Source: an uncultured Ruminococcus sp. (GTDB taxonomy: Bacteria; Bacillota; Clostridia; Oscillospirales; CAG-272). From it: 64,000 bases of DNA. Under the pieces are notes generated by a model. It was not told where the DNA came from and searched no databases. It saw only the letters and a program-made list of their open reading frames with translations. This document shows positions 1-64,000 of this stretch, piece after piece; position 1 is the stretch's first letter, and each line of letters starts with the position of its first letter. Made by a program: the position numbers and the translations under genes. The stretch spans positions 2,608-66,607 of the forward strand of contig CACYYS010000013.1 in assembly GCA_902778725.1 (NCBI GenBank). Direction: 5' to 3'.

Positions 1-1
1 C

Positions 2-1063
2 ACCTGGAACAGCTCCACCGAGCCGAGCATCTTCACCGGCAAGCTCGGATCCTCCATCCTCGAGACCTTCAAGGCGATCGGCCGCCGTTTCACCTTCGGC
101 GGAGACACCGGCAAGGATCAGCGCGTCTACTACTTCAACACCAAGGAGATCATCGGCAACAAGTACGGCACCGCCACCCCCGTCCCCTTCCGCGTGGTAG
201 ACCGCAACGCCAATATGGATCTCGATATCGGGATCCGCTGCAACGGCGAGTTCTCCTACCGCGTCACCGACCCGATCCTCTTCTACACCAACGTCTGCGG
301 CAACGTGGAGCCGGATTACAAGCGCGAGCGCATCGACAGCATGCTCCGCACCGAGCTGCTCACCGCGCTGCAGCCCGCCTTTGCGAAGATCTCCGAGATG
401 GGCATCCGCTACTCCGCCCTGCCCGGCCACACGGAAGAGCTCGCCAACATCCTGAACGAAGTCCTCACCAAGAAGTGGAAAGAGACCAGAGGCCTCGAGA
501 TCGCCAACGTCGGCGTCAACTCCGTCTCCGCCAACCCGGAAGACGAAGCGCTGATCAAGGAGATGCAGAAGAGAGCCGCTCTCCGCGATCCCACCCTCGC
601 CGCCGCCACCATCGCCAGCGCGCAGGCCGACGCGATGGTCGCCGCCGCGAAGAACGAAAACGGCGCCCTCGGCGCCTTCATGGGCTTCGGCATGGCGCAG
701 CAGGCCGGCGGCGTGAACGCCGCGAACCTCTACGCGATGGGCTCCCAGTATCAGCAGCAGCCCGCCGTCGCGCCCGCCGTCCAGGCGGCCGGATGGACCT
801 GCGCTCAGTGCGGCGCCGACAACACCGGCAAGTTCTGCGCGCAGTGCGGCGCGAAGCGCCCCGAGACCGCCGCGGGCTGGACCTGCCCCAAGTGCGGCGC
901 CGTCTGCAAAGGGAAGTTCTGCCCCGAGTGCGGCGAGTCCAAACCGGCGGAAGCCCCCGTCTACCGCTGCGATAAGTGCGGCTGGGAACCCGCCGATCCT
1001 CAGCATCCTCCGCGCTTCTGCCCCGAGTGCGGCGACCCCTTCGACGAGAACGACATCAAATAA
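2..1063 (+). CDS. SPFH/band-7-like protein with C-terminal triple zinc-ribbon tail (5' end outside window)
   Basis: The frame of ORF 194..1063 stays open back to the window edge. The C-terminus has paired CxxC motifs (WTCAQCG/FCAQCG, WTCPKCG/FCPECG, YRCDKCG/FCPECG). The N-terminal part resembles YdjI-type SPFH proteins. Confidence 0.7.
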   Translation, partial: TWNSSTEPSIFTGKLGSSILETFKAIGRRFTFGGDTGKDQRVYYFNTKEIIGNKYGTATPVPFRVVDRNANMDLDIGIRCNGEFSYRVTDPILFYTNVCGNVEPDYKRERIDSMLRTELLTALQPAFAKISEMGIRYSALPGHTEELANILNEVLTKKWKETRGLEIANVGVNSVSANPEDEALIKEMQKRAALRDPTLAAATIASAQADAMVAAAKNENGALGAFMGFGMAQQAGGVNAANLYAMGSQYQQQPAVAPAVQAAGWTCAQCGADNTGKFCAQCGAKRPETAAGWTCPKCGAVCKGKFCPECGESKPAEAPVYRCDKCGWEPADPQHPPRFCPECGDPFDENDIK

Positions 1064-1073
1064 AAACCAGAAC

Positions 1074-1117
1074 AGAAGAGCCTGCTTCCCCCGGGAAGCA
1101 GGCTCTTCCTTTTTTTG
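1074..1117 (+). terminator. Rho-independent terminator
   Basis: Perfect GC-rich hairpin gaagagcctgcttccc/gggaagcaggctcttc followed by a T7 run, just after the stop at 1063. Confidence 0.8.
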
Positions 1118-1219
1118 CGCGGCGCGTTTTCCGCGAAAGAAAAAAGCCGGTCCGTGCGTACCGGACCGGCTCAAGGGATCCACGCGGTCTTTTGCGGGAG
1201 CGGTTTCTTTTTTCCCGTT

Positions 1220-1747
1220 TCACAGCCGGAGGGAGCAAAACTCCTCCCCGTCCGGCGTTTTCCAGGAAAAGCGCTCGCCGTCGAAGGTCATATAGCTTTG
1301 AGGCGCGCCGCCGCGCGGCAGCGAGACGGAGCCCGGATTGCAGAAGACGGAGCTCCCGCGGCGGGAGCGGGAGGGGACGTGGGTATGGCCGCTGACGAGG
1401 ATATCCCCGGGGGAGAAGCGGGGCGGGAGGCGATCCGCGTTCCGGCGGTGCCCGTGCGTGAAAAAGACGGTCCTGCCGCCGGCGGGCAGCAGGATGCAGT
1501 CCTCCGCCACCGGGAAGGCAAGCGCGGCGCAGTCCCCGTCGGTATCGCAGTTGCCGCGTACGCAGAGGATCTTTTCCTTTTTTGCGTTGAGGAGGGAGCG
1601 GACTTCCGCGTCGGAGCCGGACGCTCCGTGGGAAAAGAGATCCCCCAAAAGGATCAGGCGGTCCGCCCGCTCCCGCTCAAAGGCGGCGATCAGGTCCGCG
1701 CAGCAGGAGACGCTGCCGTGGATGTCCGAGGCGATCAGCCATTTCAT
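1220..1747 (-). CDS. YfcE/MJ0936-type metallophosphoesterase (phosphodiesterase)
   Basis: Motifs SDIHGS, GDLFSHG, RGNCD, THGH and GHTH. The start was moved to the internal ATG at 1747 (MKWLIASDIHG); the upstream ORF extension runs through a repeat element. Confidence 0.8.
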   Translation of the reverse strand: MKWLIASDIHGSVSCCADLIAAFERERADRLILLGDLFSHGASGSDAEVRSLLNAKKEKILCVRGNCDTDGDCAALAFPVAEDCILLPAGGRTVFFTHGHRRNADRLPPRFSPGDILVSGHTHVPSRSRRGSSVFCNPGSVSLPRGGAPQSYMTFDGERFSWKTPDGEEFCSLRL

Positions 1748-1791
1748 CGTGTTCCTCCCGGGCGGCGGCTCTCCGCCGCCCCTCCGTATTT

Positions 1792-2049
1792 TACCATGAA
1801 GCAAAAATGCTTGCTCGCAAGAGCATTTTTGCGAAGCCGTCAAGAACGCAGCGTGCGCAAAGCGCACGGAAGCGAACGCCTAAAAGGCTTGCGCGGCAAG
1901 ACTTTCTGCGTGTATTATACCATGAAGCAAAAATGCTTGCTTGCAAGGGCATTTTTGCGAAGCCGTCAAGAACGCAGCGTGCGCAAAGCGCACGGAGGCG
2001 AACGCCTAAAAGGCTTGCGCGGCAAGACTTTCTGCGTGTATTATACCAT
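1792..2049. repeat. Tandem direct repeat, 2 x 126 bp plus a 6-bp start of a third unit
   Basis: Units 1792-1917 and 1918-2043 are near-identical with only a few substitutions. Each contains the hairpins aaaaatgct..agcattttt, gcgtgcgc..gcgcacg and cttgcgcggcaag. Confidence 0.9.
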
Positions 2050-2169
2050 ACCCGCGCCTCCCCAATCAAGGCGCAAAAGAAAAGAAAAAACTGCTTTCCA
2101 AGCGAAAAAAGAGGGCATTTCCCCAAGAGGAAAAGGAAAGGGCAGGCCTCCGCCTGCCCTTTCCGGGAG

Positions 2170-3072
2170 TCAGACTCTTTTCAGCTTCATCATCGAGGAA
2201 GCGAAGGGGAGGAGCCCCTCCTCGTCCACGGCCAGCTCGTCCCAGGGGGACTTCACCTCGCCGAAGATCTCGCGGTGCTCGCCGGTGTTGTAGTAGTAAC
2301 GGCCGCCGACCGCCTTCCATTCCTTTTCGCCGACGGAGAACATCCCGTCCCGCAGGTCGGAGATCTCTCCCGCCTCCAGCGCGGCGCGGATCTCCTCCTC
2401 GGAGACGCCCTCCGGGAGCTTCATCCGGGTGAGGACCCGGTGGTCCGCCGTAAACTCGATCACGGGGTCAAAGGGCTTGAGCTCCTCGCGGCGTTCTTCC
2501 TCGTCCGCCCCGCGCGCGTCGAGATCCGCCTCGACCTCCTCGCGGGTGCAAAGCCGGAAGTCGCCGCCGATCACCGTCATCGCCGCCGCGACCTTCCAGA
2601 CGCCGACGATCCCGCAAAGCGCGGCGTCCTCGGCGCTCGGCTCGATCTCGCCGATGTCCGGCTCCTTTGTCTCGGTGACCGTGCCCTCGGCGATCTTCTT
2701 CATCCCGATGGCGAGGAACCCGAGACCGAAGACGAGGCACCCGTCCTGCACGGAGATCGTTTCCGCGTTTTTGCGGAAGGTGTCGTCCGGCAGATCGAGG
2801 AAAGCGCCGAGCGTGTAGTGATACTCGCCCCAGCCGGTCTGTTCCCAGGCGCCGGATTCTTTCTTGCCGCGGACGGTATCCTCCATCACGACGGTATGAT
2901 CCTCGGAGAAGGTGAAGGTGATCGCGGAAAAGTCGCCGCCGTCCTCACTCTTGAACTCCGCGGCGGGGATGTGCGCCAGATCGTTTGAAAACGCATTGAC
3001 GACAAAGTCCACCTGCCAGGTGCCTACGATAAATTTCAGTCCTTCGCGCAGATCCTGTTCGTCCAAAACCAT
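2170..3072 (-). CDS. hypothetical protein (acidic, no recognised domain)
   Basis: 300-aa ORF with coding-like composition that fills the gap between neighbouring genes. The opposite-strand ORFs here look like GC artefacts. Confidence 0.6.
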   Translation of the reverse strand: MVLDEQDLREGLKFIVGTWQVDFVVNAFSNDLAHIPAAEFKSEDGGDFSAITFTFSEDHTVVMEDTVRGKKESGAWEQTGWGEYHYTLGAFLDLPDDTFRKNAETISVQDGCLVFGLGFLAIGMKKIAEGTVTETKEPDIGEIEPSAEDAALCGIVGVWKVAAAMTVIGGDFRLCTREEVEADLDARGADEEERREELKPFDPVIEFTADHRVLTRMKLPEGVSEEEIRAALEAGEISDLRDGMFSVGEKEWKAVGGRYYYNTGEHREIFGEVKSPWDELAVDEEGLLPFASSMMKLKRV

Positions 3073-3151
3073 GGGAAAACCTCCTTGATGAATTTTTCTG
3101 CTTCTATCATAACAAAAGCGGAGGGAAAATGCAAGAAAAACCCGGATTTTT

Positions 3152-4288
3152 TCACCGCGTCACGAGAGCGGCGAAGCCGAGCATCAGGAGGAGAAAGGCG
3201 AAATTGAAGAGAGAGAAAAGCGCGAGGTAGCGTCCGGCCTTGCCCGGCTCGCGGCGGAGATACTCCCGGAAGGTGATCAGGCTGGCGAGGGAGGAGATCA
3301 GCGTCCCGACGCCGCCGATGTTCACGCCGACGAGCAGCTCCCGGTAGTTTTCCGTAAAGCGGGAGAGGAGGATCGCGGAGGGCACGTTGCTGATCAGCTG
3401 GCAGGAGAGCGTGCTGACGACGAGGGTGCTTTTTTCCAGCAGAGAGGAAAAGAAGCCGCTCACCGCGGGGATCCGCGCCATATTCCCGGAAAAGACGAAA
3501 AAGAAGGCGAAGGTGAAAAGCAGCGGATAGTCGACCTGCCGCAGCGCCTCCCGGTCGAGGAAAAGGAGAACGGCGGGGATCACGATAAGCCCGATCCAGT
3601 ACGGCAGGATCCGGAAGACCATCACGACGGAGAGAGCGAAAAGCGCAAGATAGACCGCCGTGCGGCGGCGGTCCGGCGCGATCTCCTCCTCCGGCAGGGA
3701 AAGCGGCTCCGGCCGGACAAAGACGAGGCAGCAGACGGTGATCAGCGCCACGGCAAAGAGAAAATGCGGCGCCATCACCGAAAAAAACTCCGCGTCCGGG
3801 ATATGAAAGCGGGAGTAGAGATAGAGGTTCTGCGGGTTGCCGAAAGGGGTGAGCATCCCGCCGAGGTTGGCGGCGATGTTCTGCATGATGAAGGTGAACG
3901 CCATATATTTTTTCCTGCCGGCCGTCTCGAGGACAAAGTACCCGAGCGGCAGGAAGGTCAGCAGCGCCATATCGTTTGCGATCAGCATCGAGCCGATAAA
4001 GGTGATATAAACGAGCGCGAGGATCGCGGCGCGGGTATTCCGGAAGCGGCGGACGATCCGGCGCGCAAGGATAGAGAAAAAGCGGATATCCCGCAGCGCG
4101 CAGACGACCGCGAGCACGCAGAAAAGGCAGGCGAGGGTCTTCCCGTCGAAATATCCGAGATACGCCCCGTCCGGCGGCACGAAGAGCATCGTCACGGCCG
4201 CCGCCGCCATCGCGACGAGCATCACCGCGTTCTTTTTTGCAAACGCCGCCGCGTGTTGCAATGCCGTCTGTTTTGCCGTAAGATCCAT
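3152..4288 (-). CDS. ArsB/NhaD-superfamily anion permease (citrate-transporter-like membrane protein)
   Basis: Polytopic membrane protein (GNPQNLYLY, ISNVPSAILL-type segments). The start at ATG 4288 is supported by a GGAGG RBS and a consensus promoter at 4317-4345. Confidence 0.75.
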   Translation of the reverse strand: MDLTAKQTALQHAAAFAKKNAVMLVAMAAAAVTMLFVPPDGAYLGYFDGKTLACLFCVLAVVCALRDIRFFSILARRIVRRFRNTRAAILALVYITFIGSMLIANDMALLTFLPLGYFVLETAGRKKYMAFTFIMQNIAANLGGMLTPFGNPQNLYLYSRFHIPDAEFFSVMAPHFLFAVALITVCCLVFVRPEPLSLPEEEIAPDRRRTAVYLALFALSVVMVFRILPYWIGLIVIPAVLLFLDREALRQVDYPLLFTFAFFFVFSGNMARIPAVSGFFSSLLEKSTLVVSTLSCQLISNVPSAILLSRFTENYRELLVGVNIGGVGTLISSLASLITFREYLRREPGKAGRYLALFSLFNFAFLLLMLGFAALVTR

Positions 4289-4316
4289 ACCGTTCGTCGC
4301 CTCCGCACAAGGCGAT

Positions 4317-4345
4317 ATTGTAGCACCGCCGGCGCGGGATGTCAA
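4317..4345 (-). promoter_or_regulatory. sigma70/SigA-type promoter for the permease gene
   Basis: The minus strand reads TTGACA, a 17-nt spacer, then TACAAT, about 28 nt upstream of the ATG at 4288. Confidence 0.7.
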
Positions 4346-4555
4346 CAGGAAGTTTTGCGTTTTTGAGAAGTTTTTGGGCGGCGCTCCTCTTTGCCCCGCT
4401 TTTCCGGTTCGTCGGGAGAAAGGAGATCCCCGAAATCCCCCTCTGAACGCTGCTCTTTTTCCGACATTCGCCTTAAAATCCGATGCGCGGCGACAACTTG
4501 ATGAAAAACCGTGCTTTTTTGCATTTATAAAAGCCTGAACTCGCAAAAAAAAGGC

Positions 4556-4584
4556 TTGCAATTTTGCCTAACGCCTGCTATAAT
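4556..4584 (+). promoter_or_regulatory. sigma70/SigA-type promoter (P1) facing the lipoprotein cluster
   Basis: TTGCAA, a 17-nt spacer, then TATAAT on the plus strand. Confidence 0.6.
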
Positions 4585-4630
4585 GAAATAAAATTATATG
4601 TCATTTTCGGTAAAAATTGCGGAAAGGGGC

Positions 4631-4659
4631 TTGACTGATATGAAGAAAAACGCGATAAT
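4631..4659 (+). promoter_or_regulatory. sigma70/SigA-type promoter (P2) directly upstream of the GTCA repeat
   Basis: TTGACT, a 17-nt spacer, then GATAAT. The -10 element ends 3 nt before the microsatellite. Confidence 0.55.
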
Positions 4660-4662
4660 CCC

Positions 4663-4726
4663 GTCAGTCAGTCAGTCAGTCAGTCAGTCAGTCAGTCAGT
4701 CAGTCAGTCAGTCAGTCAGTCAGTCA
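4663..4726. repeat. Tetranucleotide microsatellite (GTCA)16
   Basis: 64 bp of perfect GTCA units counted directly from the sequence. Confidence 0.98.
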
Positions 4727-4780
4727 AGGGTAACCCTGCCTGCTTCTTTTGTCAATACCTTTTTGATAAAAATATCAATC

Positions 4781-4823
4781 GGCGCGATACGCTCGCTTGA
4801 CGCGGGTTTGTCGCGCCCTTTTT
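4781..4823 (+). terminator. possible intrinsic terminator or attenuator
   Basis: Stem ggcgcga..tcgcgcc with a 23-nt loop, followed by CTTTTTATT. It lies between the repeat and the first lipoprotein gene. Confidence 0.35.
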
Positions 4824-4886
4824 ATTGTTGTCTTTAATCCCGATTTTGGGAAAAGAATAAAAAAATATATAAACGGAGGCAAAATT

Positions 4887-5447
4887 ATGAAAAAGATCAT
4901 TACATTGGTGCTGGCACTTCTGATGCTCGTTAGCTTGGTAGCGTGCGGCACGACGGCCAACAATCCGGGGGACGACACCAAGCCCAACAATTCACAGAGC
5001 ACGAATACACCTGGTGACAATCAGCCAGCTAACAATTCAACTGAAATCAAGGATATCAATACTTCAAACTATGTTGAAGTGACGAATAAGAATTTCGGTA
5101 TTGACCCAAGTATATCCGGTTTGAAAATCACCAAAGCGAAAGCTCAAGGAAGTTCGCAGATCACACTGGTTTTCAGCATCGAGAGTGGAAACGAAGAGTC
5201 TTTCGTCAAAGCATTCTTTGAAAAATGCCTAAGTGCTTCCGATGACAAGGCATGCTACAGACAGGATTGGCCTGATGACGGCGGATACACGATTACTGTT
5301 GGCGAGAAAGTTACCAGTTGGGAATCCTGGAAACAGGAAGAAGCTTTCGACCAGAACTGGTTCTATCTTGTCGACGGCAAATACATTGCATTCGGCGGCA
5401 GTCAGCAGCCCGGCAATGAATTTGAAGTGACCATCAACTTCAAATAA
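4887..5447 (+). CDS. lipoprotein, unknown function
   Basis: Lipobox signal MKKIITLVLALLMLVSLVACG with a GGAGG RBS 8 nt upstream. AT-rich composition unlike the flanking DNA. Confidence 0.8.
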   Translation: MKKIITLVLALLMLVSLVACGTTANNPGDDTKPNNSQSTNTPGDNQPANNSTEIKDINTSNYVEVTNKNFGIDPSISGLKITKAKAQGSSQITLVFSIESGNEESFVKAFFEKCLSASDDKACYRQDWPDDGGYTITVGEKVTSWESWKQEEAFDQNWFYLVDGKYIAFGGSQQPGNEFEVTINFK

Positions 5448-6214
5448 TGCTTATGAAAAAAATAGTTTATATTATAGCGCTGTTGCTTGCCGTTGTTCTT
5501 TGTCTTTCAGCGTGCGGCAATAATACAAATCCGGGTAACTCTTCAACGACCCAGAATCAGGATGTTGAAGAAAAGGATGCAAATGGGCATGTCGTAAAAC
5601 TGAGTCACTACAATGACAAGGGCGATCTTGTTTTTGTACACGAAACGAAGTGGGAGAATGACCGCATTGTCAAGAAGACCAGTTTTGACGGCAAGGGCAA
5701 TCAGACCGCTTCAATCGATTACAAATATGACGATAACGGTAATGCGATTGAAACTTCGTGGTTTGGCTGGAGCAGCGGTGTTCTTATGAAAGCCGAATCT
5801 AAGTTTGATGACAAAAACCGCGAAATCGAAAGAACCCAGATCGGTACCGGCAGCATTTCCACAAACAAATCCATTATGGAATATGTGGAATTCCCTGACG
5901 GCGTTGACCATCCAAATATCTATTCCAAGAAGACTTACTATCCGTCATATCCCGGTGACCGTTATACTGTAACCACATACGAGTATAATGACGATTACAA
6001 GATGACAAAGGCCACCACGGTCGACCAGAACGGAAATCTTTCGTACTACATTCTTTACACTTATGAGAACGGCAAGCTGATGGAATACACCAATTACGGC
6101 GCTGACGATAAGCCGAGTTATACCTACAAAATGGTCTATGACGAGAACGGAAACAAGCTCAGAGAAGATCGTTACGACGGCAACGGTAACCTTCAGGGTT
6201 CAGACAAAAGTTGA
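5447..6214 (+). CDS. lipoprotein with YD/RHS-like short repeats
   Basis: Lipobox LLAVVLCLSACG. Repeated motifs YNDKGD, YKYDDNGN, YDENGN and YDGNGN. An alternative start exists at ATG 5453. Confidence 0.8.
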   Translation: MLMKKIVYIIALLLAVVLCLSACGNNTNPGNSSTTQNQDVEEKDANGHVVKLSHYNDKGDLVFVHETKWENDRIVKKTSFDGKGNQTASIDYKYDDNGNAIETSWFGWSSGVLMKAESKFDDKNREIERTQIGTGSISTNKSIMEYVEFPDGVDHPNIYSKKTYYPSYPGDRYTVTTYEYNDDYKMTKATTVDQNGNLSYYILYTYENGKLMEYTNYGADDKPSYTYKMVYDENGNKLREDRYDGNGNLQGSDKS

Positions 6215-6297
6215 TTCTTTAAAGACGAAGTTTTCATAAGAAAAAAGAGCTTTTTATAAAAACAATTAGTAATCTGCTTCTTGAGGAGATTTTTGTA

Positions 6298-6798
6298 ATG
6301 AAAAAATTAATCGCATTGTTTTTAGTTGCAGTGATGGTTTTGTCATTTGCGGCATGTGGAAAGAAGGATACCCCAAAGGACGAAGCTAGCCAAACTCAGG
6401 CAACAGAAGGCTCTAAAGACACAACGAAAGCTGATGAGAGCGTTGCAGATATCGGTGTTACGGTTATTCATAAAGACGGTAAGACAATATTTACCGTTGA
6501 TCAGAGACTTGGAATCAAGCAGGATGCTTGGGTTGGTTTCTGTCCCGGAACTGAGGGCTATGTTAATGAGGCGGATGCTGATGCAAATCAAGTTGCGTAT
6601 GCTTATACAGGCTATGATGAAGGAAATGATACCTACAACTTTGAATTTGATGATGATACGATCTCAGGACTTGGCGATGGTGACTATGTTGTCGTAGTTT
6701 GTGACAGCGATGCTGAGGGCAAAGTCATTCTTTATATACCTGCTGTTATTCAAGGTTCTAAAGTCACATGTGACTTTAGCAAAGCTGTCATTAACTGA
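6298..6798 (+). CDS. lipoprotein, unknown function
   Basis: Lipobox MKKLIALFLVAVMVLSFAACG with a GGAG RBS. AT-rich composition. Confidence 0.8.
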   Translation: MKKLIALFLVAVMVLSFAACGKKDTPKDEASQTQATEGSKDTTKADESVADIGVTVIHKDGKTIFTVDQRLGIKQDAWVGFCPGTEGYVNEADADANQVAYAYTGYDEGNDTYNFEFDDDTISGLGDGDYVVVVCDSDAEGKVILYIPAVIQGSKVTCDFSKAVIN

Positions 6799-6934
6799 TT
6801 TGTCGGAAGACTTATACGTCTATAACGGCGAAGAAAAGATAATCAAAGAAGAACAGTATGCCGGCGAAAAAACCTTGTAAGCGTTGACTATACGGGTTCG
6901 TAATGTTTTAGGCGTCATAAAGGAGTAAGAGAAA

Positions 6935-7456
6935 ATGAGCTTTTTATCAAAACTGTTAGGCGGAGATAAAAACGCCGAAAAAGAGGTAAAGAATCTGCTG
7001 AACGGACTTTTCGGAAATCCGCAGCCGGGACAGGCCGCCGCGCCGAAACAAGAGACTCCCGCAGAGGAGACTCCTTCCCCTCAGCCGGTCCAAAGCACCT
7101 CGCGTTCCGGCTTTTCGTGGGGCGATGAAATGCCGGCGGAGGAAAACCAGTATAACTATAACGGCACCTACGAGCAGTATTTTGAACACGTGTTCGCCGA
7201 GGATTTCCCCGCATACCGGTTTGAAAAGACGTATATCGACGATTACGGCAAGCACCGCGTGATTTACACGTTTTTCAGCGGCGGAACAAAGGCGCTCGTC
7301 ATCGAGCTTATGACCGCGTCGAGCGAGGCGGTCAAGTTCAGAAACGATTGCAGAAAAGCGGGTGTCCCGTATCTTCGCTTTTATTACGACTACAAGGGCT
7401 GGTGGAACACCCGCGCTTACGTGGTCGGACGTATGCGCTCGGTATTGAACGGCTGA
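6935..7456 (+). CDS. hypothetical protein upstream of the RT
   Basis: 173-aa ORF with an AAGGAG RBS. It has a disordered P/Q/E-rich N-terminal half. The C-terminal half (VIYTFFSGGTKALVIELM...KFRNDCRKAGVPYLRFY) loosely resembles restriction-endonuclease-fold modules. This is a weak impression only. Confidence 0.6.
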   Translation: MSFLSKLLGGDKNAEKEVKNLLNGLFGNPQPGQAAAPKQETPAEETPSPQPVQSTSRSGFSWGDEMPAEENQYNYNGTYEQYFEHVFAEDFPAYRFEKTYIDDYGKHRVIYTFFSGGTKALVIELMTASSEAVKFRNDCRKAGVPYLRFYYDYKGWWNTRAYVVGRMRSVLNG

Positions 7457-7475
7457 GCGCACAGCAACATTTGTT

Positions 7476-7613
7476 AAAAAGCAGAAAGAGAACGCTTTGC
7501 GCCTGCGGCGGACCCGGCACGGACAAACGTATGACTTCGCAGGCAGTCTGTGCGTGTACGGTCTTGTACATCCCGAAATTTTCGGGATTTAACGGATTCT
7601 CTTTCTGCTTTTT
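7476..7613 (+). ncRNA. candidate structured RNA element, stem-closed, upstream of the RT gene
   Basis: A perfect 17-bp inverted repeat (aaaaagcagaaagagaa at 7476-7492, ttctctttctgcttttt at 7597-7613) encloses 104 nt. That interior holds three local hairpins: gcctgcg/cgcaggc, tgtac/gtaca and atcccgaaa/tttcgggat. A T-rich tract follows. The RT ATG is 18 nt downstream. Confidence 0.5.
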
Positions 7614-7631
7614 CTTTTTTCGGGGTGGAGT

Positions 7632-8876
7632 ATGTCGCTTTTGGATCAGCTTTCGGACGAAGCCGTCTGGAACCGGTTTTATGAATACAAGTTATCGCTC
7701 GCCTGTCCCAAACAGTTTACGGGCGAGCTGCGCCGTTTTATCGACGAAAAGCGGTATCTGCCGGTATGTGAAATCATAAACGCCGGGAAGGATTTCCCGA
7801 TCCCGCAAAAGTCCATCATCGCCAAAATGGGCACGGACAAAAAGCGTGTGGTCTATACCTATCCCCGGGACGAAAACACGGTGCTGAAGCTGCTGACGTG
7901 GATGATCCTGCGGAAATACGACCGGATTTTCAGCCGTAACCTCTATTCGTTCCGCCCCGGCAGGACCGCAAAAGACGCGGTGCGCGACCTGCTGAAAACC
8001 GGGAAAGTCTCGCAGGCGTACTCCTACAAGGTCGATATCCACGACTATTTCAATTCCGTCCCCGTAAAGCGCCTGCTGCCGATGCAGAAAGCCGCGCTCG
8101 GAGACGATGAAAAACTGTATTCCTTCCTTGCAAAGCTGCTGCTTGAACCGCGCGTATCCGACCGGGGAAAGGTGATCGTCGAGCGCAAGGGCATTATGGC
8201 GGGAACGCCGCTGTCCTCTTTTTACGCCAATCTGTATCTTTCGGAGCTTGACCGGCATTTTGAGGAATCGGGCGTGATCTACGCCAGATATTCCGACGAT
8301 ATGATCGTGTTTTCCCCCGATGAAGCCCAAGTGAAAAAACACGCAGAGTTTATCCGTTCCTTTCTCGCCGCGAATTCGCTCACCGTGAATCCCGCAAAAG
8401 AGAACTTCGGAGATCCCGGAGACGGATTCGTCTTTCTCGGTTTTTCCTGCGTCGGCAACAAGGTGGATATCGCGCCCGCGACCGTGAAAAAGCTGAAACA
8501 AAAAATGCGCCGCAAGCGCGACGCGCTCTCGCGGTGGCAAAAACGCAACGGATTCGGCGGCGAGAAAGCGGCGAAAGCGTTTATCCGTATTTTCAACGCC
8601 AAGCTGCTCGAATCCCCGCGCGACAACGAGCTCTCCTGGAGCCACTGGTTCTTCCCGGTGATCAACACGACAGAAAGCCTGCACGCCATCGATCTCTACG
8701 CGCAGGACTGCCTGCGGTATCTGATCAGCGGAAGGCACACAAAGGCGCGGTTCAACGTGCGGTATGAGGATCTGAAAGCACTCGGTTACCGCTCGCTTGT
8801 CCACGCCTGCTACCGTCACGCCGCCGAAAATCCGCAAGAGAAAGAAACCGGCAAAAACGGCGGGGTCGGCAAATGA
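7632..8876 (+). CDS. free-standing reverse transcriptase (class undetermined; no endonuclease or other fused domain)
   Basis: RT motifs are present in order: KKRVVYTYP (1), SFRPGRTAKDA (2), YKVDIHDYFNSV (3), GIMAGTPLSSFYANLYLSELD (4), ARYSDDMIVF (5), LTVNPAKE (6), FVFLGF (7). A helical thumb-like region of about 140 aa follows. Confidence 0.9.
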   Translation: MSLLDQLSDEAVWNRFYEYKLSLACPKQFTGELRRFIDEKRYLPVCEIINAGKDFPIPQKSIIAKMGTDKKRVVYTYPRDENTVLKLLTWMILRKYDRIFSRNLYSFRPGRTAKDAVRDLLKTGKVSQAYSYKVDIHDYFNSVPVKRLLPMQKAALGDDEKLYSFLAKLLLEPRVSDRGKVIVERKGIMAGTPLSSFYANLYLSELDRHFEESGVIYARYSDDMIVFSPDEAQVKKHAEFIRSFLAANSLTVNPAKENFGDPGDGFVFLGFSCVGNKVDIAPATVKKLKQKMRRKRDALSRWQKRNGFGGEKAAKAFIRIFNAKLLESPRDNELSWSHWFFPVINTTESLHAIDLYAQDCLRYLISGRHTKARFNVRYEDLKALGYRSLVHACYRHAAENPQEKETGKNGGVGK

Positions 8877-8913
8877 GGACCGTCTCCGCCGTTTTGCCGG
8901 TTATGCGAACGCG

Positions 8914-9002
8914 GAGAAAAAGCGGATATCCCGCAGAGCGCGAGGAAAAGGCAGGCGGGGGTCCTCCCGCCATAATACCCGGGACACGCCCCGTCCGGCG
9001 GC
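8914..9002 (-). pseudogene. frame-broken relic of the 5' coding region of the permease gene
   Basis: Aligns by eye with 4074-4178, with 27 of 28 bases matching at gagaaaaagcggatatcccgcag.gcgcg. A gap of about 18 nt follows, then roughly 85% identity through acgccccgtccggcggc. The gap breaks the reading frame. Confidence 0.7.
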
Positions 9003-9036
9003 GTGTCAACTCTTTTTTCGGGGATTTTCCCCTTTT

Positions 9037-9708
9037 TTACCGCCCCCTTCTTTCCATTACGCTCACCTTAAAACGTACCAGCCCCGCGTCGTCAAGCCAA
9101 AAGGCGAGGGCCCTCTCCGTGATCCGGCCGTTTTCCTCCCCCGCCGCCGTTTCCGAAAAGGTCAGCCGGTACGGCGCGTTTTCCCCCGCTTCCCCGTACC
9201 GCAGCTCCATCCCGTCTTCCGAGAGGAGAAGGATCCCGTCCGCCGGGATCGCGGCATCGTTGCCGGGATCGAATAGAAGCCCGATCTTTTGCAGAACAGC
9301 CGGGCGGCTGTCGCCGAAGCAAAGGCCGAACGGGAGGGTCAGCCCGTCGAGCGCAACGGTCGTATAGAACGAGGTCTCGGTCCATGCGTGAAAGAAGGCC
9401 CAGGAAGCGCCGAAACGCTCCTCCGTCGCAGACCATCCGTAACACTCGCCCTCGGCTTCTACGCCGTCCCAGTTCAGCCCGCCGCCCGCGTGCTCCACGA
9501 TCGTCTTCCCCTCGTAAGAATAGCGCGGGACGATCCGGTCGATCAGGTCGCTTTCACTCAGCCCGGCGACAAATCCCTCGCCGTCGAGAAACTGCCGGAA
9601 CGTGAGGAGGATCTCCCTTCCGTTTTCCCCGCCGGCTTTCCCGGCGCCGCAGGAGCAGAGTCCGAAAAGAAACGCCAGAACCAACAGAGCCGCCATCGCT
9701 TTTTTCAT
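9037..9708 (-). CDS. lipoprotein, unknown function
   Basis: Start moved to ATG 9708, giving MKKAMAALLVLAFLFGLCSCG (lipobox). The upstream ORF extension is Arg/Ser-rich and looks like a GC artefact. Confidence 0.7.
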   Translation of the reverse strand: MKKAMAALLVLAFLFGLCSCGAGKAGGENGREILLTFRQFLDGEGFVAGLSESDLIDRIVPRYSYEGKTIVEHAGGGLNWDGVEAEGECYGWSATEERFGASWAFFHAWTETSFYTTVALDGLTLPFGLCFGDSRPAVLQKIGLLFDPGNDAAIPADGILLLSEDGMELRYGEAGENAPYRLTFSETAAGEENGRITERALAFWLDDAGLVRFKVSVMERRGR

Positions 9709-9766
9709 CTTTTTCTCCTTTCTCTCCGCCCGGCGGGCGGGTCTTCCAAACCGTTTTTGACCGGGC

Positions 9767-10165
9767 TTACCGGTACATCGCAAGCTCGGCGGAATCCATA
9801 AACTGACACATCGACAGGTTGAAGCCGCGGTAATCGGCCTCCGAGAACTCTTCCGTCGCCGAGGCGACGGTCGCCCGGACGAGATCGAGCTGACTGAAAA
9901 AGGTGACCGAAAGCGGCACGCGCAGGATCCCGGAGATCCCGCGGACCGTAAGACAGCCGGCCTCCCGGAGGGAGAGGACCTCCTTTTCGTTTCGGACGGG
10001 AACGGTCCTTTCCCGCTCCGCGTCGCCGACAAGCAGCTCCGGCTCCTCCATATCGGAAAAAAGCAGCGCCGCCGCGCGGCAGATCTGCTCCCAGCCGACC
10101 CGGTAGGTCAGCCTCCACTCGGAAAAAAGCCAGTCCCCCTCTTTTTTCACGCCTGACAACGTCAT
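9767..10165 (-). CDS. hypothetical protein
   Basis: 132-aa ORF with coding-like composition in the same orientation as its neighbours. Confidence 0.5.
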   Translation of the reverse strand: MTLSGVKKEGDWLFSEWRLTYRVGWEQICRAAALLFSDMEEPELLVGDAERERTVPVRNEKEVLSLREAGCLTVRGISGILRVPLSVTFFSQLDLVRATVASATEEFSEADYRGFNLSMCQFMDSAELAMYR

Positions 10166-10229
10166 CGCACGATACTCCTTTCTCCGGCGAGCCGGGTTTG
10201 GTAAATCCGTTTTTTCGGACCGGAAGCGG

Positions 10230-10529
10230 TCAGCCTTCTCTCCGCATCCGGACGATGCGGTTTTCGGACCGCGTCAGCCCGGGTTTTTCCTGCAGCCGCA
10301 GGGAAGCGAGATTGTCTTTTTCGACCTGTCCGAACGGGACACAGCCCCGTTCCGTCTTCCACGCGATCAGGCGCTTTTCCGGCGCCGCGCCGAAGCCCCG
10401 GCGCCGGTACGCGGGAAAAACGCAAAGCAGCCCCATGCTCCCTTCCGGACGCTCCCCCGCAAAGCCGACAAGCCGGTCCCCCTCGTACCCGAGCAGGACG
10501 GAGCCCCGCCCGACGGCTTTTCTCTTTTT
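10230..10529 (-). pseudogene. N-terminally truncated GNAT acetyltransferase remnant
   Basis: The frame reads ..VLLGYEGDRLVGFAGERPEGSMGLLCVFPAYRRRGFG.., which covers GNAT motif A. An in-frame TGA at 10530-10532 removes the expected first ~60 aa. Confidence 0.5.
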
Positions 10530-10530
10530 T

Positions 10531-10560
10531 CAGTATAACAAAAACGGACGGAGTTTGCAA
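10531..10560 (-). promoter_or_regulatory. possible sigma70-type promoter reading into the GNAT remnant
   Basis: The minus strand reads TTGCAA, a 17-nt spacer, then TATACT. Confidence 0.4.
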
Positions 10561-10705
10561 GAAAAAAAGGATCGTTTTCGCGCTCTTCGACTTTCTTCTC
10601 TCTTCCACTTCTTCCCTCTTCACTCTTACTTCTTACTTCCCAAAATCCTGCGCGGGGAGAAGGACGAGGGAAAAGTGAAGAGTGAATAGTGAAGAGTGAA
10701 TAAGG

Positions 10706-10735
10706 AAAAATCCCGCGCTTTCGCGCAGGATTTTT
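10706..10735 (-). terminator. hairpin plus T-run following the tRNA 3'-end fragment
   Basis: aaaaatcccgcgc-tttc-gcgcaggattttt, with one mismatch in the stem. Confidence 0.5.
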
Positions 10736-10756
10736 GGTGGGCCATCAGGGACTCGA
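10735..10756 (-). repeat. 22-bp duplicate of the 3' end of the CAU tRNA
   Basis: tggtgggccatcagggactcga is identical at 10735-10756 and 10942-10963. The second copy is the T-arm, acceptor and CCA of the intact tRNA. Confidence 0.9.
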
Positions 10757-10906
10757 TCGCCTGCCGGCGCCCCAGGGTCGGCTCTGTCGCTCCCCCGGAG
10801 CGACATTCAAAGCCGCGATTTTACATCGCGGCATGAATTGGAATCTTTCGCGGAGCGAAAGTCTCTGCTCCGCGCCCGTTCGAGTCCCTTTTTGATCGAA
10901 GCCACC

Positions 10907-10941
10907 AAAAAAGGAAGCATCCTTGCGGATGCTTCCTTTTT
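10907..10941 (-). terminator. Rho-independent terminator after the tRNA
   Basis: A6, then the hairpin ggaagcatcc-ttgc-ggatgcttcc, then T6. Confidence 0.8.
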
Positions 10942-11018
10942 TGGTGGGCCATCAGGGACTCGAACCCCGGACCAACCGGTTATGAGCCGGTAGCTCTGAC
11001 CAACTGAGCTAATGGCCC
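10942..11018 (-). tRNA. tRNA with CAU anticodon (elongator Met or lysidine-modified Ile2; not distinguishable by eye)
   Basis: The reverse complement folds as a cloverleaf. Elements: acceptor GGGCCAT/ATGGCCC, D arm GCTC..GAGC, anticodon arm ACCGG-CTCATAA-CCGGT, T arm CGGGG-TTCGAGT-CCCTG, and an encoded CCA. Confidence 0.9.
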
Positions 11019-11120
11019 CGGTCGGGGATCCCGACAGTATCTTATTATACAGGGACTTTCGGGTTTTGTCAAGACGGCAAAGAGAAACGGCGGCGGGAGT
11101 TTTCCCCGCCGCCGGTCCTG

Positions 11121-11666
11121 TCAGAGCTCGAGCCGCATGAATAGTTCCCCGCAGGGACGTCCGCCCGAGAGGCGGAAGGCGTCCGGCAGGCGGCTGACGG
11201 TCCGGAAGCCGAACTTTTCGTAGAACGCGATCGCGCGGGCGTTTTCCTCCATGCAGCAAAGCTCCAGGAAGGCGACGCCGCGCGTCCGCCCCGCCGCGAT
11301 CATCTCCGAGAACAGCGCGGACCCGATCCCGAGTCTCCAGACCTCCCGCCGGAGCGCGATCCCCAGCGTGGCGCGGTGCGCCGTCTTTTTCCGGGCGGAA
11401 AAATTGATCTCGCAGTTGCCGACGATCCGCCCGTCAAGAAAACAGGAGATCATGAGCGAATCAGGCGAGGCGCGTTTTCCCCGTACCCACGCCCGCTCCT
11501 TTTCCGGATCGGTCTCCGTTTCCTCCGGGCCGCGCGTCAGAAACTCCGTCTCCCCGCTGACCGCGCGGAGATAGTCGAGCAGCTCCTCCGCGTCCTCCTC
11601 ACGGGGGGTACGCAGGAGCGCCGTCCGACCGTCTTTCAGCAGGATCTCTTTTTCCGGAAACAACAT
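11121..11666 (-). CDS. GNAT family N-acetyltransferase
   Basis: 181 aa. Motif A region LRREVWRLGIGSALF and C-terminal NARAIAFYEKFGF. Confidence 0.8.
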   Translation of the reverse strand: MLFPEKEILLKDGRTALLRTPREEDAEELLDYLRAVSGETEFLTRGPEETETDPEKERAWVRGKRASPDSLMISCFLDGRIVGNCEINFSARKKTAHRATLGIALRREVWRLGIGSALFSEMIAAGRTRGVAFLELCCMEENARAIAFYEKFGFRTVSRLPDAFRLSGGRPCGELFMRLEL

Positions 11667-11684
11667 CTCTCTTCCCTTTTCTCC

Positions 11685-13076
11685 TTACTCAAATTCGATC
11701 TCGAACATCTTGGACCCGTAAAACCGCGGGCCCGCGCTCGTAATATACCACTGCGAGATCACGACCGGCATGATCTTCCCGTATTCGCGGTTCATCATCT
11801 CGTGCGTGAAGCCGCCGTACAGACCGGACGCCCCGCTCTTGGAGGGCAGGTCCGCCGTCAGTTTCGGCTCCTTGATCGAGATGAGGAGATACGGCCTGCT
11901 GTACGGGCCGTACGGATGATCCGCCGTCGCGTAGCAGATCCCCGACTTTGTGCGGTAATACGTCAGCACCCATTTGCCGAGATACTCGTTCCAATGGACC
12001 GCCATATTGCTCGTCGGCGCCGGGATCACGTCCGCCGCCGTGGGATCCGCTGTGATCGCGTCGATCCCTTCCCGGTAGGGGAGCCAGACCGGCTCGCCGT
12101 TCTCGTAGCGGACGAGATACTCGTAGGCGGAAAACCGCTCGAAATCCTCCCGTTTGACCCGCGCGACCTTGATCCCCTTCTGCCTGCCGCCGAAGCGGCC
12201 AAAGAGATAAACGTAGCCGTCCTTGCCGTCGAGCGGGTAAAGCTGCCCGAAGCCGGGGACGACATGCGACGGTCCGTCGAAATCGACCGCCACGCTCCCG
12301 AGGTTTATATCCGCCTGGATCAGCCTTGCGGCAAGCAGAACGTCGTTCTCGTCGGTCGGCTCGATCCAGGAAAGATCGTACACCTTTTCAAAGGTCTTGC
12401 CGCCGTCATCCGAGCGGATCACGCCGCCGTAATTGACGTCCCAGTACCCGCTCTCTCCCCAGCGGCGGATCGACTCGTAAAAGAAATACAGTTTTCCGTC
12501 CAGCTCGATCCCGCCCTGGCAGATCTTGGAGATCTCCTTGGTGTTGGAGCCGGTTTGGTGGAGCGCCTTGACAAGCTCTCTCGCCATGCCCGTTCCGTCG
12601 TCGAGAAACCCGTCCCAGCGGATCCCCTCCGAAAAATCAAGCAGCTCGGTATAGCCCGCGACCGTCGTGCGCCAGTTTTTCTTTTTGGTCGGGTCGATCT
12701 CGCTCACCCCCGACGTGTCCCCGAACAGGAAATACATCCTCTGCTGCGAGGGACTGTAAACGGGAACGCCGAGATCGGTCCCGTAGACGTCCCATCGGTC
12801 GGTCAGCCCGACACCCGTCAGATTGGCGACGTACCGGTACGCCTTCACCCGGATCACCTCAGGATGCTCGATCACGACCGCCGGTTCCGTTTCCGGCGCC
12901 GGCTGATCCTCCGTTTCCGCCGCTCCGGTCAGCTCGCCGGCGGGCGCGGCGGCGCAGCCGGTCAGAAGAAGAACCGGAACAAGAAAGAGGCAGGGTACGC
13001 CTCTTTGCAGGAAGAAAACCGCCCGCCCGATCGGACCCCTTTTCTTTTCGTTTCTCTTTTCCGGATCTCGTTTCAT
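11685..13076 (-). CDS. DUF4185-like secreted/lipoprotein, putative glycoside-hydrolase-fold protein
   Basis: Signal/lipobox LLLTGC. DRWDVYGTDLGVPV and FLFGDT motifs are typical of DUF4185. Confidence 0.65.
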   Translation of the reverse strand: MKRDPEKRNEKKRGPIGRAVFFLQRGVPCLFLVPVLLLTGCAAAPAGELTGAAETEDQPAPETEPAVVIEHPEVIRVKAYRYVANLTGVGLTDRWDVYGTDLGVPVYSPSQQRMYFLFGDTSGVSEIDPTKKKNWRTTVAGYTELLDFSEGIRWDGFLDDGTGMARELVKALHQTGSNTKEISKICQGGIELDGKLYFFYESIRRWGESGYWDVNYGGVIRSDDGGKTFEKVYDLSWIEPTDENDVLLAARLIQADINLGSVAVDFDGPSHVVPGFGQLYPLDGKDGYVYLFGRFGGRQKGIKVARVKREDFERFSAYEYLVRYENGEPVWLPYREGIDAITADPTAADVIPAPTSNMAVHWNEYLGKWVLTYYRTKSGICYATADHPYGPYSRPYLLISIKEPKLTADLPSKSGASGLYGGFTHEMMNREYGKIMPVVISQWYITSAGPRFYGSKMFEIEFE

Positions 13077-13488
13077 GGACCCTCTCCTTTTATCACGTTA
13101 TCATGCTTTCCGTTTCTCTGCGTTTAATCTTAACAAAAGGAACAACTTCTGTCAATAACGAAAAGAAAACCGGGCAGTTTTTTATAATAGATTGCGTTTT
13201 TTTGTAAAAATCGGCATTTTTTATGAAAAAAAGCAATTTTCAGTAAAACGCCGGAGGAGCGGTTTTCCGAACGATCCGCGCGGCGACGTCCCGTTTTGCT
13301 TCCTGCGGGAACGCGGCTGCCGCCTTCCTTGTTCCGGCTGGACAGAAAAAGCAGACTGAACGGTTTTCAGTCTGCTTTTTGCTTTTTCTTTGCGCGCCGG
13401 CTCGCTTTGCAACGCCGTTCCGTTCCCTTTTGTTCCTCTTTTCCGGTTTTTTTGCGGCGTTACCCTTTCTCTTTGTCCGTTTTCCCGC

Positions 13489-14379
13489 TCAAACGTCGTA
13501 GGCCGGGTCGATCGCCTTCAGCTCGCTGAAGGTGTCGATCTCGACGATATCCTCTTTTTTGCAGGGGAGGACGTGCACCTCGTAACGGTCGGCAAAGATC
13601 TTCAGCGGGACCTGGTCCCAGTACAGCTCCTTGCCGCCGGGGAGACGGAACGCCTCCTCCAGATGGTCCGCCAGCTTTTTGCCGTCCTCCTCGTTCCAGT
13701 AGGAGATGCCGACCATCTGATAACAGTTCAGTCCGCCGATCCGCTGCCCGCGGATCACCCCGTCCACCACGTCGAAGCACCAGTCGTCGCTGCGCTCCGT
13801 CGGGATCCCGAGAAAGTCCGAGCGGTAGTGATACCGCCGGATGATCGCCGGGTTGGAGATCAGCAGGTCCGCCTCGAACACATAGGCGTTTGAGAGCAGA
13901 TACCGCGCGCAGAGCGCGGAGGAGATGTTGTTTGCCTCGTTGAAGCTCGGATTTTCCAGGAACCGGATCATCGGGTATTTGTAGAGGAGCTGGTCGAACT
14001 GGTCCGCGAGATACCCCCGGACGATGTAGATCTCGCTGATCCCCGCCGCCAGGCAGGCGTCCAGCAGGCCGTCGATGATCCGCTTGCCGTTGACGCGGAC
14101 CAGGGGCTTCGGCGTGTTCAGCGTGATCGGGACGAGCCGCGAGCCAAACCCCGCCGCGATGAAGACCGCCCGCTTCACCCGGTACGGCTCCAGCGCCTCG
14201 CGCCCCGCCGCCGTGATCCCGCCGCGGTCGGCGTATCCCGCCGCGGCAAGCTCCCGCGTCACACGGTTCACCGTGCCGAGAGAATAACCCGTCCCCGCCT
14301 CCAGCGCCCGCTGGGTCACCGGCCCCTCTCGCTCCGCAAGACACGCCAGTACGTCGAATTGCTTTTCCGTCAGTTTCAT
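13489..14379 (-). CDS. winged-helix domain fused to a LicC/MobA-like nucleotidyltransferase
   Basis: Start at ATG 14379 with an AAGGAG RBS. The N-terminal HTH is QRALEAGTGYSLGTVNRVTRELA, followed by the NTP-transferase loop FIAAGFGSRLVPITLNTPKPLV. The 680-aa track ORF is an artefactual extension. Confidence 0.75.
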   Translation of the reverse strand: MKLTEKQFDVLACLAEREGPVTQRALEAGTGYSLGTVNRVTRELAAAGYADRGGITAAGREALEPYRVKRAVFIAAGFGSRLVPITLNTPKPLVRVNGKRIIDGLLDACLAAGISEIYIVRGYLADQFDQLLYKYPMIRFLENPSFNEANNISSALCARYLLSNAYVFEADLLISNPAIIRRYHYRSDFLGIPTERSDDWCFDVVDGVIRGQRIGGLNCYQMVGISYWNEEDGKKLADHLEEAFRLPGGKELYWDQVPLKIFADRYEVHVLPCKKEDIVEIDTFSELKAIDPAYDV

Positions 14380-14526
14380 AGCTTCTCCTTTTTTCTTGAA
14401 AGCAACCCGATTATATAAAAAAACCGCCTTTTTGTCAAGGCTTTTCCCTTTTCCCTCGGCCGGCGCTTGCTTTTTTCTCTCCTTTCCCTTATAATAGGTA
14501 CGGATCAAACAAAAAGGAGGCGCCGT

Positions 14527-15411
14527 ATGGAGATCCGTTCCCTCAAGGAATATCTCGGCACGATCAAAAAACTGGCGGAAAACTATACCTTCACCGTCCC
14601 CCCGTCCCAAACCGGTCTGCCCTTTTCCCGCAGAGAGCAGCCGTCCTTTCTCTATCGCGGGCACGGAGACGACCGCCGCTGCGAGCTCGAGCCGGGGGTC
14701 CTGCGCTGGCTCACTATGGAGAACGGAAGCGCCGCGACCGAGTTCTCCCAGGCGGAATACAACATCCTCGACGACTTCATCTCCGAGGCGTGCCTCTATA
14801 ACAAGGACGTCCCGCCGGAGAACATCTCCGCGTGGCTCGAGATCGCCCAGCACTTCGGCGTCCCGACCCGCCTGCTCGACTTCACCCAGAATCCCCTCGT
14901 CGCCCTCTACTTCGCCTGCGCCGATACCCCCGAGCAGACCGCCTCCGTCTGGATCCTCAACGAGCCGGCCTATAACCGCTACTTCTTCGGGATCGACGGC
15001 GTGATCGAGGCCTCCCGCTCCCAGGAGACCGTCTCCCGCATCATCCGCGACGAGATCGTCCATAAGGATCACCTCCCCCACGTCGGCAACCCCGCCTATA
15101 TCCAGGCCCCCTGGATCTATAAGCCCTATTACCGCGAGGAGCGGATGAATATGCAGTCCAGCGTCTTTATGCTCTGGGGCGCCGACCGCCGGAAGCTCAC
15201 CGACCTGATCCCGCCCGAACACGCCATGACCGCCGGAGACTCCGTCCCCGCCCCCGAAAAGGGCATCCTCGCCCGGATCCTCGTCCCCCGCTCCGCAAAA
15301 AAAGCCATCCTCGAAGAGCTCGACCTCTGCGGCGTCAACGGAAAATTCATCTTCCCCGGGATCGAGGGCGTCGGACGCTATATCCGCGCGAAATATTCCC
15401 GGAGAAGCTGA
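14527..15411 (+). CDS. FRG domain protein
   Basis: Start at ATG 14527 with an AGGAGG RBS. Contains the core AQHFGVPTRLLDFTQNPLVALYFA characteristic of FRG domains. Confidence 0.7.
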   Translation: MEIRSLKEYLGTIKKLAENYTFTVPPSQTGLPFSRREQPSFLYRGHGDDRRCELEPGVLRWLTMENGSAATEFSQAEYNILDDFISEACLYNKDVPPENISAWLEIAQHFGVPTRLLDFTQNPLVALYFACADTPEQTASVWILNEPAYNRYFFGIDGVIEASRSQETVSRIIRDEIVHKDHLPHVGNPAYIQAPWIYKPYYREERMNMQSSVFMLWGADRRKLTDLIPPEHAMTAGDSVPAPEKGILARILVPRSAKKAILEELDLCGVNGKFIFPGIEGVGRYIRAKYSRRS

Positions 15412-15412
15412 A

Positions 15413-15560
15413 ACCCTTCTTTTCTGAAGAAAAGAAGGCAAAAGACTTCCTTTTCTGAAGAAAAGGAAGCAAAAGACTTTTTGAAGGGGCAGGGAGCAGA
15501 CAAAGTGCAAACACAGACGCTCCTTCTCCAAAAGCCGCCCGGTAAGGATGGGCGGCTTTT
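15413..15560 (+). repeat. dispersed intergenic repeat, module A (copy 1)
   Basis: Shares cttcttttctgaagaaaagaaggcaaaagac..ttgaaggggcaggga..ctccttc.ccaaaagcc with 60041-60192, 60725-60856 (inverted) and 63917-64000. Confidence 0.85.
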
Positions 15561-15830
15561 TCCTTTTGCTCGGGAGAGCGCGTTCATATCCGCCCTCGGG
15601 TCGAAAAACGCCCGATACGGCCCGGGCGTTTTTCGGTTTGAGCGCCCGCTGCGGAAGGAGTCCTGTTAGCCTCCCTCTCGAGGGCCCGATCCCCCAAAAA
15701 TCCTTACGGATTTTTCCGGGGACCCCGCCGGGCCGGTGGCGCGGCTTGCCGCGGCGGAAGGAGTTTCGTCTCCCTGTCTTTTCTCCCGCGTTTTTCTATC
15801 CTTCCCCGACTCCTTCAGTCGCCCTGCGGC
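15561..15830 (+). repeat. dispersed intergenic repeat, module B (copy 1)
   Basis: The run gcgttcatatcc..cgggtc.aaaaacgcccgatac..cgtttttcggtttgagcg.ccgctgcggaaggagtcctgt.agcctccctctcgagggcccgatcccccaaaa matches the reverse complement of about 60400-60724. Confidence 0.8.
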
Positions 15831-15835
15831 CGCAA

Positions 15836-15965
15836 CGATGCGATGTGTTCCGCTCATGCGCGAAGCGCACATCATGAGGCGAAGCCTCGCATCATGCCCG
15901 TAGAGCGCATCATGTTCCGCGGCGGCGGAACACATCATCCGCCGAGTGTCCTTAAACCACTCGGC
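15836..15965. repeat. word-plus-hairpin array (constant word GCATCATG-like)
   Basis: cgatgcgatg..catgcgcgaagcgcacatcatgaggcgaagcctcgcatcatgcccgtagagcgcatcatgttccgcggcggcggaacacatcat: short GC hairpins separated by a recurring CATCATG word. Confidence 0.7.
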
Positions 15966-16087
15966 GGATGGTCGTTTTCCCCTTTCGCCCGTCCTCCTTT
16001 TCCCGCCTTTTCTCCGCCGCGGCGGTCAGATGCCCTCCGGACGGCGCCGAAAAGCAAAAACTGTCCGGTCTTTTCTCCCTTTTTGCC

Positions 16088-16115
16088 TTGCTTTCTTTTT
16101 TTTGTCTGATATAAT
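16088..16115 (+). promoter_or_regulatory. sigma70-type promoter with extended -10 for the GH3 gene
   Basis: TTGCTT, a 16-nt spacer, then TGATATAAT, about 55 nt upstream of the ATG at 16169. Confidence 0.55.
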
Positions 16116-16168
16116 AAACTAAAAGAGGTTTTGCCGCGCAAGCCCGGAAAAACGAAAAAGGAGTTATT

Positions 16169-18469
16169 ATGGAATCCAAGATCAAAAAACTGCTCTCCGA
16201 AATGACCGTCGAGGAGAAGATCTCCTTCTGCGAGGGCGGCGACGCCTGGCACACGGCGAAGCTGGACCGCCTCGGCATCCCGGGGATCATGATGTGCGAC
16301 GGGCCGCACGGACTCCGCAAACGCACCAAAAACGAAAAAGGCGAAATGTACACCGTGAAGGCGACCTGCTTCCCGCCCGCGGCGACGATGGCAAACTCCT
16401 GGGATCCGGAGCTGACCGCGCGGGTCGGCGCCGCGATCGGCGAGGAGTGCCGGGCGGAAAAGGTCTCCATCCTGCTCGGACCGGGCATGAACATCAAGCG
16501 CTCCCCCACCTGCGGGCGGAACTTTGAATACTACTCCGAGGATCCCTACCTCTCGGGGAAGATGGCGGCGGGCTTTATCCGCGGGCTGCAGGAAAAGGGC
16601 GTCGCCGCCTGCGCGAAGCACTTCTGCGTCAACAATCAGGAGACGCGCCGCTTTTCGACCAGCGCCGTCGTCTCCGAGCGCGCCCTCCACGAGATCTACC
16701 TTCCCTCCTTCGAGACGGCGGTGAAGGAAGCGAACGTCCAGACGGTGATGCACTCCTACAACCGCGTGAACGGCCGCTACGCGGGGGAGAACAAGGAGCT
16801 GCTCACCGACCTTCTGCGCGGCGAGTGGGGCTTTGACGGCTACGTGATGAGCGACTGGAACGCGATCAGCTCCCGCGTCGCCGCCTACAAGGCGGGCTGC
16901 GACGTGGAGATGCCCCCCGCCCACGGCGTGCGGACGGCGGAGGTGCGGGAGGCGTACAAAAACGGCGAGATCACGCAAGAGGAGCTCGACCGCTCGGTCG
17001 CAAACGTCCTCCGCGTCATCCTCCGGCATCTCCCCGCGGCGGAGAAGGAGATCTTCTCCCCCGAGGAGCACCACAAGGCCGCGGCAAAGGCGGCGGAGGA
17101 GTGCATGGTCCTGCTCAAAAACGACGGGAACGTCCTCCCCTTCGCTCCCGGCAGGCCGCTCGCCGTGATCGGCGCCTTTGCCAAAAAGCCGCGCTTCCAG
17201 GGCGGCGGCTCGAGCCACGTCGAGCCTCTCTTTGTCGACGATATCACGGAGTACCTCGCCGCGGAAAACGGCGCGGAGATCCGTTTTGCCCCCGGCTATG
17301 ACGAAAAGCACGAAACAAACGACGACCTGATCGCCGAGGCGGTCGCCGCCGCGCGGGCGTGCGGCAGGGCGGTCGTCTTCGCCGGGATGCCGGACTCCTA
17401 CGAGACGGAGGGCAGGGACCGCAGACACCTGCGCCTCCCGCCCGCCCATAACCGGCTGATCGAAGCGGTGACGGCGGCGTGCGGGGAGACCGCGGTCGTC
17501 CTGATGGCGGGCAGCCCCAACGAGCTCCCCTGGGCGGAAAAGACGCCCGCGATCCTCCACGCCTATCTCGGCGGGCAGGCGCTCGGCGGCGCCGTCGCGC
17601 GGATCCTCTTCGGCCGCGTCAACCCCTCCGGCAAGCTGGCGGAGACGCACCCCGTCCGTCTGGAGGACACCCCCGCCTATCTCAACTTCCCCGGGGACGG
17701 CGACACCTGCTTCTACGGGGAGGACGTCTACGTCGGATACCGCTGGTACGACACGCGCAAGGCGGACGTCCTCTTCCCCTTCGGTCACGGCCTCTCCTAC
17801 ACAAAATTCGCCTACACCGCGATCAGAGCGGAGGGGAATACCGTGACCGTAACGGTCAAAAACGTCGGCGCCGTCGCGGGCAAGGAGACCGTGCAGCTTT
17901 ACGCCTCCGCCCGCCCGCACCCGGTGACCTCCACCTACCTCGGCGCCAGCGCCTTCGGCTTTGCGCGGCCCGCGCACTGGCTCGTCGGCTTCTCCAAGAC
18001 CGAGCTTGCCCCGGGCGAAGAAAAGGAGCTTGTCTTTTCCCTTGACGACCGCGCCTTCTCGGTCTATGACGAAAAGCTCGGCGCCTTCCGCCGGATCGGC
18101 GGGGAGTACGAGATCAGCGCGGCGGCGTCAAGCCGCGACGTCCGCCTCTCCGTGACGGTGACGGTGGAGGAGGACGGGAACGCCGTCCCCGCGATCGGGA
18201 AGAACACGATCTTTGAGGATCTCTTCCTTGACCGGCGCTATCCCAGAGAAGTCGTCGAAAAACTGGTGAAGATCCTCTTCCCGGGGACGGAGCCGCAGCA
18301 GGGCGGCGAGGGGCTGAATTTCGACGCCATGCGCAGCAAAAACGGCTACGTCCTCCGCCAGCGCGTGACCGACCTCGGAGAGAAGCTCCCGCCGCAAAAG
18401 CTCGACGAGCTGATCGCCGAGGCGAACGGCGAGATCCGGGCGATCTACGCCGCCCGCGCAAAAAAGTAA
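16169..18469 (+). CDS. bglX: glycoside hydrolase family 3 beta-glucosidase
   Basis: 766 aa. Motifs GPHGLR, KHFCVNNQE and the nucleophile region GYVMSDWNA, plus a C-terminal GH3 and fibronectin-like region. Confidence 0.9.
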   Translation: MESKIKKLLSEMTVEEKISFCEGGDAWHTAKLDRLGIPGIMMCDGPHGLRKRTKNEKGEMYTVKATCFPPAATMANSWDPELTARVGAAIGEECRAEKVSILLGPGMNIKRSPTCGRNFEYYSEDPYLSGKMAAGFIRGLQEKGVAACAKHFCVNNQETRRFSTSAVVSERALHEIYLPSFETAVKEANVQTVMHSYNRVNGRYAGENKELLTDLLRGEWGFDGYVMSDWNAISSRVAAYKAGCDVEMPPAHGVRTAEVREAYKNGEITQEELDRSVANVLRVILRHLPAAEKEIFSPEEHHKAAAKAAEECMVLLKNDGNVLPFAPGRPLAVIGAFAKKPRFQGGGSSHVEPLFVDDITEYLAAENGAEIRFAPGYDEKHETNDDLIAEAVAAARACGRAVVFAGMPDSYETEGRDRRHLRLPPAHNRLIEAVTAACGETAVVLMAGSPNELPWAEKTPAILHAYLGGQALGGAVARILFGRVNPSGKLAETHPVRLEDTPAYLNFPGDGDTCFYGEDVYVGYRWYDTRKADVLFPFGHGLSYTKFAYTAIRAEGNTVTVTVKNVGAVAGKETVQLYASARPHPVTSTYLGASAFGFARPAHWLVGFSKTELAPGEEKELVFSLDDRAFSVYDEKLGAFRRIGGEYEISAAASSRDVRLSVTVTVEEDGNAVPAIGKNTIFEDLFLDRRYPREVVEKLVKILFPGTEPQQGGEGLNFDAMRSKNGYVLRQRVTDLGEKLPPQKLDELIAEANGEIRAIYAARAKK

Positions 18470-18479
18470 AAAAGAAGAA

Positions 18480-18517
18480 GATCAGCCTTTGCAAAGCGGC
18501 AAAGGCTGATCTTTTCT
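18480..18517. terminator. bidirectional Rho-independent terminator
   Basis: The 13-bp stem gatcagcctttgc/gcaaaggctgatc is flanked by an A-rich run on one side and a T-rich run on the other. It lies between convergent genes. Confidence 0.8.
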
Positions 18518-18526
18518 CCTCATATC

Positions 18527-19168
18527 TCACTCGCCCCGGCAAACGAGGGCGGCGCCCCGTTCGTACGCGGCGCGGCGCTCGAGGGGGAAGCCCGTTTCAT
18601 GCCGGCGCCGTTTCGCCTCCGCGTCAAACATCGACCAGGGCCAGTCGGTCTTGCCGTAATCGTCAAGCTGCAGCGTGTCGCCGCTGACAAGGACCTCCGT
18701 CGGGCCGACAAAGCGCTCGAGGGTCTGCCGGTAGCGCCGCAAAAGGTCGGCGTAGGCGGTATCGGGCGCGTTGCTCGTCATGATCAGCAGCACGGGGACC
18801 GGGCGCGCGGCGCAGCACGGCGTCTCCCGGTTGTAGGTGAGATTCTGGAAGATCAGGCGCTCGTAGAGGGCGCGGAAGGACGCCGTCAGCTCGCTGAGAT
18901 AGTTCGGCGAGCCGAGGATCACGCCGTCCGCCTCCCGGATCGCGTCGAGGACGGGCGTCAGCCCGTCCCGGCAGACGCAGCGACCCTTGTTTTTCTCTTT
19001 TTTACAGCCGAAGCAGGAGACGCAGCCCGTATAGCGCTCCAGCCGGAAGAGGTCGAACCGCTCCACGGCGGCGCCGGCGCTCTCCGCGCCCCGCGCCGCT
19101 TCCGTGAGCAGGGTATCGGTGTTCCGGCCCGGCCTCGGTCCGGCGTTCACAACGACGATCTTTTTCAC
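18527..19168 (-). CDS. flavodoxin-fold NAD(P)H-dependent FMN reductase / iron-sulfur flavoprotein-like
   Basis: MKKIVVVNAGPRPGRNTD, a Cys cluster CVSCFGCKK..CVC, and GVILGSPNY. Confidence 0.7.
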   Translation of the reverse strand: MKKIVVVNAGPRPGRNTDTLLTEAARGAESAGAAVERFDLFRLERYTGCVSCFGCKKEKNKGRCVCRDGLTPVLDAIREADGVILGSPNYLSELTASFRALYERLIFQNLTYNRETPCCAARPVPVLLIMTSNAPDTAYADLLRRYRQTLERFVGPTEVLVSGDTLQLDDYGKTDWPWSMFDAEAKRRRHETGFPLERRAAYERGAALVCRGE

Positions 19169-19180
19169 CGTTCCGCTCCG

Positions 19181-19345
19181 TCAGACTTCCGTTCTCCGAA
19201 CCTCGACCGTGATCTCCGGCGTTCCGTACGCGGGATCAAAGAGCTTTGCCACATGCGTCTCATACCACGCGCGGATCTCGGCGTCGCTGAGCTCGCAACG
19301 CTCGCCCTCCGTCTTCACCGTGATCGTAACGACCTGTTTTTCCAT
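19181..19345 (-). CDS. small hypothetical protein (54 aa)
   Basis: Start at ATG 19345 with an AAAGGAG RBS (MEKQVVTITVKTEG..). Tightly spaced between neighbouring genes. Confidence 0.45.
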   Translation of the reverse strand: MEKQVVTITVKTEGERCELSDAEIRAWYETHVAKLFDPAYGTPEITVEVRRTEV

Positions 19346-19439
19346 TTTCTTTTCTCCTTTTCCTCTCGGGTTTTTCTTTATTTTACCGCGCCGGAGCGGG
19401 ATTTTCAACCTTTTTTCCTTTTTCGCCGGTCTTCCTCAT

Positions 19440-20435
19440 TCAATCGGCTCCGCCCGCTTCGACCGGCTCCGGGGCGGGCTCCCCCGCCGGGGAAAACCGC
19501 CGGAGCGGGAGGTACTTGCAGACCTGCCTCTGATAGTCCGCGTACGCCGGGTACTTGCCGGACGAGATCTTCTCGCCGAGCGCCGAGCTGCCGATAAAGA
19601 GCAGGATCAGCAAAAGCGGACCTGCGAAGGCGATATGGAAGATCCCGGCGCGCGCGGCGCCGGCGCCGACCGTAAAGAGGCAGAGGGAGAGCCACATCCC
19701 CTGCTCGCCGAGGTAGTTCGGGTGGCGCATATACGCCCAGGGGCCGCGGGTGTTGAAGCCGAGGGAGTAGGGCGCGGGCAGATCCTCCGGCCGCGCGGCG
19801 GCGGCGAGGAGCCGCTTTTTCTCCCGATAGAAGCGCCACTGGTACGCGTCCGCCGCCGTCTCCAGCGCCAGAAAGCCGAGCGCGAGCGCCGCGGCGAGCC
19901 AGTCGGATATGCCGAAGGGCGCGGAGGAACCCGAAGCGGCGAGCGCGGGGAGACAGATCGCGAGGACGAGGAGATTCTGATAGATACTGATAAAGAAGAG
20001 ATCGAAGAGCGTCCAGAGAAATCCCCGGCGGAAGACCGGGCTTTGCCGCACGATCGCCCAGCGGTAATCCTCGGCGCCCTCCCAGAAGCGGAGGCGGTAC
20101 GCCCCCTTGCGCGCGAAGTTGAAGGTCAGACGCGCGCCCCATACCGTAACGATCAGGGCGTACACGGTGAGGCGGGCGTCCATGCCGCCCCGGACGGCGA
20201 TGATCCAGAGATACGCGACCGGCAGAAGGCTCCACAGCTTGTCCATCTGCGAGTAGTTCTTTGTGATCTCGCCGGCGATAAAGCAATAGGCGGCGCTGCC
20301 GCCGCAGACGGCGAGCAGGATCTTGAGGGTAGCGAGCTGCTCCTCCGACGGGGAGGCGAAGCCGAGAACGGCGCACAGCGCCAGCAAAGCGAGGACGACG
20401 CACACGGAAAGGGCCGTTTGGATCGCGTTTTTCAT
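19440..20435 (-). CDS. DUF1295 / steroid 5-alpha-reductase-like membrane protein
   Basis: Polytopic membrane protein with the signature YMRHPNYLGEQGMW. Confidence 0.75.
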   Translation of the reverse strand: MKNAIQTALSVCVVLALLALCAVLGFASPSEEQLATLKILLAVCGGSAAYCFIAGEITKNYSQMDKLWSLLPVAYLWIIAVRGGMDARLTVYALIVTVWGARLTFNFARKGAYRLRFWEGAEDYRWAIVRQSPVFRRGFLWTLFDLFFISIYQNLLVLAICLPALAASGSSAPFGISDWLAAALALGFLALETAADAYQWRFYREKKRLLAAAARPEDLPAPYSLGFNTRGPWAYMRHPNYLGEQGMWLSLCLFTVGAGAARAGIFHIAFAGPLLLILLFIGSSALGEKISSGKYPAYADYQRQVCKYLPLRRFSPAGEPAPEPVEAGGAD

Positions 20436-20459
20436 ATCATACTCCTTGGAAACGACCGG

Positions 20460-21692
20460 TCAGCGGGAGGCGGGACCGCCGGTCCCCTCTTCCCCGGTCT
20501 TTTCTTTTTTCGCCTTCCGGAACATGAATTTCCGGGCGGCGGCGATGCCGATGCGGTAGGGGAGCGGGCGCAGCGCCCGGTCCGCCTCCTTCAGCTTTTC
20601 GCGGATCGGGATGCCCTGGGGGCAGTGCGCCTCGCACTTCCCGCAGCCGACGCACCGGGAGGGGAACGCCGGTTCCCCGGAGAGCCCCACGGTCTGCGCG
20701 TACTCGAACCGACCCTGCCGGGGAGACTCGATGAACATCCGGTTATAACAGCGGAAGGCGCCGGGGATGTCCACCCCTCTCGGGCAAGGCATACAGTACC
20801 GGCAGCCGGTGCAGCCCACCCGGTCGCGCGACCGGATCTCCTCCGTGACGGCGCGCAGCACCGCCCGGTCCGCCTCGGTGAGCTGTCCCGCGCCCGCCTC
20901 CGAGGCGGTGCGGCAGTTCTCGCGGACCATCTCAAGGGAGTTCATCCCCGAGAGGACGACGGTGACCTCCGGCTGGTCGTAGAGCCAGCGGAAGCTCCAC
21001 TCGGCAGGCGACCAGCCCCGCCCGCTCGCGGCAAAGAGCTCCTTTGCGCGCTCCGGCAGCATCCCGACCAGCTTCCCGCCCCGCAGCGGCTCCATCACAA
21101 CGACGGGGATCCCCCGCGCCGCCGCCGCCTTCAGCCCGTCGACGCCCGCCTGGGCGTACTCGTCGAAATAGTTGTACTGGATCTGGCAAAAGTCCCAGTC
21201 GTAGTCGGCGAGGATCCGCAGAAAGCCCCCGGTATCGCCGTGGTAGGAGAAGCCGACGTTTTTGATCGCGCCGCTCCTCTTCTTTTCCTCGAGCCACGGG
21301 ATCACGCCGACGCTCTTCAGCTTTTCCCACATAGCGATGTCGGTGAGGTGGTGCATCAGATAGTAGTCGACGTAACCGGTGCGCAGGCGCGCGAGCTGCT
21401 CGCCCCAGTACCGGTCCAGCGCCGCGCGGCTGCCGATCAGGTACTGCGGCAGCTTGGTGGCGATCCGGACCTTCTCCCGGATGCCGTTGCGCTCAAGGAT
21501 CCTCCCCAGGGTCTCCTCGCTGCCGCCGTAGATGTACGCGGTGTCAAAATAGTTGACCCCGGCGGCGTACGCCTCGAGGATCTCCCGCTCGGTCTCCTCA
21601 AAGTCGATGCTCCGCCCCTTTTTGGGGAAGCGCATACACCCGAAGCCGAGCACCGAGAGCCGCTCGCCGTTTTTATCCTCCCTGTACTGCAA
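20460..21692 (-). CDS. aldo/keto reductase with C-terminal 4Fe-4S ferredoxin motifs
   Basis: LGFGCMRF..GVNYFDTAYIYG at the N-terminus. C-terminal CTGCRYCMPCP and CVGCGKCEAHCP. Confidence 0.85.
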   Translation of the reverse strand: MQYREDKNGERLSVLGFGCMRFPKKGRSIDFEETEREILEAYAAGVNYFDTAYIYGGSEETLGRILERNGIREKVRIATKLPQYLIGSRAALDRYWGEQLARLRTGYVDYYLMHHLTDIAMWEKLKSVGVIPWLEEKKRSGAIKNVGFSYHGDTGGFLRILADYDWDFCQIQYNYFDEYAQAGVDGLKAAAARGIPVVVMEPLRGGKLVGMLPERAKELFAASGRGWSPAEWSFRWLYDQPEVTVVLSGMNSLEMVRENCRTASEAGAGQLTEADRAVLRAVTEEIRSRDRVGCTGCRYCMPCPRGVDIPGAFRCYNRMFIESPRQGRFEYAQTVGLSGEPAFPSRCVGCGKCEAHCPQGIPIREKLKEADRALRPLPYRIGIAAARKFMFRKAKKEKTGEEGTGGPASR

Positions 21693-21852
21693 AAAAGCCT
21701 CCTCCCCGCCCGCCGGAGTCCTTTTCCCCTCCCGCGGCGCGGTCCGCCGGAAAAGCGGATCGGTTTTTTTCCATTATACCGCGCGTTTCCCGCGCTTTCA
21801 AGCCGTTTTCCCCTCAAACGGCGAAAAAACCGCCGAGGCGGCGCCGGGCGCT

Positions 21853-22863
21853 TCAGTGCAGCGGAGGCAGCGCGTGGATATCGTAGTATTCGTCATAGAC
21901 CGCGAACGCCGTTTTCACGTCGCCGAAGAGCTCGATCAGCGCGCCCGCCTGGAACATCACGGAGAGGTGCCCCGAGGGGGCTCTCCAGGCGGCGTTCGAG
22001 ACGACCTCCAGTTTTTCGTTTCCCGGAGCGTTGGCCCGGAGGATCGCCTCCGCCTCAAACACAAGCTCCCCCGTTGCGATATGATAATCGCTGGAGACGA
22101 TCGCCAGCTTCTTCACCGACGGGTAGAGGGAGGTCAGGATATCGTAGGCGAAGATCGCGTTCTGCGCCGTCGTGATCGATTTGTCCTCCACGATGATGCG
22201 CTTCGGATCCACCCCCTGCCCGGCGAGCCATTTTGCCATCTCCCCCGCCTCCGTGACGGACGGATTCCCCATAGCGGTCCCGCCGCCGGTGCAGAGGAGG
22301 TAGGCGTTCGGGTATTTTTTTGCGCTGTTGAGCGCCACGGTCAGGCGCTCGATCAGCTCCTGCTGCATACTCCCGTCGGGAGAAAGCTGAAAACCGAGGA
22401 CGACGATACAGAGCTCCTCCGTATCGGGCAGTCCGTCCGGGAGCACGCCGTAAGAGAGCTCCCCCCCGAGGCGCGGGGAGGTCCAGAGATCAAAGATCCT
22501 CCTCCAGCGGACTGCGGCGACCGCGTCCAGAGAGGAGAGCTCGCCGAGGAGCTCTTCGATCCTCCCCGACGCCGCCGCGCCGTAGGCGCCGTGATCCACG
22601 CAGATCTCCTCCACCAGCTTCTCCGCGCGCGACGGATCGGCGGGCGCTTCTCCGCCCGGTCCGTCCGGGAGCGGAGCGGTCTCCCCTCCCGTCTCCGCGT
22701 CATGCGCGCCGGTCTCCGGGCGGGTCCCCTCCCCCGCCGTCTCCGTAAACGCCGGGCCGTCCCCGGCGGGCACTTCCCCGCCGTTCCCCCGGCAGCCGGC
22801 CGCGGCAGCGGACAGCGCCGCCGCGAGCAAAAGGCACAGCAGTTTTTTGATCATTTCGGGCAT
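21853..22863 (-). CDS. YdcF/DUF218 family lipoprotein
   Basis: Lipobox LSAAAAGC. DUF218 core IVVLGFQLSPDG..LLCTGGG..EDKSITTAQNA..VSSDYH. Confidence 0.75.
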   Translation of the reverse strand: MPEMIKKLLCLLLAAALSAAAAGCRGNGGEVPAGDGPAFTETAGEGTRPETGAHDAETGGETAPLPDGPGGEAPADPSRAEKLVEEICVDHGAYGAAASGRIEELLGELSSLDAVAAVRWRRIFDLWTSPRLGGELSYGVLPDGLPDTEELCIVVLGFQLSPDGSMQQELIERLTVALNSAKKYPNAYLLCTGGGTAMGNPSVTEAGEMAKWLAGQGVDPKRIIVEDKSITTAQNAIFAYDILTSLYPSVKKLAIVSSDYHIATGELVFEAEAILRANAPGNEKLEVVSNAAWRAPSGHLSVMFQAGALIELFGDVKTAFAVYDEYYDIHALPPLH

Positions 22864-22912
22864 TCTCCTTTTTGCAATTTCTTTTCCCCGGCAAAATCCG
22901 GCGGCCGCTCCT

Positions 22913-23728
22913 TCAGAGCTCCAGAAAATCCTTCCGGTACTTTACGCCGAAGGACTCCGCAAGCCTTGCGAGCTGCGCGTCCGTGATCGTGGAAAGACGG
23001 GGCAGGTGCGCGGTGAGCATATAGATCTGCGCCGCTTTTTCCACCGTCTCGATCAGGCCGAAGGTCTCGTCCATATCCCGGCCCGCGCCGTAGACGCCGT
23101 GCATCCCCCAGATCACGACCCGGAACTCTTCCATTTTTTTCGCCGTGGCCTCGCCGATCTCGTTTGTCCCGCAGAGCATCCAGGGAAGGACGCCCACGCC
23201 CTCGGGAAAGACCACGATACACTCGGTGCACATCTCCCACAGCGTGTGCGTGAACTTTTTTTCATCCAGCTCGTGCACATAGTTCATCGCGAGCGTATGG
23301 GTGGGGTGGGTGTGCATGATCACCCGGTTTTCCGGGTCCGCGGCAAGCCTCGCGATATGGCTCTTCAGATGAGCGGGAAGCTCGGAGGTCGGTCTGCCGC
23401 CGCCGCAAAAGCCCCAAAGGAGCTCCGCCGTCGTCCCGTCGTCCGCGATCCGGATCACGCCGAGGTTCGTCTCGGGATCGTCCGTGACGTTCCGGAAGTA
23501 TTTGCCGGACCCCGTCACGAGGAGCGCCCTGCCGGCCAGCTCCTTTGCCCGGACGCCCGTTTCGATCCGGCGGATCACCCTGCCGGGATCGAGATACCGC
23601 GCAAGCTCGTCCCCGTCGAGCAGATAACTGATATTGCCGCCGTTGCGCTCGTCCCAGCCGAGACGGTACATATTGGCGGTCGTCTTTTTCATCTCCTCCA
23701 CAAAGGGAGCGGTCAGGATATCCTTCAT
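22913..23728 (-). CDS. rhaD: rhamnulose-1-phosphate aldolase
   Basis: Class II aldolase fold (GWDERNGGNIS, HTHPTH). It is the last gene of the rhaB-rhaA-rhaD run. Confidence 0.85.
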   Translation of the reverse strand: MKDILTAPFVEEMKKTTANMYRLGWDERNGGNISYLLDGDELARYLDPGRVIRRIETGVRAKELAGRALLVTGSGKYFRNVTDDPETNLGVIRIADDGTTAELLWGFCGGGRPTSELPAHLKSHIARLAADPENRVIMHTHPTHTLAMNYVHELDEKKFTHTLWEMCTECIVVFPEGVGVLPWMLCGTNEIGEATAKKMEEFRVVIWGMHGVYGAGRDMDETFGLIETVEKAAQIYMLTAHLPRLSTITDAQLARLAESFGVKYRKDFLEL

Positions 23729-24954
23729 CTTGTTTTCAGGACCTCCTTTTCATACGCTTTGATCTCCCGGAGATAGTCCTCCGGCACTCCTTCCCGGCAA
23801 AGATACTCCTGCCAGACCGCCCCGAAGGGCGCGGTCTTGAGCTCCTCGCCGACCACCATCAGCTCCGTCGTCTCGCCGCGATCCTGCAGCGCCTTCATCC
23901 TCTCTCCCGGCTCGAGCAGGGCGTAAAGCAGCGCCTTCTGCACGCTCCGGACGCCGGTCACGAGCGCGCTGACGCGGTTGATCGAGGCGTCAAAATAATC
24001 GGTCGCAAGGAAGACCCGGTCAAGCGCGCCGCAGCGGACGACCTCCTTCATGATCTCCTTTGTCTCGTCGTCCAGGAGCACGACGTGATCGCTGTCCCAG
24101 CGGACCGCCCGGGTCAGATGGAGCGCGATCCTCGGATGGAAGAGCAGGAGCGCGGAGATCTTGTCCGAGACCGTTTCGGTCGGGTGGTAGTGGCCGTTGT
24201 CCATCAGCGGGGTGATCCCCCGGCTGTCCGCGTAGGAAAGGCAGAACTCCGCCGAGCCCACGGTATAGCTCTCCAGCCCGATGCCGAACACCTTGGACTC
24301 AAGGGTGACGTACACCGAGGATCTGTCGTAAGGAACGGAGAGGATCTCGTCGAGAGATTCCATAAAGCGTCTCCGCGGCCCGATCCGGTCCGCGGGGAGA
24401 TCCTTGTACCCGTCCGGGATCCAGAAGTTGATCACGCAGGGCTCGCCCGTTTCCCGCGCAAAATACTCCGCGATCCTCAGGCACGCCTTGCCGTGCGCGA
24501 TCCAGTACCGGCGCACCGCGGCGTCGGGAGAGGAAAGCGTCAGGTTGTCCTTTGCCATCGGATGGGCGAAAAAGGTGGGATTGAAGTCGATCCCCAGGTC
24601 CCTTTCCCCGGCGAACTCCACCCATTTTGCAAAATGCCGGGGCTCGATCGCGTCCCGGCCGACGGGCTCTCCGTCAAAGATCGCGTAGGAGGCGTGCAGA
24701 TTGAGCTTCTTTTTCCCCGGGATCAGGGAAAACGCTTTGTCCAGATCCGCCATCAGCTCCTCCGGCGTGGTCGCGCGTCCCGGATAGCGGCCCGTCGTCT
24801 GGATCCCGCCGGAAAGCGCCTCCCGGCAATCGAAGCCGACCACGTCGTCCCCCTGCCAGCAATGGACCGAAACTGGCGTGCGCTTCAGGAGCTCCAGCGC
24901 CCGCTCCGTATCGACGCCGAATTTTTTATAGGCCTCTTTTGCGTAAGAATACAT
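23725..24954 (-). CDS. rhaA: L-rhamnose isomerase
   Basis: VSVHCWQGDDVVGF motif. The start at ATG 24954 has an AAGGAGG RBS. Confidence 0.9.
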   Translation of the reverse strand: MYSYAKEAYKKFGVDTERALELLKRTPVSVHCWQGDDVVGFDCREALSGGIQTTGRYPGRATTPEELMADLDKAFSLIPGKKKLNLHASYAIFDGEPVGRDAIEPRHFAKWVEFAGERDLGIDFNPTFFAHPMAKDNLTLSSPDAAVRRYWIAHGKACLRIAEYFARETGEPCVINFWIPDGYKDLPADRIGPRRRFMESLDEILSVPYDRSSVYVTLESKVFGIGLESYTVGSAEFCLSYADSRGITPLMDNGHYHPTETVSDKISALLLFHPRIALHLTRAVRWDSDHVVLLDDETKEIMKEVVRCGALDRVFLATDYFDASINRVSALVTGVRSVQKALLYALLEPGERMKALQDRGETTELMVVGEELKTAPFGAVWQEYLCREGVPEDYLREIKAYEKEVLKTR

Positions 24955-26314
24955 CTTCTGCCTCCTTAATGTCAAAGGACGATCTGATCCTCTCTCTCAC
25001 CTCGTCGAGCGAGAGGTTTTTGTCTTTCATGATCTGCGCGGCGACGTTGCCGGCCGCGGTCGCTTCCCCGAGGCCTACCAGGACCTTTTTGCCGGTATAC
25101 CGCGCGGTCAGGGCGTTGAGATACCTGTCCCTGCTGCCGCCGCCGGTGATCAGGATGCGCTCCGGCGTTTTCCCCGTGAGTCTCCCGACGGTCTCCGCGC
25201 ACTCCGCGTACATCGCGGCGAGCGAGTGATAGAGACAGGAAAGCGTATCGGCGAGGGAAAGCTCCTTTTCGCCCGCGAGGCGCCTCACCGCTTCGATCAT
25301 GTTCCCGGGCGCGGACAGGCTCGGGTGGTTCACGTCGATGATCCCGGTATAGCCGCTCTCCATCGCCATGCGCATCATCCCGTCATAGGAATACCGGTTT
25401 CCCGTATCGCGGCGCACGCTCTGGAACAGCCACATCCCCATAATGTTTTTGAGGAAACGGAAGCGGCGCTCCGCCCCGCCCTCGTTGGAAAAGTTTGCCT
25501 TTCTCGCTTCCTCCCCCGTCACGGGGACGGCGCTTTCCACCCCGAAAAGGCTCCACGTCCCCGAGGAAAGGAAGGCGGTCCGCCCGTCGAGAGGGCAGGC
25601 GGCGACGGCGGAGGCGGTATCGTGGGAGGGCGCGCAGACGACCTCCGCGTCAAAGCCGACCCTTGCCGCGATCTCCGGGGCAAACGCTCCCACGCTCTCC
25701 CCGGGAAGGGAAAGCGGAAGGAAGAGAGACCGGTCCAGCCCGGTCTTCTCCAGGATCCCGCCGTCCCAGTCGCCGGTCTTTGCGTTGACCATGGCGGTCG
25801 TGGTGGCGACGGTGTATTCGTTTTTCATCACGCCCGTGAGCCGGTACGCAAGATAATCGGGGATCATCAGAAAATGCTTTGCCCTGCCCGCTTTGCCGCT
25901 TTTTACGTCCAGAAAAAGCTGGTAAACGGTGTTGAACGGCAGGCGCTGGATCCCCGTCCGCGCGTACAGCTCCTCGAACGGGATCGGAAAATCCGTCAGA
26001 GAGTCGAGGCGCGCGTTGCGGTAGGCGTAAACGGGAAAAAGCTCCTTCCCGTTTCCGTCAAGGAGGACGTAATCCACCCCCCACGTATCGATCGCGACGG
26101 TCGCGGGGATCTTCCCGAGCTCCCCGCATCGCGCGATCCCCCGCAGGATCTCCGAGAAAAGCGTCTCCGTGTCCCAGACCAGTCCGTCTCCGCTCTCCCG
26201 CATCCCGTTTTCAAAGCGGTAGATCTCTTCCAGTTCGATCCTGCCGTCCTCATAACTGCCGAGAACGTGCCGGCCCGAGGACGCGCCGACGTCTATGGCT
26301 AAATACCGGGTCAT
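24926..26314 (-). CDS. rhaB: rhamnulokinase (FGGY kinase)
   Basis: N-terminal LAIDVGASSGR, FGGY-family layout, and rhamnose-locus context. Confidence 0.85.
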   Translation of the reverse strand: MTRYLAIDVGASSGRHVLGSYEDGRIELEEIYRFENGMRESGDGLVWDTETLFSEILRGIARCGELGKIPATVAIDTWGVDYVLLDGNGKELFPVYAYRNARLDSLTDFPIPFEELYARTGIQRLPFNTVYQLFLDVKSGKAGRAKHFLMIPDYLAYRLTGVMKNEYTVATTTAMVNAKTGDWDGGILEKTGLDRSLFLPLSLPGESVGAFAPEIAARVGFDAEVVCAPSHDTASAVAACPLDGRTAFLSSGTWSLFGVESAVPVTGEEARKANFSNEGGAERRFRFLKNIMGMWLFQSVRRDTGNRYSYDGMMRMAMESGYTGIIDVNHPSLSAPGNMIEAVRRLAGEKELSLADTLSCLYHSLAAMYAECAETVGRLTGKTPERILITGGGSRDRYLNALTARYTGKKVLVGLGEATAAGNVAAQIMKDKNLSLDEVRERIRSSFDIKEAEDVFLRKRGL

Positions 26315-26343
26315 ATCCGCGTCTCCCTTTGCCGGGCGGCCGC

Positions 26344-29300
26344 TTATCCGGCGGCGGAAGCGTTCGCGCCCGTACAGTAGACCTCAAGCTCTCCGAGCTG
26401 CATCCGGAAGCGGTTGCCGTCCGACGTTTTGCTGTTCAGCGCCGTGCCCTCGAAGCGAACGTAGCGGGCGTCCGCCGCGGCAAAGTCGAAGGTCTGCATC
26501 CTGGTCACGGGCGTCGGATAGTTCTCCTCGCGGCGGACCGCCGTCCAGCTCTCCCCGTCGGTCGAGACGGAGATCGTGAAATCGCGGGGGAAGGCGAGGC
26601 ACTTGTTCCCCTTGCCCGCGCCCGCCGGCATGACCTCTACCCGGTCGATCCGGTAGACCGCGCCGAGATCGACGCACACCGCCTCGCTGTGATCGAACAC
26701 GGTAAGGTCCGTGGAAGTCCAGCCGCAGACCTCGCTGCCGCCCAGGTTCTCCCGGTCCCCGTCCGTCAGTTTGGAGAGGCTCCATTTGGCGTTCTCGAGA
26801 GTGGAGGTGGCTTTGACGGGCCGCCCGAGCGCGAGGTTGCCCCGGGCGTTCTGCGAGATCCCCTTCATCGCGTCCGCGAGGGCGCGGTACGCGCTTTGCA
26901 GTTCTTCTTCCGCCGCGCCGCCGTTTGCCAGCGCCGCTTTCCCCGAAGCGAGGAGCCCGGCGAGCGCCTCTTTCGCCGACGCGCCCGCGTTTTCGGCCCT
27001 GACCGTCTCCGCGCTCGCGATGAGCGCAGCCAGCTCACGCCGGAGCCCGTTTTCCTCGAGACCGGCGAGCGCCGCCTCCAGTTTATCCTTCGCGGCGCAG
27101 ACCGCGAACTGGGTCGCGCCGTCTTCGGCGAGCGTCTCTTCCGCCGCGGACAAAGCGGCGGAAAGCGTCTCCCACGTCTCCCCGGTATAATCCGGCGCCG
27201 CCAGTCCCTTCGCCGTTTCCACGGCGGCGGAAAGCAGCGATTTGTCCGTTCGGAACGCGCCGGCGTCCATCACAAAGGTATATTCTCCCGACAAAACGGT
27301 GAGAACGTCCCCGTTCTCCGTGACGGAGGGATAGGCGGAAACGTCCGCCGGCGCCGGGAGACGGACCGTCGCGGTCGTCCCGACCGGGACCGTGACGTCC
27401 CAGACGAGCTTGCCGTCCTCCGTGAAGCGCCAAAAACTCTTCAGCTCCCCGCGCACGGTTTTGAGCGAATAGTTCACGTAACCGAGCCCGGGATGGATCT
27501 CCGGCTCCAGAACGACCGTTTCAAAGCCGTTTGTGAAATCACGCACCCCCGCAAGGTTTTTACAGAACCAATCGGTATAGGTCCCGAGGAAAAAGTGGTC
27601 TCGCGAGCGGGCGTTCGACTCGTAGGTTTCCCAGCAGGTATCGGCGCCGAGCGTGATCCAGTATCCCCAGGACGGATAGGTGTCCTGCCGGATCAGCGCC
27701 ATGGCAAGGTCCCCGTATCCGTACCGGGAGAGCATCGGGAGAATGTACTTGGTCCCTACCGCGCCGACGTCCAGATGACAGTCTTTTTCCCTGACGTCTC
27801 TGACAACGCTTTCCGCGACGCTCCGTTCGTATTCCGGCGGGCAGAGACCGAACATGAGCGGAACGATATTTGACGTCTGTCGGTATTTTGTTCGTCCGGC
27901 GTCGTAGGTGTCGTTCCAGTAGCCGGTGTCGTAATATCCCTTTTCCTTATCGTAGAATTTTTCGTTGAAGGCGGCGTAGATCTTCTCCATCGCCGCGCGG
28001 TATTCCGCCGCGTCCTCCGGTTTGCCGAGCAGCTCCGCCATCTCCGCCATCTGAGAGAGCGTACGGTACACAAACGCGGTGCCGATGATCCCCGCGCCCT
28101 CCGGCGCGTGGGTCGTCTTGCCGGAGGTATAGAGGCCGGAGGGATTCGGAGAGACCCAGTCGGCGTAACTCGCCGTATGCCACACCCATCCGTTCTGCCG
28201 GATCGTCCGGATATAGTCTAACGTCTGCAGGCGGATGCGGTCATAGTTCTTCCTTACGGCGGTCAGATCCCCGTTCGTCCGGTAGTTCTCATAATACCCG
28301 CTGATAAAGATCGACGACCAGATCGGGATACTGGTCCCGCCGGACGAGGCGGAAGGAGCGATCTGGTTGACCACCCCCTTGGAGGACGCGGTGTCGCCTA
28401 TATCCCGCAGGATCTTCGGGAGCAGACCGGAAAGGTCGAAATGGAAGTTGAGGCTCTCCACGGCGAAGTTGAGGTCGCCCGTCCAGCCGTTCTTCTCATA
28501 CACGGGCGTGTCGGTCAGCTTGCCCTGCATATTGTTCCGGACCGTGCGGAGCATCATCTCGTTCATTTGATTGATCCGGCTGTCGCCCGTTTCAAACTCC
28601 GATACCCGCGGGGCGTCGGTCGCGATCAGATAACACGTCGCGTCCTGAGCCGTAAGCTTTCCTCCGTAACCGTCGATCTGGATGTATTGGTAGCCCTTGT
28701 AGGAATACCTGGGTTCGTATACGTCCTCCCCGCCGCTTGTGATGAACCGGTCCACCTGCAGCAGGTATCCGTTCACCGCCGGGACGACGAAACCCGTGTC
28801 GTCCAGCTTTTCGCCGTATGTGATCGTGATCTCCGTTCCCCGGGGAGCGCAGAACCGGATCCTCGCCCACCCCGCCGTCATCACGGGATTGCGGATCAGA
28901 TAGGTCCCGTTGCCTTTGTCCCGCACCTCGGGCCGGAAGCTTTCCAGACGGCGGACCGGCTCCATATTCTCAAACACGAGCTCGCCCGTCGGCGCCGCCG
29001 CGGGGATCGCGTTTTTCCACCCGCTGTCGTCAAAATCCGCGCCGGTCCAGCCGGGGACCTCCCGTCTCGCGTCGTAATGCTCGCCTTTATAAATATTGTT
29101 GCAGGTGACGGGGCCGTATTCGTACGTCTTCCAGCTTTCGTCCGAGACGACCGTCTCGGACGTCCCGTCCGCGTAATCGATCTGCAGCTCCAAAAGGAGC
29201 TTCGGCTCGTCGCGGTATACGGCGGACGCCCAGTTCATCCAAGTGTAAAAATCGCAGTTGTAGTAATAATTGCCGAGCTCCGCCGCGAGCGCGTTCTTCC

Positions 29301-30516
29301 CCTGCGTCAGAAGCTCTGTCACGTCGTAGACGCGGTAATGCACCGTGTCCTCGTACTGGGTGTGCGCGGGGTTTAAGACCGTGTCGTCCGGCAGTTTGCC
29401 GTTCACGCGCAGCTCGTAGAGCCCCAGCCCCGAAATATAGAGGCGCGCTCTTTTCACTTCCTTTGAGATCTCAAAGGTTTTGCGGAGCATCGGCGCGCCC
29501 GCGCCCACGTTGACCCGCACCGTCTCCGGCAGGACGACGTTCCGGTTCCAGGGCGCGCCGCCGTACGCCACCGCCTGATCGGGCGCGCTCCACGCCGTAT
29601 CGTTATATCCCGGGCGCTCCCAGCCGGAGGTCGCGCCGGGCTCGCCCGAGCATTTCCACGCGCGGTCGGTGACGACGGTCGTCACGCTCCCGTCCTTGTA
29701 GCGCACCTCGATCTTCGCGATGAAGCCTCCGCTCGAGCCCGTGTTGGTCACGCGCGCGCCAAAGACGTTGTCGCCTTTTTTGACGTAAGGGGTGAGGTTG
29801 ACGACCCGGCCGGTCTTCCAGCCGGTCTTTTTTGCGTCTCCTTCAAAGATCCCCGCGGTGTTGAGGAAGAGATAGCCGTAATCGTCCATGGCGGTCGCCA
29901 GCAGGACCTCGTCCACCTCTTTGCTCGCGTCCACGGTAAAGTGCCGGCGGAAGCAGACCGCCCCGGCGGCGGAGGACGCCGTCTTCTCCTTCAGCCAGAT
30001 CCAGTATGCGCCCTCGAGGTCGATATCGCGGGGGACGGCGTCCCCGTCGGTCATCCCGATCCACTCGGCGCTCCAGCCGTCGTTTGTGAAAATGCCGGTC
30101 CCGAAGCGGGAAACGTCGCTCCAGGCGCTCTTTCCGCTCTCGTCCCAGACCTGCACGGCAAAGTAGTAGTCGCTCTTGGGGGCGAGCGCGGGGCCGCCGT
30201 AGAGGATGTCGTAATTCTGGCCGCTTTCCACCACGCCGCTGTCCCACACGTCGCCCTCGTGCGCCTCGGCCTTCTCCTCTGACGCGGCGACGACGATCTG
30301 ATACGCGCTCTGGCTGTGCGCGTACCCCTTCATATGATTCTGCCAGCGGAAAACGGGCGTCGTATCGACGCCGAGCGGGGACGCGAGGTTGTTGACTTTC
30401 AGATCGGCAACGTACATATCCGGTTCCTTTCCTTTCCCGCAGGAGACGGCGCAAAGCGTGACGCAGAGAAGCGCCGCGCCGCACAGCAGCAGGGATAATA
30501 TAAAAGATTTTTTCAT
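26344..30516 (-). CDS. GH78 alpha-L-rhamnosidase, large lipoprotein with C-terminal F5/8 type C (discoidin) domain
   Basis: Lipobox CAVSCG. Rhamnosidase N-terminal signature LASPLGVDTTPVFRWQ. Central six-hairpin catalytic region. C-terminal segment GWTSTD..YRIDRVEVMPA is discoidin-like. Confidence 0.85.
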   Translation of the reverse strand: MKKSFILSLLLCGAALLCVTLCAVSCGKGKEPDMYVADLKVNNLASPLGVDTTPVFRWQNHMKGYAHSQSAYQIVVAASEEKAEAHEGDVWDSGVVESGQNYDILYGGPALAPKSDYYFAVQVWDESGKSAWSDVSRFGTGIFTNDGWSAEWIGMTDGDAVPRDIDLEGAYWIWLKEKTASSAAGAVCFRRHFTVDASKEVDEVLLATAMDDYGYLFLNTAGIFEGDAKKTGWKTGRVVNLTPYVKKGDNVFGARVTNTGSSGGFIAKIEVRYKDGSVTTVVTDRAWKCSGEPGATSGWERPGYNDTAWSAPDQAVAYGGAPWNRNVVLPETVRVNVGAGAPMLRKTFEISKEVKRARLYISGLGLYELRVNGKLPDDTVLNPAHTQYEDTVHYRVYDVTELLTQGKNALAAELGNYYYNCDFYTWMNWASAVYRDEPKLLLELQIDYADGTSETVVSDESWKTYEYGPVTCNNIYKGEHYDARREVPGWTGADFDDSGWKNAIPAAAPTGELVFENMEPVRRLESFRPEVRDKGNGTYLIRNPVMTAGWARIRFCAPRGTEITITYGEKLDDTGFVVPAVNGYLLQVDRFITSGGEDVYEPRYSYKGYQYIQIDGYGGKLTAQDATCYLIATDAPRVSEFETGDSRINQMNEMMLRTVRNNMQGKLTDTPVYEKNGWTGDLNFAVESLNFHFDLSGLLPKILRDIGDTASSKGVVNQIAPSASSGGTSIPIWSSIFISGYYENYRTNGDLTAVRKNYDRIRLQTLDYIRTIRQNGWVWHTASYADWVSPNPSGLYTSGKTTHAPEGAGIIGTAFVYRTLSQMAEMAELLGKPEDAAEYRAAMEKIYAAFNEKFYDKEKGYYDTGYWNDTYDAGRTKYRQTSNIVPLMFGLCPPEYERSVAESVVRDVREKDCHLDVGAVGTKYILPMLSRYGYGDLAMALIRQDTYPSWGYWITLGADTCWETYESNARSRDHFFLGTYTDWFCKNLAGVRDFTNGFETVVLEPEIHPGLGYVNYSLKTVRGELKSFWRFTEDGKLVWDVTVPVGTTATVRLPAPADVSAYPSVTENGDVLTVLSGEYTFVMDAGAFRTDKSLLSAAVETAKGLAAPDYTGETWETLSAALSAAEETLAEDGATQFAVCAAKDKLEAALAGLEENGLRRELAALIASAETVRAENAGASAKEALAGLLASGKAALANGGAAEEELQSAYRALADAMKGISQNARGNLALGRPVKATSTLENAKWSLSKLTDGDRENLGGSEVCGWTSTDLTVFDHSEAVCVDLGAVYRIDRVEVMPAGAGKGNKCLAFPRDFTISVSTDGESWTAVRREENYPTPVTRMQTFDFAAADARYVRFEGTALNSKTSDGNRFRMQLGELEVYCTGANASAAG

Positions 30517-30963
30517 CCGGATCCTCCCGTATTTTTATAGTCCGGCCGGGCGGAGAACGGTCTCCGCGCCGCCGGCAAAGACGGGGCGGGGTTCGACGCC
30601 GCCGACGCGTACCAGTCCACCGCCATCGTGATATCTCCGTCCGAGTCGACGATCGCGGGGATCCCGCAGCGGCGGATCATCGGGATCACCTTTTTGCAGA
30701 ACGGAGCGAAAAACGTTCCGCTGCTGTCATACGGTTCTCCTTCCCCGATCTTTGTTTGCTTCTATTCTATCATACCTTCCGCGCGGTTTCAACAACCTGC
30801 GTTGTCTAAAAAACAACCTTTCTTGCGGGGCGTCAAAAAAATCGCCGCTTTTTTATGCTTTTTGCCGTGCGCAAACGGCCCCCGCCGTTTTGCGTTTTGC
30901 TCCGGACGCGTATTGATTTTCCGGGCGGATTGTGGTAAGATGGGAAAAAAGGAGGAAGGTTCC

Positions 30964-31854
30964 ATGGATCTTTCCGTAAACTCCGGCATGCTTTTCGCGG
31001 ATCTCGGGGTCTCCGCCGCCGCGAAAGCGGCAAAAACCGCCGGTTTCTCCGCCTTTGACTATTTCATCTCCCTCGATGAGAAGGACTCTCCCCTGCACGG
31101 GGAGGACTACCGGAGCGTCGTATCGGAGATCCGCCGCGCGGCGGAAAACGAGGGGATGCGCTTCAATCAGACGCACGCGCCTTTCCGCTTCCCCGTAAAG
31201 CAGTGGGACGAGCCGGGGACCTTCGGCCTCTTTGTCCGGTCCCTTGAGATCACCGCCCTGCTCGGCGCAAAGATCTGCGTGGTCCACCCGCTCCACCACA
31301 TGGAATACCGCGGGCACGAGGAAGAGATCTTTTCCCTCAATATGGACTACTACCGCAAGCTGATCCCCTGCTGCCGGGAATACGGCGTGAGGATCGGCGT
31401 CGAAAATATGTGGCAGAAGCACCGGATCCGGAAAACCATCAGCTTTGATACCTGCTCCACGATCCCGGAATTTATCCGCTATCTCGACACGCTCGACAGC
31501 GAATCCGTCGTCGCCTGTCTCGACGTCGGCCACGTCGTGCTCCCCGACGGACCCGACAGTCCCGCGGACTTCATCCGCGCGCTCGGGCACGACCGGCTGA
31601 AGGCGCTGCACATCCACGACAACGACTACACAAGAGACGCGCACCTCCTGCCCTATCAGGGAAAGCTCGACTGGGAGAGCATCGCCGCCGCGCTCGGCGA
31701 GATCGACTATACCGGCGATTTCACCTACGAGATCGGCGACGTGCCCTTTTCCGTCCCGCGCGAGCTGATCGGCGACGCGCTCCGCTACGCGGGCGCCGTG
31801 GGGCGGTATCTGGTCGGCAAGGTAGAGGAAAACCGCAAAAACGCCCGCGCCTGA
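30964..31854 (+). CDS. sugar phosphate isomerase/epimerase (xylose-isomerase-like TIM barrel)
   Basis: Start at ATG 30964 with a GGAGG RBS 8 nt upstream. Motifs RIGVENM, DVGH and LHIHDN. Confidence 0.75.
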   Translation: MDLSVNSGMLFADLGVSAAAKAAKTAGFSAFDYFISLDEKDSPLHGEDYRSVVSEIRRAAENEGMRFNQTHAPFRFPVKQWDEPGTFGLFVRSLEITALLGAKICVVHPLHHMEYRGHEEEIFSLNMDYYRKLIPCCREYGVRIGVENMWQKHRIRKTISFDTCSTIPEFIRYLDTLDSESVVACLDVGHVVLPDGPDSPADFIRALGHDRLKALHIHDNDYTRDAHLLPYQGKLDWESIAAALGEIDYTGDFTYEIGDVPFSVPRELIGDALRYAGAVGRYLVGKVEENRKNARA

Positions 31855-31930
31855 AAGGCGGGCGGTCAAAAAAACGGACCGCCCGGGCTCGGCAAAACGC
31901 CCGGGCGGTCCGACCGGCAAAGGGGAAGGT

Positions 31931-33028
31931 ATGAAAAAAGTGATCGTGGGACTCTCCGGCGGGGTGGACAGCGCCGCGGCGGCGTACCTGCTCCGGGAGG
32001 CGGGGTACGAGGTGATCGGCGTCACGCTGCGCACCTGGGCCGGCTCAAACGGAGAGGAAAGCCGCTGCTGCGAGATCGACGACGCGCGGGAGACCGCGCG
32101 GATCCTCGGGATCCCCTACCACGTCTTTAACTGCGTTTCCGCGTTTGAGGAAAAGGTGGTCGGGGCGTTTGTCCGGGACTATCTCGGCGGGCTGACGCCG
32201 AACCCCTGCGTGGTATGCAACCGGGAGATCAAATGGGAGAGGCTCCTCCATTTCGCCGCGGTGCTGGGCGCCGACTTTGTCGCCACCGGGCACTACGCCT
32301 CGGTCGTGCGGCTGGAAAACGGCCGGTACACCGTCCGGCAGGCGCTGCACGCCGAAAAGGATCAGACCTATATGCTCTGGCGCCTGACGCAGGAGCAGCT
32401 CGCAAAAACCCTGATGCCGCTCGGCGGGTACGAAAAAAGCGAGGTAAGGGAGATCGCGCGGCGGGCGGGGATCCCCGTCGCCGACAAGCCGGACTCCCAG
32501 GAGATCTGCTTTGTCCCGGACGGCGACTACGCGGCGTTTATCGGGCGCCGGGCGGAAGTCCCTCTCCCCGGGGAGGGCGATTTTGTCGACGCCGCGGGGA
32601 ACGTCCTCGGCCGCCACAAAGGGATCTACCGCTATACCGTCGGGCAGCGCAAGGGGCTCGGGATCGCGCTCGGCCACCCGGCGTACGTAAAGGAGATCCG
32701 CGCGGAGAAGAACGAGGTCGTGCTCGGAGCGGAAAAAGAGACCGCCTGCGCCGGGATCCTCTGCCGGGACCTCTGTTTTATGAGCGTGCCGGAGCCGGAG
32801 ACCGGGGAAACGTTCTCCTGCCGGGTAAAGCCCCGCTACCGCCATCCCGGACAGCCCGCTGCGGTGACCAAACTCGACGGCGGCCGGTGCCGGGTCCTCT
32901 TTGACGCGCCCGTCCGCTCCGCCGCGCCCGGGCAGTCCGCCGTTTTTTACGACGGGGAGGGGCGCCTCGTCGGCGGCGGCGTGATCGAAAAGGTCCTGCC
33001 GGAAAAAGAAACGGCCCAAACGCTCTGA
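31931..33028 (+). CDS. mnmA: tRNA 2-thiouridine(34) synthase
   Basis: PP-loop GLSGGVDSAAAAYLL, CVVCN, and ATGHYA. Confidence 0.9.
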   Translation: MKKVIVGLSGGVDSAAAAYLLREAGYEVIGVTLRTWAGSNGEESRCCEIDDARETARILGIPYHVFNCVSAFEEKVVGAFVRDYLGGLTPNPCVVCNREIKWERLLHFAAVLGADFVATGHYASVVRLENGRYTVRQALHAEKDQTYMLWRLTQEQLAKTLMPLGGYEKSEVREIARRAGIPVADKPDSQEICFVPDGDYAAFIGRRAEVPLPGEGDFVDAAGNVLGRHKGIYRYTVGQRKGLGIALGHPAYVKEIRAEKNEVVLGAEKETACAGILCRDLCFMSVPEPETGETFSCRVKPRYRHPGQPAAVTKLDGGRCRVLFDAPVRSAAPGQSAVFYDGEGRLVGGGVIEKVLPEKETAQTL

Positions 33029-33073
33029 AAAAAACGGCCCGGCGGCGGAAAGCCGCCCGGAGAAAGGACAGAG

Positions 33074-33388
33074 ATGAAAAATGTCAGGATCACCGTCAAG
33101 CGGATCGCCTGCTACCCGGATCTGATCGAAGCGTACGAAAACCCCATCGAGCACGCCTGCTCCATGCGGGAGGGACAGGTCTTCACGGCAAACGGCGGGC
33201 AGCGGCCGGAGGGCTTCTGCGAGAGCGCGTGGGAGACGGTCTCGCCCTTTGTGAGGGCGCTCGCGCACGGGGCGGAAAACTTTTACGACGGATGGATGAA
33301 GGATCCGCGCTCCGCGATGATCTCCTGCAACGACGGCTTCCGTCCCGTCAGCTTCCTCCTGGAGGCGACGGACGGGGACGCGGACTGA
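33074..33388 (+). CDS. TIGR04076-like small protein
   Basis: 104 aa. ACYPDLIEAYENPIEHACSMREGQVF..GFCESAW resembles the TIGR04076 family. Confidence 0.6.
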   Translation: MKNVRITVKRIACYPDLIEAYENPIEHACSMREGQVFTANGGQRPEGFCESAWETVSPFVRALAHGAENFYDGWMKDPRSAMISCNDGFRPVSFLLEATDGDAD

Positions 33389-33402
33389 AAGGAAAAAACC
33401 GG

Positions 33403-34278
33403 ATGAAAGCGATCGAAACGAAGGGACTGACCAAGTATTACGGACGCGCGCGGGGGATCGAGGACCTCGATCTCTGCGTGGAGGAAGGCGAGATCTACGG
33501 CTTCATCGGGCCGAACGGCGCCGGCAAAAGCACCACGATCCGCACCCTGCTCGGGCTGATCCGAAAGACCCGGGGCGAGGCGCGCGTACTCGGCATGGAC
33601 GCCGAAAAGGAAAAGGAAGCGATCCTGCGCGAGGTGGGCTACCTCCCCGCCGAGGCGGCGTTTTACGCCGGGATGCGCGTCGGCGAGGTGCTGGACTTTT
33701 CCGCCAGGCTGCGGAAAAAGGACTGCCGGGAGGAGGCGCGGCGGCTCTGCGAGCGCCTCTCGCTCGATCCCGCCAAAAAGGTCGGGGAGCTCTCCCTCGG
33801 CAACCGGAAAAAGGTGGGCATCGTCGCCGCGCTGCAGCACAGGCCCCGGCTCTATATCCTCGACGAGCCGACAAGCGGGCTCGACCCGCTGATCCAGCGG
33901 GAGTTCTTTTCCCTGCTCCGGGAGCGGAGCGAGGAGGGCGCGACCGTCTTTCTCTCCTCGCACGTCCTCTCCGAGATCGGGCGCCACTGCCGCCGCGCGG
34001 GGATCCTGCGGGACGGCAGACTGATCCGGCAGGACTTTGTGGACAAGCTGACAGGCACGGGCGCCAAGCGCGTGACCCTGCACGGCGCCTCGGCGCTCCC
34101 CGCGCTCCCGGGGATCCGGGACGTGCGGCAGAACGGCGCGGCGATCAGCTTCCTTTACAGCGGACGGGCGGACGCTCTCGTCGCGGCGCTCGCCGGACTC
34201 TCCTTTGACGATATTTCCCTGACCGACCCCGATATCGAGGACGTGTTCCTCCATTATTACGAAAAGGAGGAAAAGTAA
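33403..34278 (+). CDS. ABC transporter ATP-binding protein
   Basis: Walker A GPNGAGKST, signature LSLGNRKKV, Walker B ILDEPTSGLD. Start at ATG 33403. Confidence 0.9.
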   Translation: MKAIETKGLTKYYGRARGIEDLDLCVEEGEIYGFIGPNGAGKSTTIRTLLGLIRKTRGEARVLGMDAEKEKEAILREVGYLPAEAAFYAGMRVGEVLDFSARLRKKDCREEARRLCERLSLDPAKKVGELSLGNRKKVGIVAALQHRPRLYILDEPTSGLDPLIQREFFSLLRERSEEGATVFLSSHVLSEIGRHCRRAGILRDGRLIRQDFVDKLTGTGAKRVTLHGASALPALPGIRDVRQNGAAISFLYSGRADALVAALAGLSFDDISLTDPDIEDVFLHYYEKEEK

Positions 34279-34279
34279 G

Positions 34280-35068
34280 ATGACGCTGTTTTTCCACGAG
34301 ATCCGGCGGGACGCCGCGCGTCTCGCGGTCTGGACCGCGGTGATCTCCGCCCTGCTCCTTGTGAGCGTCGTCATCTATCCGCAGATGACCGCGGAGATGG
34401 CGGAGATGGGCGATCTTTTCTCCGAGATGGGCGCGTTTTCCGCCGCTTTCAATATGGACAAGATCAACTTCGGCGAGTTCTCCGGCTATTTCGCCGTGGA
34501 ATGCGGCAACGTGCTCGGGCTCGGCGGCGCCTTCTTCGCCGCGCTGCTCGGGGTCTCCGCGCTCGCAAAAGAGGAGCGGGACCGCACGGCGGAGTTCCTC
34601 CTCACCCACCCGATCCCGCGCGCCTCGGTCGTCGCGCAGAAGCTGGCCGCCGTCCTCGCCGAGATCCTTTGCCTCAACCTCGCTGTCGCGCTCGTCTCCG
34701 CCGCGGGAAGCGCGGCGATCGGCGAAACGCTCGGCGCCGGGCTCTTTTTCCGGATCTTTCTCGGCTATCTTCTCCTCCAGACGCAGATCGCGTGCGTCCT
34801 CTTCGGCGTTTCCGCCTTTCTCACCGGCGGCGGGCTCGGCCTCGGGCTCGGCGCGGCGTTCGTCCTCTACTTTTTCAACATCCTCGCCAACCTGACCGAC
34901 GGCGCGGCCTTCCTCCGCTATCTCACCCCTTTTTCCTACGCCGACGGCACGGTGATCGTCGCCTCCGGCGGGATCGAGATAAAATACCTCGTCCCCGGGC
35001 TTTTCTTCGCCCTCGCGGGCGTCGCCGCGGCGTTCTTCCGGTACTGCCGCAAGGACATCCGGGCGTAA
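34280..35068 (+). CDS. ABC-2 type transporter permease
   Basis: Six-helix membrane protein starting 2 nt after the ATPase gene stop. Confidence 0.8.
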   Translation: MTLFFHEIRRDAARLAVWTAVISALLLVSVVIYPQMTAEMAEMGDLFSEMGAFSAAFNMDKINFGEFSGYFAVECGNVLGLGGAFFAALLGVSALAKEERDRTAEFLLTHPIPRASVVAQKLAAVLAEILCLNLAVALVSAAGSAAIGETLGAGLFFRIFLGYLLLQTQIACVLFGVSAFLTGGGLGLGLGAAFVLYFFNILANLTDGAAFLRYLTPFSYADGTVIVASGGIEIKYLVPGLFFALAGVAAAFFRYCRKDIRA

Positions 35069-35071
35069 CGG

Positions 35072-35111
35072 AAAAAAGCGCCGCCTTTCGCGCGAAAGGC
35101 GGCGCTTTTTG
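35072..35111. terminator. bidirectional Rho-independent terminator
   Basis: A6, then the hairpin gcgccgccttt-cgcgcg-aaaggcggcgc, then T5, between convergent genes. Confidence 0.85.
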
Positions 35112-35132
35112 TTTCCGCAATACCGGAGTCGG

Positions 35133-36365
35133 TCAGTCTGTCGCCGACGCCATAATCACCGCAAAGCGGTCGAGAGTCCTGTCGTACACGGTAAAGCACA
35201 GCGCGCCCCACCACTCGTGTCCGTCGTCGAAATAGTCCGACCAGTCGGTCGTCCATTCATAAACCTCAAGCCCGTCCGTCCCGTTCGGGAACAGGGCGGC
35301 GTTCACACGGTCGAAATCCGTGTTACTGAGCCAACCGCCGTTGGGCGGATATAAGAACGCGCCGCGGTAATTCGTTCCGCGTTTTTCGTTTGCGGCGGCA
35401 AAGAAAGCCTCAACCGTGATCTGCTTCCCCTTTGCGCCGCCGCAGTCGTAGCGCCAGATCTGTTCCTCGCCGTCGAAGAACAGCGCCCGGCTCGCCCACA
35501 TCAGCGCGTACCAATGCGCGTTTCTTCCGCTTGCGATCTGTTCGTTTTTGACAAGGCAATACTCGACAGCTCTGTCCGGGTATTCGTCGATAACGCGATA
35601 CGCCGGATCGTCGTATATGACGCGCGTCGCTTCGGGGTGAAACGGCTCGCTCTTTGCATTTTCTTTTTCTTGCTTCTTTTTTACAGTCTCTTCCCGCTTT
35701 TTGTCAAAGCCGAGCACAATTTCCGCGTCGCTAATACTTATATCCGACATACCGGCGGCGTATTCGACCATTCTGCAAAAATCCGGCGCGCCGTATTCCC
35801 GACCCGTGATCGACGTGATGGTCTCGCCTCTGCTGAAAGCGTCCAGGACGTCGAAGGGATCGAAGGCGTTGTGCACCGCCGTCTTGCAGCCGTCCCCGTC
35901 GGTGATATACAGGCACGGCTCGTACGGGTGGCAGGTCAGAGTCAGTCTCTCACCGTTTGCGATCAGATAGGGAAAACCGTTCTGCTGACCGAGCGTATAG
36001 CGCCCGTCCCGGTAAACGACAACGGCTTTATGGACGTCCCACGGCGGGATAAAGGGCGCTTTCATTCTTTTGATCAGATGCTCCCGGTCTTTCGGCGAAA
36101 GTTCCCCCTGTTTGATCGCGCGGTCGAGAAGCTCGACATATTCGCTCTCGTCGATCTCGTAAAATACCTGCGAGAATTTGTGCCAGTCGTGTTGGTCGAG
36201 ATTCGTCCAGACCATCAGAAAAAGCTTGCCGTCGTCGGCTCTGCCGACGGCCTTTTCGACGCGATACCGAAGCGTTCCGATCTTCCATTCGTCCCCGAAT
36301 TCTTCTTTATCGACCCAGAACCACGCGTGCCAGCCGTAACCGGAGTTTACTTTATACTCTTTCAT
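35133..36365 (-). CDS. hypothetical protein (Trp/Asp/Tyr-rich, no recognised domain)
   Basis: Long ORF with coding-like composition. The start is tentatively placed at ATG 36365 (MKEYKV) to limit overlap with the upstream ORF; ATG 36410 is also possible. Confidence 0.55.
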   Translation of the reverse strand: MKEYKVNSGYGWHAWFWVDKEEFGDEWKIGTLRYRVEKAVGRADDGKLFLMVWTNLDQHDWHKFSQVFYEIDESEYVELLDRAIKQGELSPKDREHLIKRMKAPFIPPWDVHKAVVVYRDGRYTLGQQNGFPYLIANGERLTLTCHPYEPCLYITDGDGCKTAVHNAFDPFDVLDAFSRGETITSITGREYGAPDFCRMVEYAAGMSDISISDAEIVLGFDKKREETVKKKQEKENAKSEPFHPEATRVIYDDPAYRVIDEYPDRAVEYCLVKNEQIASGRNAHWYALMWASRALFFDGEEQIWRYDCGGAKGKQITVEAFFAAANEKRGTNYRGAFLYPPNGGWLSNTDFDRVNAALFPNGTDGLEVYEWTTDWSDYFDDGHEWWGALCFTVYDRTLDRFAVIMASATD

Positions 36366-36696
36366 TTTCCGAGCCTCGCAGTATCTCATAAAGTCCGTCC
36401 GTGAAATCACGGTAACACGGCGGAAATCTTTGCGATCCGGTCGCGCAGATCTCTTTTCCCCCGTTGACGGTCGCTTTGAAAATAAAATTCTTGCCGTCCT
36501 TGATCCCCTTGGGGCGTTGTCCGTGAAATCCGTCCCACGACAGCAGACGGCATTTATTCATTAATCTCAACGCACGCTTTGCGGAGCATACGGCTCGTTT
36601 TTGAAGCTGACGCACCTCTTCTCCGTCACAATATCCGACGGCATATTGAGAGATTTCCGCTTCGTCGCCTCTATTCACAATCTCATAATCGGTCAC
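36352..36696 (-). CDS. hypothetical protein
   Basis: 114-aa ORF, co-directional with its neighbours and tightly packed. Confidence 0.45.
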   Translation of the reverse strand: MTDYEIVNRGDEAEISQYAVGYCDGEEVRQLQKRAVCSAKRALRLMNKCRLLSWDGFHGQRPKGIKDGKNFIFKATVNGGKEICATGSQRFPPCYRDFTDGLYEILRGSENERV

Positions 36697-36726
36697 ATGG
36701 AGCGGGACGCGCCCCGCCTTTTGTTT

Positions 36727-37080
36727 TTACCGTCCGGAAGGGCGCCGGCCCTTCTTCTTTTCCCGGTCTTCCTGCCTCCTGACCGTTTTTTGCATCGCTT
36801 CCTCGGCTTCCCCGTCCCAGACCGTCCGTTCCGGTCCGAGCGTGCCGTACATCGTGTTTTCAAACGAATACGTCATCTTCGCGGTCCGGATCAGCCGCTC
36901 GTTTTCCGTGTCGTCGGCAAAACCGCCGAGCCGGTCGTAGATCTCCCGCGTGATCTCGTAATCGTACTGTTCCCGCCCCTCGCGGCTCGTGTAGATGATC
37001 TCGGCGAAGTACCGCTCCGTCTCCGGATCGTAATACGCCGTCCAGTTGTTTCCCTTTTTTTTCGTTTTCACCGTTTTCAT
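36727..37080 (-). CDS. hypothetical protein
   Basis: 117-aa ORF with charged termini, co-directional with its neighbours. Confidence 0.45.
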   Translation of the reverse strand: MKTVKTKKKGNNWTAYYDPETERYFAEIIYTSREGREQYDYEITREIYDRLGGFADDTENERLIRTAKMTYSFENTMYGTLGPERTVWDGEAEEAMQKTVRRQEDREKKKGRRPSGR

Positions 37081-37110
37081 CGTTTCCGTCTTTTCCTCCG
37101 CCGGCGCGCC

Positions 37111-37635
37111 TTATGAATCGTAAAAACGCCGTCCGTCCTCCGTCACCGGCCGTTCTGTCCCCGGATAAACGAAGATCGCGCCGTTTTCGGCGTTCGCTTC
37201 CAGATAATCGGCAAATTCCCCGGCGTACCGTTTCGCCTTTTCCAGGTCGTGCATCCGGTAGTTCCCGCAGTTTTCGGGAGCGGCGCCCGGCACCCCGTCG
37301 GCGTCGAGCACGGAGCGGAAGGCCCGCAGCATCAGCCCGTACAGCTCCCGCGGCGCGCGGTCGCCTTTGAGGATAAGGTAAAAGCCCGTCAGGCAGCCCA
37401 TCGGCCCCCAGTAAACGACCTCGTCCTTCCAGTCGGGGTCGTTGCGCAGGAAGGTCGCGATCAGATGCTCCAGCGAATGCATGGCCGCAACGTCGACGGC
37501 GGGCTCGATGTTGGGGCGTTTGAGCCGGACGTCATAGGTCGTGACCGGCTCGCCTCCCACAAGATCGACCCGGCTCGTGAAGATCCCGGGGATGATGCGC
37601 GTGTGGTCTACCGAAAAGCTGCGGATCAGTTCCAT
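37111..37635 (-). CDS. luxS: S-ribosylhomocysteine lyase
   Basis: Metal-site motif HSLEHL and MGCLTGFY. The start at ATG 37635 has a GGGAG RBS. Confidence 0.9.
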   Translation of the reverse strand: MELIRSFSVDHTRIIPGIFTSRVDLVGGEPVTTYDVRLKRPNIEPAVDVAAMHSLEHLIATFLRNDPDWKDEVVYWGPMGCLTGFYLILKGDRAPRELYGLMLRAFRSVLDADGVPGAAPENCGNYRMHDLEKAKRYAGEFADYLEANAENGAIFVYPGTERPVTEDGRRFYDS

Positions 37636-37752
37636 TTTTTTCTCCCTTCCCGGACCGGTCTTGCCGGGGTCATAACTCTTTTTTTCGTTTGATTTTTCTG
37701 CCATGCTCCGGTTTTTTCGCTTCGGCCTCCGCCGGACGTCTTTGGAGCGAGG

Positions 37753-37998
37753 TCACAGCAGCAGCCGCAAAAGGAGGCAGAGGCCGCCCGCCGCCGCGAG
37801 CGCGATCCCGACGACAAAGAAGAGGACCATCCTCCGGCGCAGCGCGAGATACAGCTCCGGCGATCCGTCCATCGTGTGATAATAGCTGAAGCGCCAGAAC
37901 GCCGCAAAAAGCAGGGAAAGAACGCCCAGGATCAGCCCCGCGATCCCCAGAACGAGCAATACCGTTTTCACACTCCCGGCGAGCACTGCCGTTTTCAT
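37753..37998 (-). CDS. small two-helix membrane protein
   Basis: 81 aa from the internal ATG (MKTAVLAGSVKTVLLVLGIAGLILGVL..), with two hydrophobic spans. Confidence 0.45.
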   Translation of the reverse strand: MKTAVLAGSVKTVLLVLGIAGLILGVLSLLFAAFWRFSYYHTMDGSPELYLALRRRMVLFFVVGIALAAAGGLCLLLRLLL

Positions 37999-38111
37999 CG
38001 TTTTTCTCTCTTCCTCCTTTTGCCGCGTTCGTTCCGTTACCGATATTATAGCAGGCGTCCCGCGGTTTTTCAAGAGAAAACGGAGCAAAACCGCCGCTCC
38101 GGCGCGCCCTT

Positions 38112-38300
38112 ATGGGCCGGAACCGGGACAAGCTGAGCGACACGCTCGCCGAAGAGCAAAAAGAATTGCTCGAAAAGTATGACGACGCGGGCAACGAAAT
38201 ACACTCCCTCGCCGAAGAGGCAGCTTTCCATTGCGGCTTCTCTCTTGGCGTCAGATTGATGATGGAATGCATATCGATTCAACTTTCAGAAGAAGACTAA
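38112..38300 (+). CDS. small helical protein, possibly a 5'-truncated member of a family seen on Firmicute mobile elements
   Basis: 62 aa. LAEEQKELLEKYDDAGNEIHSLAEEAAFHCGFSLGVRLMME. Sits at the composition break. Confidence 0.35.
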   Translation: MGRNRDKLSDTLAEEQKELLEKYDDAGNEIHSLAEEAAFHCGFSLGVRLMMECISIQLSEED

Positions 38301-38303
38301 AAG

Positions 38304-38340
38304 CAAAAAGCGGAGCTGCTGCTCCGCTCATTTGTTTTTT
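38304..38340. terminator. bidirectional terminator at the left edge of the AT-rich island
   Basis: The hairpin agcggagc-tgct-gctccgct is flanked by an A5 run upstream and a T-rich tract (TTTGTTTTTT) downstream. Confidence 0.7.
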
Positions 38341-38351
38341 CTATACCGTTG

Positions 38352-39014
38352 CTATTTGTTTCCTATCCGGTTTCTGATGTCGTTCAACCATTCGCCTTTA
38401 TATTTGAAATACTTTGGGCCTGCAAGCGCCCACTTCGTTCCAAGTAAATGCTTTGCGAGCGCAGTCATCGCCCAGCTTTTTCCATCGTACTCGACATGTT
38501 TATCATCGACTACAGTACACATAATTCCAGTTGGTTCATTTCTGCTTTTCCAAAACTCAATTTGCTCCCCAACAGCAATATTGCACATGGAAAATGTAAA
38601 CGGCGCAAGGCGCTCTTGATGCGCTTCGCTGATCTCTTTCGCGGTTTCTTCCTCTTTTTGTTCTTCTGGCGTGGCTTTCCGTTTTTCCAGGCGGTGTTTA
38701 AAACCGTTAATTTCAGCGATCGCATCGAGAATATCATAGGCGTCTTCCGGCGTCATGGCGTAAAACTCGCGAACACGCTTTTTGCCGTTGATCTCCTCGG
38801 TAGAACGCAGTTCCGGATTCAGTTTGTCCAAAATGGAATGCAGCTTTTTATCGGAAAGCTCCGAATCCACTTCGTATGTAGCATAAATGCGGAACGCAAA
38901 CGGCACCGCCGAACTGCGATTCAGCTCGTCTAAACGCTGCTTTACGTCTTTCGCATACCCGATCTTTACATATTCCGGAAACGACGGATTCGTCAGAATG
39001 TAGATGTAGCCCAT
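38352..39014 (-). CDS. T5orf172 / GIY-YIG-like domain protein with C-terminal extension
   Basis: N-terminus MGYIYILTNPSFPEYVKIGYAKDVKQRLDELN (T5orf172/GIY-YIG-type). It is the last gene of the R-M-linked operon. Confidence 0.7.
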   Translation of the reverse strand: MGYIYILTNPSFPEYVKIGYAKDVKQRLDELNRSSAVPFAFRIYATYEVDSELSDKKLHSILDKLNPELRSTEEINGKKRVREFYAMTPEDAYDILDAIAEINGFKHRLEKRKATPEEQKEEETAKEISEAHQERLAPFTFSMCNIAVGEQIEFWKSRNEPTGIMCTVVDDKHVEYDGKSWAMTALAKHLLGTKWALAGPKYFKYKGEWLNDIRNRIGNK

Positions 39015-39070
39015 TTTATAATGATCCCCCTATTTACAGTTTTCAAAATCAAATGAATTCCAAGCTTTCC

Positions 39071-40123
39071 TTACTTTAAATAGGACTTCACCAGTTTAAC
39101 AAATTCTCCAATATCAGAAAAGTAGTTTGGATAAGCTTTTCTCAATGCATTGAATGATGCAACGCGAACAAGAACTGCGTCAATTTTTGTTTCTGCTCTT
39201 GTTGCTTCAATAGAATTGTAAATCTCGTTTGCTTCTTCGATTTGGCTTGCTCCAAACGCTTTGATTTGTAGCCTGTTGGTGTTGTAATTCAATATTAGAA
39301 TGTAATATGCTGCAGACGATTTTGCGCCTTTGAGCTTTTGATTATCAACAGCGATGCGAATTCCGCTTAAGAAATCTAAATAGTTATGTTTTGAGTTTAG
39401 TTGCTCAATTTCTAAAACAATCTCATCTTGATCATCAATTACATTTGGTGGGAGCGGTTGCCCTTCTTTTTTTGCTATCAATGCTGACACAAGGACAAAG
39501 AAACGTTTTACATCATCTGATCCAAAACCAGACTTGATGCTTTCTTTCGTAAATAATCCCATCGTTTCAACTGCAGTTGCCCATACGTGCTGTAAATGGG
39601 TTCTGAATTGAATCTCTATGAGCATGTTTTTATTGTATGTTTCATTTTTGTCGCTGTGATATTCATATACGGCATGCAAACTACGATATCCGGAAACTTT
39701 GGGATTCTCAATGTAATCGTATTTCTTTTTGAAAAGATGGCGTTTACTTGACTTATCATATTTGCCAAAATAGTCGTATACATCTTGAATGGTTGGTACA
39801 ATCACGCGACAACCGCCAAGGTCTTGCATGGTCCATAAATTCATGGATTGCTCACGCTTTAGTTTTCCGATGATAGAATCCAATCTTTTTAGTCTTTCAG
39901 CAACTATTGCGTTGTTATTAGATGCACACATCCTACGCAAATGTATGTAGATAACATGAAGCGGAAAAGCGTGTGCAGCTCGCCAATTATCAATAATGTC
40001 CGTCGCCTGTTTAATATCTTCTTCCGAAGAATTCTCTTGACGTATAGTCTTTCCTGCATTTATTATTTGCGACCTTGAATACTCAACGGTTTTCCATTTT
40101 GGCTGAATAACTGGTTGCGCCAT
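39071..40123 (-). CDS. RelA/SpoT-homologue (RSH) synthetase-domain protein with ~135-aa C-terminal domain
   Basis: Synthetase motifs RLKRLDSIIGKLKRE, DLGGCRVIV, SGYRSLHAVY and IEIQFRTHLQHVWATAVE. No HD hydrolase domain. Starts 15 nt after the hsdS stop. Confidence 0.85.
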   Translation of the reverse strand: MAQPVIQPKWKTVEYSRSQIINAGKTIRQENSSEEDIKQATDIIDNWRAAHAFPLHVIYIHLRRMCASNNNAIVAERLKRLDSIIGKLKREQSMNLWTMQDLGGCRVIVPTIQDVYDYFGKYDKSSKRHLFKKKYDYIENPKVSGYRSLHAVYEYHSDKNETYNKNMLIEIQFRTHLQHVWATAVETMGLFTKESIKSGFGSDDVKRFFVLVSALIAKKEGQPLPPNVIDDQDEIVLEIEQLNSKHNYLDFLSGIRIAVDNQKLKGAKSSAAYYILILNYNTNRLQIKAFGASQIEEANEIYNSIEATRAETKIDAVLVRVASFNALRKAYPNYFSDIGEFVKLVKSYLK

Positions 40124-40138
40124 TTTTATTTCTCCTAT

Positions 40139-41560
40139 CTAATCTCTAATTTCATCGCACACGGCGAGGAGTTTGTCTAAACGATCAACAATCCGCTTCT
40201 GCTCGGCAAGAGGCGGGAGCGGAAAATACAAGTTTTTAAGTATATCGAACGGAGGAATATTAGTTATTGCCATACCGTTCCCGTCTTTAGCGCGGCTTTT
40301 CAACTGCGAATCAAAATAATATAAGAAGAATCGCTTATCTATTGATGGTACGACAGTTATCCGCATAAGTGCTTGATTAATTATCCCGCGCTCGATTTCC
40401 TCCGGCATAATATACGTTTCACCAATTGTACCCGCACAACTAACGATAATATCTCCGGGCATAACCTCAAATCCTTTCATTGAGGTTTCAAAATACTCTC
40501 TGGTGATGTAATATGTACCCAAGGTATGATCTTTATTGATGGCGTGTTGTTGCTCATAAATTTTTACGGTGTTTTCGCTTTTTGGGACGAACATAGACTT
40601 TGTTAAGGAGCTGCCAAACGGACCTTTTCTAAAAAATCCTGTCTCCCCGAATCTTATCCATTTCCAATTGTTCGGTACATCAAAAGGTACATCTTCATCA
40701 ATCGGAAGGATGTTATTATCCTTTCTCCCTTTGTGTGTGATAATAATATCTGTCTTTTCAGCTTGTATTTGCTGATATAGTTCTTCTGCCGAGCCATCTT
40801 CAGGGCGCTGTTCTGTCAGTTTGCCCTGAATGGCGAGGTCAATAAGCTTGCTTTTCAGCACGGTGAGATTATCGGCGTACTGCGCCTGCAGTTCGTCGAT
40901 GGCGTCGAGAACGGAAAACACCTGCTCGATTTTTTCGACAATGCGTTTTTGTTCAGTTAATGGAGGAACTGGAATTATAAGTTTTTTAAGAGTAGTTAGA
41001 TTAACGCCTCCAATTAAGCCCGTCACTTTGTTTTTGAATATTTTTTTGAAAGAATTACTCTGTAGATAATAATACAAATAATATGGACTAATGATTGTTG
41101 TATAAAATTTGCATAGTTTGTTCCCATAACAAACGTTTTGATCTATGATTGCGATTTTTCTTCCGGCGCTTCCTCCTTCAATACACAGAAGCACAGAAGA
41201 AGCCTCAGCAACTACAAATCCCTGTTCATTATTGGGAATACGGACTCCATTGTCATAGTCTACCACATGGTCAAAACCAACATCCTTAGTCCCTATATAT
41301 GCAAATCCACCAATATAGCCTTGATAGTTTTCTTTTTTCACATCCTCGGGTATGCTTGTGCCGGTGCTTATCTGAGAAAGCTGCTTTAACGGTGCACTAC
41401 ACCATGTGGAAGGTATGTCTTTATTTTCATTAGATGCAATATTTATTTTTTTTAGCGCAAGGTATTGCCTAATATTTGAATCGGAATCCAATTGTTCAGT
41501 AAGTTTGCCTTGAATAGCGAGATCTAATATTTTGTCTCTGATGGATTGTGTATCAATCAA
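40139..41560 (-). CDS. hsdS: type I restriction-modification specificity subunit
   Basis: Two target-recognition domains. The conserved helices LDLAIQGKLTEQ / LIDLAIQGKLTEQ and PPLTEQKRIV / PPLAEQKRIV are each repeated. Confidence 0.9.
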   Translation of the reverse strand: MIDTQSIRDKILDLAIQGKLTEQLDSDSNIRQYLALKKINIASNENKDIPSTWCSAPLKQLSQISTGTSIPEDVKKENYQGYIGGFAYIGTKDVGFDHVVDYDNGVRIPNNEQGFVVAEASSVLLCIEGGSAGRKIAIIDQNVCYGNKLCKFYTTIISPYYLYYYLQSNSFKKIFKNKVTGLIGGVNLTTLKKLIIPVPPLTEQKRIVEKIEQVFSVLDAIDELQAQYADNLTVLKSKLIDLAIQGKLTEQRPEDGSAEELYQQIQAEKTDIIITHKGRKDNNILPIDEDVPFDVPNNWKWIRFGETGFFRKGPFGSSLTKSMFVPKSENTVKIYEQQHAINKDHTLGTYYITREYFETSMKGFEVMPGDIIVSCAGTIGETYIMPEEIERGIINQALMRITVVPSIDKRFFLYYFDSQLKSRAKDGNGMAITNIPPFDILKNLYFPLPPLAEQKRIVDRLDKLLAVCDEIRD

Positions 41561-42984
41561 AACTCGATCCCTCCCAGCAAGTCTTTCAAACGGGCAACGG
41601 CTGATGCGATGCCGTCCGATTCTTCCTGCATTTCGTCCAGGATCTCCGAAACGGAGCGGTCGTCCTCCTCAGTGAAGTCAAGCCATTTGAAGTTGAGGTC
41701 TTCGCGCCCGGCGACTTCTTCGGCGGAGAATCTGCGCCATCTTCCGTTGGGGTTGGTCTCGGCGTTATAGGTCTCCTTGCGGTCTTCTCTGTGGCCGGTG
41801 CAGAAGCAGTCCACGAACTCCTGCAGATGCTCTCTGGTCATCGGCTTTTTAACAAGTGAATGTTTTACCCCCGCTCGATAATCATATACCCAGATATCTT
41901 TCGTTGGTTCACCTTTTTCAAAGAAGAGGACGTTTGTCTTGACGCTAGGTTTGTAAAAAATACCTTTCGGAAGACGAAGAATAGTGTGTAAATTGAAGTC
42001 CTTCAGTAATTTGTCTCTAACTTTTTTGGTGGAGTCGCCGTCGGTGAGGATGCTGTCCGGCAGGACGACGCCGACTCTGCCGCCGGTCTTGACAATGGAC
42101 ATAATATGCTGCAGGAAATTGACCTGATTATCCGAAGTTTTTATAAACTCCGGGCGGTTTGCCGAAACGTCCACGCTGCCCTGCGGACGGATGCCGAAGG
42201 GCGGATTGGTCATAACCACCTGATACATCTTGTCCGACGTGTCGATCAGGGAATCCTGATAGGCGATAGGGCTACGGTTAACGCCGATATCGTGCAGATA
42301 CAGGTTCATCGACGCGAGCGTCACCACAAGAGAGGTATTGTCCGCACCGAACAGCGCGTTGTTTTTGAGAAACTTCTGCTTTTCGATATCCCGGCTCTGG
42401 GTACGCATATGCTCGTAGGCGGCAAGAAGGAAGCCCGCCGTGCCGCAGCAGGGGTCCGCCACGGTCTCGGTGATCTTGGGGTCGACCACGTCCACGATCG
42501 CGGAGATCAGCGCACGGGGCGTGAAATACTGCCCGGCGCCGCTTTTCATATCTTGTCCGTTTCTCTCAAGAATGTTTTCGTAAATAGCCCCTTTGATGTC
42601 ACCGTCCATCATATACCAGTTGTCCTCGGACACCATGTCGATGACCTTTTTGAGCATCACGGGTTTGTCGATCTTGTTGGTCGCTTTGGTGAAAATGGTG
42701 CCGATCAGACCGTCCGACTGCGAAAGCTCTTTCAAAATGTCTTCGTATTTGTCCACAAGGTCGGTGCCGCTGAGCGCGGAAAGGTCTTTCCACTTATAGC
42801 CCTCCGGCAGGTGGCTTTCCAGTCCCATCGCCTCTTTCTCGTCGTCCATTTTGAGGAACAGGATATAAGTGAGCTGGGTGATATAATCGGTAAAGCCCAC
42901 GCCTGCCGCCGCGAGGACATTGGCGATATTCCATACTTTTGAAATGAGGGCGGATTCGGTTTTCTGTGTTGCCATTTCGTACAC
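41557..42984 (-). CDS. hsdM: type I restriction-modification N6-adenine DNA methyltransferase subunit
   Basis: HsdM N-terminal helix region, SAM site DPCCGTAGFL, and catalytic NPPFG. The stop overlaps the hsdS start. Confidence 0.92.
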   Translation of the reverse strand: MYEMATQKTESALISKVWNIANVLAAAGVGFTDYITQLTYILFLKMDDEKEAMGLESHLPEGYKWKDLSALSGTDLVDKYEDILKELSQSDGLIGTIFTKATNKIDKPVMLKKVIDMVSEDNWYMMDGDIKGAIYENILERNGQDMKSGAGQYFTPRALISAIVDVVDPKITETVADPCCGTAGFLLAAYEHMRTQSRDIEKQKFLKNNALFGADNTSLVVTLASMNLYLHDIGVNRSPIAYQDSLIDTSDKMYQVVMTNPPFGIRPQGSVDVSANRPEFIKTSDNQVNFLQHIMSIVKTGGRVGVVLPDSILTDGDSTKKVRDKLLKDFNLHTILRLPKGIFYKPSVKTNVLFFEKGEPTKDIWVYDYRAGVKHSLVKKPMTREHLQEFVDCFCTGHREDRKETYNAETNPNGRWRRFSAEEVAGREDLNFKWLDFTEEDDRSVSEILDEMQEESDGIASAVARLKDLLGGIEF

Positions 42985-42987
42985 CTC

Positions 42988-45741
42988 TTACGCTGCTTTC
43001 AGCAGGAATTTTGATAAAGTCAGTATCTCTTCCGCAAGGACCAGCGCGGTAAACGCTTTCACTCCTCTGCGCCAGAGATCGGTGGCGATCTCATTGAGTT
43101 CTCCGACGGAGATCGCGCCGTCGTTTACGACAAATTCCGCGATCTGCCGCATGATCTCCTTTTGATCGCTTGTCAGTTCACGCTGCGCCTGACCGCAGTA
43201 CAGATTGAATTTCTGCGCGTACCCGGGGATCAGACTGGTAAGCTTTTGGTTTTTTCTGTACGCAAAGCGCACGATCTGAATGAGGTTGGTCAGCGCGTTG
43301 ACGTTGGTTTTGACGTCCAGTTCGTCCACGTCGCCCACGTCGTCGAGCGTTTTGTAATTCTTCCAGATCTGATAGACGCCGTACTGCCGGTTTTCGGAAA
43401 GGAGCCGGTCGCGCAGATCGAGAAGCATACTGTGGGTGATGACGGTATCTTCGGAATTATAGATGATGCGCAGCGCTTCGATGCTGTCTTTGTTATCGTC
43501 GAGGTATTTCTCAAAGTTTTCAATAAACGTGCGTGCCGTTTCTTTGGAAAAGCCGGCGTAGATCAGCTCGTCGGGATCATCTTCCGTCGTCACCACATAG
43601 CCGCGCTGCATTTCAAGCAACTTTCGCCGCGCGGGAACGTTATAGATCAGATCGGCGATCAGTTCCATGCGGTCGGCGTTTTCTTCCGATGGGCTGAAAT
43701 ACGGCGGGAGCGTTTCATGATCGAACGCATCCTGGATCTTTGCGGCTATCGTTTTAGGGGCAAAGCCATATTCCGAGATGAAGAAATCCAGGTGTCTGCC
43801 GAACAGGGCGTTATCCTCATAGCGGCGGTTGATCGTGGAGCAATAGTCGCGCAGAAGCAGCAAGTTTTCGTCGCTCAGTTCGTTGTGCGCGAGGTGTTCG
43901 AGCAGGGCTTCCAGCGTGAAGACTTTGCCTTTTCCGACGCCACCGCCCGGATGGGGGATATTCTTTTCATGCTCGGTCACGCCGACCGCGTCCACGATGT
44001 AATAACACTCTTTCGTGTTGGCGTTGGGCGTCACTTCGCGCAGTTTGTCGTCGTCCACCACGCGGCAGCCGCGTCCTTTCATCTGCGTGTAAAGTACGTC
44101 GGAGTTCACGTCTTTCATAAAGAGGACGACTTCCAGCGGCTTGACGTCGGTACCGGTCGCCACGAGCGTTACCGTGACGGCGATACGGAAATCCTTTTCC
44201 GTGCGAAGATCGCGGATCAGTCCGTTGGAGTCCTCCGCCGTATAGGTGATCTTCTGCACGAAATGCTCCGGTACTTCGCCGCCCTCAAATTCTTCGCCGA
44301 AGACTTCTTTTGCCACCTCGACGATTTGCGAAGCGTGGTTATCATCTTTTGCGAAGATCAGCGTTTTCGGTATGTACGCCCACTTTTTCTCGCGATCGGG
44401 GTAGAGATCTTCGTAAATTGCTTTTTTGTATGCCGTAAGCACTTCTTTGATCTGATCGGGATTGATGACAGAGCGGTCGAGTGCGTTCGGCGCGTAGTCG
44501 ATGCGGTGGTGCACTTCGTAAGACGTCACCTCGCCGGTTTTGCGTGCGATCTCGGTAACGGTCGTGTCCGGATTGATCGCGCCGCCGTGCTCGGTGACCT
44601 GTGTTTTGATGCGGTATATGCGCGCGGGAACGTTGACCCCGTCAACCACGGAGTCTTCGTAGGTATATTCTTCAATGATATTGTTGTTGAAAAAGGCGTA
44701 CGCTTCGGGTGTGGGCGTTGCAGTCAGCCCGAGCACGTGAGCAGATGAGAAATAGTCAAGCACAGCGCGCCATTTTCCATAAATGGAGCGGTGGCACTCG
44801 TCAACAATGATAAGCTGAAAGTAATCGGGCGGCAAAGTGAGATTGTCGCCAAGCTGAATGACTTTCGTTTCGTTCTTTTCATCTTCTGCGGCGTTTTTCT
44901 CATCCTCCGCGTCTTCATTATCGTCGCTCGGGATCGCGTTGCCGGTCAGAACAGCGAAAAGTTTTTGTATTGTGGATATGACGATGTCGGCTTTGATATC
45001 GTTTTCTTTTTTCAGCCGTTTGATCTCATACAGCGAGCTCATTTCCTGCTGACCTTCGGTGCGGTCAAAGGTGCTGAATTCGCTCTCGGTCTGACGTGCA
45101 AGGTTGTTTCTGTCCACGAGGAAAAGAATCTTTCTCGCCGGGGTATAGTTCAAAAGCCGATAACTTGCAAGGCAGGCAAGATAAGTTTTACCGGAGCCGG
45201 TCGCCAATACGGCGAGGCTCTTTTTTGTGCCCTGCTTGATGGACTGTTCAAACGCAACTTCCGCACGATACTGGCAATCGCGCAGTCCGCGCTTGTCCAG
45301 CCTCGGAAGAGCGCCGTATTCGGAAACTTGTCCGATAATCTGTAGCATCTTTTTGGGCGAGTGCATTTCGGACAATTCTACATAATCGCTGTCCGGCTGC
45401 AACATGTTTTTGAAATAGATCTTCTTGCCGTTTGCGAGGTAAACGAGCGGGATACGATTCGGGAACCACAACCCATACCAGTCCTGCGGATTGCAGGCAT
45501 AATCTTCCGCCTGCTTTTCGACTTCGTCGCCAAGCGGATTCTCTTCGCGCTTTGCCTCAACGACGGCGATTGCCTTATCATCGACGAAAAGAAGGTAATC
45601 GCTTTCGGTGTTGCCTTGCATAAGTGCTTCTTTTACGGCAGACGCACTTTTCGGGACATACTCGTCCCTTGATACGATGTCCCATCCCGCGTCGATGAGC
45701 TGTTTATCAATTTTGACTCTTGCTTTTTCTTCAGGCAGCAT
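42988..45741 (-). CDS. hsdR: type I restriction endonuclease subunit R
   Basis: N-terminal KIDKQLIDAGW nuclease region, helicase motif I ATGSGKT, and motif II VDECHRS. The start at ATG 45741 has an AGGAGA RBS. Confidence 0.92.
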   Translation of the reverse strand: MLPEEKARVKIDKQLIDAGWDIVSRDEYVPKSASAVKEALMQGNTESDYLLFVDDKAIAVVEAKREENPLGDEVEKQAEDYACNPQDWYGLWFPNRIPLVYLANGKKIYFKNMLQPDSDYVELSEMHSPKKMLQIIGQVSEYGALPRLDKRGLRDCQYRAEVAFEQSIKQGTKKSLAVLATGSGKTYLACLASYRLLNYTPARKILFLVDRNNLARQTESEFSTFDRTEGQQEMSSLYEIKRLKKENDIKADIVISTIQKLFAVLTGNAIPSDDNEDAEDEKNAAEDEKNETKVIQLGDNLTLPPDYFQLIIVDECHRSIYGKWRAVLDYFSSAHVLGLTATPTPEAYAFFNNNIIEEYTYEDSVVDGVNVPARIYRIKTQVTEHGGAINPDTTVTEIARKTGEVTSYEVHHRIDYAPNALDRSVINPDQIKEVLTAYKKAIYEDLYPDREKKWAYIPKTLIFAKDDNHASQIVEVAKEVFGEEFEGGEVPEHFVQKITYTAEDSNGLIRDLRTEKDFRIAVTVTLVATGTDVKPLEVVLFMKDVNSDVLYTQMKGRGCRVVDDDKLREVTPNANTKECYYIVDAVGVTEHEKNIPHPGGGVGKGKVFTLEALLEHLAHNELSDENLLLLRDYCSTINRRYEDNALFGRHLDFFISEYGFAPKTIAAKIQDAFDHETLPPYFSPSEENADRMELIADLIYNVPARRKLLEMQRGYVVTTEDDPDELIYAGFSKETARTFIENFEKYLDDNKDSIEALRIIYNSEDTVITHSMLLDLRDRLLSENRQYGVYQIWKNYKTLDDVGDVDELDVKTNVNALTNLIQIVRFAYRKNQKLTSLIPGYAQKFNLYCGQAQRELTSDQKEIMRQIAEFVVNDGAISVGELNEIATDLWRRGVKAFTALVLAEEILTLSKFLLKAA

Positions 45742-45855
45742 AGAGCTTTCTCCTAACATTTTTCTTTCAATTCGAACCCACAGGGTATCACGCCGGCTCT
45801 GTTTTCGAGCGTCGGGCATCATGACCAACCTGCGGGGGTTCGAATCGAGGCGGGT

Positions 45856-47220
45856 TTATATCTTGTCGTTCAGGTCCGAAAAATCGGTGTTGAACAGGAT
45901 CTCCTTCGGCAGTTCCTGCTTTTGCAGGAACATCAGCATATAGATCGGGAAGTAGGTGACCTTGCCGTCTGTTTCGACGTTGCCGTTGCAGAAGACGTAG
46001 CCCTCTTCAATGCCGTAGTCCGTAACGTTCAGCACGTTATCCATCGCGTTGTGGCGGTAGTAGTCCTTGCCGGATTTGATCTCGATCGGCAGGATCCTGC
46101 CGTCCTCTTCGATTACGAAGTCAAGCTCGCCGAATTTTTTGCTGTTGTAGTAATAGAGCGTATATCCGTGCGCGGTCAGTTCCTCGGCGGCGACGTTTTC
46201 GTAAATGGAACCGAAGTTTATTGTTGTTTCGTGCTGCAGGATCTTGAGCTGGATCTCATTGCCGTACTGCGCTGCGAGCAGGCCGACGTCGTTCGAGAAC
46301 AATTTGAACAGGTTCTTAGATTTTGAAAGCAGCAGCGGCACTCTCGGCTCGTCGACCACGTTCGCCGGGAGCGCGACGCCGGCGTTTTTCAGCCACAGGA
46401 AGCTGTCGTAATACTTGTCAAACCGCGCTTTTTCGCCCAGATTTTTCAGGATGAAGCGCTTGTTTTTCGCGTTCAGCTCGCTGGGGATCAGGTCGAAGAT
46501 CTCGTTGAGGTAGAGACGGTTTTTCTCGTCGTATTTTGAAATATCGCGCTTGTAAAGACGGATGATCGCGCTTTGCGCGTCGGCGACTTTGCGAAGGTTC
46601 TTCGTTTTCAGATAGGTGGATACCGCCTCCGGCATGCCGCCGACGATGAGGTAAAGCTCGAACAGCGCCGTCATGCGCTCGTGGATAAACGCGTCCACGG
46701 GCTTTTTCTTCTCAAACGAGCTCCGGAGCGCGTCGATGACCTTTGCGCCGACGTTGTTCGCCCAGGCAAATTCCTCGAAATCCAGCGGGTACATCGTGAT
46801 GATGTCCATGTATCCCACCGGGGCGGAGATGATGTCCTTGAAAACCGTTCCGAGCAGGGACCCGCTGAGGATATAGGAGTATTTGCCGTCCTGCACAAGG
46901 TACTTGATCTGCGTGATCAGTTCCTTGCATTCCTGCACCTCGTCAAAGAAGATCATCGTTTTTCCCGGGATCATCCGGTCGCCGAAAAGGGCGGAAAGGC
47001 GCAGCAAAATCTCGTCCGCACCCTGCGCCCCCTCGAAAAGCGTGATATAGTCCGGATTCTCGATGAAATCCATTTTGATCACGCTATCGTAGTGCGCGGC
47101 GGCGAACTGCTCGATTATATAGGACTTACCGACCTGACGGGCGCCGATGATCATCAGCGCCTTTTTCGGGTTGTCCTTGTAGAACTCTTCAATTTGCTTT
47201 GTGATTTTACGTTGGAGCAT
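45856..47220 (-). CDS. AAA family ATPase with DUF4143-like C-terminal domain
   Basis: Walker A GARQVGKS and Walker B IFFDEVQ. The C-terminal part is typical of the widespread ATPase/DUF4143 family. Confidence 0.8.
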   Translation of the reverse strand: MLQRKITKQIEEFYKDNPKKALMIIGARQVGKSYIIEQFAAAHYDSVIKMDFIENPDYITLFEGAQGADEILLRLSALFGDRMIPGKTMIFFDEVQECKELITQIKYLVQDGKYSYILSGSLLGTVFKDIISAPVGYMDIITMYPLDFEEFAWANNVGAKVIDALRSSFEKKKPVDAFIHERMTALFELYLIVGGMPEAVSTYLKTKNLRKVADAQSAIIRLYKRDISKYDEKNRLYLNEIFDLIPSELNAKNKRFILKNLGEKARFDKYYDSFLWLKNAGVALPANVVDEPRVPLLLSKSKNLFKLFSNDVGLLAAQYGNEIQLKILQHETTINFGSIYENVAAEELTAHGYTLYYYNSKKFGELDFVIEEDGRILPIEIKSGKDYYRHNAMDNVLNVTDYGIEEGYVFCNGNVETDGKVTYFPIYMLMFLQKQELPKEILFNTDFSDLNDKI

Positions 47221-47373
47221 TTTTCATCCTCCCATAATTCTCGATGGTATGATCATAGCACAAATCCACGGAGAAATCAAGATATTATTTACACTTTTCC
47301 ATGAACTTTTTCGCTGATTCACTACACTTTTCTCGACACGCTCTTCCGGCAACCTGTTTGCGGAAGCCGATAA

Positions 47374-47452
47374 ACGAAATATGCGAAACAAATTTCGCTT
47401 CATTTCGCATAGATTTCGCATTATTTCGCATAGATTTCGCTTGGAATTTCGC
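47374..47452. repeat. phased array of six ATTTCGC heptamers plus two inverted partial copies
   Basis: Direct copies start at 47392, 47402, 47413, 47423, 47434 and 47446 (spacing 10-12 bp). Inverted GCGAAA(C) and ACGAAAT copies lie at 47374-47389. Confidence 0.85.
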
Positions 47453-47520
47453 ATTCTTTTGTTTTGAAGTTCTCCTCCTTTTCGACCCCCGTTTGTCTTG
47501 TGAGCTTCAAACAAAACAAC

Positions 47521-47700
47521 CCGCAAATGAAATCGCCCCTCAAGGCGCGGTGAAATCCTCGCGCCGCCCGGATGAAATCGTTCGCTTCGCTCTCGATGAA
47601 ATCAAATCCGTCCTTAAAACCCGACGAAGTCGGATTTCATCGCAAAGCGATTTCATCCGCCGCAGGCGGATTCATCCCGTCCATAAGGACGGATTTAATT
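47521..47700. repeat. word-plus-hairpin array (GATGAAATC / GATTTCATC)
   Basis: GATGAAATC-like words occupy the first half and their complement GATTTCATC the second. They are separated by short GC hairpins, e.g. cgccgcaggcg and ccgtccataaggacgg. Confidence 0.75.
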
Positions 47701-47847
47701 GAAAAAGCCTCGATTCCGCGAGGCTTTTCTGTATAAAAACGCCTGAAAGATGCACAGCTTTGTTTTTCTCATTTGTTCCGATTGCTATTCTAATGTGAGG
47801 TAATTTCTTTGACGTTTGGACACAAAACTACTGGATAGTGCAAAAAA

Positions 47848-48513
47848 TCACCTGTAATTATTCGTGACGATTGTGGCTCCGCAGTACGGGCAAAGTAATT
47901 TTTCGTAGTTTTTTAAATCATCTTGATTAAACGAAAGCGTCTCATCGCACTTAGGGCAGGCGATATCGACATATCTAAAATCTTCTTGATTAAACGAAAG
48001 CATCTCATCACTTTTAGGAAAAGTGCTATCAATATATCTGTCAGAAGAAAGATGTGTGTTTGTTTCCTCTTTCTTTGTATTCTGAAGTTCTTTCTCCTTT
48101 TTTCTTTTTTCAAGAACAATCCTTTTTTCCTTTTCGGAATCGATATTGTTTTCTTCAGCGCGTTTGGTAATCTGATGTTCTTTCTCTTTTTCAAGAACAA
48201 TCTTTTTTTCCTTTTCGGAATCAATACTCTTTTGTTCAATCTGATTGTTATCGTCTATTCGGGATACAAAAAAGCAAATAAGTGCGATGCCTATTATAAG
48301 AAAAAAAGCAAACAAACCAGTACGGACAATATTTGCCAAATCCCGGACGTTATTAGCCGCCTGTGCCGAAGCGTTTTGAATCCCGGTATAAGCAGCTCCG
48401 CCGTATTGGGAGGAAGACTCATAAAAACCTATGCTCATCTCCTTAATATCAAAAGAAAAAATGATCGATATTATACCGCAAATGATCCCGCCAATATTGC
48501 CAGCTTTTTTCAT
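47848..48513 (-). CDS. membrane protein with charged repeat linker and C-terminal zinc ribbon
   Basis: Two TM spans, a duplicated segment IDSEKEK(K/R)IVLEK, and C-terminal CPKCDETLSFNQ..CPYCG. A TTGCTT-17-TAAAAT promoter lies at 48553-48581 on the minus strand. Confidence 0.65.
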   Translation of the reverse strand: MKKAGNIGGIICGIISIIFSFDIKEMSIGFYESSSQYGGAAYTGIQNASAQAANNVRDLANIVRTGLFAFFLIIGIALICFFVSRIDDNNQIEQKSIDSEKEKKIVLEKEKEHQITKRAEENNIDSEKEKRIVLEKRKKEKELQNTKKEETNTHLSSDRYIDSTFPKSDEMLSFNQEDFRYVDIACPKCDETLSFNQDDLKNYEKLLCPYCGATIVTNNYR

Positions 48514-48717
48514 AATTCACCCTTTTTTGAATATATCTTTCGTGACGGGGTAATTTTATCACAAAAAGCGAGAAAAAGCAATTACTTTAGGAAAACTTCT
48601 GTAAATACGCGCGCCCCTGCGCGCTGCACGCCCTCGTCGGCGGCAGACCGTCCCCCGGACGCTCTGCCTTCCGAGCGCTCCGCGCTCTCCCTCCTTTTCG
48701 ACCCCCGCCTTCTCTTG

Positions 48718-48755
48718 AAAAAACAGGGGAGAGGCGCAAGCCTCTCTCCTGTTTT
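48718..48755 (-). terminator. Rho-independent terminator after tRNA-Leu
   Basis: A-run, then the hairpin caggggagagg-cgcaag-cctctctcctg (one mismatch), then a T-run abutting the tRNA 3' end. Confidence 0.75.
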
Positions 48756-48842
48756 TGGTGCCGGTGGCGGGGGTCGAACCCGCACGCCATTGCTGGCAAA
48801 GGATTTTGAGTCCTCCTCGTCTGCCAATTCCAACACACCGGC
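48756..48842 (-). tRNA. tRNA-Leu (anticodon CAA), class II with long variable arm
   Basis: The reverse complement folds as a cloverleaf. Elements: acceptor GCCGGTG/CACCGGC, anticodon arm GAGGA-CTCAAAA-TCCTT, variable arm TGCCAGCAATGGCGT, T arm GCGGG-TTCGACC-CCCGC, and an encoded CCA. Confidence 0.9.
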
Positions 48843-48904
48843 GCGGCGCGCCCGGAGCGTTGCTCCGGGCGCTGCTTTTTTCGTTTGTCGCAGGGCGCGG
48901 GGCT

Positions 48905-51004
48905 TTACGCCTCCGTCTTCTCCTCGGCGGGCGCTTCCTCGGCGGGAGCGGCTTCGACCGGCGTCTCCTCCGCGGGAGCGGCCTCGGCGGGTGCTTCCTC
49001 AGCCGGGGTCTCCTCGGCGGGCGCTTCCTCCGCGGGGACTTCCTCCTTCGGGAGATCCTTCAAGAGCGCGCGGATCGAGAGGCTGACCTTCTGCTTTTCC
49101 TCGTCGATCGCGGTGATCTTGACGTTCACCTCGTCTCCGACCTTCAGCACGTCCTTGCAGTTTTCGATCTTGTGATCGGCGATCTGGGAAATGTGGATCA
49201 GGCCGTCCACGCCGTCGATGATCTCGGCGAAAGCGCCGAAGGGCATCAGGCTGACGATCTTGACCGGGATCACGTCTCCGACCTTATGCTGAGCGGCGAA
49301 AACGTACCAGTTGTTCATCTCCGGGGTTTTGTAGCCGAGGGAGATGCGGTGCTTCTCCTCGTCGAAGGACTTGACGTACACCTCGATCTCGTCGCCGACC
49401 TTGACGACCTCTCCGGGGTGGCGGATCCGCTTCCAGGACAGCTCAGTGTTGTGGACCATGCCGTCCACGCCGCCGAGATCGACAAAGGCGCCGAAGCTCG
49501 TCAGGCTCTTGACGCGGCCGACGTAATGCTTGCCTTCCTCGATGCTCTCCCACACCGCCTTTTCGCGGGCGCGCTTTTCCTCGTCCTCCACCGCGCGGAT
49601 CGAACCGTACGCGCGGCGGCGGCTTGCGTTGATGTCGATGATCTTGAACTTTTTGACCTGGCCGACGAGCACGGAGAGATCCGCCTCCCTCGGCAGGCCG
49701 CTGTGGCGGGCGGGGATGAAGACCCGGACGCCGTCGACCAGCGCGATCACGCCGCCCTTGACGGCTTCCGTGATCTTGCCCTCGAAGATCTCGCCCGTGT
49801 CCTTCGCTTCCGCGATGGCGCCCCAGTGCTGCATCTGATCGACTCTCTTTTTCGAGAGCGTGGCGATACCCTCAACGTCGCTGACCTTGATCACGAACGC
49901 ATCGAACGTATCGCCGGGCTTGAAGTTTTCCTCAAGCTTGAACGCCGGGTCGTCGGTGATCTGGTCTTTCGCGATCACGCCCGTGACTTTCGCCCCGAGG
50001 TCAACGCCCAGCTCGCCGGCGGACACCGAAGTGACCGTGCAGGCTACGACATCTCCTGTATTTAATGTTTTGAGAGAGTCTTCCAACATCTCTGCAAAAT
50101 TTTCGCCGTTGAATTCTTTTTCCATCTTGTTTACAACCTCCTCTATGATACCGTCCGGTGTGGAGGCCCCTGCGGCGATCCCGACGCGGGAAAGACCGCG
50201 AAACTCCTCCGGTCGGAGTTCAGCCGCCGTCTCGATCCAGCGCGTGATCGGGCAGCGGGATGCAGCAATATCGTACAGTTTCCGGCTGTTGGAGCTTGAC
50301 CTCCCGCCGATCACGATCATCCCGTCCGAGCGCGCGGCGAGGGCTTCCGTCTCCGCCTGCCGTTTTTCGGTAACACTACATATTGTATCAAATATTTCCG
50401 CGTTTGTATAGTCCTTTTCGAGAATTTCTTGACTTTTTTTCCGCTCGGCCGTGTTTTGGGTGGTCTGAGCGGCGAAAATGACCCTCTTCCCGCGGAAATC
50501 CTCCCGTCCGAGGAGCTCCCGGAGCGCCGCAGCGTCGGGAAAAACGTATTTTTCCCCCTTTGCGTGGCCGAGGATGCCCTCCGTCTCCGGGTGGCCCGCC
50601 GTGCCGAGCAGGAGAAAGACCGTCCCCTCTCCCGTCTCTCCGGCGGCGATGCGGTGGATGCGGCGGACGAACTCGCAGGTCATATCCCGCACCGCGAAGC
50701 GCGGATGCTCCGCGGCGAGGCGCGAAAGCAGCTCCTCCTCCGCGGCGGGCAGCCCGTGCGCACGGATGAAGAGCAGCGTCTCCCTCCCCGCGTCCGACTC
50801 CCGCGCGATCCGCTCCGCGTCGGCGACGGAGACGGTCTCCACCCCCCGCGCGCGGAGCGAGTCGTTATACGGCTTGTTGTGGATCAGCTCGCCGAGCACG
50901 CAGATGCGCGGCCGGTCCGGGGAGGCGAGCGCACGCTCGATCTCGCGCGTGGCGCGCTTTACCCCGGGGCAGAAGCCCGAGCTCTCCAGAAGCGTCAGTT
51001 CCAT
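48905..51004 (-). CDS. ispH: bifunctional 4-hydroxy-3-methylbut-2-enyl diphosphate reductase / ribosomal protein S1-like fusion
   Basis: N-terminal LytB/IspH region (GFCPGVKRA..), then four S1 repeats (GDVV..V..GAFV/DLG). The C-terminus is a low-complexity (A/E/P/T) tail. Confidence 0.88.
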
Positions 51005-51702
51005 TCTCCCGTTTCTCCCATCTCGCAGGTCCGCTCAAAAAAGCGTTTCATCGCCTCGGTCACGCTGCCGCCCGCCTCCTCGACGAGCGAGGCGGCGTCA
51101 CAGGCGCGGCCGATATACACCTCCACCGGACGGAAGATCCGGCAGCGGTTCTTTTTGGTCTTGAGGTAGACGGGGAGCAGCTTCGCCCCCGCCCGTTTGG
51201 CGATCAGCATCGCCCCGCCGCGCACCTCCGTCTCCCTCGGGTCGACCCCGGGATAGCGGTGCCCCTGCGGGAAGATCGCCAGCGTCTCCCCCTCCCGGAG
51301 CAGCGAGATCGCCGTCTTGATCGCGGCGACGTCCCCCTTCCCCCGGTCGACCGGATAGGCGCCGAAGCCGCCGAAAAACCGCCGCCCGAGCCCGGTGGAA
51401 AACAGCTCCTTTTTCGCCATATAGCGCAGGCTCTTCTCCGGCATCGAGCCGGAGAGGACGGGGATATCGAAGATCGAAATATGGTTTGCGCAGGCGATGA
51501 AGTTCTCCTCCTCCGGGATATTCTCCTTCCCGTGGACCTTCACCCGCCAGAAAAAGCGGATGATCCAGAGGATCGCGCGCAGCGTGCGGCTGTAGTTCTC
51601 CCGCACCGCGGCGTTCTCCCGGAGGGCGGCGGACTCCCGCTCCTCCGCCGTTTCTCTTTTCTCCCTCTCCTCTTCAGGCGAGGGATTCGTTCTGTCTGAC
51701 AA
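50995..51702 (-). CDS. plsC: 1-acyl-sn-glycerol-3-phosphate acyltransferase
   Basis: Acyltransferase motifs NHISIFD and FPQGHR. Confidence 0.8.
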   Translation of the reverse strand: MSDRTNPSPEEEREKRETAEERESAALRENAAVRENYSRTLRAILWIIRFFWRVKVHGKENIPEEENFIACANHISIFDIPVLSGSMPEKSLRYMAKKELFSTGLGRRFFGGFGAYPVDRGKGDVAAIKTAISLLREGETLAIFPQGHRYPGVDPRETEVRGGAMLIAKRAGAKLLPVYLKTKKNRCRIFRPVEVYIGRACDAASLVEEAGGSVTEAMKRFFERTCEMGETGEWN

Positions 51703-52354
51703 GCTTCAGCACCTCCTCCGCCGTCTCCTCCAGCGTAAGATCGGAATTGTCCAGCACCACGGCGTCCGGAGCGGGGACGGCGGGCGCCACCTCGCGCTCG
51801 CGGTCGCGGCGGTCGCGCTCCTTCTGCTGCTCGATCAGCTCCTCCACCGTCGTCTCCACGCCCTGTTCCTTCAGCTGCAGCCAGCGGCGCTTTGCGCGCG
51901 CCTCGGGGGAGGCGGTGAGGAAGATCTTGGTCTTTGCCTCGGGCAGGATCACCGTGCCGATGTCCCGCCCGTCCATGATGACGCTGCTTTTTCTCGCCGT
52001 TTCCTTCTGCGTTTCCAGCAAAAACGCCCGGACCGCGGGGATCGCGGAAACCTTGGAGGCGGCGGCGGAGACCTCCGGCGTGCGGATCCGGTCTCCCACG
52101 TCCTCCCCGCAGACCGTCACGCGCATCGCGTCCTTCCCCGCGCTGAGGCGGATATCCAGCTCCGGGAGAAGCGCCGTCACGGCGGCCGCGTCCGAGGGAT
52201 CGACCCCCCGCCGCAGCATAAAGTAGCCGACCGAGCGGTAGAGCGCGCCCGTGTCGATATAGAGCAGGTCCAGTTTTTTTGCCACAAGCTTGGCAAGCGA
52301 GCTCTTGCCCGCGCCGCTCGGTCCGTCGATCGCGATGAGGATATGTGGCTTCAT
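51674..52354 (-). CDS. cmk: cytidylate kinase module (internal start with its own RBS)
   Basis: MKPHILIAIDGPSGAGKSS P-loop, with AAAGGAGAAAAAAAGACC directly upstream of ATG 52354. Confidence 0.8.
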   Translation of the reverse strand: MKPHILIAIDGPSGAGKSSLAKLVAKKLDLLYIDTGALYRSVGYFMLRRGVDPSDAAAVTALLPELDIRLSAGKDAMRVTVCGEDVGDRIRTPEVSAAASKVSAIPAVRAFLLETQKETARKSSVIMDGRDIGTVILPEAKTKIFLTASPEARAKRRWLQLKEQGVETTVEELIEQQKERDRRDREREVAPAVPAPDAVVLDNSDLTLEETAEEVLKLVRQNESLA

Positions 52355-53689
52355 GGTCTTTTTTTCTCCTTTTTTTCCTTTTAATAATAACGCCGCGTCC
52401 GGGGCGCCGGGCGAGGCGGCGACGGCGCGCGCCGCGGCCTGTGCCGTGGAAAAGGCGATCTGCAGGTTGTAGCCGCCGGTGCAGGCGTCGCAGTCGATCA
52501 TCTCGCCGATGATATAGAGCCCGGGCAGGAGGCGGGACTCCATCGTCCTCGGGTCGAGCTCCTTCACCGGGACGCCGCCCGCCGTCACGGTCGCTTCTTC
52601 GATCGGGCGGAGGCGGGCGAGCGGCAGGGGAAAGCGCTTGAGGCAGGCGAGGAGGCGCGCGCGCTCCCCGCGGGTGACGGCGTTCGCCTTCTTTTTCGGG
52701 TCAAGGCCCGCCGTACGGGCGAAGGGCTCCGTCATCTTCGCCGGCAGGAGACCGGCGAGGACATTCCGCAGGTCGCGGTTCTGCTGCGCCGCAAGGTCGG
52801 AGAGGAGACGCGCGTCGAGCGTTTTTTCATCGAGGGCGGGCTTGAGATCGATCTCCGCCGTGAGGGAGGAAACGTCCCGCCCGCGCATCGCCGCGCTGGC
52901 GGAGAGGACGAGCGGTCCGCTGACGCCGAAGTGGGTGAAGAGCATCTCCCCCAGCTCGGAGAAGAGCGGCTTGCCTCCCCCGTCCGGGCGGACGGTGAGG
53001 ACGACGTTTTTGAGGGTGAGGCCCATCATCGAGGCGCAGAGCGCCCGGTCCCGCGCCTCGACGGGGACAAGCGAGGGGGAGAGAGGCGTCACGGTATGAC
53101 CGAGCGCGCGGGCGAAGCGGAACCCGTCCCCGGTCGAGCCGGTGAGGGGGTAGGAGAGCCCGCCGCAGGCGAGGACGAGCGCGTCGAAGCGCTCCCGCCC
53201 GCCGCCCGACTCGACGAAAAACCCGCCGTCCTCCGTCCGGCCGACGGCGGAAACGGGGGAGGAATACCTTACCTCGGCGCCCCTCTCCGCGTAGGCGCGC
53301 AGCGCGTCCACCACGTCGTAGGCGCGTTCGCTTTTCGGGAAGACCCGCCTGCCGCGCTGGACTTCAAGCGGGACGCCGAGCCGCTCGAAGAGCGCCATCG
53401 TCTCCGAGGGGGGAAAGGCGTTCACCGCGCTGTAAAGGAAGCGCGGATTGCCGGGGACGTGCCGGAAAAACTCCTCCGGCGGGCAGGCGTTCGTGAGGTT
53501 GCAGCGGCCCTTGCCGGTGATCGCCAGCTTGCGGCCGGGCTGCCGGTTCTTTTCGTATACAGTAAGGCGGAGCCTCCCTCGGGAGAGCTCCGCGCACGCG
53601 CCCGCAAAGAGCATCCCGGCGGCGCCGGCGCCGATCACGGCGACGGAGGGGCGCTGCTCACTTGTTCTTTGCGTAGACGTCATATTCAT
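51674..53689 (-). CDS. continuous ORF joining an HI0933/YhiN-like flavoprotein to cytidylate kinase
   Basis: N-terminus VAVIGAGAAGMLFAG (FAD/NAD fold). There is no stop codon before the cmk module, and the junction is AT-rich and RBS-like. Confidence 0.7.
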   Translation of the reverse strand: MNMTSTQRTSEQRPSVAVIGAGAAGMLFAGACAELSRGRLRLTVYEKNRQPGRKLAITGKGRCNLTNACPPEEFFRHVPGNPRFLYSAVNAFPPSETMALFERLGVPLEVQRGRRVFPKSERAYDVVDALRAYAERGAEVRYSSPVSAVGRTEDGGFFVESGGGRERFDALVLACGGLSYPLTGSTGDGFRFARALGHTVTPLSPSLVPVEARDRALCASMMGLTLKNVVLTVRPDGGGKPLFSELGEMLFTHFGVSGPLVLSASAAMRGRDVSSLTAEIDLKPALDEKTLDARLLSDLAAQQNRDLRNVLAGLLPAKMTEPFARTAGLDPKKKANAVTRGERARLLACLKRFPLPLARLRPIEEATVTAGGVPVKELDPRTMESRLLPGLYIIGEMIDCDACTGGYNLQIAFSTAQAAARAVAASPGAPDAALLLKGKKGEKKTMKPHILIAIDGPSGAGKSSLAKLVAKKLDLLYIDTGALYRSVGYFMLRRGVDPSDAAAVTALLPELDIRLSAGKDAMRVTVCGEDVGDRIRTPEVSAAASKVSAIPAVRAFLLETQKETARKSSVIMDGRDIGTVILPEAKTKIFLTASPEARAKRRWLQLKEQGVETTVEELIEQQKERDRRDREREVAPAVPAPDAVVLDNSDLTLEETAEEVLKLVRQNESLA

Positions 53690-54518
53690 CCCAGAGCCGC
53701 TCGAGCTTGTCGAAGCGGTCGGCGATCTCCGCCTGTTTCTTCTTCCCGATCCCGACGATCAGCGCGTTGATCAGGCTGAGGGGGGCGGTCAGCGAGTCGA
53801 TATAGCTCGCCATGTCGCTCTGCGCCACGAGCAGCTCGTTTGCGTGCCGGGCGATCGGGGAGCTCGCGTTGTCGGTGATCGCGATCACGTCGGCGCCCAG
53901 CTCGTGCGCGTAGTCGACGGCGTTGACAAGGCGCGAGGAGTAGCGCGGGAAGCTGATGGCGATCAGCACGTCCTCCTTTGTCATCGGGAAGAGGCTCTCG
54001 AAGACCTCGCTGCCGCTGGTGGTCTTGACGAGCCGGATGTTGTCGAAGACGAGGTTGAGCCCGTAGGAGAGGAAGTCCGCGAGCGCGGCGGAGGCGCGCA
54101 CGCCCATGATATAGATCTTGTGCGCGGAGACGATCCGCTCGATCGCGCGGTAAAAATCCTCCCGGCTCACCGACTCGAGCGTGACGCGGATCTTGTCCGC
54201 GTCCGAGAGCAGGACCTTTTCGAGGATATCGCCGTCTCCGAGGCGGTTATTGGTCACCTCGATGCGCTGGTTGTAGGTCAGGCGGGAGCGGATGATCTCC
54301 TGCAGAGACTTCTGCATCTCGGGATAGCCCTCGAAGCCCAGCTCGATCGCAAACCGCACGACCGTGCTCTCCGAGACGCCGACGAGCGACCCCAGCCGCG
54401 CCGCCGTCATATACGCCGCCTTGTCATAGTTGCCGATCAGATAGCGCGCGATCAGCTTCTGCCCCTTGGAAAACTCCGGGAACCGCTCTTCCAGCAGCCG
54501 GATCAGATCTCCCGTCAT
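53658..54518 (-). CDS. MurR/RpiR family transcriptional regulator
   Basis: N-terminal HTH (AARLGSLVGVSESTVVRFA) plus a SIS domain. Confidence 0.85.
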   Translation of the reverse strand: MTGDLIRLLEERFPEFSKGQKLIARYLIGNYDKAAYMTAARLGSLVGVSESTVVRFAIELGFEGYPEMQKSLQEIIRSRLTYNQRIEVTNNRLGDGDILEKVLLSDADKIRVTLESVSREDFYRAIERIVSAHKIYIMGVRASAALADFLSYGLNLVFDNIRLVKTTSGSEVFESLFPMTKEDVLIAISFPRYSSRLVNAVDYAHELGADVIAITDNASSPIARHANELLVAQSDMASYIDSLTAPLSLINALIVGIGKKKQAEIADRFDKLERLWDEYDVYAKNK

Positions 54519-54616
54519 GATATTTACCGTCCTTTTCTTTTTCGGCGCCGCCGGGGATAATTCCCCCGGTCCGGGTCATATTGTCAGATAGAGTATAACT
54601 TATTCCCGCCGGTTTG

Positions 54617-55273
54617 TCAATCGGGCAGGCGGCAGATCAGGCAGTTGATGGTCTTGCCCTCCGCGGAGAACGCCCGCTCGTACTCGGTCATCACGTTCTC
54701 CTCCGCCCGGGAGGAGGCGTGAAGGTCGGTCGTGACGAACTCCGTCACCAGTCCCGCGTCGGCAAACCGCTCGAGCGAGAAGGCGAAAAGCTCGTCGTTG
54801 TCGGTCTTCTGGACGATCCGCCCGCCCGGCGCGAGCAGACGCTTGTACTGCTCCACCCGCTCGGGGGCGGTCAGCCGGCGCCGCGCGTGTCCCTTTTTGG
54901 GCCACGGATCGGAAAAATTGAGGTAGATCGCGGAGACGGAGCCGGGCGGCAGCCAGGCGTCGAGGTCCTCGGCGTGCGCGAGGATGAAGCGGAGATTGCC
55001 GATGCAGCTCTCCCGCGCCGCCTCCGCCCGCTCGAGGGCGTTGACCATGACGTTGCCCACCTTCTCCACCGCGAGGTAGCGCCGCTCCGGGTGCCGCGCC
55101 GCGCTCTCCACGGCAAAGGCGCCCTTCCCGCAGCCGATCTCGAGGTGGATCTCCCCCGCGCCGCCGCCGAAGGGCGCGGCGGGATCGGCGCGGAGCGCCG
55201 CCGGATCGGTGAGGAGGAATTCCGCGCAGCGCGCCATCCTCTCCTCCCCGTGGCGTTTTTTTCGCATTCTCAT
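54617..55273 (-). CDS. trmB: tRNA (guanine46-N7)-methyltransferase
   Basis: SAM motif LEIGCGKG and signature NFSDPWPKK. The start is placed at the MRMRKK ATG. Confidence 0.85.
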   Translation of the reverse strand: MRMRKKRHGEERMARCAEFLLTDPAALRADPAAPFGGGAGEIHLEIGCGKGAFAVESAARHPERRYLAVEKVGNVMVNALERAEAARESCIGNLRFILAHAEDLDAWLPPGSVSAIYLNFSDPWPKKGHARRRLTAPERVEQYKRLLAPGGRIVQKTDNDELFAFSLERFADAGLVTEFVTTDLHASSRAEENVMTEYERAFSAEGKTINCLICRLPD

Positions 55274-55426
55274 CTTGCAATTTCCCTCTGGGTTTAGTAT
55301 AATAAAATGCGGATACCAATTGGATCTTTTCCGCAAGCGACCTTATGATAGCATATAAAACGGGAAAAGTCAAAGTTTTTTGCATTTTTGTCCATCAAAA
55401 AATGCAGGCAAGAAAGGATCTTTCGG

Positions 55427-56545
55427 ATGGAAAAAGCAGATTTTCTGGACCGGGTGGCGACCGCGCTGGCGCAGCGCGGGATGACGGACGCGGAGATCCT
55501 CCGCTATACCGAAAAGACCTCCGCCCTCCTCGATAAACTCCCGGCGGAGGAGCTCGGCGCCGTCCTCTCCGACCGGGTGGACGCGGACCGCTTCGCCGCC
55601 GAGCTGCTCGCGGAAGAAAAACCGGTGAAAAAGCCGGAGCCCTCCCCCGCCGCGCAGCGCGCCGCGCTGCCGGTGACCAAGGTCCCGGTCCCGCCGGCGG
55701 CGCAGAAGCCGACCGTACCGGCGCCGCAAAAGGCGCCGACCCCCGCGCAGCAGCAGACCGCTCCGGCGGGAAGACCCGCGCAGACCCCCGCGCCGCAAAG
55801 GCAGACCGCGCCCGCGCCCGCCCCGCAGAAAACGCCCGCCGCTCCGGCGGGAAGACCCGCGCAGACCCCCGCGCCGCAAAGGCAGACCGCGCCCGCGTCC
55901 GCCCCGCAGAAAGCGCCCGCCGCTCCTGCGGGAAGACCCGCGCAGGCTCCGGCGCAGAAGCCTTCCGTTCCCTCCGTCCCCGCGCGGGGCGAGGAGCAGG
56001 ACGCCCGGACGGGCGTATCCGCCAAAACAGAGGTCGTGATCGATACGGGAAAAGTTCCCTCTCATCCCTTCTCCGACCGCGGGAAGGAAAAACAAAAACA
56101 GCAGGCGGCCGGCGGCGCCGTGGCGCGCGACAACCGCGACTACTCCCGCTTCTGGCTGCTCTTCTGGCTCACCCTCCCCTTCACGCTGATCCTCGGGCTC
56201 GCCGGCGCCGCGGTCTTCCTCGGGCTGATCGCGATCCTCGTCCTCTCGATCGTCGGGCTGACCGCCCTCCTGATCGCCGTCTCGGTCGCGGGCACCGCCC
56301 TCGCCCTCGTCGGCATCATCTACGGCGCGATCCAGCTCTTCTCCGGCTCCGGCCCCGCCGGTCTCTACGAGATCGGCGAGGGACTGATGATCGCCGGCGG
56401 CACGATGCTCGCGGGCATCCTGCTCTATAACGCCGCCGTCCGCCTCGCCCCCTTCCTGATCCGGAAGACGGCGCGGCTGATCGGCGTCACCGCGAAAGCG
56501 CTGAAAAAACTCTTTCTGAAGATCAAGGGGGCGATGGCACAATGA
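55427..56545 (+). CDS. DUF1700-like membrane protein with proline-rich tandem repeats
   Basis: N-terminus KADFLDRVATALAQRGMTDAEILRYTEK and C-terminal TM helices. Start at ATG 55427. Confidence 0.65.
   Translation: MEKADFLDRVATALAQRGMTDAEILRYTEKTSALLDKLPAEELGAVLSDRVDADRFAAELLAEEKPVKKPEPSPAAQRAALPVTKVPVPPAAQKPTVPAPQKAPTPAQQQTAPAGRPAQTPAPQRQTAPAPAPQKTPAAPAGRPAQTPAPQRQTAPASAPQKAPAAPAGRPAQAPAQKPSVPSVPARGEEQDARTGVSAKTEVVIDTGKVPSHPFSDRGKEKQKQQAAGGAVARDNRDYSRFWLLFWLTLPFTLILGLAGAAVFLGLIAILVLSIVGLTALLIAVSVAGTALALVGIIYGAIQLFSGSGPAGLYEIGEGLMIAGGTMLAGILLYNAAVRLAPFLIRKTARLIGVTAKALKKLFLKIKGAMAQ
55760..55950 (+). repeat. in-frame 81-bp tandem repeat (about 2.3 units) encoding PAGRPAQTPAPQRQTAPA..
   Basis: Units begin at 55760, 55841 and 55922. 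Confidence 0.85.
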
Positions 56546-57429
56546 AACCGGCGTCGATCATCTTTCTCGTTATCGCGGTCGTCATCACCTCGGTCGGATT
56601 CTTCCTCTGCCGCAAGGCGGAGAGCCGGGCGGAGGCCGAGGGCGTCGAGCTCTTCAACTCCTCCACCGACGATGACGGCAACCGCGTCTCCACCCTCCGC
56701 TACAACACCGACACGATGCAGAAGATCTCGGTCACCCTGAACCGCGGGACCGTCTACGTCCGGCGCGGCGCCGAGCAGAAGGTCGAGACCGTCAATATGA
56801 TGGACGGCTTTTACCTCAAGGGCATCTCCACCAATATGCTCCAGATCAACGACACCCTCGGCGTCGTCGATATGTTCAAGGAGGGCGGGCTCGGACTCTC
56901 CTTCAACGGTCTGCGCAACATCCTCCGCAGCTTTGACCTGATCCGCAAGGAAAAAGCGGTCTATATCTACGTCCCGGACGGGACCGCGCTCAACGGCGTC
57001 AGCGTTACGGTGAAGTCCGGGGACATCGTCCTCGAGGACCTCTCCGTCGACGCGGACCTCACCCTGGAGGCGGAGGCGGGCGACATCCGCCTGAAGAACG
57101 TCTCGACCTCCGGGATGCTCCAGGCGAGCGCGGGCGCGGGAAACGTCACCATCCGCGAGGGCTTTGCCGGCGATCTGCGCGTCAAGGCGGGCAAAGGCTC
57201 CGTCACCCTTGAAAACACCCTGCTGAAGGTCGCCTCCCTCTCCGTGGAAGAGGGCGATATCTCCCTCACCCTCCCCTCCTCCCTGCTCTCCTACGCCGCC
57301 ACCCTCGCCGCCCCGGGCGGCATCACCGTCAACGGCGAGCCCGTCGGCGTCAGCCTCTCCACCGGAGTCCAAAGCGAGCTTTCCCTCACCGCGAAGACCG
57401 CCCGCGGCAAGCTGACGGTCAAGGCCTGA
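56542..57429 (+). CDS. DUF4097-like beta-strand repeat protein (putative adhesin fold), membrane anchored
   Basis: N-terminal TM helix and a repetitive G(D/N)(I/V) beta-strand pattern. Its start overlaps the upstream gene's stop in an ATGA. Confidence 0.6.
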   Translation: MKPASIIFLVIAVVITSVGFFLCRKAESRAEAEGVELFNSSTDDDGNRVSTLRYNTDTMQKISVTLNRGTVYVRRGAEQKVETVNMMDGFYLKGISTNMLQINDTLGVVDMFKEGGLGLSFNGLRNILRSFDLIRKEKAVYIYVPDGTALNGVSVTVKSGDIVLEDLSVDADLTLEAEAGDIRLKNVSTSGMLQASAGAGNVTIREGFAGDLRVKAGKGSVTLENTLLKVASLSVEEGDISLTLPSSLLSYAATLAAPGGITVNGEPVGVSLSTGVQSELSLTAKTARGKLTVKA

Positions 57430-57508
57430 AGAAGAAAAAGCAGATCCCGGAACGCCTGCCCCGCGGCAAGCGTCCCCCCGGGATCTGCTTTCCTTTTCCC
57501 GGGACCCG

Positions 57509-58675
57509 TTGACATCCGTCCCGCGCGGTGGTATACTGTTTTCAGTTTTCAGAAAGGATCTTTTCGCCGTGGATCATCCCGTTACCCCCTCCGGCGGGCA
57601 GGGCGCGCCCCTGCCGCCGCAGACCCCTCCCCCCGTCCCCCCGCAGGGGCCGTATCTTTACACCGTCCCCCCGCAGACGCCTCCCGTCCCCTCGCCGGAG
57701 GAGGAGACAAAAAGCGCGTATAACCGGATCGGCCTCGCCTATTTCGGCCTCGTCGCGGCGGCGCAGTTCGCGCTCGCCCCCCTCGTCGCCGTCCTGATCC
57801 ATTTCTTCCCGTCTCTTTCAAAAGAAGCGTGGTTCAACGTCGCCTTCTCCTTCTTCGCGCTCTACTGCGTCGGGATGCCCGCCGTCCTCCTCTGCCTCAA
57901 AGGGATGCCGAAAAACGACATCATCCGCCGCCCCTTCTCCTTCTCCTCTTTTGTAAAGATCACGGTCATCTCCCTCTCGGTGATGAACCTGCTCAACTTC
58001 TTCTCCCTCTGGCTCGTCCGGCTGCTCGAGGCTCTGATCGGCTCGGAGATCACCTCCCCGCTCGATCAGTCGCTGGAGTCCTCCGGCGTCTGGTTCTACC
58101 TCCTCTCCGCCGTCGTGATCGCGCCGGTCTTTGAGGAGCTGCTCTTCCGCCGGATCCTGCTCACCCGCCTCGTCCGCTTCGGCGAGTGGCCCGCCGTCCT
58201 CGTCAGCGCCCTGATCTTCTCCCTCGTGCACGGCAACTTCTTCCAGATCTTCTACGCCTTCGCCGTCGGGATCCTGCTCGGCTGGCTCTACCTGCGCACC
58301 GGCAGGCTCCTCTACACGGTCCTCCTCCACTTCCTGCTCAACTTCTTCGGCTCGGTGCCCGGCGTCCTGATCGAACGCTTCTGCGATACCGAGGGGCTCG
58401 ACGCCTTCCTCGAGGATCCCGCCGCCGTCTCGGGCGACGCCCTCGCCGCCCTGATCCCCACCGTCGCCGTCTACGGGCTCTACCTCCTCGCGCTCGTCGC
58501 CGTCATCGTCTGCGGCGTCGTCTTCCTCGTCCGCGCCTTCCGGCGCGAACGCCTCCGCCTCTCCCTCTCCCCCTTCCCCGCAAAAAAGACCGCCGGTCTG
58601 ATCTTCGGCAACGTCGGGATGATCCTCTTCCTCCTCGTCAGCGCCGCCGTGATCCTCGTCAGTCTGATGTCGTGA
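57509..58675 (+). CDS. CPBP family intramembrane glutamic endopeptidase
   Basis: Motifs APVFEELLFRR and FSLVHGN. The N-terminal start is uncertain; GTG 57569 is an alternative. Confidence 0.75.
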   Translation: MTSVPRGGILFSVFRKDLFAVDHPVTPSGGQGAPLPPQTPPPVPPQGPYLYTVPPQTPPVPSPEEETKSAYNRIGLAYFGLVAAAQFALAPLVAVLIHFFPSLSKEAWFNVAFSFFALYCVGMPAVLLCLKGMPKNDIIRRPFSFSSFVKITVISLSVMNLLNFFSLWLVRLLEALIGSEITSPLDQSLESSGVWFYLLSAVVIAPVFEELLFRRILLTRLVRFGEWPAVLVSALIFSLVHGNFFQIFYAFAVGILLGWLYLRTGRLLYTVLLHFLLNFFGSVPGVLIERFCDTEGLDAFLEDPAAVSGDALAALIPTVAVYGLYLLALVAVIVCGVVFLVRAFRRERLRLSLSPFPAKKTAGLIFGNVGMILFLLVSAAVILVSLMS

Positions 58676-58690
58676 TATAAGGAGTCCGCC

Positions 58691-59272
58691 ATGACAAACG
58701 AAGAACGTTTCCTCGATCTCTACCGCGGGAAGATCCGCCGCGAGGGCGCCGACAAGCTGCTCGAGTTTTTACGCTCCCCGCAGTCCGACTTCTTCACCGC
58801 CCCCGCCAGCGCCCGCTACCACAGCGCCTTTGAGGGCGGGCTCCTCGCCCACAGCCTCAACGTCTACGACTGCCTCTGCGATTACCTCGCGCGCCGCCGC
58901 GTCACCGATCTCTACGGCCTCGCCTACCCCGAGGAGTCCGTCGCGATCGCCGCCCTCCTGCACGACATCTGCAAGGTCAACTGCTATAAACCCGGCTTCC
59001 GCAACCAGAAGGACGAAAACGGCGTCTGGCAGCGCGTCCCGACCTACGAGTTCTCCGATCCCCTCCCCTACGGGCACGGGGAAAAGTCCGTCTATATCAT
59101 CTCCGGCTACCTCCGCCTCACCCGCGACGAGGCGTTCGCCATCCGCTATCATATGGGCTTCTCGGGGAGCGAGGACCCCCGCAGCGTCGGCGACGCCCTC
59201 CGGATGTTCCCCCTCGCCTTCGCCCTCTCCGTCGCCGATATGGAAGCCTCCTACTTCCTCGAAAAGAACTGA
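58691..59272 (+). CDS. HD domain phosphohydrolase
   Basis: ARYHSAFEGGLLAHSL and LLHDICK. Confidence 0.75.
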   Translation: MTNEERFLDLYRGKIRREGADKLLEFLRSPQSDFFTAPASARYHSAFEGGLLAHSLNVYDCLCDYLARRRVTDLYGLAYPEESVAIAALLHDICKVNCYKPGFRNQKDENGVWQRVPTYEFSDPLPYGHGEKSVYIISGYLRLTRDEAFAIRYHMGFSGSEDPRSVGDALRMFPLAFALSVADMEASYFLEKN

Positions 59273-59273
59273 T

Positions 59274-60029
59274 ATGGAACAGATCTCCTTTACCGCCGCC
59301 CTCGCGGACGTTCCCTTTACCGTTTCCTGCCGATTCCCGCAGAATAAATCCTTTTTTGCCGACTACCTCTCGGACGGGGAGCCGCGTTTTTCCGTCGCCC
59401 CGGGCGAGGACGACCTCCTCGCCGCAAAGGAGAGCTACCTTCGCACCATGCGCGCCGAAGGGAAACAGGCGCTCCCCTGCACCGAGCCCTTCCTCGAGAA
59501 TATCGCCCTCCATACCCTGATCGCCGAGGAAATGCTCGCCTTCGATACCCTCCTCATGCACGGCTCCGCCGTCGCCCTCGACGGAGAAGCCTTCCTCTTC
59601 ACCGCCGAAAGCGGCGTCGGGAAAAGTACCCATACCCGCCTCTGGCGCGAGGTCTTCGGCGACCGCGCCTTCGCCCTGAACGACGATAAGCCCCTCCTCT
59701 CCGTCCGGGACTCCGGCGTCTTCGCCTGCGGCACCCCCTGGTGCGGCAAGCACGGCCTCAACCGCAACGCCGTCCTCCCCCTCCGCGCCATCGCCTGGCT
59801 CACCCGCGGAAAAGAAAACGCCATCCGCCCCCTCTCCCCCGCCGAGGCGATCCCCACCCTCTTCTCCCAGTGCTTCCGCTCGGAAACGGAAGCCGGGATG
59901 GATCGCGTCCTCGCCCTCGAGGACGCCCTCCTCCGCCGCGTCCCCTTCTTCAAGCTCGCCTGCACCATCTCCCGCGACGCCGTCCGCGTCGCCTACGAAG
60001 GAATGACGGGGAGAGAGTGGAAAGAGTGA
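59274..60029 (+). CDS. HPr-kinase-related P-loop protein (function unknown)
   Basis: LMHGSAVALDGEAFLFTAESGVGKSTHT resembles the HprK C-terminal-like kinase fold. Start at ATG 59274. Confidence 0.55.
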   Translation: MEQISFTAALADVPFTVSCRFPQNKSFFADYLSDGEPRFSVAPGEDDLLAAKESYLRTMRAEGKQALPCTEPFLENIALHTLIAEEMLAFDTLLMHGSAVALDGEAFLFTAESGVGKSTHTRLWREVFGDRAFALNDDKPLLSVRDSGVFACGTPWCGKHGLNRNAVLPLRAIAWLTRGKENAIRPLSPAEAIPTLFSQCFRSETEAGMDRVLALEDALLRRVPFFKLACTISRDAVRVAYEGMTGREWKE

Positions 60030-60040
60030 GAAAGAAAAAA

Positions 60041-60856
60041 GCCTTCCTTTTCTGAAGAAAAGGAAGCGAAAAGCCCTTCTTTTCTGAAGAAAAGAAGGCA
60101 AAAGACTTTTTGAAGGGGCAGGGAAAAGAAAAAGCGCGTTCAAAGCTTCTCCTTCCCCAAAAGCCGGTCCGTTACGGAATGGACCGGCTTTTTGTTTGGG
60201 TAAAGGAAAGCGCGAACATAGCGGATCAAATCCCCCACACGCAAAAAACGGCGCGGGAACAAAACAAAAGCGCGATCCGGCGCGCCAGGTGACAGGCCAC
60301 CTCCGCGCCTGCAATGCGGGAAAAGGCTCCCTCTTGAGGGAGCTGGCGCCCGCAGGGCGACTGAAGGAGTCAGGAGAGAAAGGCAAAAAGCAGGAGAAAA
60401 GACAGGGAGACGAAACTCCTTCCGTCAAAACTTCGTTTTGACACCTCCCTCGGGAGGGAGGCTGACGAAAACTCCTTCCGTCGCGGCAAGCCGCGCCACC
60501 TCCCTCAAGAGGGAGGCTAATGAAACTCCTTCCGTCTCGCTCCGCGAGCCACCGGCCCGGCGGGGTCCCCAGAAAGGTCCGGAGGACCTTTTGGGGGATC
60601 GGGCCCTCGAGAGGGAGGCTGACAGGACTCCTTCCGCAGCGGGTCGCTCAAACCGAAAAACGCCCTATTCGTATCGGGCGTTTTTTGACCCGAGAGAGGA
60701 TATGAACGCGCTATATTGCGCAAAAGGAAAAAGCCGGGCGATCCGTACCGCCCGGCTTTTGGGGAAGGAGCTTCTTTGAACGCGCTTTTACTTTTCCCTG
60801 CCCCTTCAGAAAGTCTTTTGCTTCCTTTTCTTCAGAAAAGGAAGTCTTCAGAAAAG
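60041..60856. repeat. composite intergenic repeat element with ~130-bp terminal inverted repeats (MITE-like)
   Basis: Module A at 60041-60192 and its inverted copy at 60725-60856 flank a non-coding core. The core's right part (about 60400-60724) is the reverse complement of 15561-15830. Confidence 0.6.
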
Positions 60857-61543
60857 TAGGTGGAGTTCCCGGAAGGGGGTAAGGGCGCGGGAGAGGAGGA
60901 GGCGTTTATAATCCTGCCAGCCGGAGATCTTCTCCTCGGAGAAGACGCCGCCCATATACTTCTGGTTGGGGATATGGCAGTCGGAGCCGCCGGTGCCGGG
61001 CAGGCCGAAGGAGTCCGCGTACGCTTCGGCGCGGCGGTCGAAGAGGAAGTGTCCCTCGGCGGGGTGGGCGGCGTTGACGATCTCGACGGCGTCGGTGATA
61101 TCGGGGTAGAGGCGGAGGGTCTTGATATAGCCGCGCTGGCGGAAGGGGTGCGCCTGGACGCAGAGGTAGTCCTGCCCGTGGCAGCGGTCGATCAGCTGGC
61201 GCATATCGAGCTGATCGAGGTCGGGATTGGCGAGGAGGAAGTCGCGGTCCGGTCCGTAGACGAGGAACTCGGTGGCGTGGTACCAGAACTCGATCCCGAG
61301 GAAGACGTCGAGGCCGATCTTCTCTCCTTCTTTTTTTGCGTTTTCATAGCCGGAGAGGTAGACTTCGACCTTTTCCTCCCACGGGAGGGAGGGGTCGACG
61401 GCGGAGGAGCCGTTGAAGAAGTGGTCGGTGACAAAGATCCCGTCGTAGCCGAGGTCCTTATACATCCGGGCGACGTCGGCGCCGGGCATTTTGCCGCAGC
61501 GGCTCGCCTCTTTGGTATGGCAATGCGTCTCGTAGCGGAACAT
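60848..61543 (-). CDS. PHP domain (histidinol-phosphatase-like) protein
   Basis: N-terminal ETHCHTKEAS and FVTDH motifs. Confidence 0.75.
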   Translation of the reverse strand: MFRYETHCHTKEASRCGKMPGADVARMYKDLGYDGIFVTDHFFNGSSAVDPSLPWEEKVEVYLSGYENAKKEGEKIGLDVFLGIEFWYHATEFLVYGPDRDFLLANPDLDQLDMRQLIDRCHGQDYLCVQAHPFRQRGYIKTLRLYPDITDAVEIVNAAHPAEGHFLFDRRAEAYADSFGLPGTGGSDCHIPNQKYMGGVFSEEKISGWQDYKRLLLSRALTPFRELHLLF

Positions 61544-62271
61544 CAGAGGACCTCCTCGGTGACGATCTCGGCTTCGAGGTTGGTTTTTCCGTCCCGGCGG
61601 ACGGTGCGGAAGAAGAAGACGCCGTCACCCGCGTCGGCGCGGTAGACCTTGAGGGTCTCGCCGGCGGCGGCCTCGGTGAGGTAAGAGAGGGAGAAACGGA
61701 CGGGGCGGCGTTTTTCCGGCTCGGGGAGGAAGTCGCAGACGAAGTCGGCGTAGCGGGTATTGTTCATATGGCCGTTGCGGTCGGTCTCGGAGAAGTAGAC
61801 CTGCCGCTCCCCGACGAGGGAGAAGCGCTCCTGCGGGGGGAGGGAGAGGCGGGCGGGGAGATCGAGATCGAGGAGGGCGTCGGTGCGGTAATGCGTTTCG
61901 ACGGAGGCGACGCGGACGGGGCGGCGGCGTGCGAGATCGAGGAGCGCGAAGGAGGCGACGGCCTCCGCCATCGGGACGCCGTCCCGGAGCAGGCGGTAGC
62001 AGCGGCCGCAGGTAAGGGGTCCGCCGATCTCGGCGGCCCAGGTCTCTCCCTCGACCCGGTCCCCGGCGGAGAGCTCCCCGTAGATGCTGACGGTCATATG
62101 CATGACGACGTAGGCGTAGCCCTGCTCCCAAAGGGCGGTCATGGAGGGGCCGTCCTCGGCGGTGGCGTACTCGGCGGTCTCCTGCATCTCGCGCAGGATC
62201 GCGGTGGGACGGAGGAAGCCGGAGGCGCTGATGTCGTGCGAATGTACGGTAAAGGTTCTCGTATATTTCAT
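61543..62271 (-). CDS. acyl-ACP thioesterase
   Basis: Double hot-dog layout. FTVHSHDISASGFLRP and TDRNGHMNNTRY. Confidence 0.75.
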   Translation of the reverse strand: MKYTRTFTVHSHDISASGFLRPTAILREMQETAEYATAEDGPSMTALWEQGYAYVVMHMTVSIYGELSAGDRVEGETWAAEIGGPLTCGRCYRLLRDGVPMAEAVASFALLDLARRRPVRVASVETHYRTDALLDLDLPARLSLPPQERFSLVGERQVYFSETDRNGHMNNTRYADFVCDFLPEPEKRRPVRFSLSYLTEAAAGETLKVYRADAGDGVFFFRTVRRDGKTNLEAEIVTEEVL

Positions 62272-62331
62272 CGTTTCAAGAGGAAGCGGACGCGGGGGAG
62301 CGCGTCCGCTTCAGATCCTTTTTCTGTTTTT

Positions 62332-63270
62332 TCAGGCCTTGCCGTTGCAGCCGAGGACGTCGACGAGCTTGTGCCGGACCATCTCCTTGATGTTCTGGCG
62401 GGCGGGCTTGAGGTATTCGCGGGGATCGAACTTGTCCGGATGCTCGTAGAAGAACTGGCGGATGGAGGCGGTCATGGCGAGGCGCAGGTCGGAGTCGATG
62501 TTGATCTTGCAGACGGCGCGGCGCGCGGCCTCGCGGAGCTGCTCCTCGGGGATACCGATGGCGCCGGGCATCGCGCCGCCGTAGCGGTTGATCAGGTCGA
62601 CGAACTGCTGCGGGACGGAGGAGGAGCCGTGGAGCACGATCGGGAAGCCGGGCAGGCGGCGGGCGACCTCGTCGAGGATATCGAAGCGGAGCTGGGGCTT
62701 GGTGCCGGGCTTGAACTTATAGGCGCCGTGGGAGGTGCCGATGGCGATGGCGAGCGAATCGACGCCGGTGCGGGAGACGAACTCCTCGACCTCCTCGGGC
62801 CGGGTATAGGAGGACGCGCCCTCCTCGACCTTGACGTCGTCCTCGATGCCGGCGAGGGTGCCGAGCTCCCCTTCCACGACGACGCCGTGGGCGTGGGCGT
62901 ACTCGACGACCTTGCGGGTAAGGGCGATGTTGTCCTCGAAGGAGTGGGCGGAGCCGTCGATCATCACGGAGGTGAAGCCCCCGTCGATGCACGCCTTGCA
63001 GGTCTCGAAGTCGGGACCGTGGTCGAGGTGCAGGACGATCGGGATCTCGGGGCATTCGATCACGGCGGCCTCGACGAGCTTGACAAGGTAGGTGTGGTTC
63101 GCGTAGGCGCGCGCGCCCTTGGAGACCTGCAGGATGACCGGCGCCTTTTCCTCGCGGCACGCCTCGGTGATCCCCTGGACGATCTCCATATTGTTGACGT
63201 TGAAGGCGCCGACGGCGTAGCCGCCCTCGTACGCTTTTTTGAACATTTCGGTGCTGGTGACAAGAGCCAT
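62332..63270 (-). CDS. fba: class II fructose-1,6-bisphosphate aldolase
   Basis: GAFNVNNME, LHLDHG and VLHGSS motifs. Confidence 0.92.
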   Translation of the reverse strand: MALVTSTEMFKKAYEGGYAVGAFNVNNMEIVQGITEACREEKAPVILQVSKGARAYANHTYLVKLVEAAVIECPEIPIVLHLDHGPDFETCKACIDGGFTSVMIDGSAHSFEDNIALTRKVVEYAHAHGVVVEGELGTLAGIEDDVKVEEGASSYTRPEEVEEFVSRTGVDSLAIAIGTSHGAYKFKPGTKPQLRFDILDEVARRLPGFPIVLHGSSSVPQQFVDLINRYGGAMPGAIGIPEEQLREAARRAVCKINIDSDLRLAMTASIRQFFYEHPDKFDPREYLKPARQNIKEMVRHKLVDVLGCNGKA

Positions 63271-63382
63271 GGAAACTTCCTCCGTTTTTTCTTTTTTTCT
63301 CCCTTATTTTACCACTCTCCGGGGGGAAAATCAAGGGCGAGGCAAAGAAAAAACCGCCTCCGGCAAAGAAAAAAACGGGCGC

Positions 63383-63835
63383 TCAGGTCGGGCGCCCGTC
63401 CGGAGGGAGGGAGGCTGTGTCCCGCCGCCGGGAGGCGGCGGCGGGCGCGCCGGCGGAGGGGACGGCGCGGGCGGGCGCGTAAGCGGCGCCGGAAAGCCCG
63501 AAGCTGACGGAGATGGCGCGCTCCACCTCGTCCATCATCCGCGCGTCCAGCCTGCCGATCCGCTCGCGGAGCCGGCGCTTGTCGAGGGTGCGGATCTGCT
63601 CGAGCAGGACGACCGAGTCGCGCGAGAGCCCCGTCTCCCCCGAGGGGACGCCGATGTGGGTGGGGAGCCGCGCCTTCTCCGTGCGGCTGGTGATCGCCGC
63701 CGCGATCACCGTAGGGCTGTACCGGTTGCCGACGTCGTTCTGGATGATCAGCACCGGCCGCATCCCGCCCTGCTCCGAGCCGACCACCGGACTGAGGTCG
63801 GCGTAGTAGATCTCGCCTCTGTGTATGCTGTTCAC
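63383..63835 (-). CDS. mazF: MazF/PemK-type endoribonuclease toxin with ~35-aa Ala/Pro/Arg-rich C-terminal extension
   Basis: [29 protein letters not shown] signature. GTG start at 63835 with an AAGGAGAG RBS. The stop lies in the loop of a terminator hairpin (acgggcgc..gcgcccgt plus a T-run on the minus strand). Confidence 0.75.
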
Positions 63836-63916
63836 GCTTTCTCTCCTTTCGGGGGACCGCTCCGTCCCTCTCTTATTCTTCCCCGCTTCCCCCCGCCGTA
63901 AACAGGATATGCAAAA

Positions 63917-64000
63917 CCTTCTTTTCTGAAGAAAAGAAGGCAAAAGACTTTTTGAAGGGACAGGGAAAAGAAAAAGCGTATTCAAAGAAGCTCCTTCCCC
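63917..64000 (+). repeat. dispersed intergenic repeat, module A (copy cut by window end)
   Basis: ccttcttttctgaagaaaagaaggcaaaagactttttgaagggacagggaaaagaaaaagcg..caaagaagctccttcccc matches copies at 15413, 60041 and 60725 (inverted). Confidence 0.85.

Follow-up and report, generated by a model that had tools for sequence, protein, structure and literature searches.

A stand-alone reverse transcriptase (RT) gene that directly follows a stem-closed structured RNA raises the question of whether the enzyme copies this RNA, and to what end. Such a pair lies in the 64,000-nucleotide stretch of DNA analysed here (the window), where a preliminary description, made without database searches, proposed a defence RT templated by a non-coding RNA (ncRNA) and possibly an undescribed RT-ncRNA pairing. 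The locus proves to be a typical module of UG26, a group within the Class 2 UG/Abi reverse transcriptases. Both its RT group (UG26 in PADLOC) and its RNA motif (RT-5 in Rfam) have already been catalogued, placing the locus in a known family rather than a new class, contrary to the proposed novelty of the pairing. Accessory gene, ncRNA, and RT gene follow one another as a single operon-like unit of ~1.9 kb (about 6917–8876; Table 1), with a gap of 18 nt between the end of the ncRNA element and the ATG of the RT gene.

Table 1. Features of the UG26-type module, with positions in the window
Feature	Position	Strand	Basis or remark
Accessory protein gene, 173 aa	6935–7456	+	PADLOC RTasCOG2852
Whole ncRNA element, RT-5 plus closing stem P0, 138 nt	7476–7613	+	nhmmer, covariation
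P0 5' arm (AAAAAGCAGAAAGAGAA)	7476–7492	+	pairs with 7597–7613
P0a mini-hairpin CGC-UUU-GCG	7493–7501	+	98–99.6% paired
Match to Rfam RF03026 (RT-5)	7497–7600	+	87 bits (gathering 45.7), E = 5e-17; model positions 1–104/104, not truncated
Pseudoknot 5' strand CCUGCG	7502–7507	+	pairs with 7538–7543, 99.3% paired
P1 long hairpin	7508–7567	+	covariation, mutual information, RNAalifold
P2 hairpin CCCGAA-AUU-UUCGGG	7572–7586	+	6/6 pairs change on both sides; 96% paired
Junction J(P2/P0), A/C-UUUAA-NNNN	7587–7596	+	alignments; candidate template loop
P0 3' arm (UUCUCUUUCUGCUUUUU)	7597–7613	+	inverted repeat, covariation
U-rich tail after P0	7614–7620	+	U-rich run kept in most loci (alignments)
UG26 reverse transcriptase gene, 414 aa	7632–8876	+	PADLOC RT_UG26

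The module sits in a segment with a GC content of 41–57%, compared with 60–67% in its flanks within the window, and its neighbours within ±10 kb are, by gene content, housekeeping genes. The permease relic reported earlier beyond the RT gene is real, with 8914–9002 being a copy, at 84–96% identity, of 4074–4178 inside a CitMHS permease gene. This fragment forms the only long repeat found in 3000–13000, a region without a TR/VR-like repeat pair, and a diversity-generating retroelement was rejected on that basis. A CRISPR-associated RT was rejected likewise, with no cas Pfam families within ±10 kb of the module, in agreement with the preliminary description, and no CRISPR array-like repeats seen in a repeat scan around it. 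A promoter scan of 6600–9200 returned no sigma-70-like promoter, either around the module or inside it.

The RT aligns with the PADLOC profile RT_UG26 along its whole length (576 bits, E = 7.8e-174; residues 1–397 on profile positions 1–396 of 398), far above the retron, group II, and DRT profiles, with the next-best group-specific PADLOC profiles (UG27, UG4, UG17, and Drt9) reaching only 96–103 bits and the generic RT profile PDLC01136 117 bits. RVT_1, at residues 65–271, is the sole Pfam match, bearing out the earlier reading of a free-standing protein with a YSDD box and no fused domain, and a stand-alone enzyme is what the Class 2 criterion describes. YSDD (residues 220–223, nt 8289–8300) and FLGF (residues 268–271) are both invariant across a 16-sequence RT alignment, and YSDD is invariant in the 152–153 loci aligned at that site. 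Residue conservation computed over 163 loci shows Y19 (nt 7686–7688) to be kept in 163/163, and a C-terminal YY to be near-invariant (Y394 in 133/136 and Y393 in 128/136 loci), the RT of the window having C393-Y394 at this site (nt 8808–8813).

The AF2 model of the RT (pLDDT 87.7, pTM 0.81) comprises fingers/palm, a thumb, and a short C-terminal helix, and a Foldseek search with it gave TM scores of 0.74 for the GsI-IIC RT, 0.70 for G2L4, 0.62–0.64 for DRT9, and 0.45 for DRT2. Group II intron RTs and G2L4 are thus the best structural matches, and the group II RT/maturase model TIGR04416 is the top NCBIfam match; however, the latter gives only 109 bits where 300 is the cutoff, the protein lacks any endonuclease or maturase extension, and no group II intron family of Rfam was matched at E ≤ 1 in 6000–10500, leaving the RT without intron RNA on either side, as had been stated before. 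A group II intron maturase was therefore rejected. Public annotation labels relatives of the RT as [quoted passage not shown]. The judgement that the RT is not retron-like also stands, with 51.9 bits on the retron St85 model NF038233 against a cutoff of 235, and 45–49 bits on the PADLOC retron RT profiles against 576 for UG26. The Drt2 model NF041746 gives 59.5 against a cutoff of 390.

The RNA proved to be as structured as first described. The arms of its inverted repeat are complementary at 17/17 positions and enclose about 104–105 nt, and the MFE fold agrees in showing a closing stem and internal hairpins (z = −2.98), with 0/200 shuffles folding as well. The covariation check that the preliminary description had called for, alongside the profile-HMM placement given above, gave a clear outcome: every helix, the outer stem and the pseudoknot included, is supported by covariation in two independent sequence sets. 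In the first alignment (A2), 93.5% of cells are paired and 39/50 pairs have changed on both sides, a result matched by 0/500 shuffles; in the second (A6), made from 77 further sequences, 95.6% are paired, again with 0/500 shuffles. RNAalifold independently recovers P0, P1, and P2.

Changes on both sides affect 16/17 pairs of P0 in A2 and 14/17 in A6, with the outer pairs covarying and the two innermost A-U pairs hardly ever varying. The small P0a hairpin shows a compensatory change in loci L040 and L042 and is enlarged by inserted hairpins in some others (L016, L038, L063, and L093), with a pairing to 7505–7507 being equally possible according to RNAalifold. Within P1, RNAalifold improved the register of P1a (7508–7514/7560–7567, U7565 bulged), which is followed by P1b (7517–7525/7549–7557) and P1c (7533–7536/7545–7548); the top mutual-information column pairs are P1 pairs, and both-side changes occur in 10/14 pairs (A2) and 9/16 pairs (A6). 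The apical loop of P1 (7537–7544) holds the 3' strand of the pseudoknot, for which compensatory changes to U-A in L026 and to G-U in L044 and L048 were found, and an invariant GUACG (7556–7560) sits in the P1 internal loop and junction. J(P2/P0) is the largest conserved single-stranded segment, with a fixed length and an invariant UUUAA (7588–7592). The U-rich tail beyond P0 may give the ncRNA a 3' end resembling an intrinsic terminator, one that a simple terminator scan did not call because the loop is too long. Compared with Rfam RT-5, it is P0, P0a, and the pseudoknot that are backed by covariation here, none of which appears in the structure line given for the model by cmscan.

The preliminary description overlooked the ORF upstream of the RNA as a conserved third component. 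This ORF matches the UG26-associated RTasCOG2852 profile of PADLOC over its full length (E = 2.6e-57), and encodes a conserved MGLLSKLFGG-like N-terminal peptide, a disordered Pro/Gln-rich linker, and a C-terminal domain (residues ~60–173; AF2 pLDDT >90) of alpha-beta-beta-beta-alpha-beta-alpha topology. Residues E124, Y146, R148, Y150, GWWN 155–158, and Y162 are invariant. The protein has no match in Pfam, PHROG, or NCBIfam, SLATT being absent from both Pfam and PADLOC matches, and its structure has no significant Foldseek match in the PDB or BFVD, whilst the 226 clusters recovered by an exhaustive HMMER profile search all belong to the same family. Some members occur as tandem duplicates or as fusions with a Zn-ribbon or bPH domain. 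The COG2852/DUF559 membership behind the name of the PADLOC profile was confirmed neither by Pfam, nor by a PDB sequence profile, nor by Foldseek, and a DUF559/Vsr nuclease was rejected, with 0/41 members matching in Pfam (E ≤ 5) and nothing found either by the PDB profile or by Foldseek in PDB and BFVD. The predicted topology fits a restriction-endonuclease-like core from which the canonical D and K are absent, and a nuclease effector is doubtful because E124 is the sole invariant acidic residue.

The pairing of the RT with a structured RNA, as first proposed, is borne out by its relatives. Of their genome loci, 77/80 carry the element (nhmmer) ahead of the RT gene, and 77/80 have an immediately preceding, co-oriented accessory gene. 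Metagenomes give the same picture: the accessory gene is present in 84/85 loci that are complete on both sides, and in six further loci whose sequence ends before the RT. When the RNA itself was the query, 94 true RT-5 elements were recovered; 84 of them have both genes, and the rest, with a single exception, end at a contig edge. The order accessory–RNA–RT is kept, with two exceptions, in 171 related loci where the contig permits, the RT and accessory protein are the only families conserved within ±5 kb, and conservation does not extend past the RT stop codon. The three parts are thus near-obligately linked in >160 loci from rumen and gut Clostridia.

UG26 was named as a Class 2 group by Mestre et al. 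2022 (NAR 50:6084, PMC9226505), who noted a COG2852 partner and reported 35 members, with the accessory (cluster 1531) in 9/35 and no ncRNA. By contrast, accessory and ncRNA are nearly universal in the clade sampled here, which consists of RTs at least ~52% identical. The RT-5 motif was described by Weinberg et al. 2017 (NAR 45:10811, PMC5737381) as lying “near RT genes, perhaps retrons”, the RT group being unnamed. As far as our literature search reached, there appears to be no paper that links RT-5 to UG26 or describes the extended RNA structure or the near-obligate accessory gene.

The system is common, with relatives of the RT encoded in at least 575 GTDB species genomes, and appears to be confined to uncultured rumen and gut Clostridia. 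Neither RT relatives nor RT-5 ncRNAs were found in IMG/VR, and tblastn of INPHARED phages and PLSDB plasmids gave no match at E ≤ 1e-20. One locus (L023) comes from an actinobacterial MAG. The module is patchily distributed, single-copy, and set in variable genomic contexts, a pattern that, together with the low GC of the segment, fits an accessory, horizontally moved module.

A role in defence, as the label given in the preliminary description implied, is not supported by genomic context. Amongst the 140 ORFs nearest to ~40 related loci, a crude sample without a matched control, there is no enrichment of defence genes; these ORFs encode ABC transporters, regulators, and oxidoreductases, with at most one or two defence-specific matches, and their most frequent PADLOC matches are generic ABC-ATPase cross-hits, their Pfam families being housekeeping. 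Mestre et al. 2022 (PMC9226505) rate the defence association of UG26 as “inconclusive”, and the literature searched contains no report of RT-dependent phage resistance for this group. Since it lies outside defence islands, the module may have a function distinct from classical defence against phages.

On present analysis, we consider it reasonably probable that the UG26 module is an ncRNA-scaffolded, internally templated, and probably protein-primed DNA synthesis system with an accessory effector or regulator. ncRNA-templated synthesis is the best guess because UG26 belongs to Class 2, as do DRT2, DRT9, and DRT10, all of which copy a short stretch of their own ncRNA; DRT systems are the nearest characterised relatives of the RT, which favours the likeness to ncRNA-templated DRTs drawn at the outset. 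The RT would bind the 138-nt RNA as a scaffold and copy a short internal template repeatedly into DNA, the likeliest template being the invariant single-stranded junction A-UUUAA-NNNN directly 3' of P2. The primer would probably be a tyrosine of the RT, with the C-terminal YY 393/394 and the invariant Y19 as candidates. The accessory protein may either carry out or regulate the response to the DNA product, and P0 and the U-run probably set the 3' end of the RNA and limit read-through into the RT gene. Anti-phage defence would be the default expectation for this RT lineage, and is the weakest step when this scheme is applied to UG26, a group for which the searched literature reports no RNA, cDNA, or phenotype data.

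Recurrent A-B-A' direct repeats of 3–4 nt are present in the RNA (GUAC..GUAC, GCAGGCAG, and GCG..GCG), all of them in helices or invariant, and J(P2/P0) offers only a 2-nt UU..UU repeat; identity-type covariation of these repeats or of the junction does not rise above phylogenetic background. The best of the 3–4-nt repeats, GUAC-N6-GUAC (7556–7569), would as a template give the product (AAGACCGTAC)n, and is less attractive because it lies in helix P1a, with both GU dinucleotides and the spacer paired in P1 (RNAalifold and pair counts). A template in J(P2/P0) would predict the repeat product (TCCGTTAAA)n or a related 9-nt repeat. More speculatively, UG26 may embody a distinct Class 2 mechanism, in which the RT, seated on the pseudoknotted, stem-closed RNA, copies the UUUAA junction into a short tandem (TCCGTTAAA)n repeat or other defined DNA, and a catalytically degenerate, nuclease-fold-like partner from a family lacking known relatives works with this product in a possibly non-defence role, a proposal that we regard as possible, if on balance doubtful.

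Other readings of the module are less well accommodated. A domesticated group-II-intron-like RT, engaged in DNA repair or in a host or mobile-element process with a degenerate partner of repair-nuclease fold, is an unlikely explanation. The closeness of the GsI-IIC and G2L4 structures, the group II character of the best NCBIfam match, and the absence of a defence island would all agree with it, as would the DNA-repair type role already proposed for G2L4 and the non-defence roles predicted by Mestre et al. 2022 (PMC9226505) for UG4 and UG27, two of the next-best PADLOC profiles of the RT; against this, no group II or G2L model comes near the UG26 profile in score, and the patchy, single-copy distribution in variable contexts and the low-GC segment fit a horizontally moved accessory module, with one locus being actinobacterial. 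We regard as improbable the suggestion that the RNA acts mainly in cis to control RT expression, be it as a site in the 5' UTR where the RT binds, as an attenuator, or as a site of processing, with the RT making untemplated DNA or using other substrates. The position of the element between two co-oriented ORFs, 18 nt before the RT start, its strong stem and terminator-looking U-run, and the lack of a promoter-like site within the module are what such an element would show, but the invariant single-stranded UUUAA and GUACG and the pseudoknot exceed the needs of an attenuator, and all Class 2 relatives characterised so far use the neighbouring ncRNA as their template. Cis-acting and template roles can, moreover, coexist.

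Quite improbable, too, is a retron-like mechanism, in which P0 would represent the a1/a2 repeats and G7494, just 3' of the 5' arm, would provide a 2'-OH primer, with copying from the junction beside the 3' arm back into P2 and P1 to give a branched, msDNA-like RNA-DNA molecule. The order of parts resembles that of a retron (closing inverted repeat, small 5' hairpins, long hairpin, template start at the 3' arm, RT downstream), G7494 is ≥90% conserved, and Weinberg et al. (PMC5737381) raised the possibility that many RT motifs are parts of retrons. However, besides the low retron scores of the RT, P1 is conserved in sequence and locked by the pseudoknot where msd stems are variable, and DRT9 and DRT10 prime from protein and DRT2 from the RNA 3' end, none of them from a 2'-OH (doi 10.1101/2025.10.16.682844). 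A DRT2-type rolling-circle reverse transcription around the P0-closed loop into a concatemeric “neo” gene, as might be suggested by a stem joining the ends of a ~105-nt interior, an arrangement that DRT2 itself uses, and by the interior length of 105 nt in the window, a multiple of 3, is highly improbable and was ruled out over 77 loci, with interior lengths unbiased modulo 3 (27/22/28 loci for remainders 0/1/2), no stop-free circular-concatemer frame on either strand in 51/77 loci, and Drt2 model scores far below cutoff.

Returning to ncRNA-templated, probably protein-primed synthesis, the module gains interest from the unexpected ways in which Class 2 UG RTs write DNA, with DRT2 synthesising a gene de novo, DRT9 poly-dA (PMC12483538), and DRT10 telomerase-like repeats (doi 10.1101/2025.10.16.682844). 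Every Class 2 UG RT studied so far has revealed unexpected DNA synthesis, and UG26 appears, from the literature searched, to be still amongst the groups unstudied by experiment. For this group, our analysis provides a starting kit that comprises the cognate RT-5 RNA with boundaries and a covariation-backed structure, >160 natural variants, the upstream small gene as a part of the system, and candidates for the priming residues and the template loop.

DRT9 (UG28; Tang et al. 2025, Nature; PMC12483538), in which tyrosines of the C-terminal tail prime and the template tract is universally conserved, resembles UG26 in having an ncRNA directly upstream of the RT, a conserved short loop tract, two conserved tyrosines in the C-terminal region, and a similar RT fold (TM 0.62–0.64). 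In contrast to DRT9, the UG26 tract is UUUAA and not poly-U, the Drt9 profile gives only 96 bits, and an accessory gene of its own belongs to the UG26 module.

DRT10 (UG17; Tang et al. 2025 preprint, doi 10.1101/2025.10.16.682844) is likewise a tripartite system, of ncRNA, effector, and RT. Its 137-nt ncRNA is described as “a large central stem-loop decorated with smaller stem-loops”, with a stem-loop immediately 5' of the template loop forming the template boundary and a C-terminal Ser or Tyr of the RT priming synthesis (doi 10.1101/2025.10.16.682844). UG26 shares with it a Class 2 UG RT, the tripartite composition, an ncRNA of ~137 nt with a large closing stem and smaller stem-loops, a single-stranded loop bordered on its 5' side by a hairpin, and an RT that ends C-terminally with a conserved hydroxyl residue. 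The two differ in that the RT reaches 96 bits with the UG17 profile, compared with 576 for UG26, the UG26 partner is no SLATT protein, the ncRNA of UG26 lies between partner and RT, unlike in DRT10, and the candidate loop of UG26 (UUUAA) does not vary, in contrast to the poorly conserved template loops of DRT10. In its placement, J(P2/P0) after P2 parallels the template loop of DRT10 after SL5.

Profile-HMM placement of the reverse transcriptase (RT), as proposed in the preliminary description, assigns it to UG26, with an end-to-end match to the PADLOC model RT_UG26 (576 bits, E 7.8e-174) and just 96–103 bits for the next RT groups (UG27, UG4, UG17, and Drt9). The core of the RNA upstream (7497–7600) is Rfam RF03026, ‘RT-5 RNA’, matching all 104 model positions with 87 bits (gathering score 45.7), and the gene preceding it encodes a known UG26-associated accessory protein. 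With each part matching a profile or model, the RT, RNA, and accessory protein therefore each already have a database entry. The preliminary description is confirmed as an observation, and its interpretation was right in kind, with UG26 belonging to Class 2 like the ncRNA-templated DRT2, DRT9, and DRT10, but wrong on novelty, since the ‘undescribed RT-ncRNA pairing’ consists of UG26, RT-5, and this accessory protein. Not found in the searched literature were an explicit link between RT-5 and UG26, the closing stem, mini-hairpin, and pseudoknot, and the near-obligate three-part architecture.

Features of the UG26 module, in window coordinates
Feature	Position	Strand	Description
Accessory gene	6935–7456	+	173 aa, just 5' of RNA; PADLOC ‘RTasCOG2852’, full length, E 2.6e-57
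P0 (inverted repeat)	7476–7492 with 7597–7613		104 nt between arms
P0a	7493–7495 with 7499–7501		Helix in tested model
Pseudoknot	7502–7507 with 7538–7543		Helix in tested model
P1a, P1b, P1c	P1a: 7508–7514 with 7560–7567		Helices in tested model; P1a as refined (RNAalifold), U7565 bulged
GUACG	7556–7560		Conserved unpaired, P1 internal loop
GUA	7566–7568		Conserved unpaired
P2	7572–7577 with 7581–7586		Helix in tested model
Junction A/C-UUUAA-NNNN	7587–7596		Unpaired, length fixed, UUUAA invariant
RT gene	7632–8876	+	414-aa ORF; RVT_1 at residues 65–271
YSDD box	8289–8300	+	RT residues 220–223; invariant among relatives
FLGF			RT residues 268–271; invariant among relatives

The RT is free-standing without a fused domain, as had been described, RVT_1 being its sole Pfam domain, and is neither an intron RT nor a retron, scoring far below the curated cutoffs of the NCBIfam group II RT/maturase and retron St85 models, and of Drt2 and Drt3a. 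The closest structure to its confident predicted model (pLDDT 87.7, pTM 0.81) is the GsI-IIC group II RT (TM 0.74), followed by G2L4 (TM 0.70), DRT9 (0.62–0.64), and DRT2 (0.45), with the PDB holding no UG26 structure. Residues W13 and Y19 are invariant across 163 loci, and in this comparison Y394 is kept in 133 of 136 and Y393 in 128 of 136, with C393 in the window's RT. Conservation of these tyrosines matters because DRT9 and DRT10 prime from C-terminal residues, DRT9 from two tyrosines of its C-terminal tail and DRT10 from a C-terminal Ser or Tyr. The family of the RT is a large one, with 3312 proteins at E ≤ 1e-10 among 8000 candidates scored, although some of the 3312 may belong to other RT groups; each of the best 120 matches shares 62% identity or more with the query, and at least 575 GTDB species have a genome encoding a relative. 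Of the best 80 loci, nearly all come from rumen Clostridia MAGs, the Actinomycetota being represented by one Phoenicibacter congonensis MAG with one complete UG26 module, which could be due to cross-phylum transfer or a binning error.

The preliminary account of the RNA, a 138-nt element with a perfect 17-bp stem and internal hairpins ending 18 nt 5' of the RT ATG, is accurate to the base. Folded by itself, the single sequence forms the closing stem with hairpins inside it (z = −2.98; 0/200 shuffles equally stable), and covariation, another check proposed, is seen across the 77 elements aligned from genome loci, with both sides changed in 39 of 50 pairs, 93.5% of cells paired compared with about 45% when partners are slid, and 0/500 shuffles reaching any measure. 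Covariation extends to 16 of the 17 P0 pairs, and pairing in the pseudoknot reaches 99.3%, three loci (L026 and L044/L048) carrying compensatory changes. The column pairs of highest mutual information are pairs of the tested model, and unguided RNAalifold recovered P0, P1, and P2 and offered an alternative partner for P0a. In a second set of 77 sequences, taken from metagenomes and not overlapping the first, the refined model reaches 95.6% pairing (again 0/500 shuffles); this set is uninformative on the pseudoknot, whose strands were preset by the search pattern. In most loci P0 is followed by a run rich in U.

That the RT is paired with a cognate structured RNA is borne out by synteny, with nhmmer, queried with the window's element, placing the RNA directly 5' of the RT, and tblastn the accessory gene directly 5' of the RNA on the same strand, each in 77 of 80 loci. 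In two of the three exceptions the contig stops short upstream; in the true exception, L079 (2600–3900), an unrelated gene immediately precedes the RT, and both RNA and accessory gene are missing. Reverse searching of metagenome contigs with an RNA-only pattern gave 120 matches, comprising 94 true RT-5 elements and 26 chance matches from soil or water samples; both genes are present at 84 of the 94, and nine of the remaining ten end at a contig edge. The tenth, L203 (7230–8100), has RNA and RT without the accessory gene, the unrelated gene 5' of them looking by eye like an MGMT-type DNA methyltransferase. All-against-all ORF clustering within ±5 kb revealed no further conserved protein family, and blastn against the closest locus places the module limits at about 6917–8812.

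The module lies in a low-GC segment (about 41–57% over 4500–8900, against 60–67% in the flanks) together with three lipoprotein genes. These small, consecutive, lipoprotein-like genes (4797–6798; 216, 255, and 166 aa; 41–43% GC against 60–67% for the genome) each encode a signal peptide then Cys, and L003 is the only locus where they keep synteny with the RT module (blastn 4711–8812, 78.6% identity), the region shared with L001 starting only at 6917. An intergenic, perfect (GTCA)n microsatellite of about 16–18 units (4655–4726), 5' of the first (4797–5447), could be a tract for slipped-strand phase variation. About 105 nt from the N-terminal region of a CitMHS permease gene (3152–4288, minus strand) occur twice (4074–4178 and 8914–9002, 84–96% identical), the downstream copy lying just past the RT stop, so that the copies bracket ~4.7 kb of low-GC DNA with the lipoprotein genes and module. 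The arrangement resembles a scar left where DNA inserted near the start of the permease gene, at its 5' end; there is no integrase. Further along, a 31-nt copy of the 3' end of a tRNA-Met gene (10942–11018, minus strand) lies 207 nt away (10731–10761/10938–10968, 94% identical) and could represent a relict att site, a perfect 21-bp hairpin (10902–10922/10927–10947) follows the tRNA, and a Gut-1 RNA (RF01706) match at 47629–47701 (minus strand) just exceeds its threshold (53 bits against 50).

The defence role for which the locus had been put forward as a candidate gains no support from context. The neighbouring genes are housekeeping genes in the window and in a close relative, no defence enrichment was seen among the 140 ORFs lying nearest the module at about 40 loci, and searches of IMG/VR, the INPHARED phages, and the PLSDB plasmids found no relatives.

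The accessory protein has a conserved peptide at its N-terminus, then a disordered linker, and finally a C-terminal α-β-β-β-α-β-α domain, confidently folded in the predicted structure, whose modelled topology fits a restriction-endonuclease-like core; by eye, we consider its sequence pattern to resemble DUF559. None of 41 family members matches Pfam, even at E ≤ 5, and the protein has no match in PHROG or NCBIfam, none by sequence in the PDB, and nothing significant by Foldseek in the PDB or BFVD. Searched exhaustively with a profile, 1.84 billion representatives yielded just 226 clusters, all of this family. Tandem duplication, or fusion to a Zn-ribbon or bPH-like domain, occurs in a few of them: among P0241–P0247, P0323, P0349, P0358, and P0360, some relatives have two tandem C-terminal domains and others an N-terminal zinc-ribbon and/or weak bPH_1 match, below the Pfam cutoff, joined through very long Pro-rich linkers, with the conserved domain always C-terminal. 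With E124 the sole invariant residue where a D...(D/E)xK triad is expected, ‘COG2852 nuclease’ is treated here as an unverified label.

In the study that places UG26 among the Class 2 UG/Abi RTs, the group had 35 members, nine having a COG2852-annotated neighbour, its defence prediction was ‘inconclusive’, and no ncRNA was described for it (Mestre et al. 2022, PMC9226505). RT-1 to RT-19 were listed as motifs ‘nearby to reverse transcriptase genes’, with retrons offered as a guess (Weinberg et al. 2017, PMC5737381). The searched literature names UG26, with no mechanistic study found; DRT11 is UG5, and none of the later DRT numbers denotes UG26. Function and mechanism are what we infer here. In all characterised Class 2 members the neighbouring ncRNA is a template copied iteratively, by rolling-circle synthesis in DRT2, as poly-dA off a U tract in DRT9, and as telomerase-like tandem repeats in DRT10/UG17. 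Interior lengths without a modulo-3 preference, and the lack of a stop-free circular frame in 51 of 77 loci, exclude a neo gene of the DRT2 type. As to a DRT10-like A-B-A' template, several short repeats recur at fixed positions, all in helices or invariant, and identity-type covariation at the junction does not rise above background. By analogy, this junction 3' of P2 may be the best structural counterpart of the template loop of DRT9 and DRT10.

Follow-up and report, generated by a model that had tools for sequence, protein, structure and literature searches.

The window, that is, the whole 64,000-nucleotide stretch of DNA that was analysed, carries a gene for a RelA/SpoT-homologue (RSH) protein in a same-strand array that also holds the genes of a type I restriction–modification (R-M) system. 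The array and its flanking elements are arranged as follows, in the order in which they would be transcribed.

45856..47220, minus strand: AAA_14/DUF4143 ATPase (PADLOC PDC-S01), opening the same-strand array and lying 27 nt before hsdR
42988..45828, minus strand: hsdR with an EcoEI_R_C-type C-terminus (Pfam ResIII, SWI2_SNF2, EcoEI_R_C and HSDR_N)
41557..42984, minus strand: hsdM (Pfam HsdM_N and N6_Mtase; PADLOC MTase_I, E 9e-143)
40139..41560, minus strand: hsdS, 473 aa, with two target-recognition halves (Pfam Methylase_S twice; PADLOC Specificity_I)
40151..40207, minus strand: conserved hsdS 3′ tail, present as a single copy in the window
40124..40138, minus strand: hsdS–RSH spacer of 15 nt with an AGGAG Shine-Dalgarno sequence about 8 nt 5′ of the ATG (direct sequence reading)
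39071..40123, minus strand: RSH gene, 350 aa, ATG start, assigned to the CapRel family of fused toxSAS toxin–antitoxins (Pfam, PADLOC PDC-S33, phmmer, AF2 and Foldseek)
38352..39014, minus strand: T5orf172/MUG113-domain protein (PADLOC PDC-S57), final gene in the series
38308..38329, minus strand: intrinsic-terminator-like hairpin and T-run with a 9-bp stem, right after the T5orf172 gene, closing the array

The open reading frame proposed for the RSH protein is real, and the distance that separates it from hsdS is exactly the 15 nt first reported, with the hsdS stop codon ending at 40139 and the RSH start codon lying at 40123. Pfam domains confirm hsdR, hsdM and hsdS upstream and a T5orf172/GIY-YIG-like gene downstream. 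The initial annotation had described these genes as a five-gene operon; the five are indeed there, but the count omitted a sixth, the ATPase gene at the head of the array. The true start of hsdR is probably an internal ATG that yields a product of 917 aa, the length at which the gene is called in a contig 99.96% identical to the window.

Embedding of the RSH gene in the R-M operon, as originally claimed, is borne out by the short gap and the shared strand, and the gene is very probably co-transcribed with the R-M genes, judging from this anatomy. A terminator scan of the stretch returned no hairpin between hsdS, the RSH gene and the T5orf172 gene and ranked the hairpin at 38329–38308 second among its sites, a pattern that fits co-transcription. 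The GC content is low in the RSH gene (0.37) and likewise in hsdS (0.39), against 0.46 for the T5orf172 gene; that of the RSH gene (37%) contrasts with about 63% in the host. The island adjoins a tRNA-Leu gene, and a search for elements bounding it yielded, besides this tRNA gene, an 18-nt direct repeat around orf221 and no integrase. We propose that the six genes, from the PDC-S01 ATPase through hsdR, hsdM, hsdS and the RSH gene to T5orf172, form a mosaic, horizontally acquired defence array in which the RSH gene is cargo. The exact sequence of the RSH protein occurs solely on metagenome contigs.

The RSH protein possesses the complete synthetase core that had been ascribed to it, as the motifs DLGGCRVIV, SGYRSLH and EIQFRTHLQHVWA are all found, and in Pfam it matches RelA_SpoT at residues 76–183 (E 1.6e-19) with no HD or other hydrolase match, in keeping with the proposed lack of a hydrolase domain. 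Beyond this core, the sequence leads consistently to one characterised protein, CapRel-SJ46 of Salmonella phage SJ46, a fused toxSAS that acts as a tRNA pyrophosphokinase. In a phmmer search of the PDB, CapRel-SJ46 (7ZTB/9ERV) aligns end to end (E 2e-39, 30% identity, query 5–346 against chain 5–367), whereas RelQ and RelP match residues 72–189 only (E 1e-11 to 1e-7). The best match among 50,697 phage records is likewise the SJ46 RelA/SpoT gene, which covers 100% of the query at 31% identity; PhRel matches only residues 66–220 in these records (E 3e-7). Taking all PDB chains and phage records together, CapRel-SJ46 is the nearest protein over the full length, whereas PhRel and the small alarmone synthetases (SAS) are confined to the core.

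Structure prediction points the same way. The AF2 model (pLDDT 87.6, pTM 0.86) finds 7ZTB and 9ERV as its top Foldseek matches (E 7e-22, TM 0.67, about 355 columns), and SAS enzymes cover only its synthetase core. Compared with the open CapRel crystal form, the model shows an rmsd of about 10 Å at the same TM of 0.67, which is compatible with a different domain pose and with no more than that. PADLOC model PDC-S33, too, matches the window protein over its full length (E 1.2e-118). Since this model also recognises the experimentally validated CapRel-SJ46 (E 2e-86), the candidate label PDC-S33 and the CapRel family can be equated. The initial annotation had invoked CapRel as an analogy, for comparison with a predicted structure; the likeness was well seen, and it goes beyond analogy, the protein being a full-length homologue of the CapRel family.

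With a probability of roughly 0.8, we therefore read the gene, by analogy with CapRel-SJ46, as encoding a single-chain toxin–antitoxin of the CapRel toxSAS family, likely an autonomous tRNA pyrophosphokinase that would be triggered by a phage protein and abort infection. A housekeeping SAS of the RelP/RelQ type, adjoining the R-M genes by chance, would share the synthetase fold and catalytic motifs, the Pfam RelA_SpoT domain and the weak NCBIfam matches to YjbM. That explanation is effectively refuted by the core-only alignments of RelQ and RelP and by the score of 57.8 bits against the NCBIfam GTP diphosphokinase YjbM equivalog (GTPPhKinYjbM), for which the cut-off is 320; the grouping with housekeeping synthetases that the initial annotation had allowed for was thus not seen. 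RelQ and RelP are moreover single-domain (p)ppGpp synthetases of about 210–230 aa without the N- and C-terminal regions of CapRel, and the low GC content of the gene, its island beside tRNA-Leu and the patchy, MGE-borne distribution of its relatives are equally out of keeping with a housekeeping role. The original preference for a toxSAS-type defence effector over a housekeeping alarmone synthetase is upheld by the contrast between full-length and core-only matches.

Alignment with CapRel-SJ46 allows the CapRel-family protein to be divided into a toxin part and a putative sensor and antitoxin part, so that the separate N- and C-terminal regions first noticed around the core both find their counterparts.

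39524..40123, minus strand: predicted toxSYNTH (toxin) part, residues ~1–200, with N-terminal helices and the RSH synthetase core
39074..39523, minus strand: predicted C-terminal anchor helices and pseudo-ZFD-like sensor/antitoxin domain, residues ~201–350, aligning to CapRel-SJ46 206–367
39122..39133, minus strand: YPNY, a putative YXXY auto-inhibition motif (Y331–Y334) inside the conserved AYPNYF, mapping to CapRel-SJ46 Y352/Y355

The core residues R77, K79, D101, G104, R106, G145-Y146-R147, H150, E170, Q172 and R174 are invariant among 60 diverse homologues. Three of them, R77, R106 and Y146, are invariant in the 60-sequence and in the 102-sequence alignment, and map onto the ATP-coordinating arginines R79 and R116 and the G-loop tyrosine Y155 of CapRel-SJ46. 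In the C-terminal half, the AF2 model contains strands at 271–279 and 284–291, a helix at 292–307, a strand at 314–320 and then the C-terminal helices, amounting to a beta-beta-alpha-beta unit at 271–320 with helices on both sides. Within the nearly invariant AYPNYF, both alignments show Y334 as invariant and Y331 as conserved in at least 90% of sequences. The conserved pairs (SJ46/window) comprise A77/A75, R79/R77, R116/R106, Y155/Y146, V338/V317, L339/L318, A351/A330, Y352/Y331 and Y355/Y334. Among the interface residues A77, R116, V338, L339, A341 and A351, the sole difference falls at A341, a position mutated in CapRel-SJ46 studies, which is R320 in the window protein. The roles of the CapRel-SJ46 residues, including the function of YXXY, are described in PMC9712102.

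The most variable region of the family by column entropy is the sensor, residues 256–315. Entropy peaks at residues 256–270, with 3.30 in the broad and 2.51 in the close sequence set, against 1.1–1.5 and 0.4–0.75 in the core blocks; a hypervariable sensor has been reported for CapRel as well. The window protein thus resembles CapRel-SJ46 in length class, in domain order (N-terminal helices, toxSYNTH, anchors, pseudo-ZFD, YXXY and C-terminal helix), in its ATP-site arginines, G-loop tyrosine, YXXY and most interface residues, in its hypervariable sensor, and in being a single-gene system on mobile or accessory DNA. It differs in sequence, at about 30% identity and on a separate long branch of the tree, as well as in setting: CapRel-SJ46 resides in a prophage, the window gene inside a type I R-M operon of a high-GC, gut Clostridia-like host.

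These correspondences suggest how the CapRel-family protein may operate, with toxicity, auto-inhibition, substrate and trigger all extrapolated from CapRel-SJ46, to which it is just 30% identical. Residues ~1–200 would act as the toxSYNTH pyrophosphokinase, and residues ~200–350 would supply the anchor helices, the pseudo-zinc-finger-like sensor and the C-terminal YPNY plug. In the uninfected cell, the C-terminal domain would be folded back such that the YXXY turn lies between R77 and R106 and blocks the ATP pocket. During infection, a phage protein would bind the hypervariable sensor and keep the enzyme open, whereupon pyrophosphate would be transferred from ATP to the 3′-CCA end of tRNAs, halting translation and aborting the infection.

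A distinctly unlikely variant is that the activated enzyme targets nucleotides rather than tRNA, making (pp)pApp in the manner of FaRel and Tas1 or (p)ppGpp in the manner of GRel (Pag1B), and kills through ATP depletion or alarmone overload with tRNA left unmodified. The synthetase core is common to all RSH enzymes and its motifs alone do not reveal the choice of substrate; examples of both chemistries are known among defence toxSAS (PMC11782079; bioRxiv 10.64898/2026.04.06.716658). The closest characterised full-length relative is nevertheless a tRNA pyrophosphokinase, the PDB sequence search, up to E 10, returned no FaRel, Tas1 or GRel structure, and the NAP/YejK-like partner gene that PANGU requires is absent. 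PhRel/ATphRel (mycobacteriophage Phrann gp29/gp30) and PANGU GRel (Pag1B) are, like the protein proposed here, toxSAS effectors for phage exclusion; unlike it, PhRel relies on an antitoxin encoded by a gene of its own, and Pag1B depends on a NAP activator and produces pppGpp.

The downstream neighbour raises a further alternative, in which the RSH and T5orf172 (GIY-YIG-like) proteins would cooperate, for example as a sensor plus a nuclease. A terminator-free gap of 56 nt separates the two genes, and the pair is kept in a relative whose RSH protein is 95% identical (locus L007), at 86% nucleotide identity over 1.8 kb. Against such a partnership, just two of 91 loci, the window and L007, have T5orf172 beside the RSH gene, hsdR is the next gene in most R-M-embedded relatives, PADLOC lists separate single-gene candidates (PDC-S33 and PDC-S57), and the GC contents of the two genes diverge. 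A two-gene system is accordingly highly improbable, and the suggestion in the initial annotation that T5orf172 belongs to the system is not supported. As an obligatory partner T5orf172 was rejected, the co-occurrence being limited to the window's own lineage.

The relationship of the CapRel-like gene to the surrounding R-M genes was surveyed in species-representative genomes, with 41 members of the window's clade and 37 of its sister clade. The survey covered 80 of about 5,000 family members, and Hsd genes were located in all six frames with HMMs that had been built from Hsd proteins in successive rounds, longest-ORF calling being poor in high-GC loci. A type I R-M operon houses the gene in 16 of the 41 members of the window's clade and in none of the 37 sister-clade members (Fisher p 7e-6), which substantiates the expected association of homologues with R-M. 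The window and 11 representative loci have the RSH gene directly after hsdS, a position that is typical for the window's clade. The usual order in R-M-embedded members of this clade is hsdM-hsdS-X-hsdR, where X is the RSH gene, and embedding is seen with HsdR proteins of two types and in two different gene orders. A Pfam scan of the two nearest genes on either side of the sister-clade genes showed no recurrent family.

Neither L007 nor L001, whose RSH protein is 85% identical to that of the window, retains an intact R-M system. L007 carries two copies of the hsdS 3′ tail, one before a DUF2806 gene and one before the RSH gene, and in L001 a 46-aa C-terminal remnant of HsdS precedes the RSH gene; the tail is thus kept directly 5′ of cargo genes in related loci without intact hsdS. 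The location 3′ of hsdS probably arose by cassette exchange through recombination at this conserved tail. In support of autonomy, relatives occur alone on a phage-plasmid, on an IncF plasmid beside pifC, and together with AbiO/Nhi and Fic genes in a defence island that has no R-M.

A suicide module within a type I R-M operon has a well-known precedent in PrrC, an ABC-ATPase/nuclease that the R-M complex keeps inactive until T4 Stp releases it. The initial annotation had extended PrrC-like logic to the RSH protein. In a fully R-M-coupled version, the type I R-M complex would hold the RSH protein latent, or be monitored by it, and the toxin would fire when a phage anti-restriction protein disables restriction. 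In favour of such coupling are the EcoprrI precedent itself, the recurrent position after hsdS and the frequency of R-M embedding in the clade, the hsdS-tail remnants upstream of relatives outside R-M, and a locus (L061, from a MAG) in which the CapRel-like gene runs in frame into DUF4145-hsdR. The last is most simply explained by a lost stop codon, hsdR retaining its MCNFTFL start 18 codons downstream, and this fusion was left out of the evidence for coupling.

Several lines of evidence render a PrrC-like dependence on the R-M complex quite improbable. The window protein carries a seemingly complete cis-antitoxin with its own sensor and YXXY plug, so that no partner would be needed for latency, and both CapRel-SJ46 and CapRel-Ebc function on their own in E. 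coli (PMC9712102). In the tree, members inside and outside R-M operons are intermingled and form no separate sequence class, the R-M partners come from different HsdR families, and neither the 95% and 85% relatives nor the sister clade have R-M linkage of the kind that dependence would demand. PrrC is cited as almost exclusively R-M-embedded in Payne et al. (bioRxiv 10.1101/2024.01.29.577857), an exclusivity from which the present family departs, with about 40% of one clade and none of the sister clade embedded. The resemblance to PrrC of the EcoprrI operon would lie in being a translation-targeting suicide effector placed between R-M genes as a second line, the differences in the RSH fold and the cis-antitoxin. 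We thus favour a CapRel-like gene that is very probably co-transcribed with the R-M genes, that would provide a second defence line, and whose product would sense and act on its own.

A related arrangement is DarTG2 in the type I R-M island of EPEC, where an abortive module of the toxin–antitoxin type is similarly nested in, and expressed with, the R-M operon; DarTG2, however, ADP-ribosylates DNA, is a two-gene pair and has a dedicated repressor, RptR (PMC12255303). No RptR-like gene was identified at the window locus.

The strong, clade-specific linkage to hsdS, treated here as co-location, could also reflect a functional tie with R-M. One unlikely form of such a tie is that the hsdS-linked CapRel clade of gut Clostridia is wired to type I restriction, for example through a variable sensor for phage anti-restriction proteins or for an Hsd complex that has stalled or been disabled, with the hsdS 3′ tail serving as a recombination handle by which TRD2-plus-effector cassettes are swapped as a unit. 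Were this so, type I R-M operons would be integron-like platforms for abortive-infection effectors, and the CapRel-DUF4145-HsdR frame of L061 would be a genuine fusion.

The initial annotation had not recognised the arrangement as a described one, and the view that it is undescribed is not supported, given the end-to-end match to PDC-S33. The PDC candidates, taken as a set, are described in Payne et al. (bioRxiv 10.1101/2024.01.29.577857) as nominated through "guilt-by-embedding", that is, as genes inside BREX, DISARM or type I R-M, the last being the kind of embedding that the initial annotation had noticed. Our literature searches returned no match for "PDC-S33" and no paper describing CapRel placement within R-M operons. 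Found repeatedly in gut Clostridia, the hsdS-adjacent CapRel arrangement has already been listed as a defence candidate; it reveals no new kind of system, and the result is real but largely ordinary. Its value lies in assigning a mechanistic identity where annotation pipelines offer just the label "RelA/SpoT domain-containing protein", in equating candidate PDC-S33 with the validated CapRel family, and in the finding that, in gut Clostridia, about 40% of one large CapRel clade directly follows hsdS within type I R-M operons that belong to different families. These insights are useful for the annotation of defence systems and for understanding how R-M operons acquire second-line effectors.

The RelA/SpoT homologue (RSH) gene immediately 3′ of hsdS is the fifth of six genes on the minus strand, in the order ATPase, hsdR, hsdM, hsdS, RSH and T5orf172.

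45856-47220, minus strand: AAA_14/DUF4143 ATPase (Pfam; PADLOC PDC-S01, E 5e-195), 27 nt upstream of hsdR
42988-45828, minus strand: hsdR (Pfam ResIII, SWI2_SNF2, EcoEI_R_C)
41557-42984, minus strand: hsdM (Pfam HsdM_N, N6_Mtase)
40139-41560, minus strand: hsdS (Pfam, two Methylase_S halves)
39071-40123, minus strand: RSH gene, 350 aa, ATG start (reading of the ORF)
38352-39014, minus strand: T5orf172/MUG113 protein gene (Pfam; PADLOC PDC-S57)

The reading frame, its spacing from hsdS, its lack of a hydrolase domain and its three motifs (GGCRVIV, GYRSLH and EIQFRTHLQHVWA) are all as the initial annotation described them, on the minus strand. RelA_SpoT is the sole Pfam domain of the protein (residues 76-183, E 1.6e-19), and Pfam detects no hydrolase domain. 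Among all PDB chains, a sequence search returned a full-length match to the "RelA/SpoT family protein" of 7ZTB and 9ERV (E 2e-39, query 5-346 against chain 5-367) and core-only matches to RelQ, RelP, RelA and Rel (residues ~72-189, 1e-11 or worse). The 7ZTB sequence was rebuilt from the PDB-search alignment, and its numbering fits every residue that Zhang et al. 2022 name (A77, R79, R116, Y155, L280, L307, V338, L339, A341, A351, Y352 and Y355); the chain is therefore CapRel-SJ46, the fused toxSAS toxin-antitoxin and tRNA pyrophosphokinase of Salmonella phage SJ46. The window protein and CapRel-SJ46 share 30% identity in the family alignment, and the SJ46 gene is the best match among 50,697 phage records (31% over 100% of the query), where Phrann gp29 (PhRel) matches in the core only. 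The window protein is a new, divergent member of the known, experimentally characterised CapRel family. That it might instead be a housekeeping small alarmone synthetase of the RelP/RelQ type is scarcely conceivable, with the NCBIfam YjbM equivalog scoring 57.8 bits where its cut-off is 320.

The published functional residues of CapRel-SJ46 were mapped onto the window protein.

Residue correspondence between CapRel-SJ46 and the window protein
ATP-coordinating arginines: R79, R116 in CapRel-SJ46; R77, R106 in the window protein
G-loop tyrosine: Y155; Y146
YXXY plug: Y352, Y355; Y331, Y334, inside AYPNYF
Conserved interface residues: A77, V338, L339, A351; A75, V317, L318, A330
Differing interface residue: A341; R320

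In two homologue sets (60 sequences at 35-66% identity and 102 at 39-95%), no variation is seen at the catalytic residues, at E170/Q172/R174 or at Y334, and Y331 is conserved in at least 90% of either alignment. Column entropy in the family alignment reaches its maximum at residues 256-315, the sensor, and its minimum in the catalytic blocks, the same pattern as reported for CapRel. A confident AlphaFold2 model (102-sequence alignment; pLDDT 87.6, pTM 0.86) places anchor helices past the synthetase core, then a beta-beta-alpha-beta unit (271-320) and finally C-terminal helices, a layout that agrees with the described pseudo-ZFD and anchors of CapRel-SJ46 (PMC9712102). A Foldseek search of the PDB puts 7ZTB and 9ERV on top (E 7e-22, TM 0.67, ~355 columns), followed by RelQ and RelP at E 1e-7 with core coverage only; the ~10 Å rmsd to 7ZTB/9ERV would be compatible with a closed model set against an open crystal form.

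We put the probability that the window protein is an autonomous, fused CapRel-type abortive-infection protein at roughly 0.8. Homology, conserved residues, the modelled fold, the operon anatomy and recurrent embedding are what is observed, and the latency, trigger, substrate and outcome proposed here are drawn by homology from CapRel-SJ46 (PMC9712102). By that homology, the C-terminal domain would dock on toxSYNTH, and the YXXY turn would block the adenine site between R77 and R106 (PMC9712102). A phage protein binding the variable pseudo-ZFD would then hold the enzyme open, and the opened enzyme would pyrophosphorylate tRNA 3′ ends and halt translation. Substrate cannot be read from sequence, which leaves some room for a toxSAS that makes nucleotides, as FaRel, Tas1 and GRel do; yet such an activity is improbable, given that the closest characterised relative modifies tRNA and that the NAP partner gene is absent.

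The initial annotation, which proposed a toxSAS-type abortive effector nested in a restriction-modification (R-M) operon, was right in substance. It had also considered the arrangement undescribed, a view that does not survive inspection of PADLOC-DB v2, where model PDC-S33 covers the window protein end to end (E 1.2e-118). The PDC ("phage defence candidate") set comes from Payne et al., who nominated 145 candidates through their embedding in BREX, DISARM or type I R-M systems (bioRxiv 10.1101/2024.01.29.577857), and the R-M context is already mined by this published guilt-by-embedding screen. Because the PDC-S33 model also scores CapRel-SJ46 (2e-86, full length) and stand-alone plasmid homologues (~1e-120), it is, in effect, the fused-CapRel family. 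Our literature search found no paper explicitly placing CapRel within type I R-M operons.

Exactly 15 nt separate the hsdS stop from the RSH ATG, with AGGAG ~8 nt before the latter. A terminator scan found no site between hsdS, RSH and T5orf172 and a terminator-like site (9-bp stem and T-run, 38329-38308, second in the scan's ranking for this part of the sequence) directly after T5orf172, so the three genes are likely co-transcribed. The array occupies a low-GC island (~38.1-48.9 kb) in a genome of roughly 63% GC, flanked by luxS and a tRNA-Leu/ispH-S1 locus. Per-gene GC is mosaic: 0.37 for RSH, 0.39 for hsdS, 0.46 for T5orf172, and 0.52 for hsdM, hsdR and the ATPase.

Several further features of the island and the window were recorded. 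Genes related to the ATPase gene lie close to the CapRel-like gene, or to the R-M operon that carries it, at loci L011, L024, L028, L029 and L053. A Gut-1 RNA motif match (Rfam RF01706; 47629-47701, minus strand; 53 bits against a gathering score of 50) lies ~400 nt upstream of the array's first gene on the same strand. Upstream of the ATPase gene is a promoter-like site (47280-47252), and between this site and the Gut-1 match a 21-nt sequence repeated in tandem (ATTTCGCTTCATTTCGCATAG / ATTTCGCATTATTTCGCATAG, 47392-47433) overlaps a hairpin; the array might use it as an operator. Two perfect direct copies of the 18-nt sequence CCTCCTTTTCGACCCCCG (47474-47491 and 48690-48707) surround the Gut-1 match and orf221 (47848-48513, minus strand, 37% GC), whose 221-aa product is a membrane protein that has internal repeats and ends in a zinc ribbon at the C-terminal side; the whole may represent a small insertion next to tRNA-Leu(CAA) (48756-48842). 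Elsewhere in the window is a second defence-like locus (6935-8876, plus strand), with a low-GC stretch at 4797-7456. Its 414-aa reverse transcriptase matches PADLOC RT_UG26 (DRT; 8e-174), the preceding 173-aa protein matches RTasCOG2852 (3e-57), and neither Pfam nor PADLOC gives a match for the three other low-GC ORFs (4797-6798).

The family is large, with 1,342 clusters at 50% identity (E <= 1e-30), nearly all ~340-390 aa. Our survey took in 80 loci of species-representative genomes together with 11 on metagenome contigs, detecting Hsd genes by six-frame searches with HMMs iteratively built from Hsd proteins. A neighbour-joining tree resolves two clades, A (the window's; mostly Clostridia and other gut and rumen taxa) and B (soil and other environmental phyla, archaea and candidate-phyla bacteria), with CapRel-SJ46 outside both on a long branch. 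Homologues are indeed associated with R-M or defence loci: type I R-M genes lie within 4 kb in 16/41 clade A loci against 0/37 in clade B (Fisher p 7e-6), or 14/31 against 0/25 where at least 1.5 kb is available on both sides, and defence or mobile contexts occur elsewhere. A Pfam scan of clade B neighbours, two per side, found no recurrent family whatever. The usual clade A order is hsdM-hsdS-RSH-hsdR, with RSH directly after hsdS in 11 loci and an HsdR of T1RH-like_C type; the window differs in both order (hsdR-hsdM-hsdS-RSH) and HsdR type (EcoEI_R_C).

This hsdS linkage is what speaks for the PrrC-like logic of the initial annotation, in which the effector would depend on R-M. Such dependence is nevertheless unlikely, considering the cis-antitoxin within the protein, the relatives without intact R-M, the mixture of HsdR families, and the tree itself, in which embedded and non-embedded members are interspersed across clade A. 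Non-embedded relatives reside on a recombinase/ParB element with LmuA-like, AbiO/Nhi and Fic (PDC-S04) genes (locus L001), on an Acinetobacter phage-plasmid, and adjoining pifC on an IncF plasmid. A protein identical to that of the window occurs, with the same module, on six metagenome contigs. A two-gene system of RSH and T5orf172 is less probable still: among the loci surveyed the pair is confined to the window and locus L007, so T5orf172 is a neighbour rather than a partner.

Related R-M operons carry other cargo: in L008 (8705-9996), hsdS and the CapRel-like gene are separated by the gene of a DUF3800 protein and by a 52-aa ORF, and in L004 (6408-7310) a DUF5655 protein (PADLOC PDC-S18, E 3e-130) is encoded upstream of hsdM. 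In an Oscillospiraceae MAG (L061, 1757-6202, plus strand), a CapRel-like ORF without a stop runs in frame into a DUF4145-HsdR of EcoEI_R_C type (1,482 aa); hsdR retains its own MCNFTFL start 18 codons past the CapRel end. A functional fusion is less likely here than the loss of a stop codon or a fault in the assembly.

The L007 homologue is 95% identical to the window protein, and 1.84 kb is common to both loci at 86% nucleotide identity, from 84 nt inside the hsdS 3′ end through RSH and T5orf172. L007 holds no intact hsdS; of its two copies of a 57-85-nt hsdS tail (4879-4935 and ~5879-5947), one directly precedes a DUF2806 gene and the other the RSH gene. For the L001 homologue (85% identical), likewise outside any R-M system, 24 nt separate the ATG from a preceding 46-aa hsdS 3′-tail remnant (9839-9976, ending ...PLPPLAEQKRIVAKLDEILKMIDL*). 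Together with the low GC that hsdS and RSH share in the window, unlike hsdM and hsdR, these remnants suggest that cargo genes enter and leave the position after hsdS through recombination at its conserved 3′ region. Through its probable co-transcription with hsdRMS, the RSH protein would back up restriction, and the modest interest of the finding lies in a link to hsdS that is strong and specific to the clade, and in the hsdS-tail remnants.
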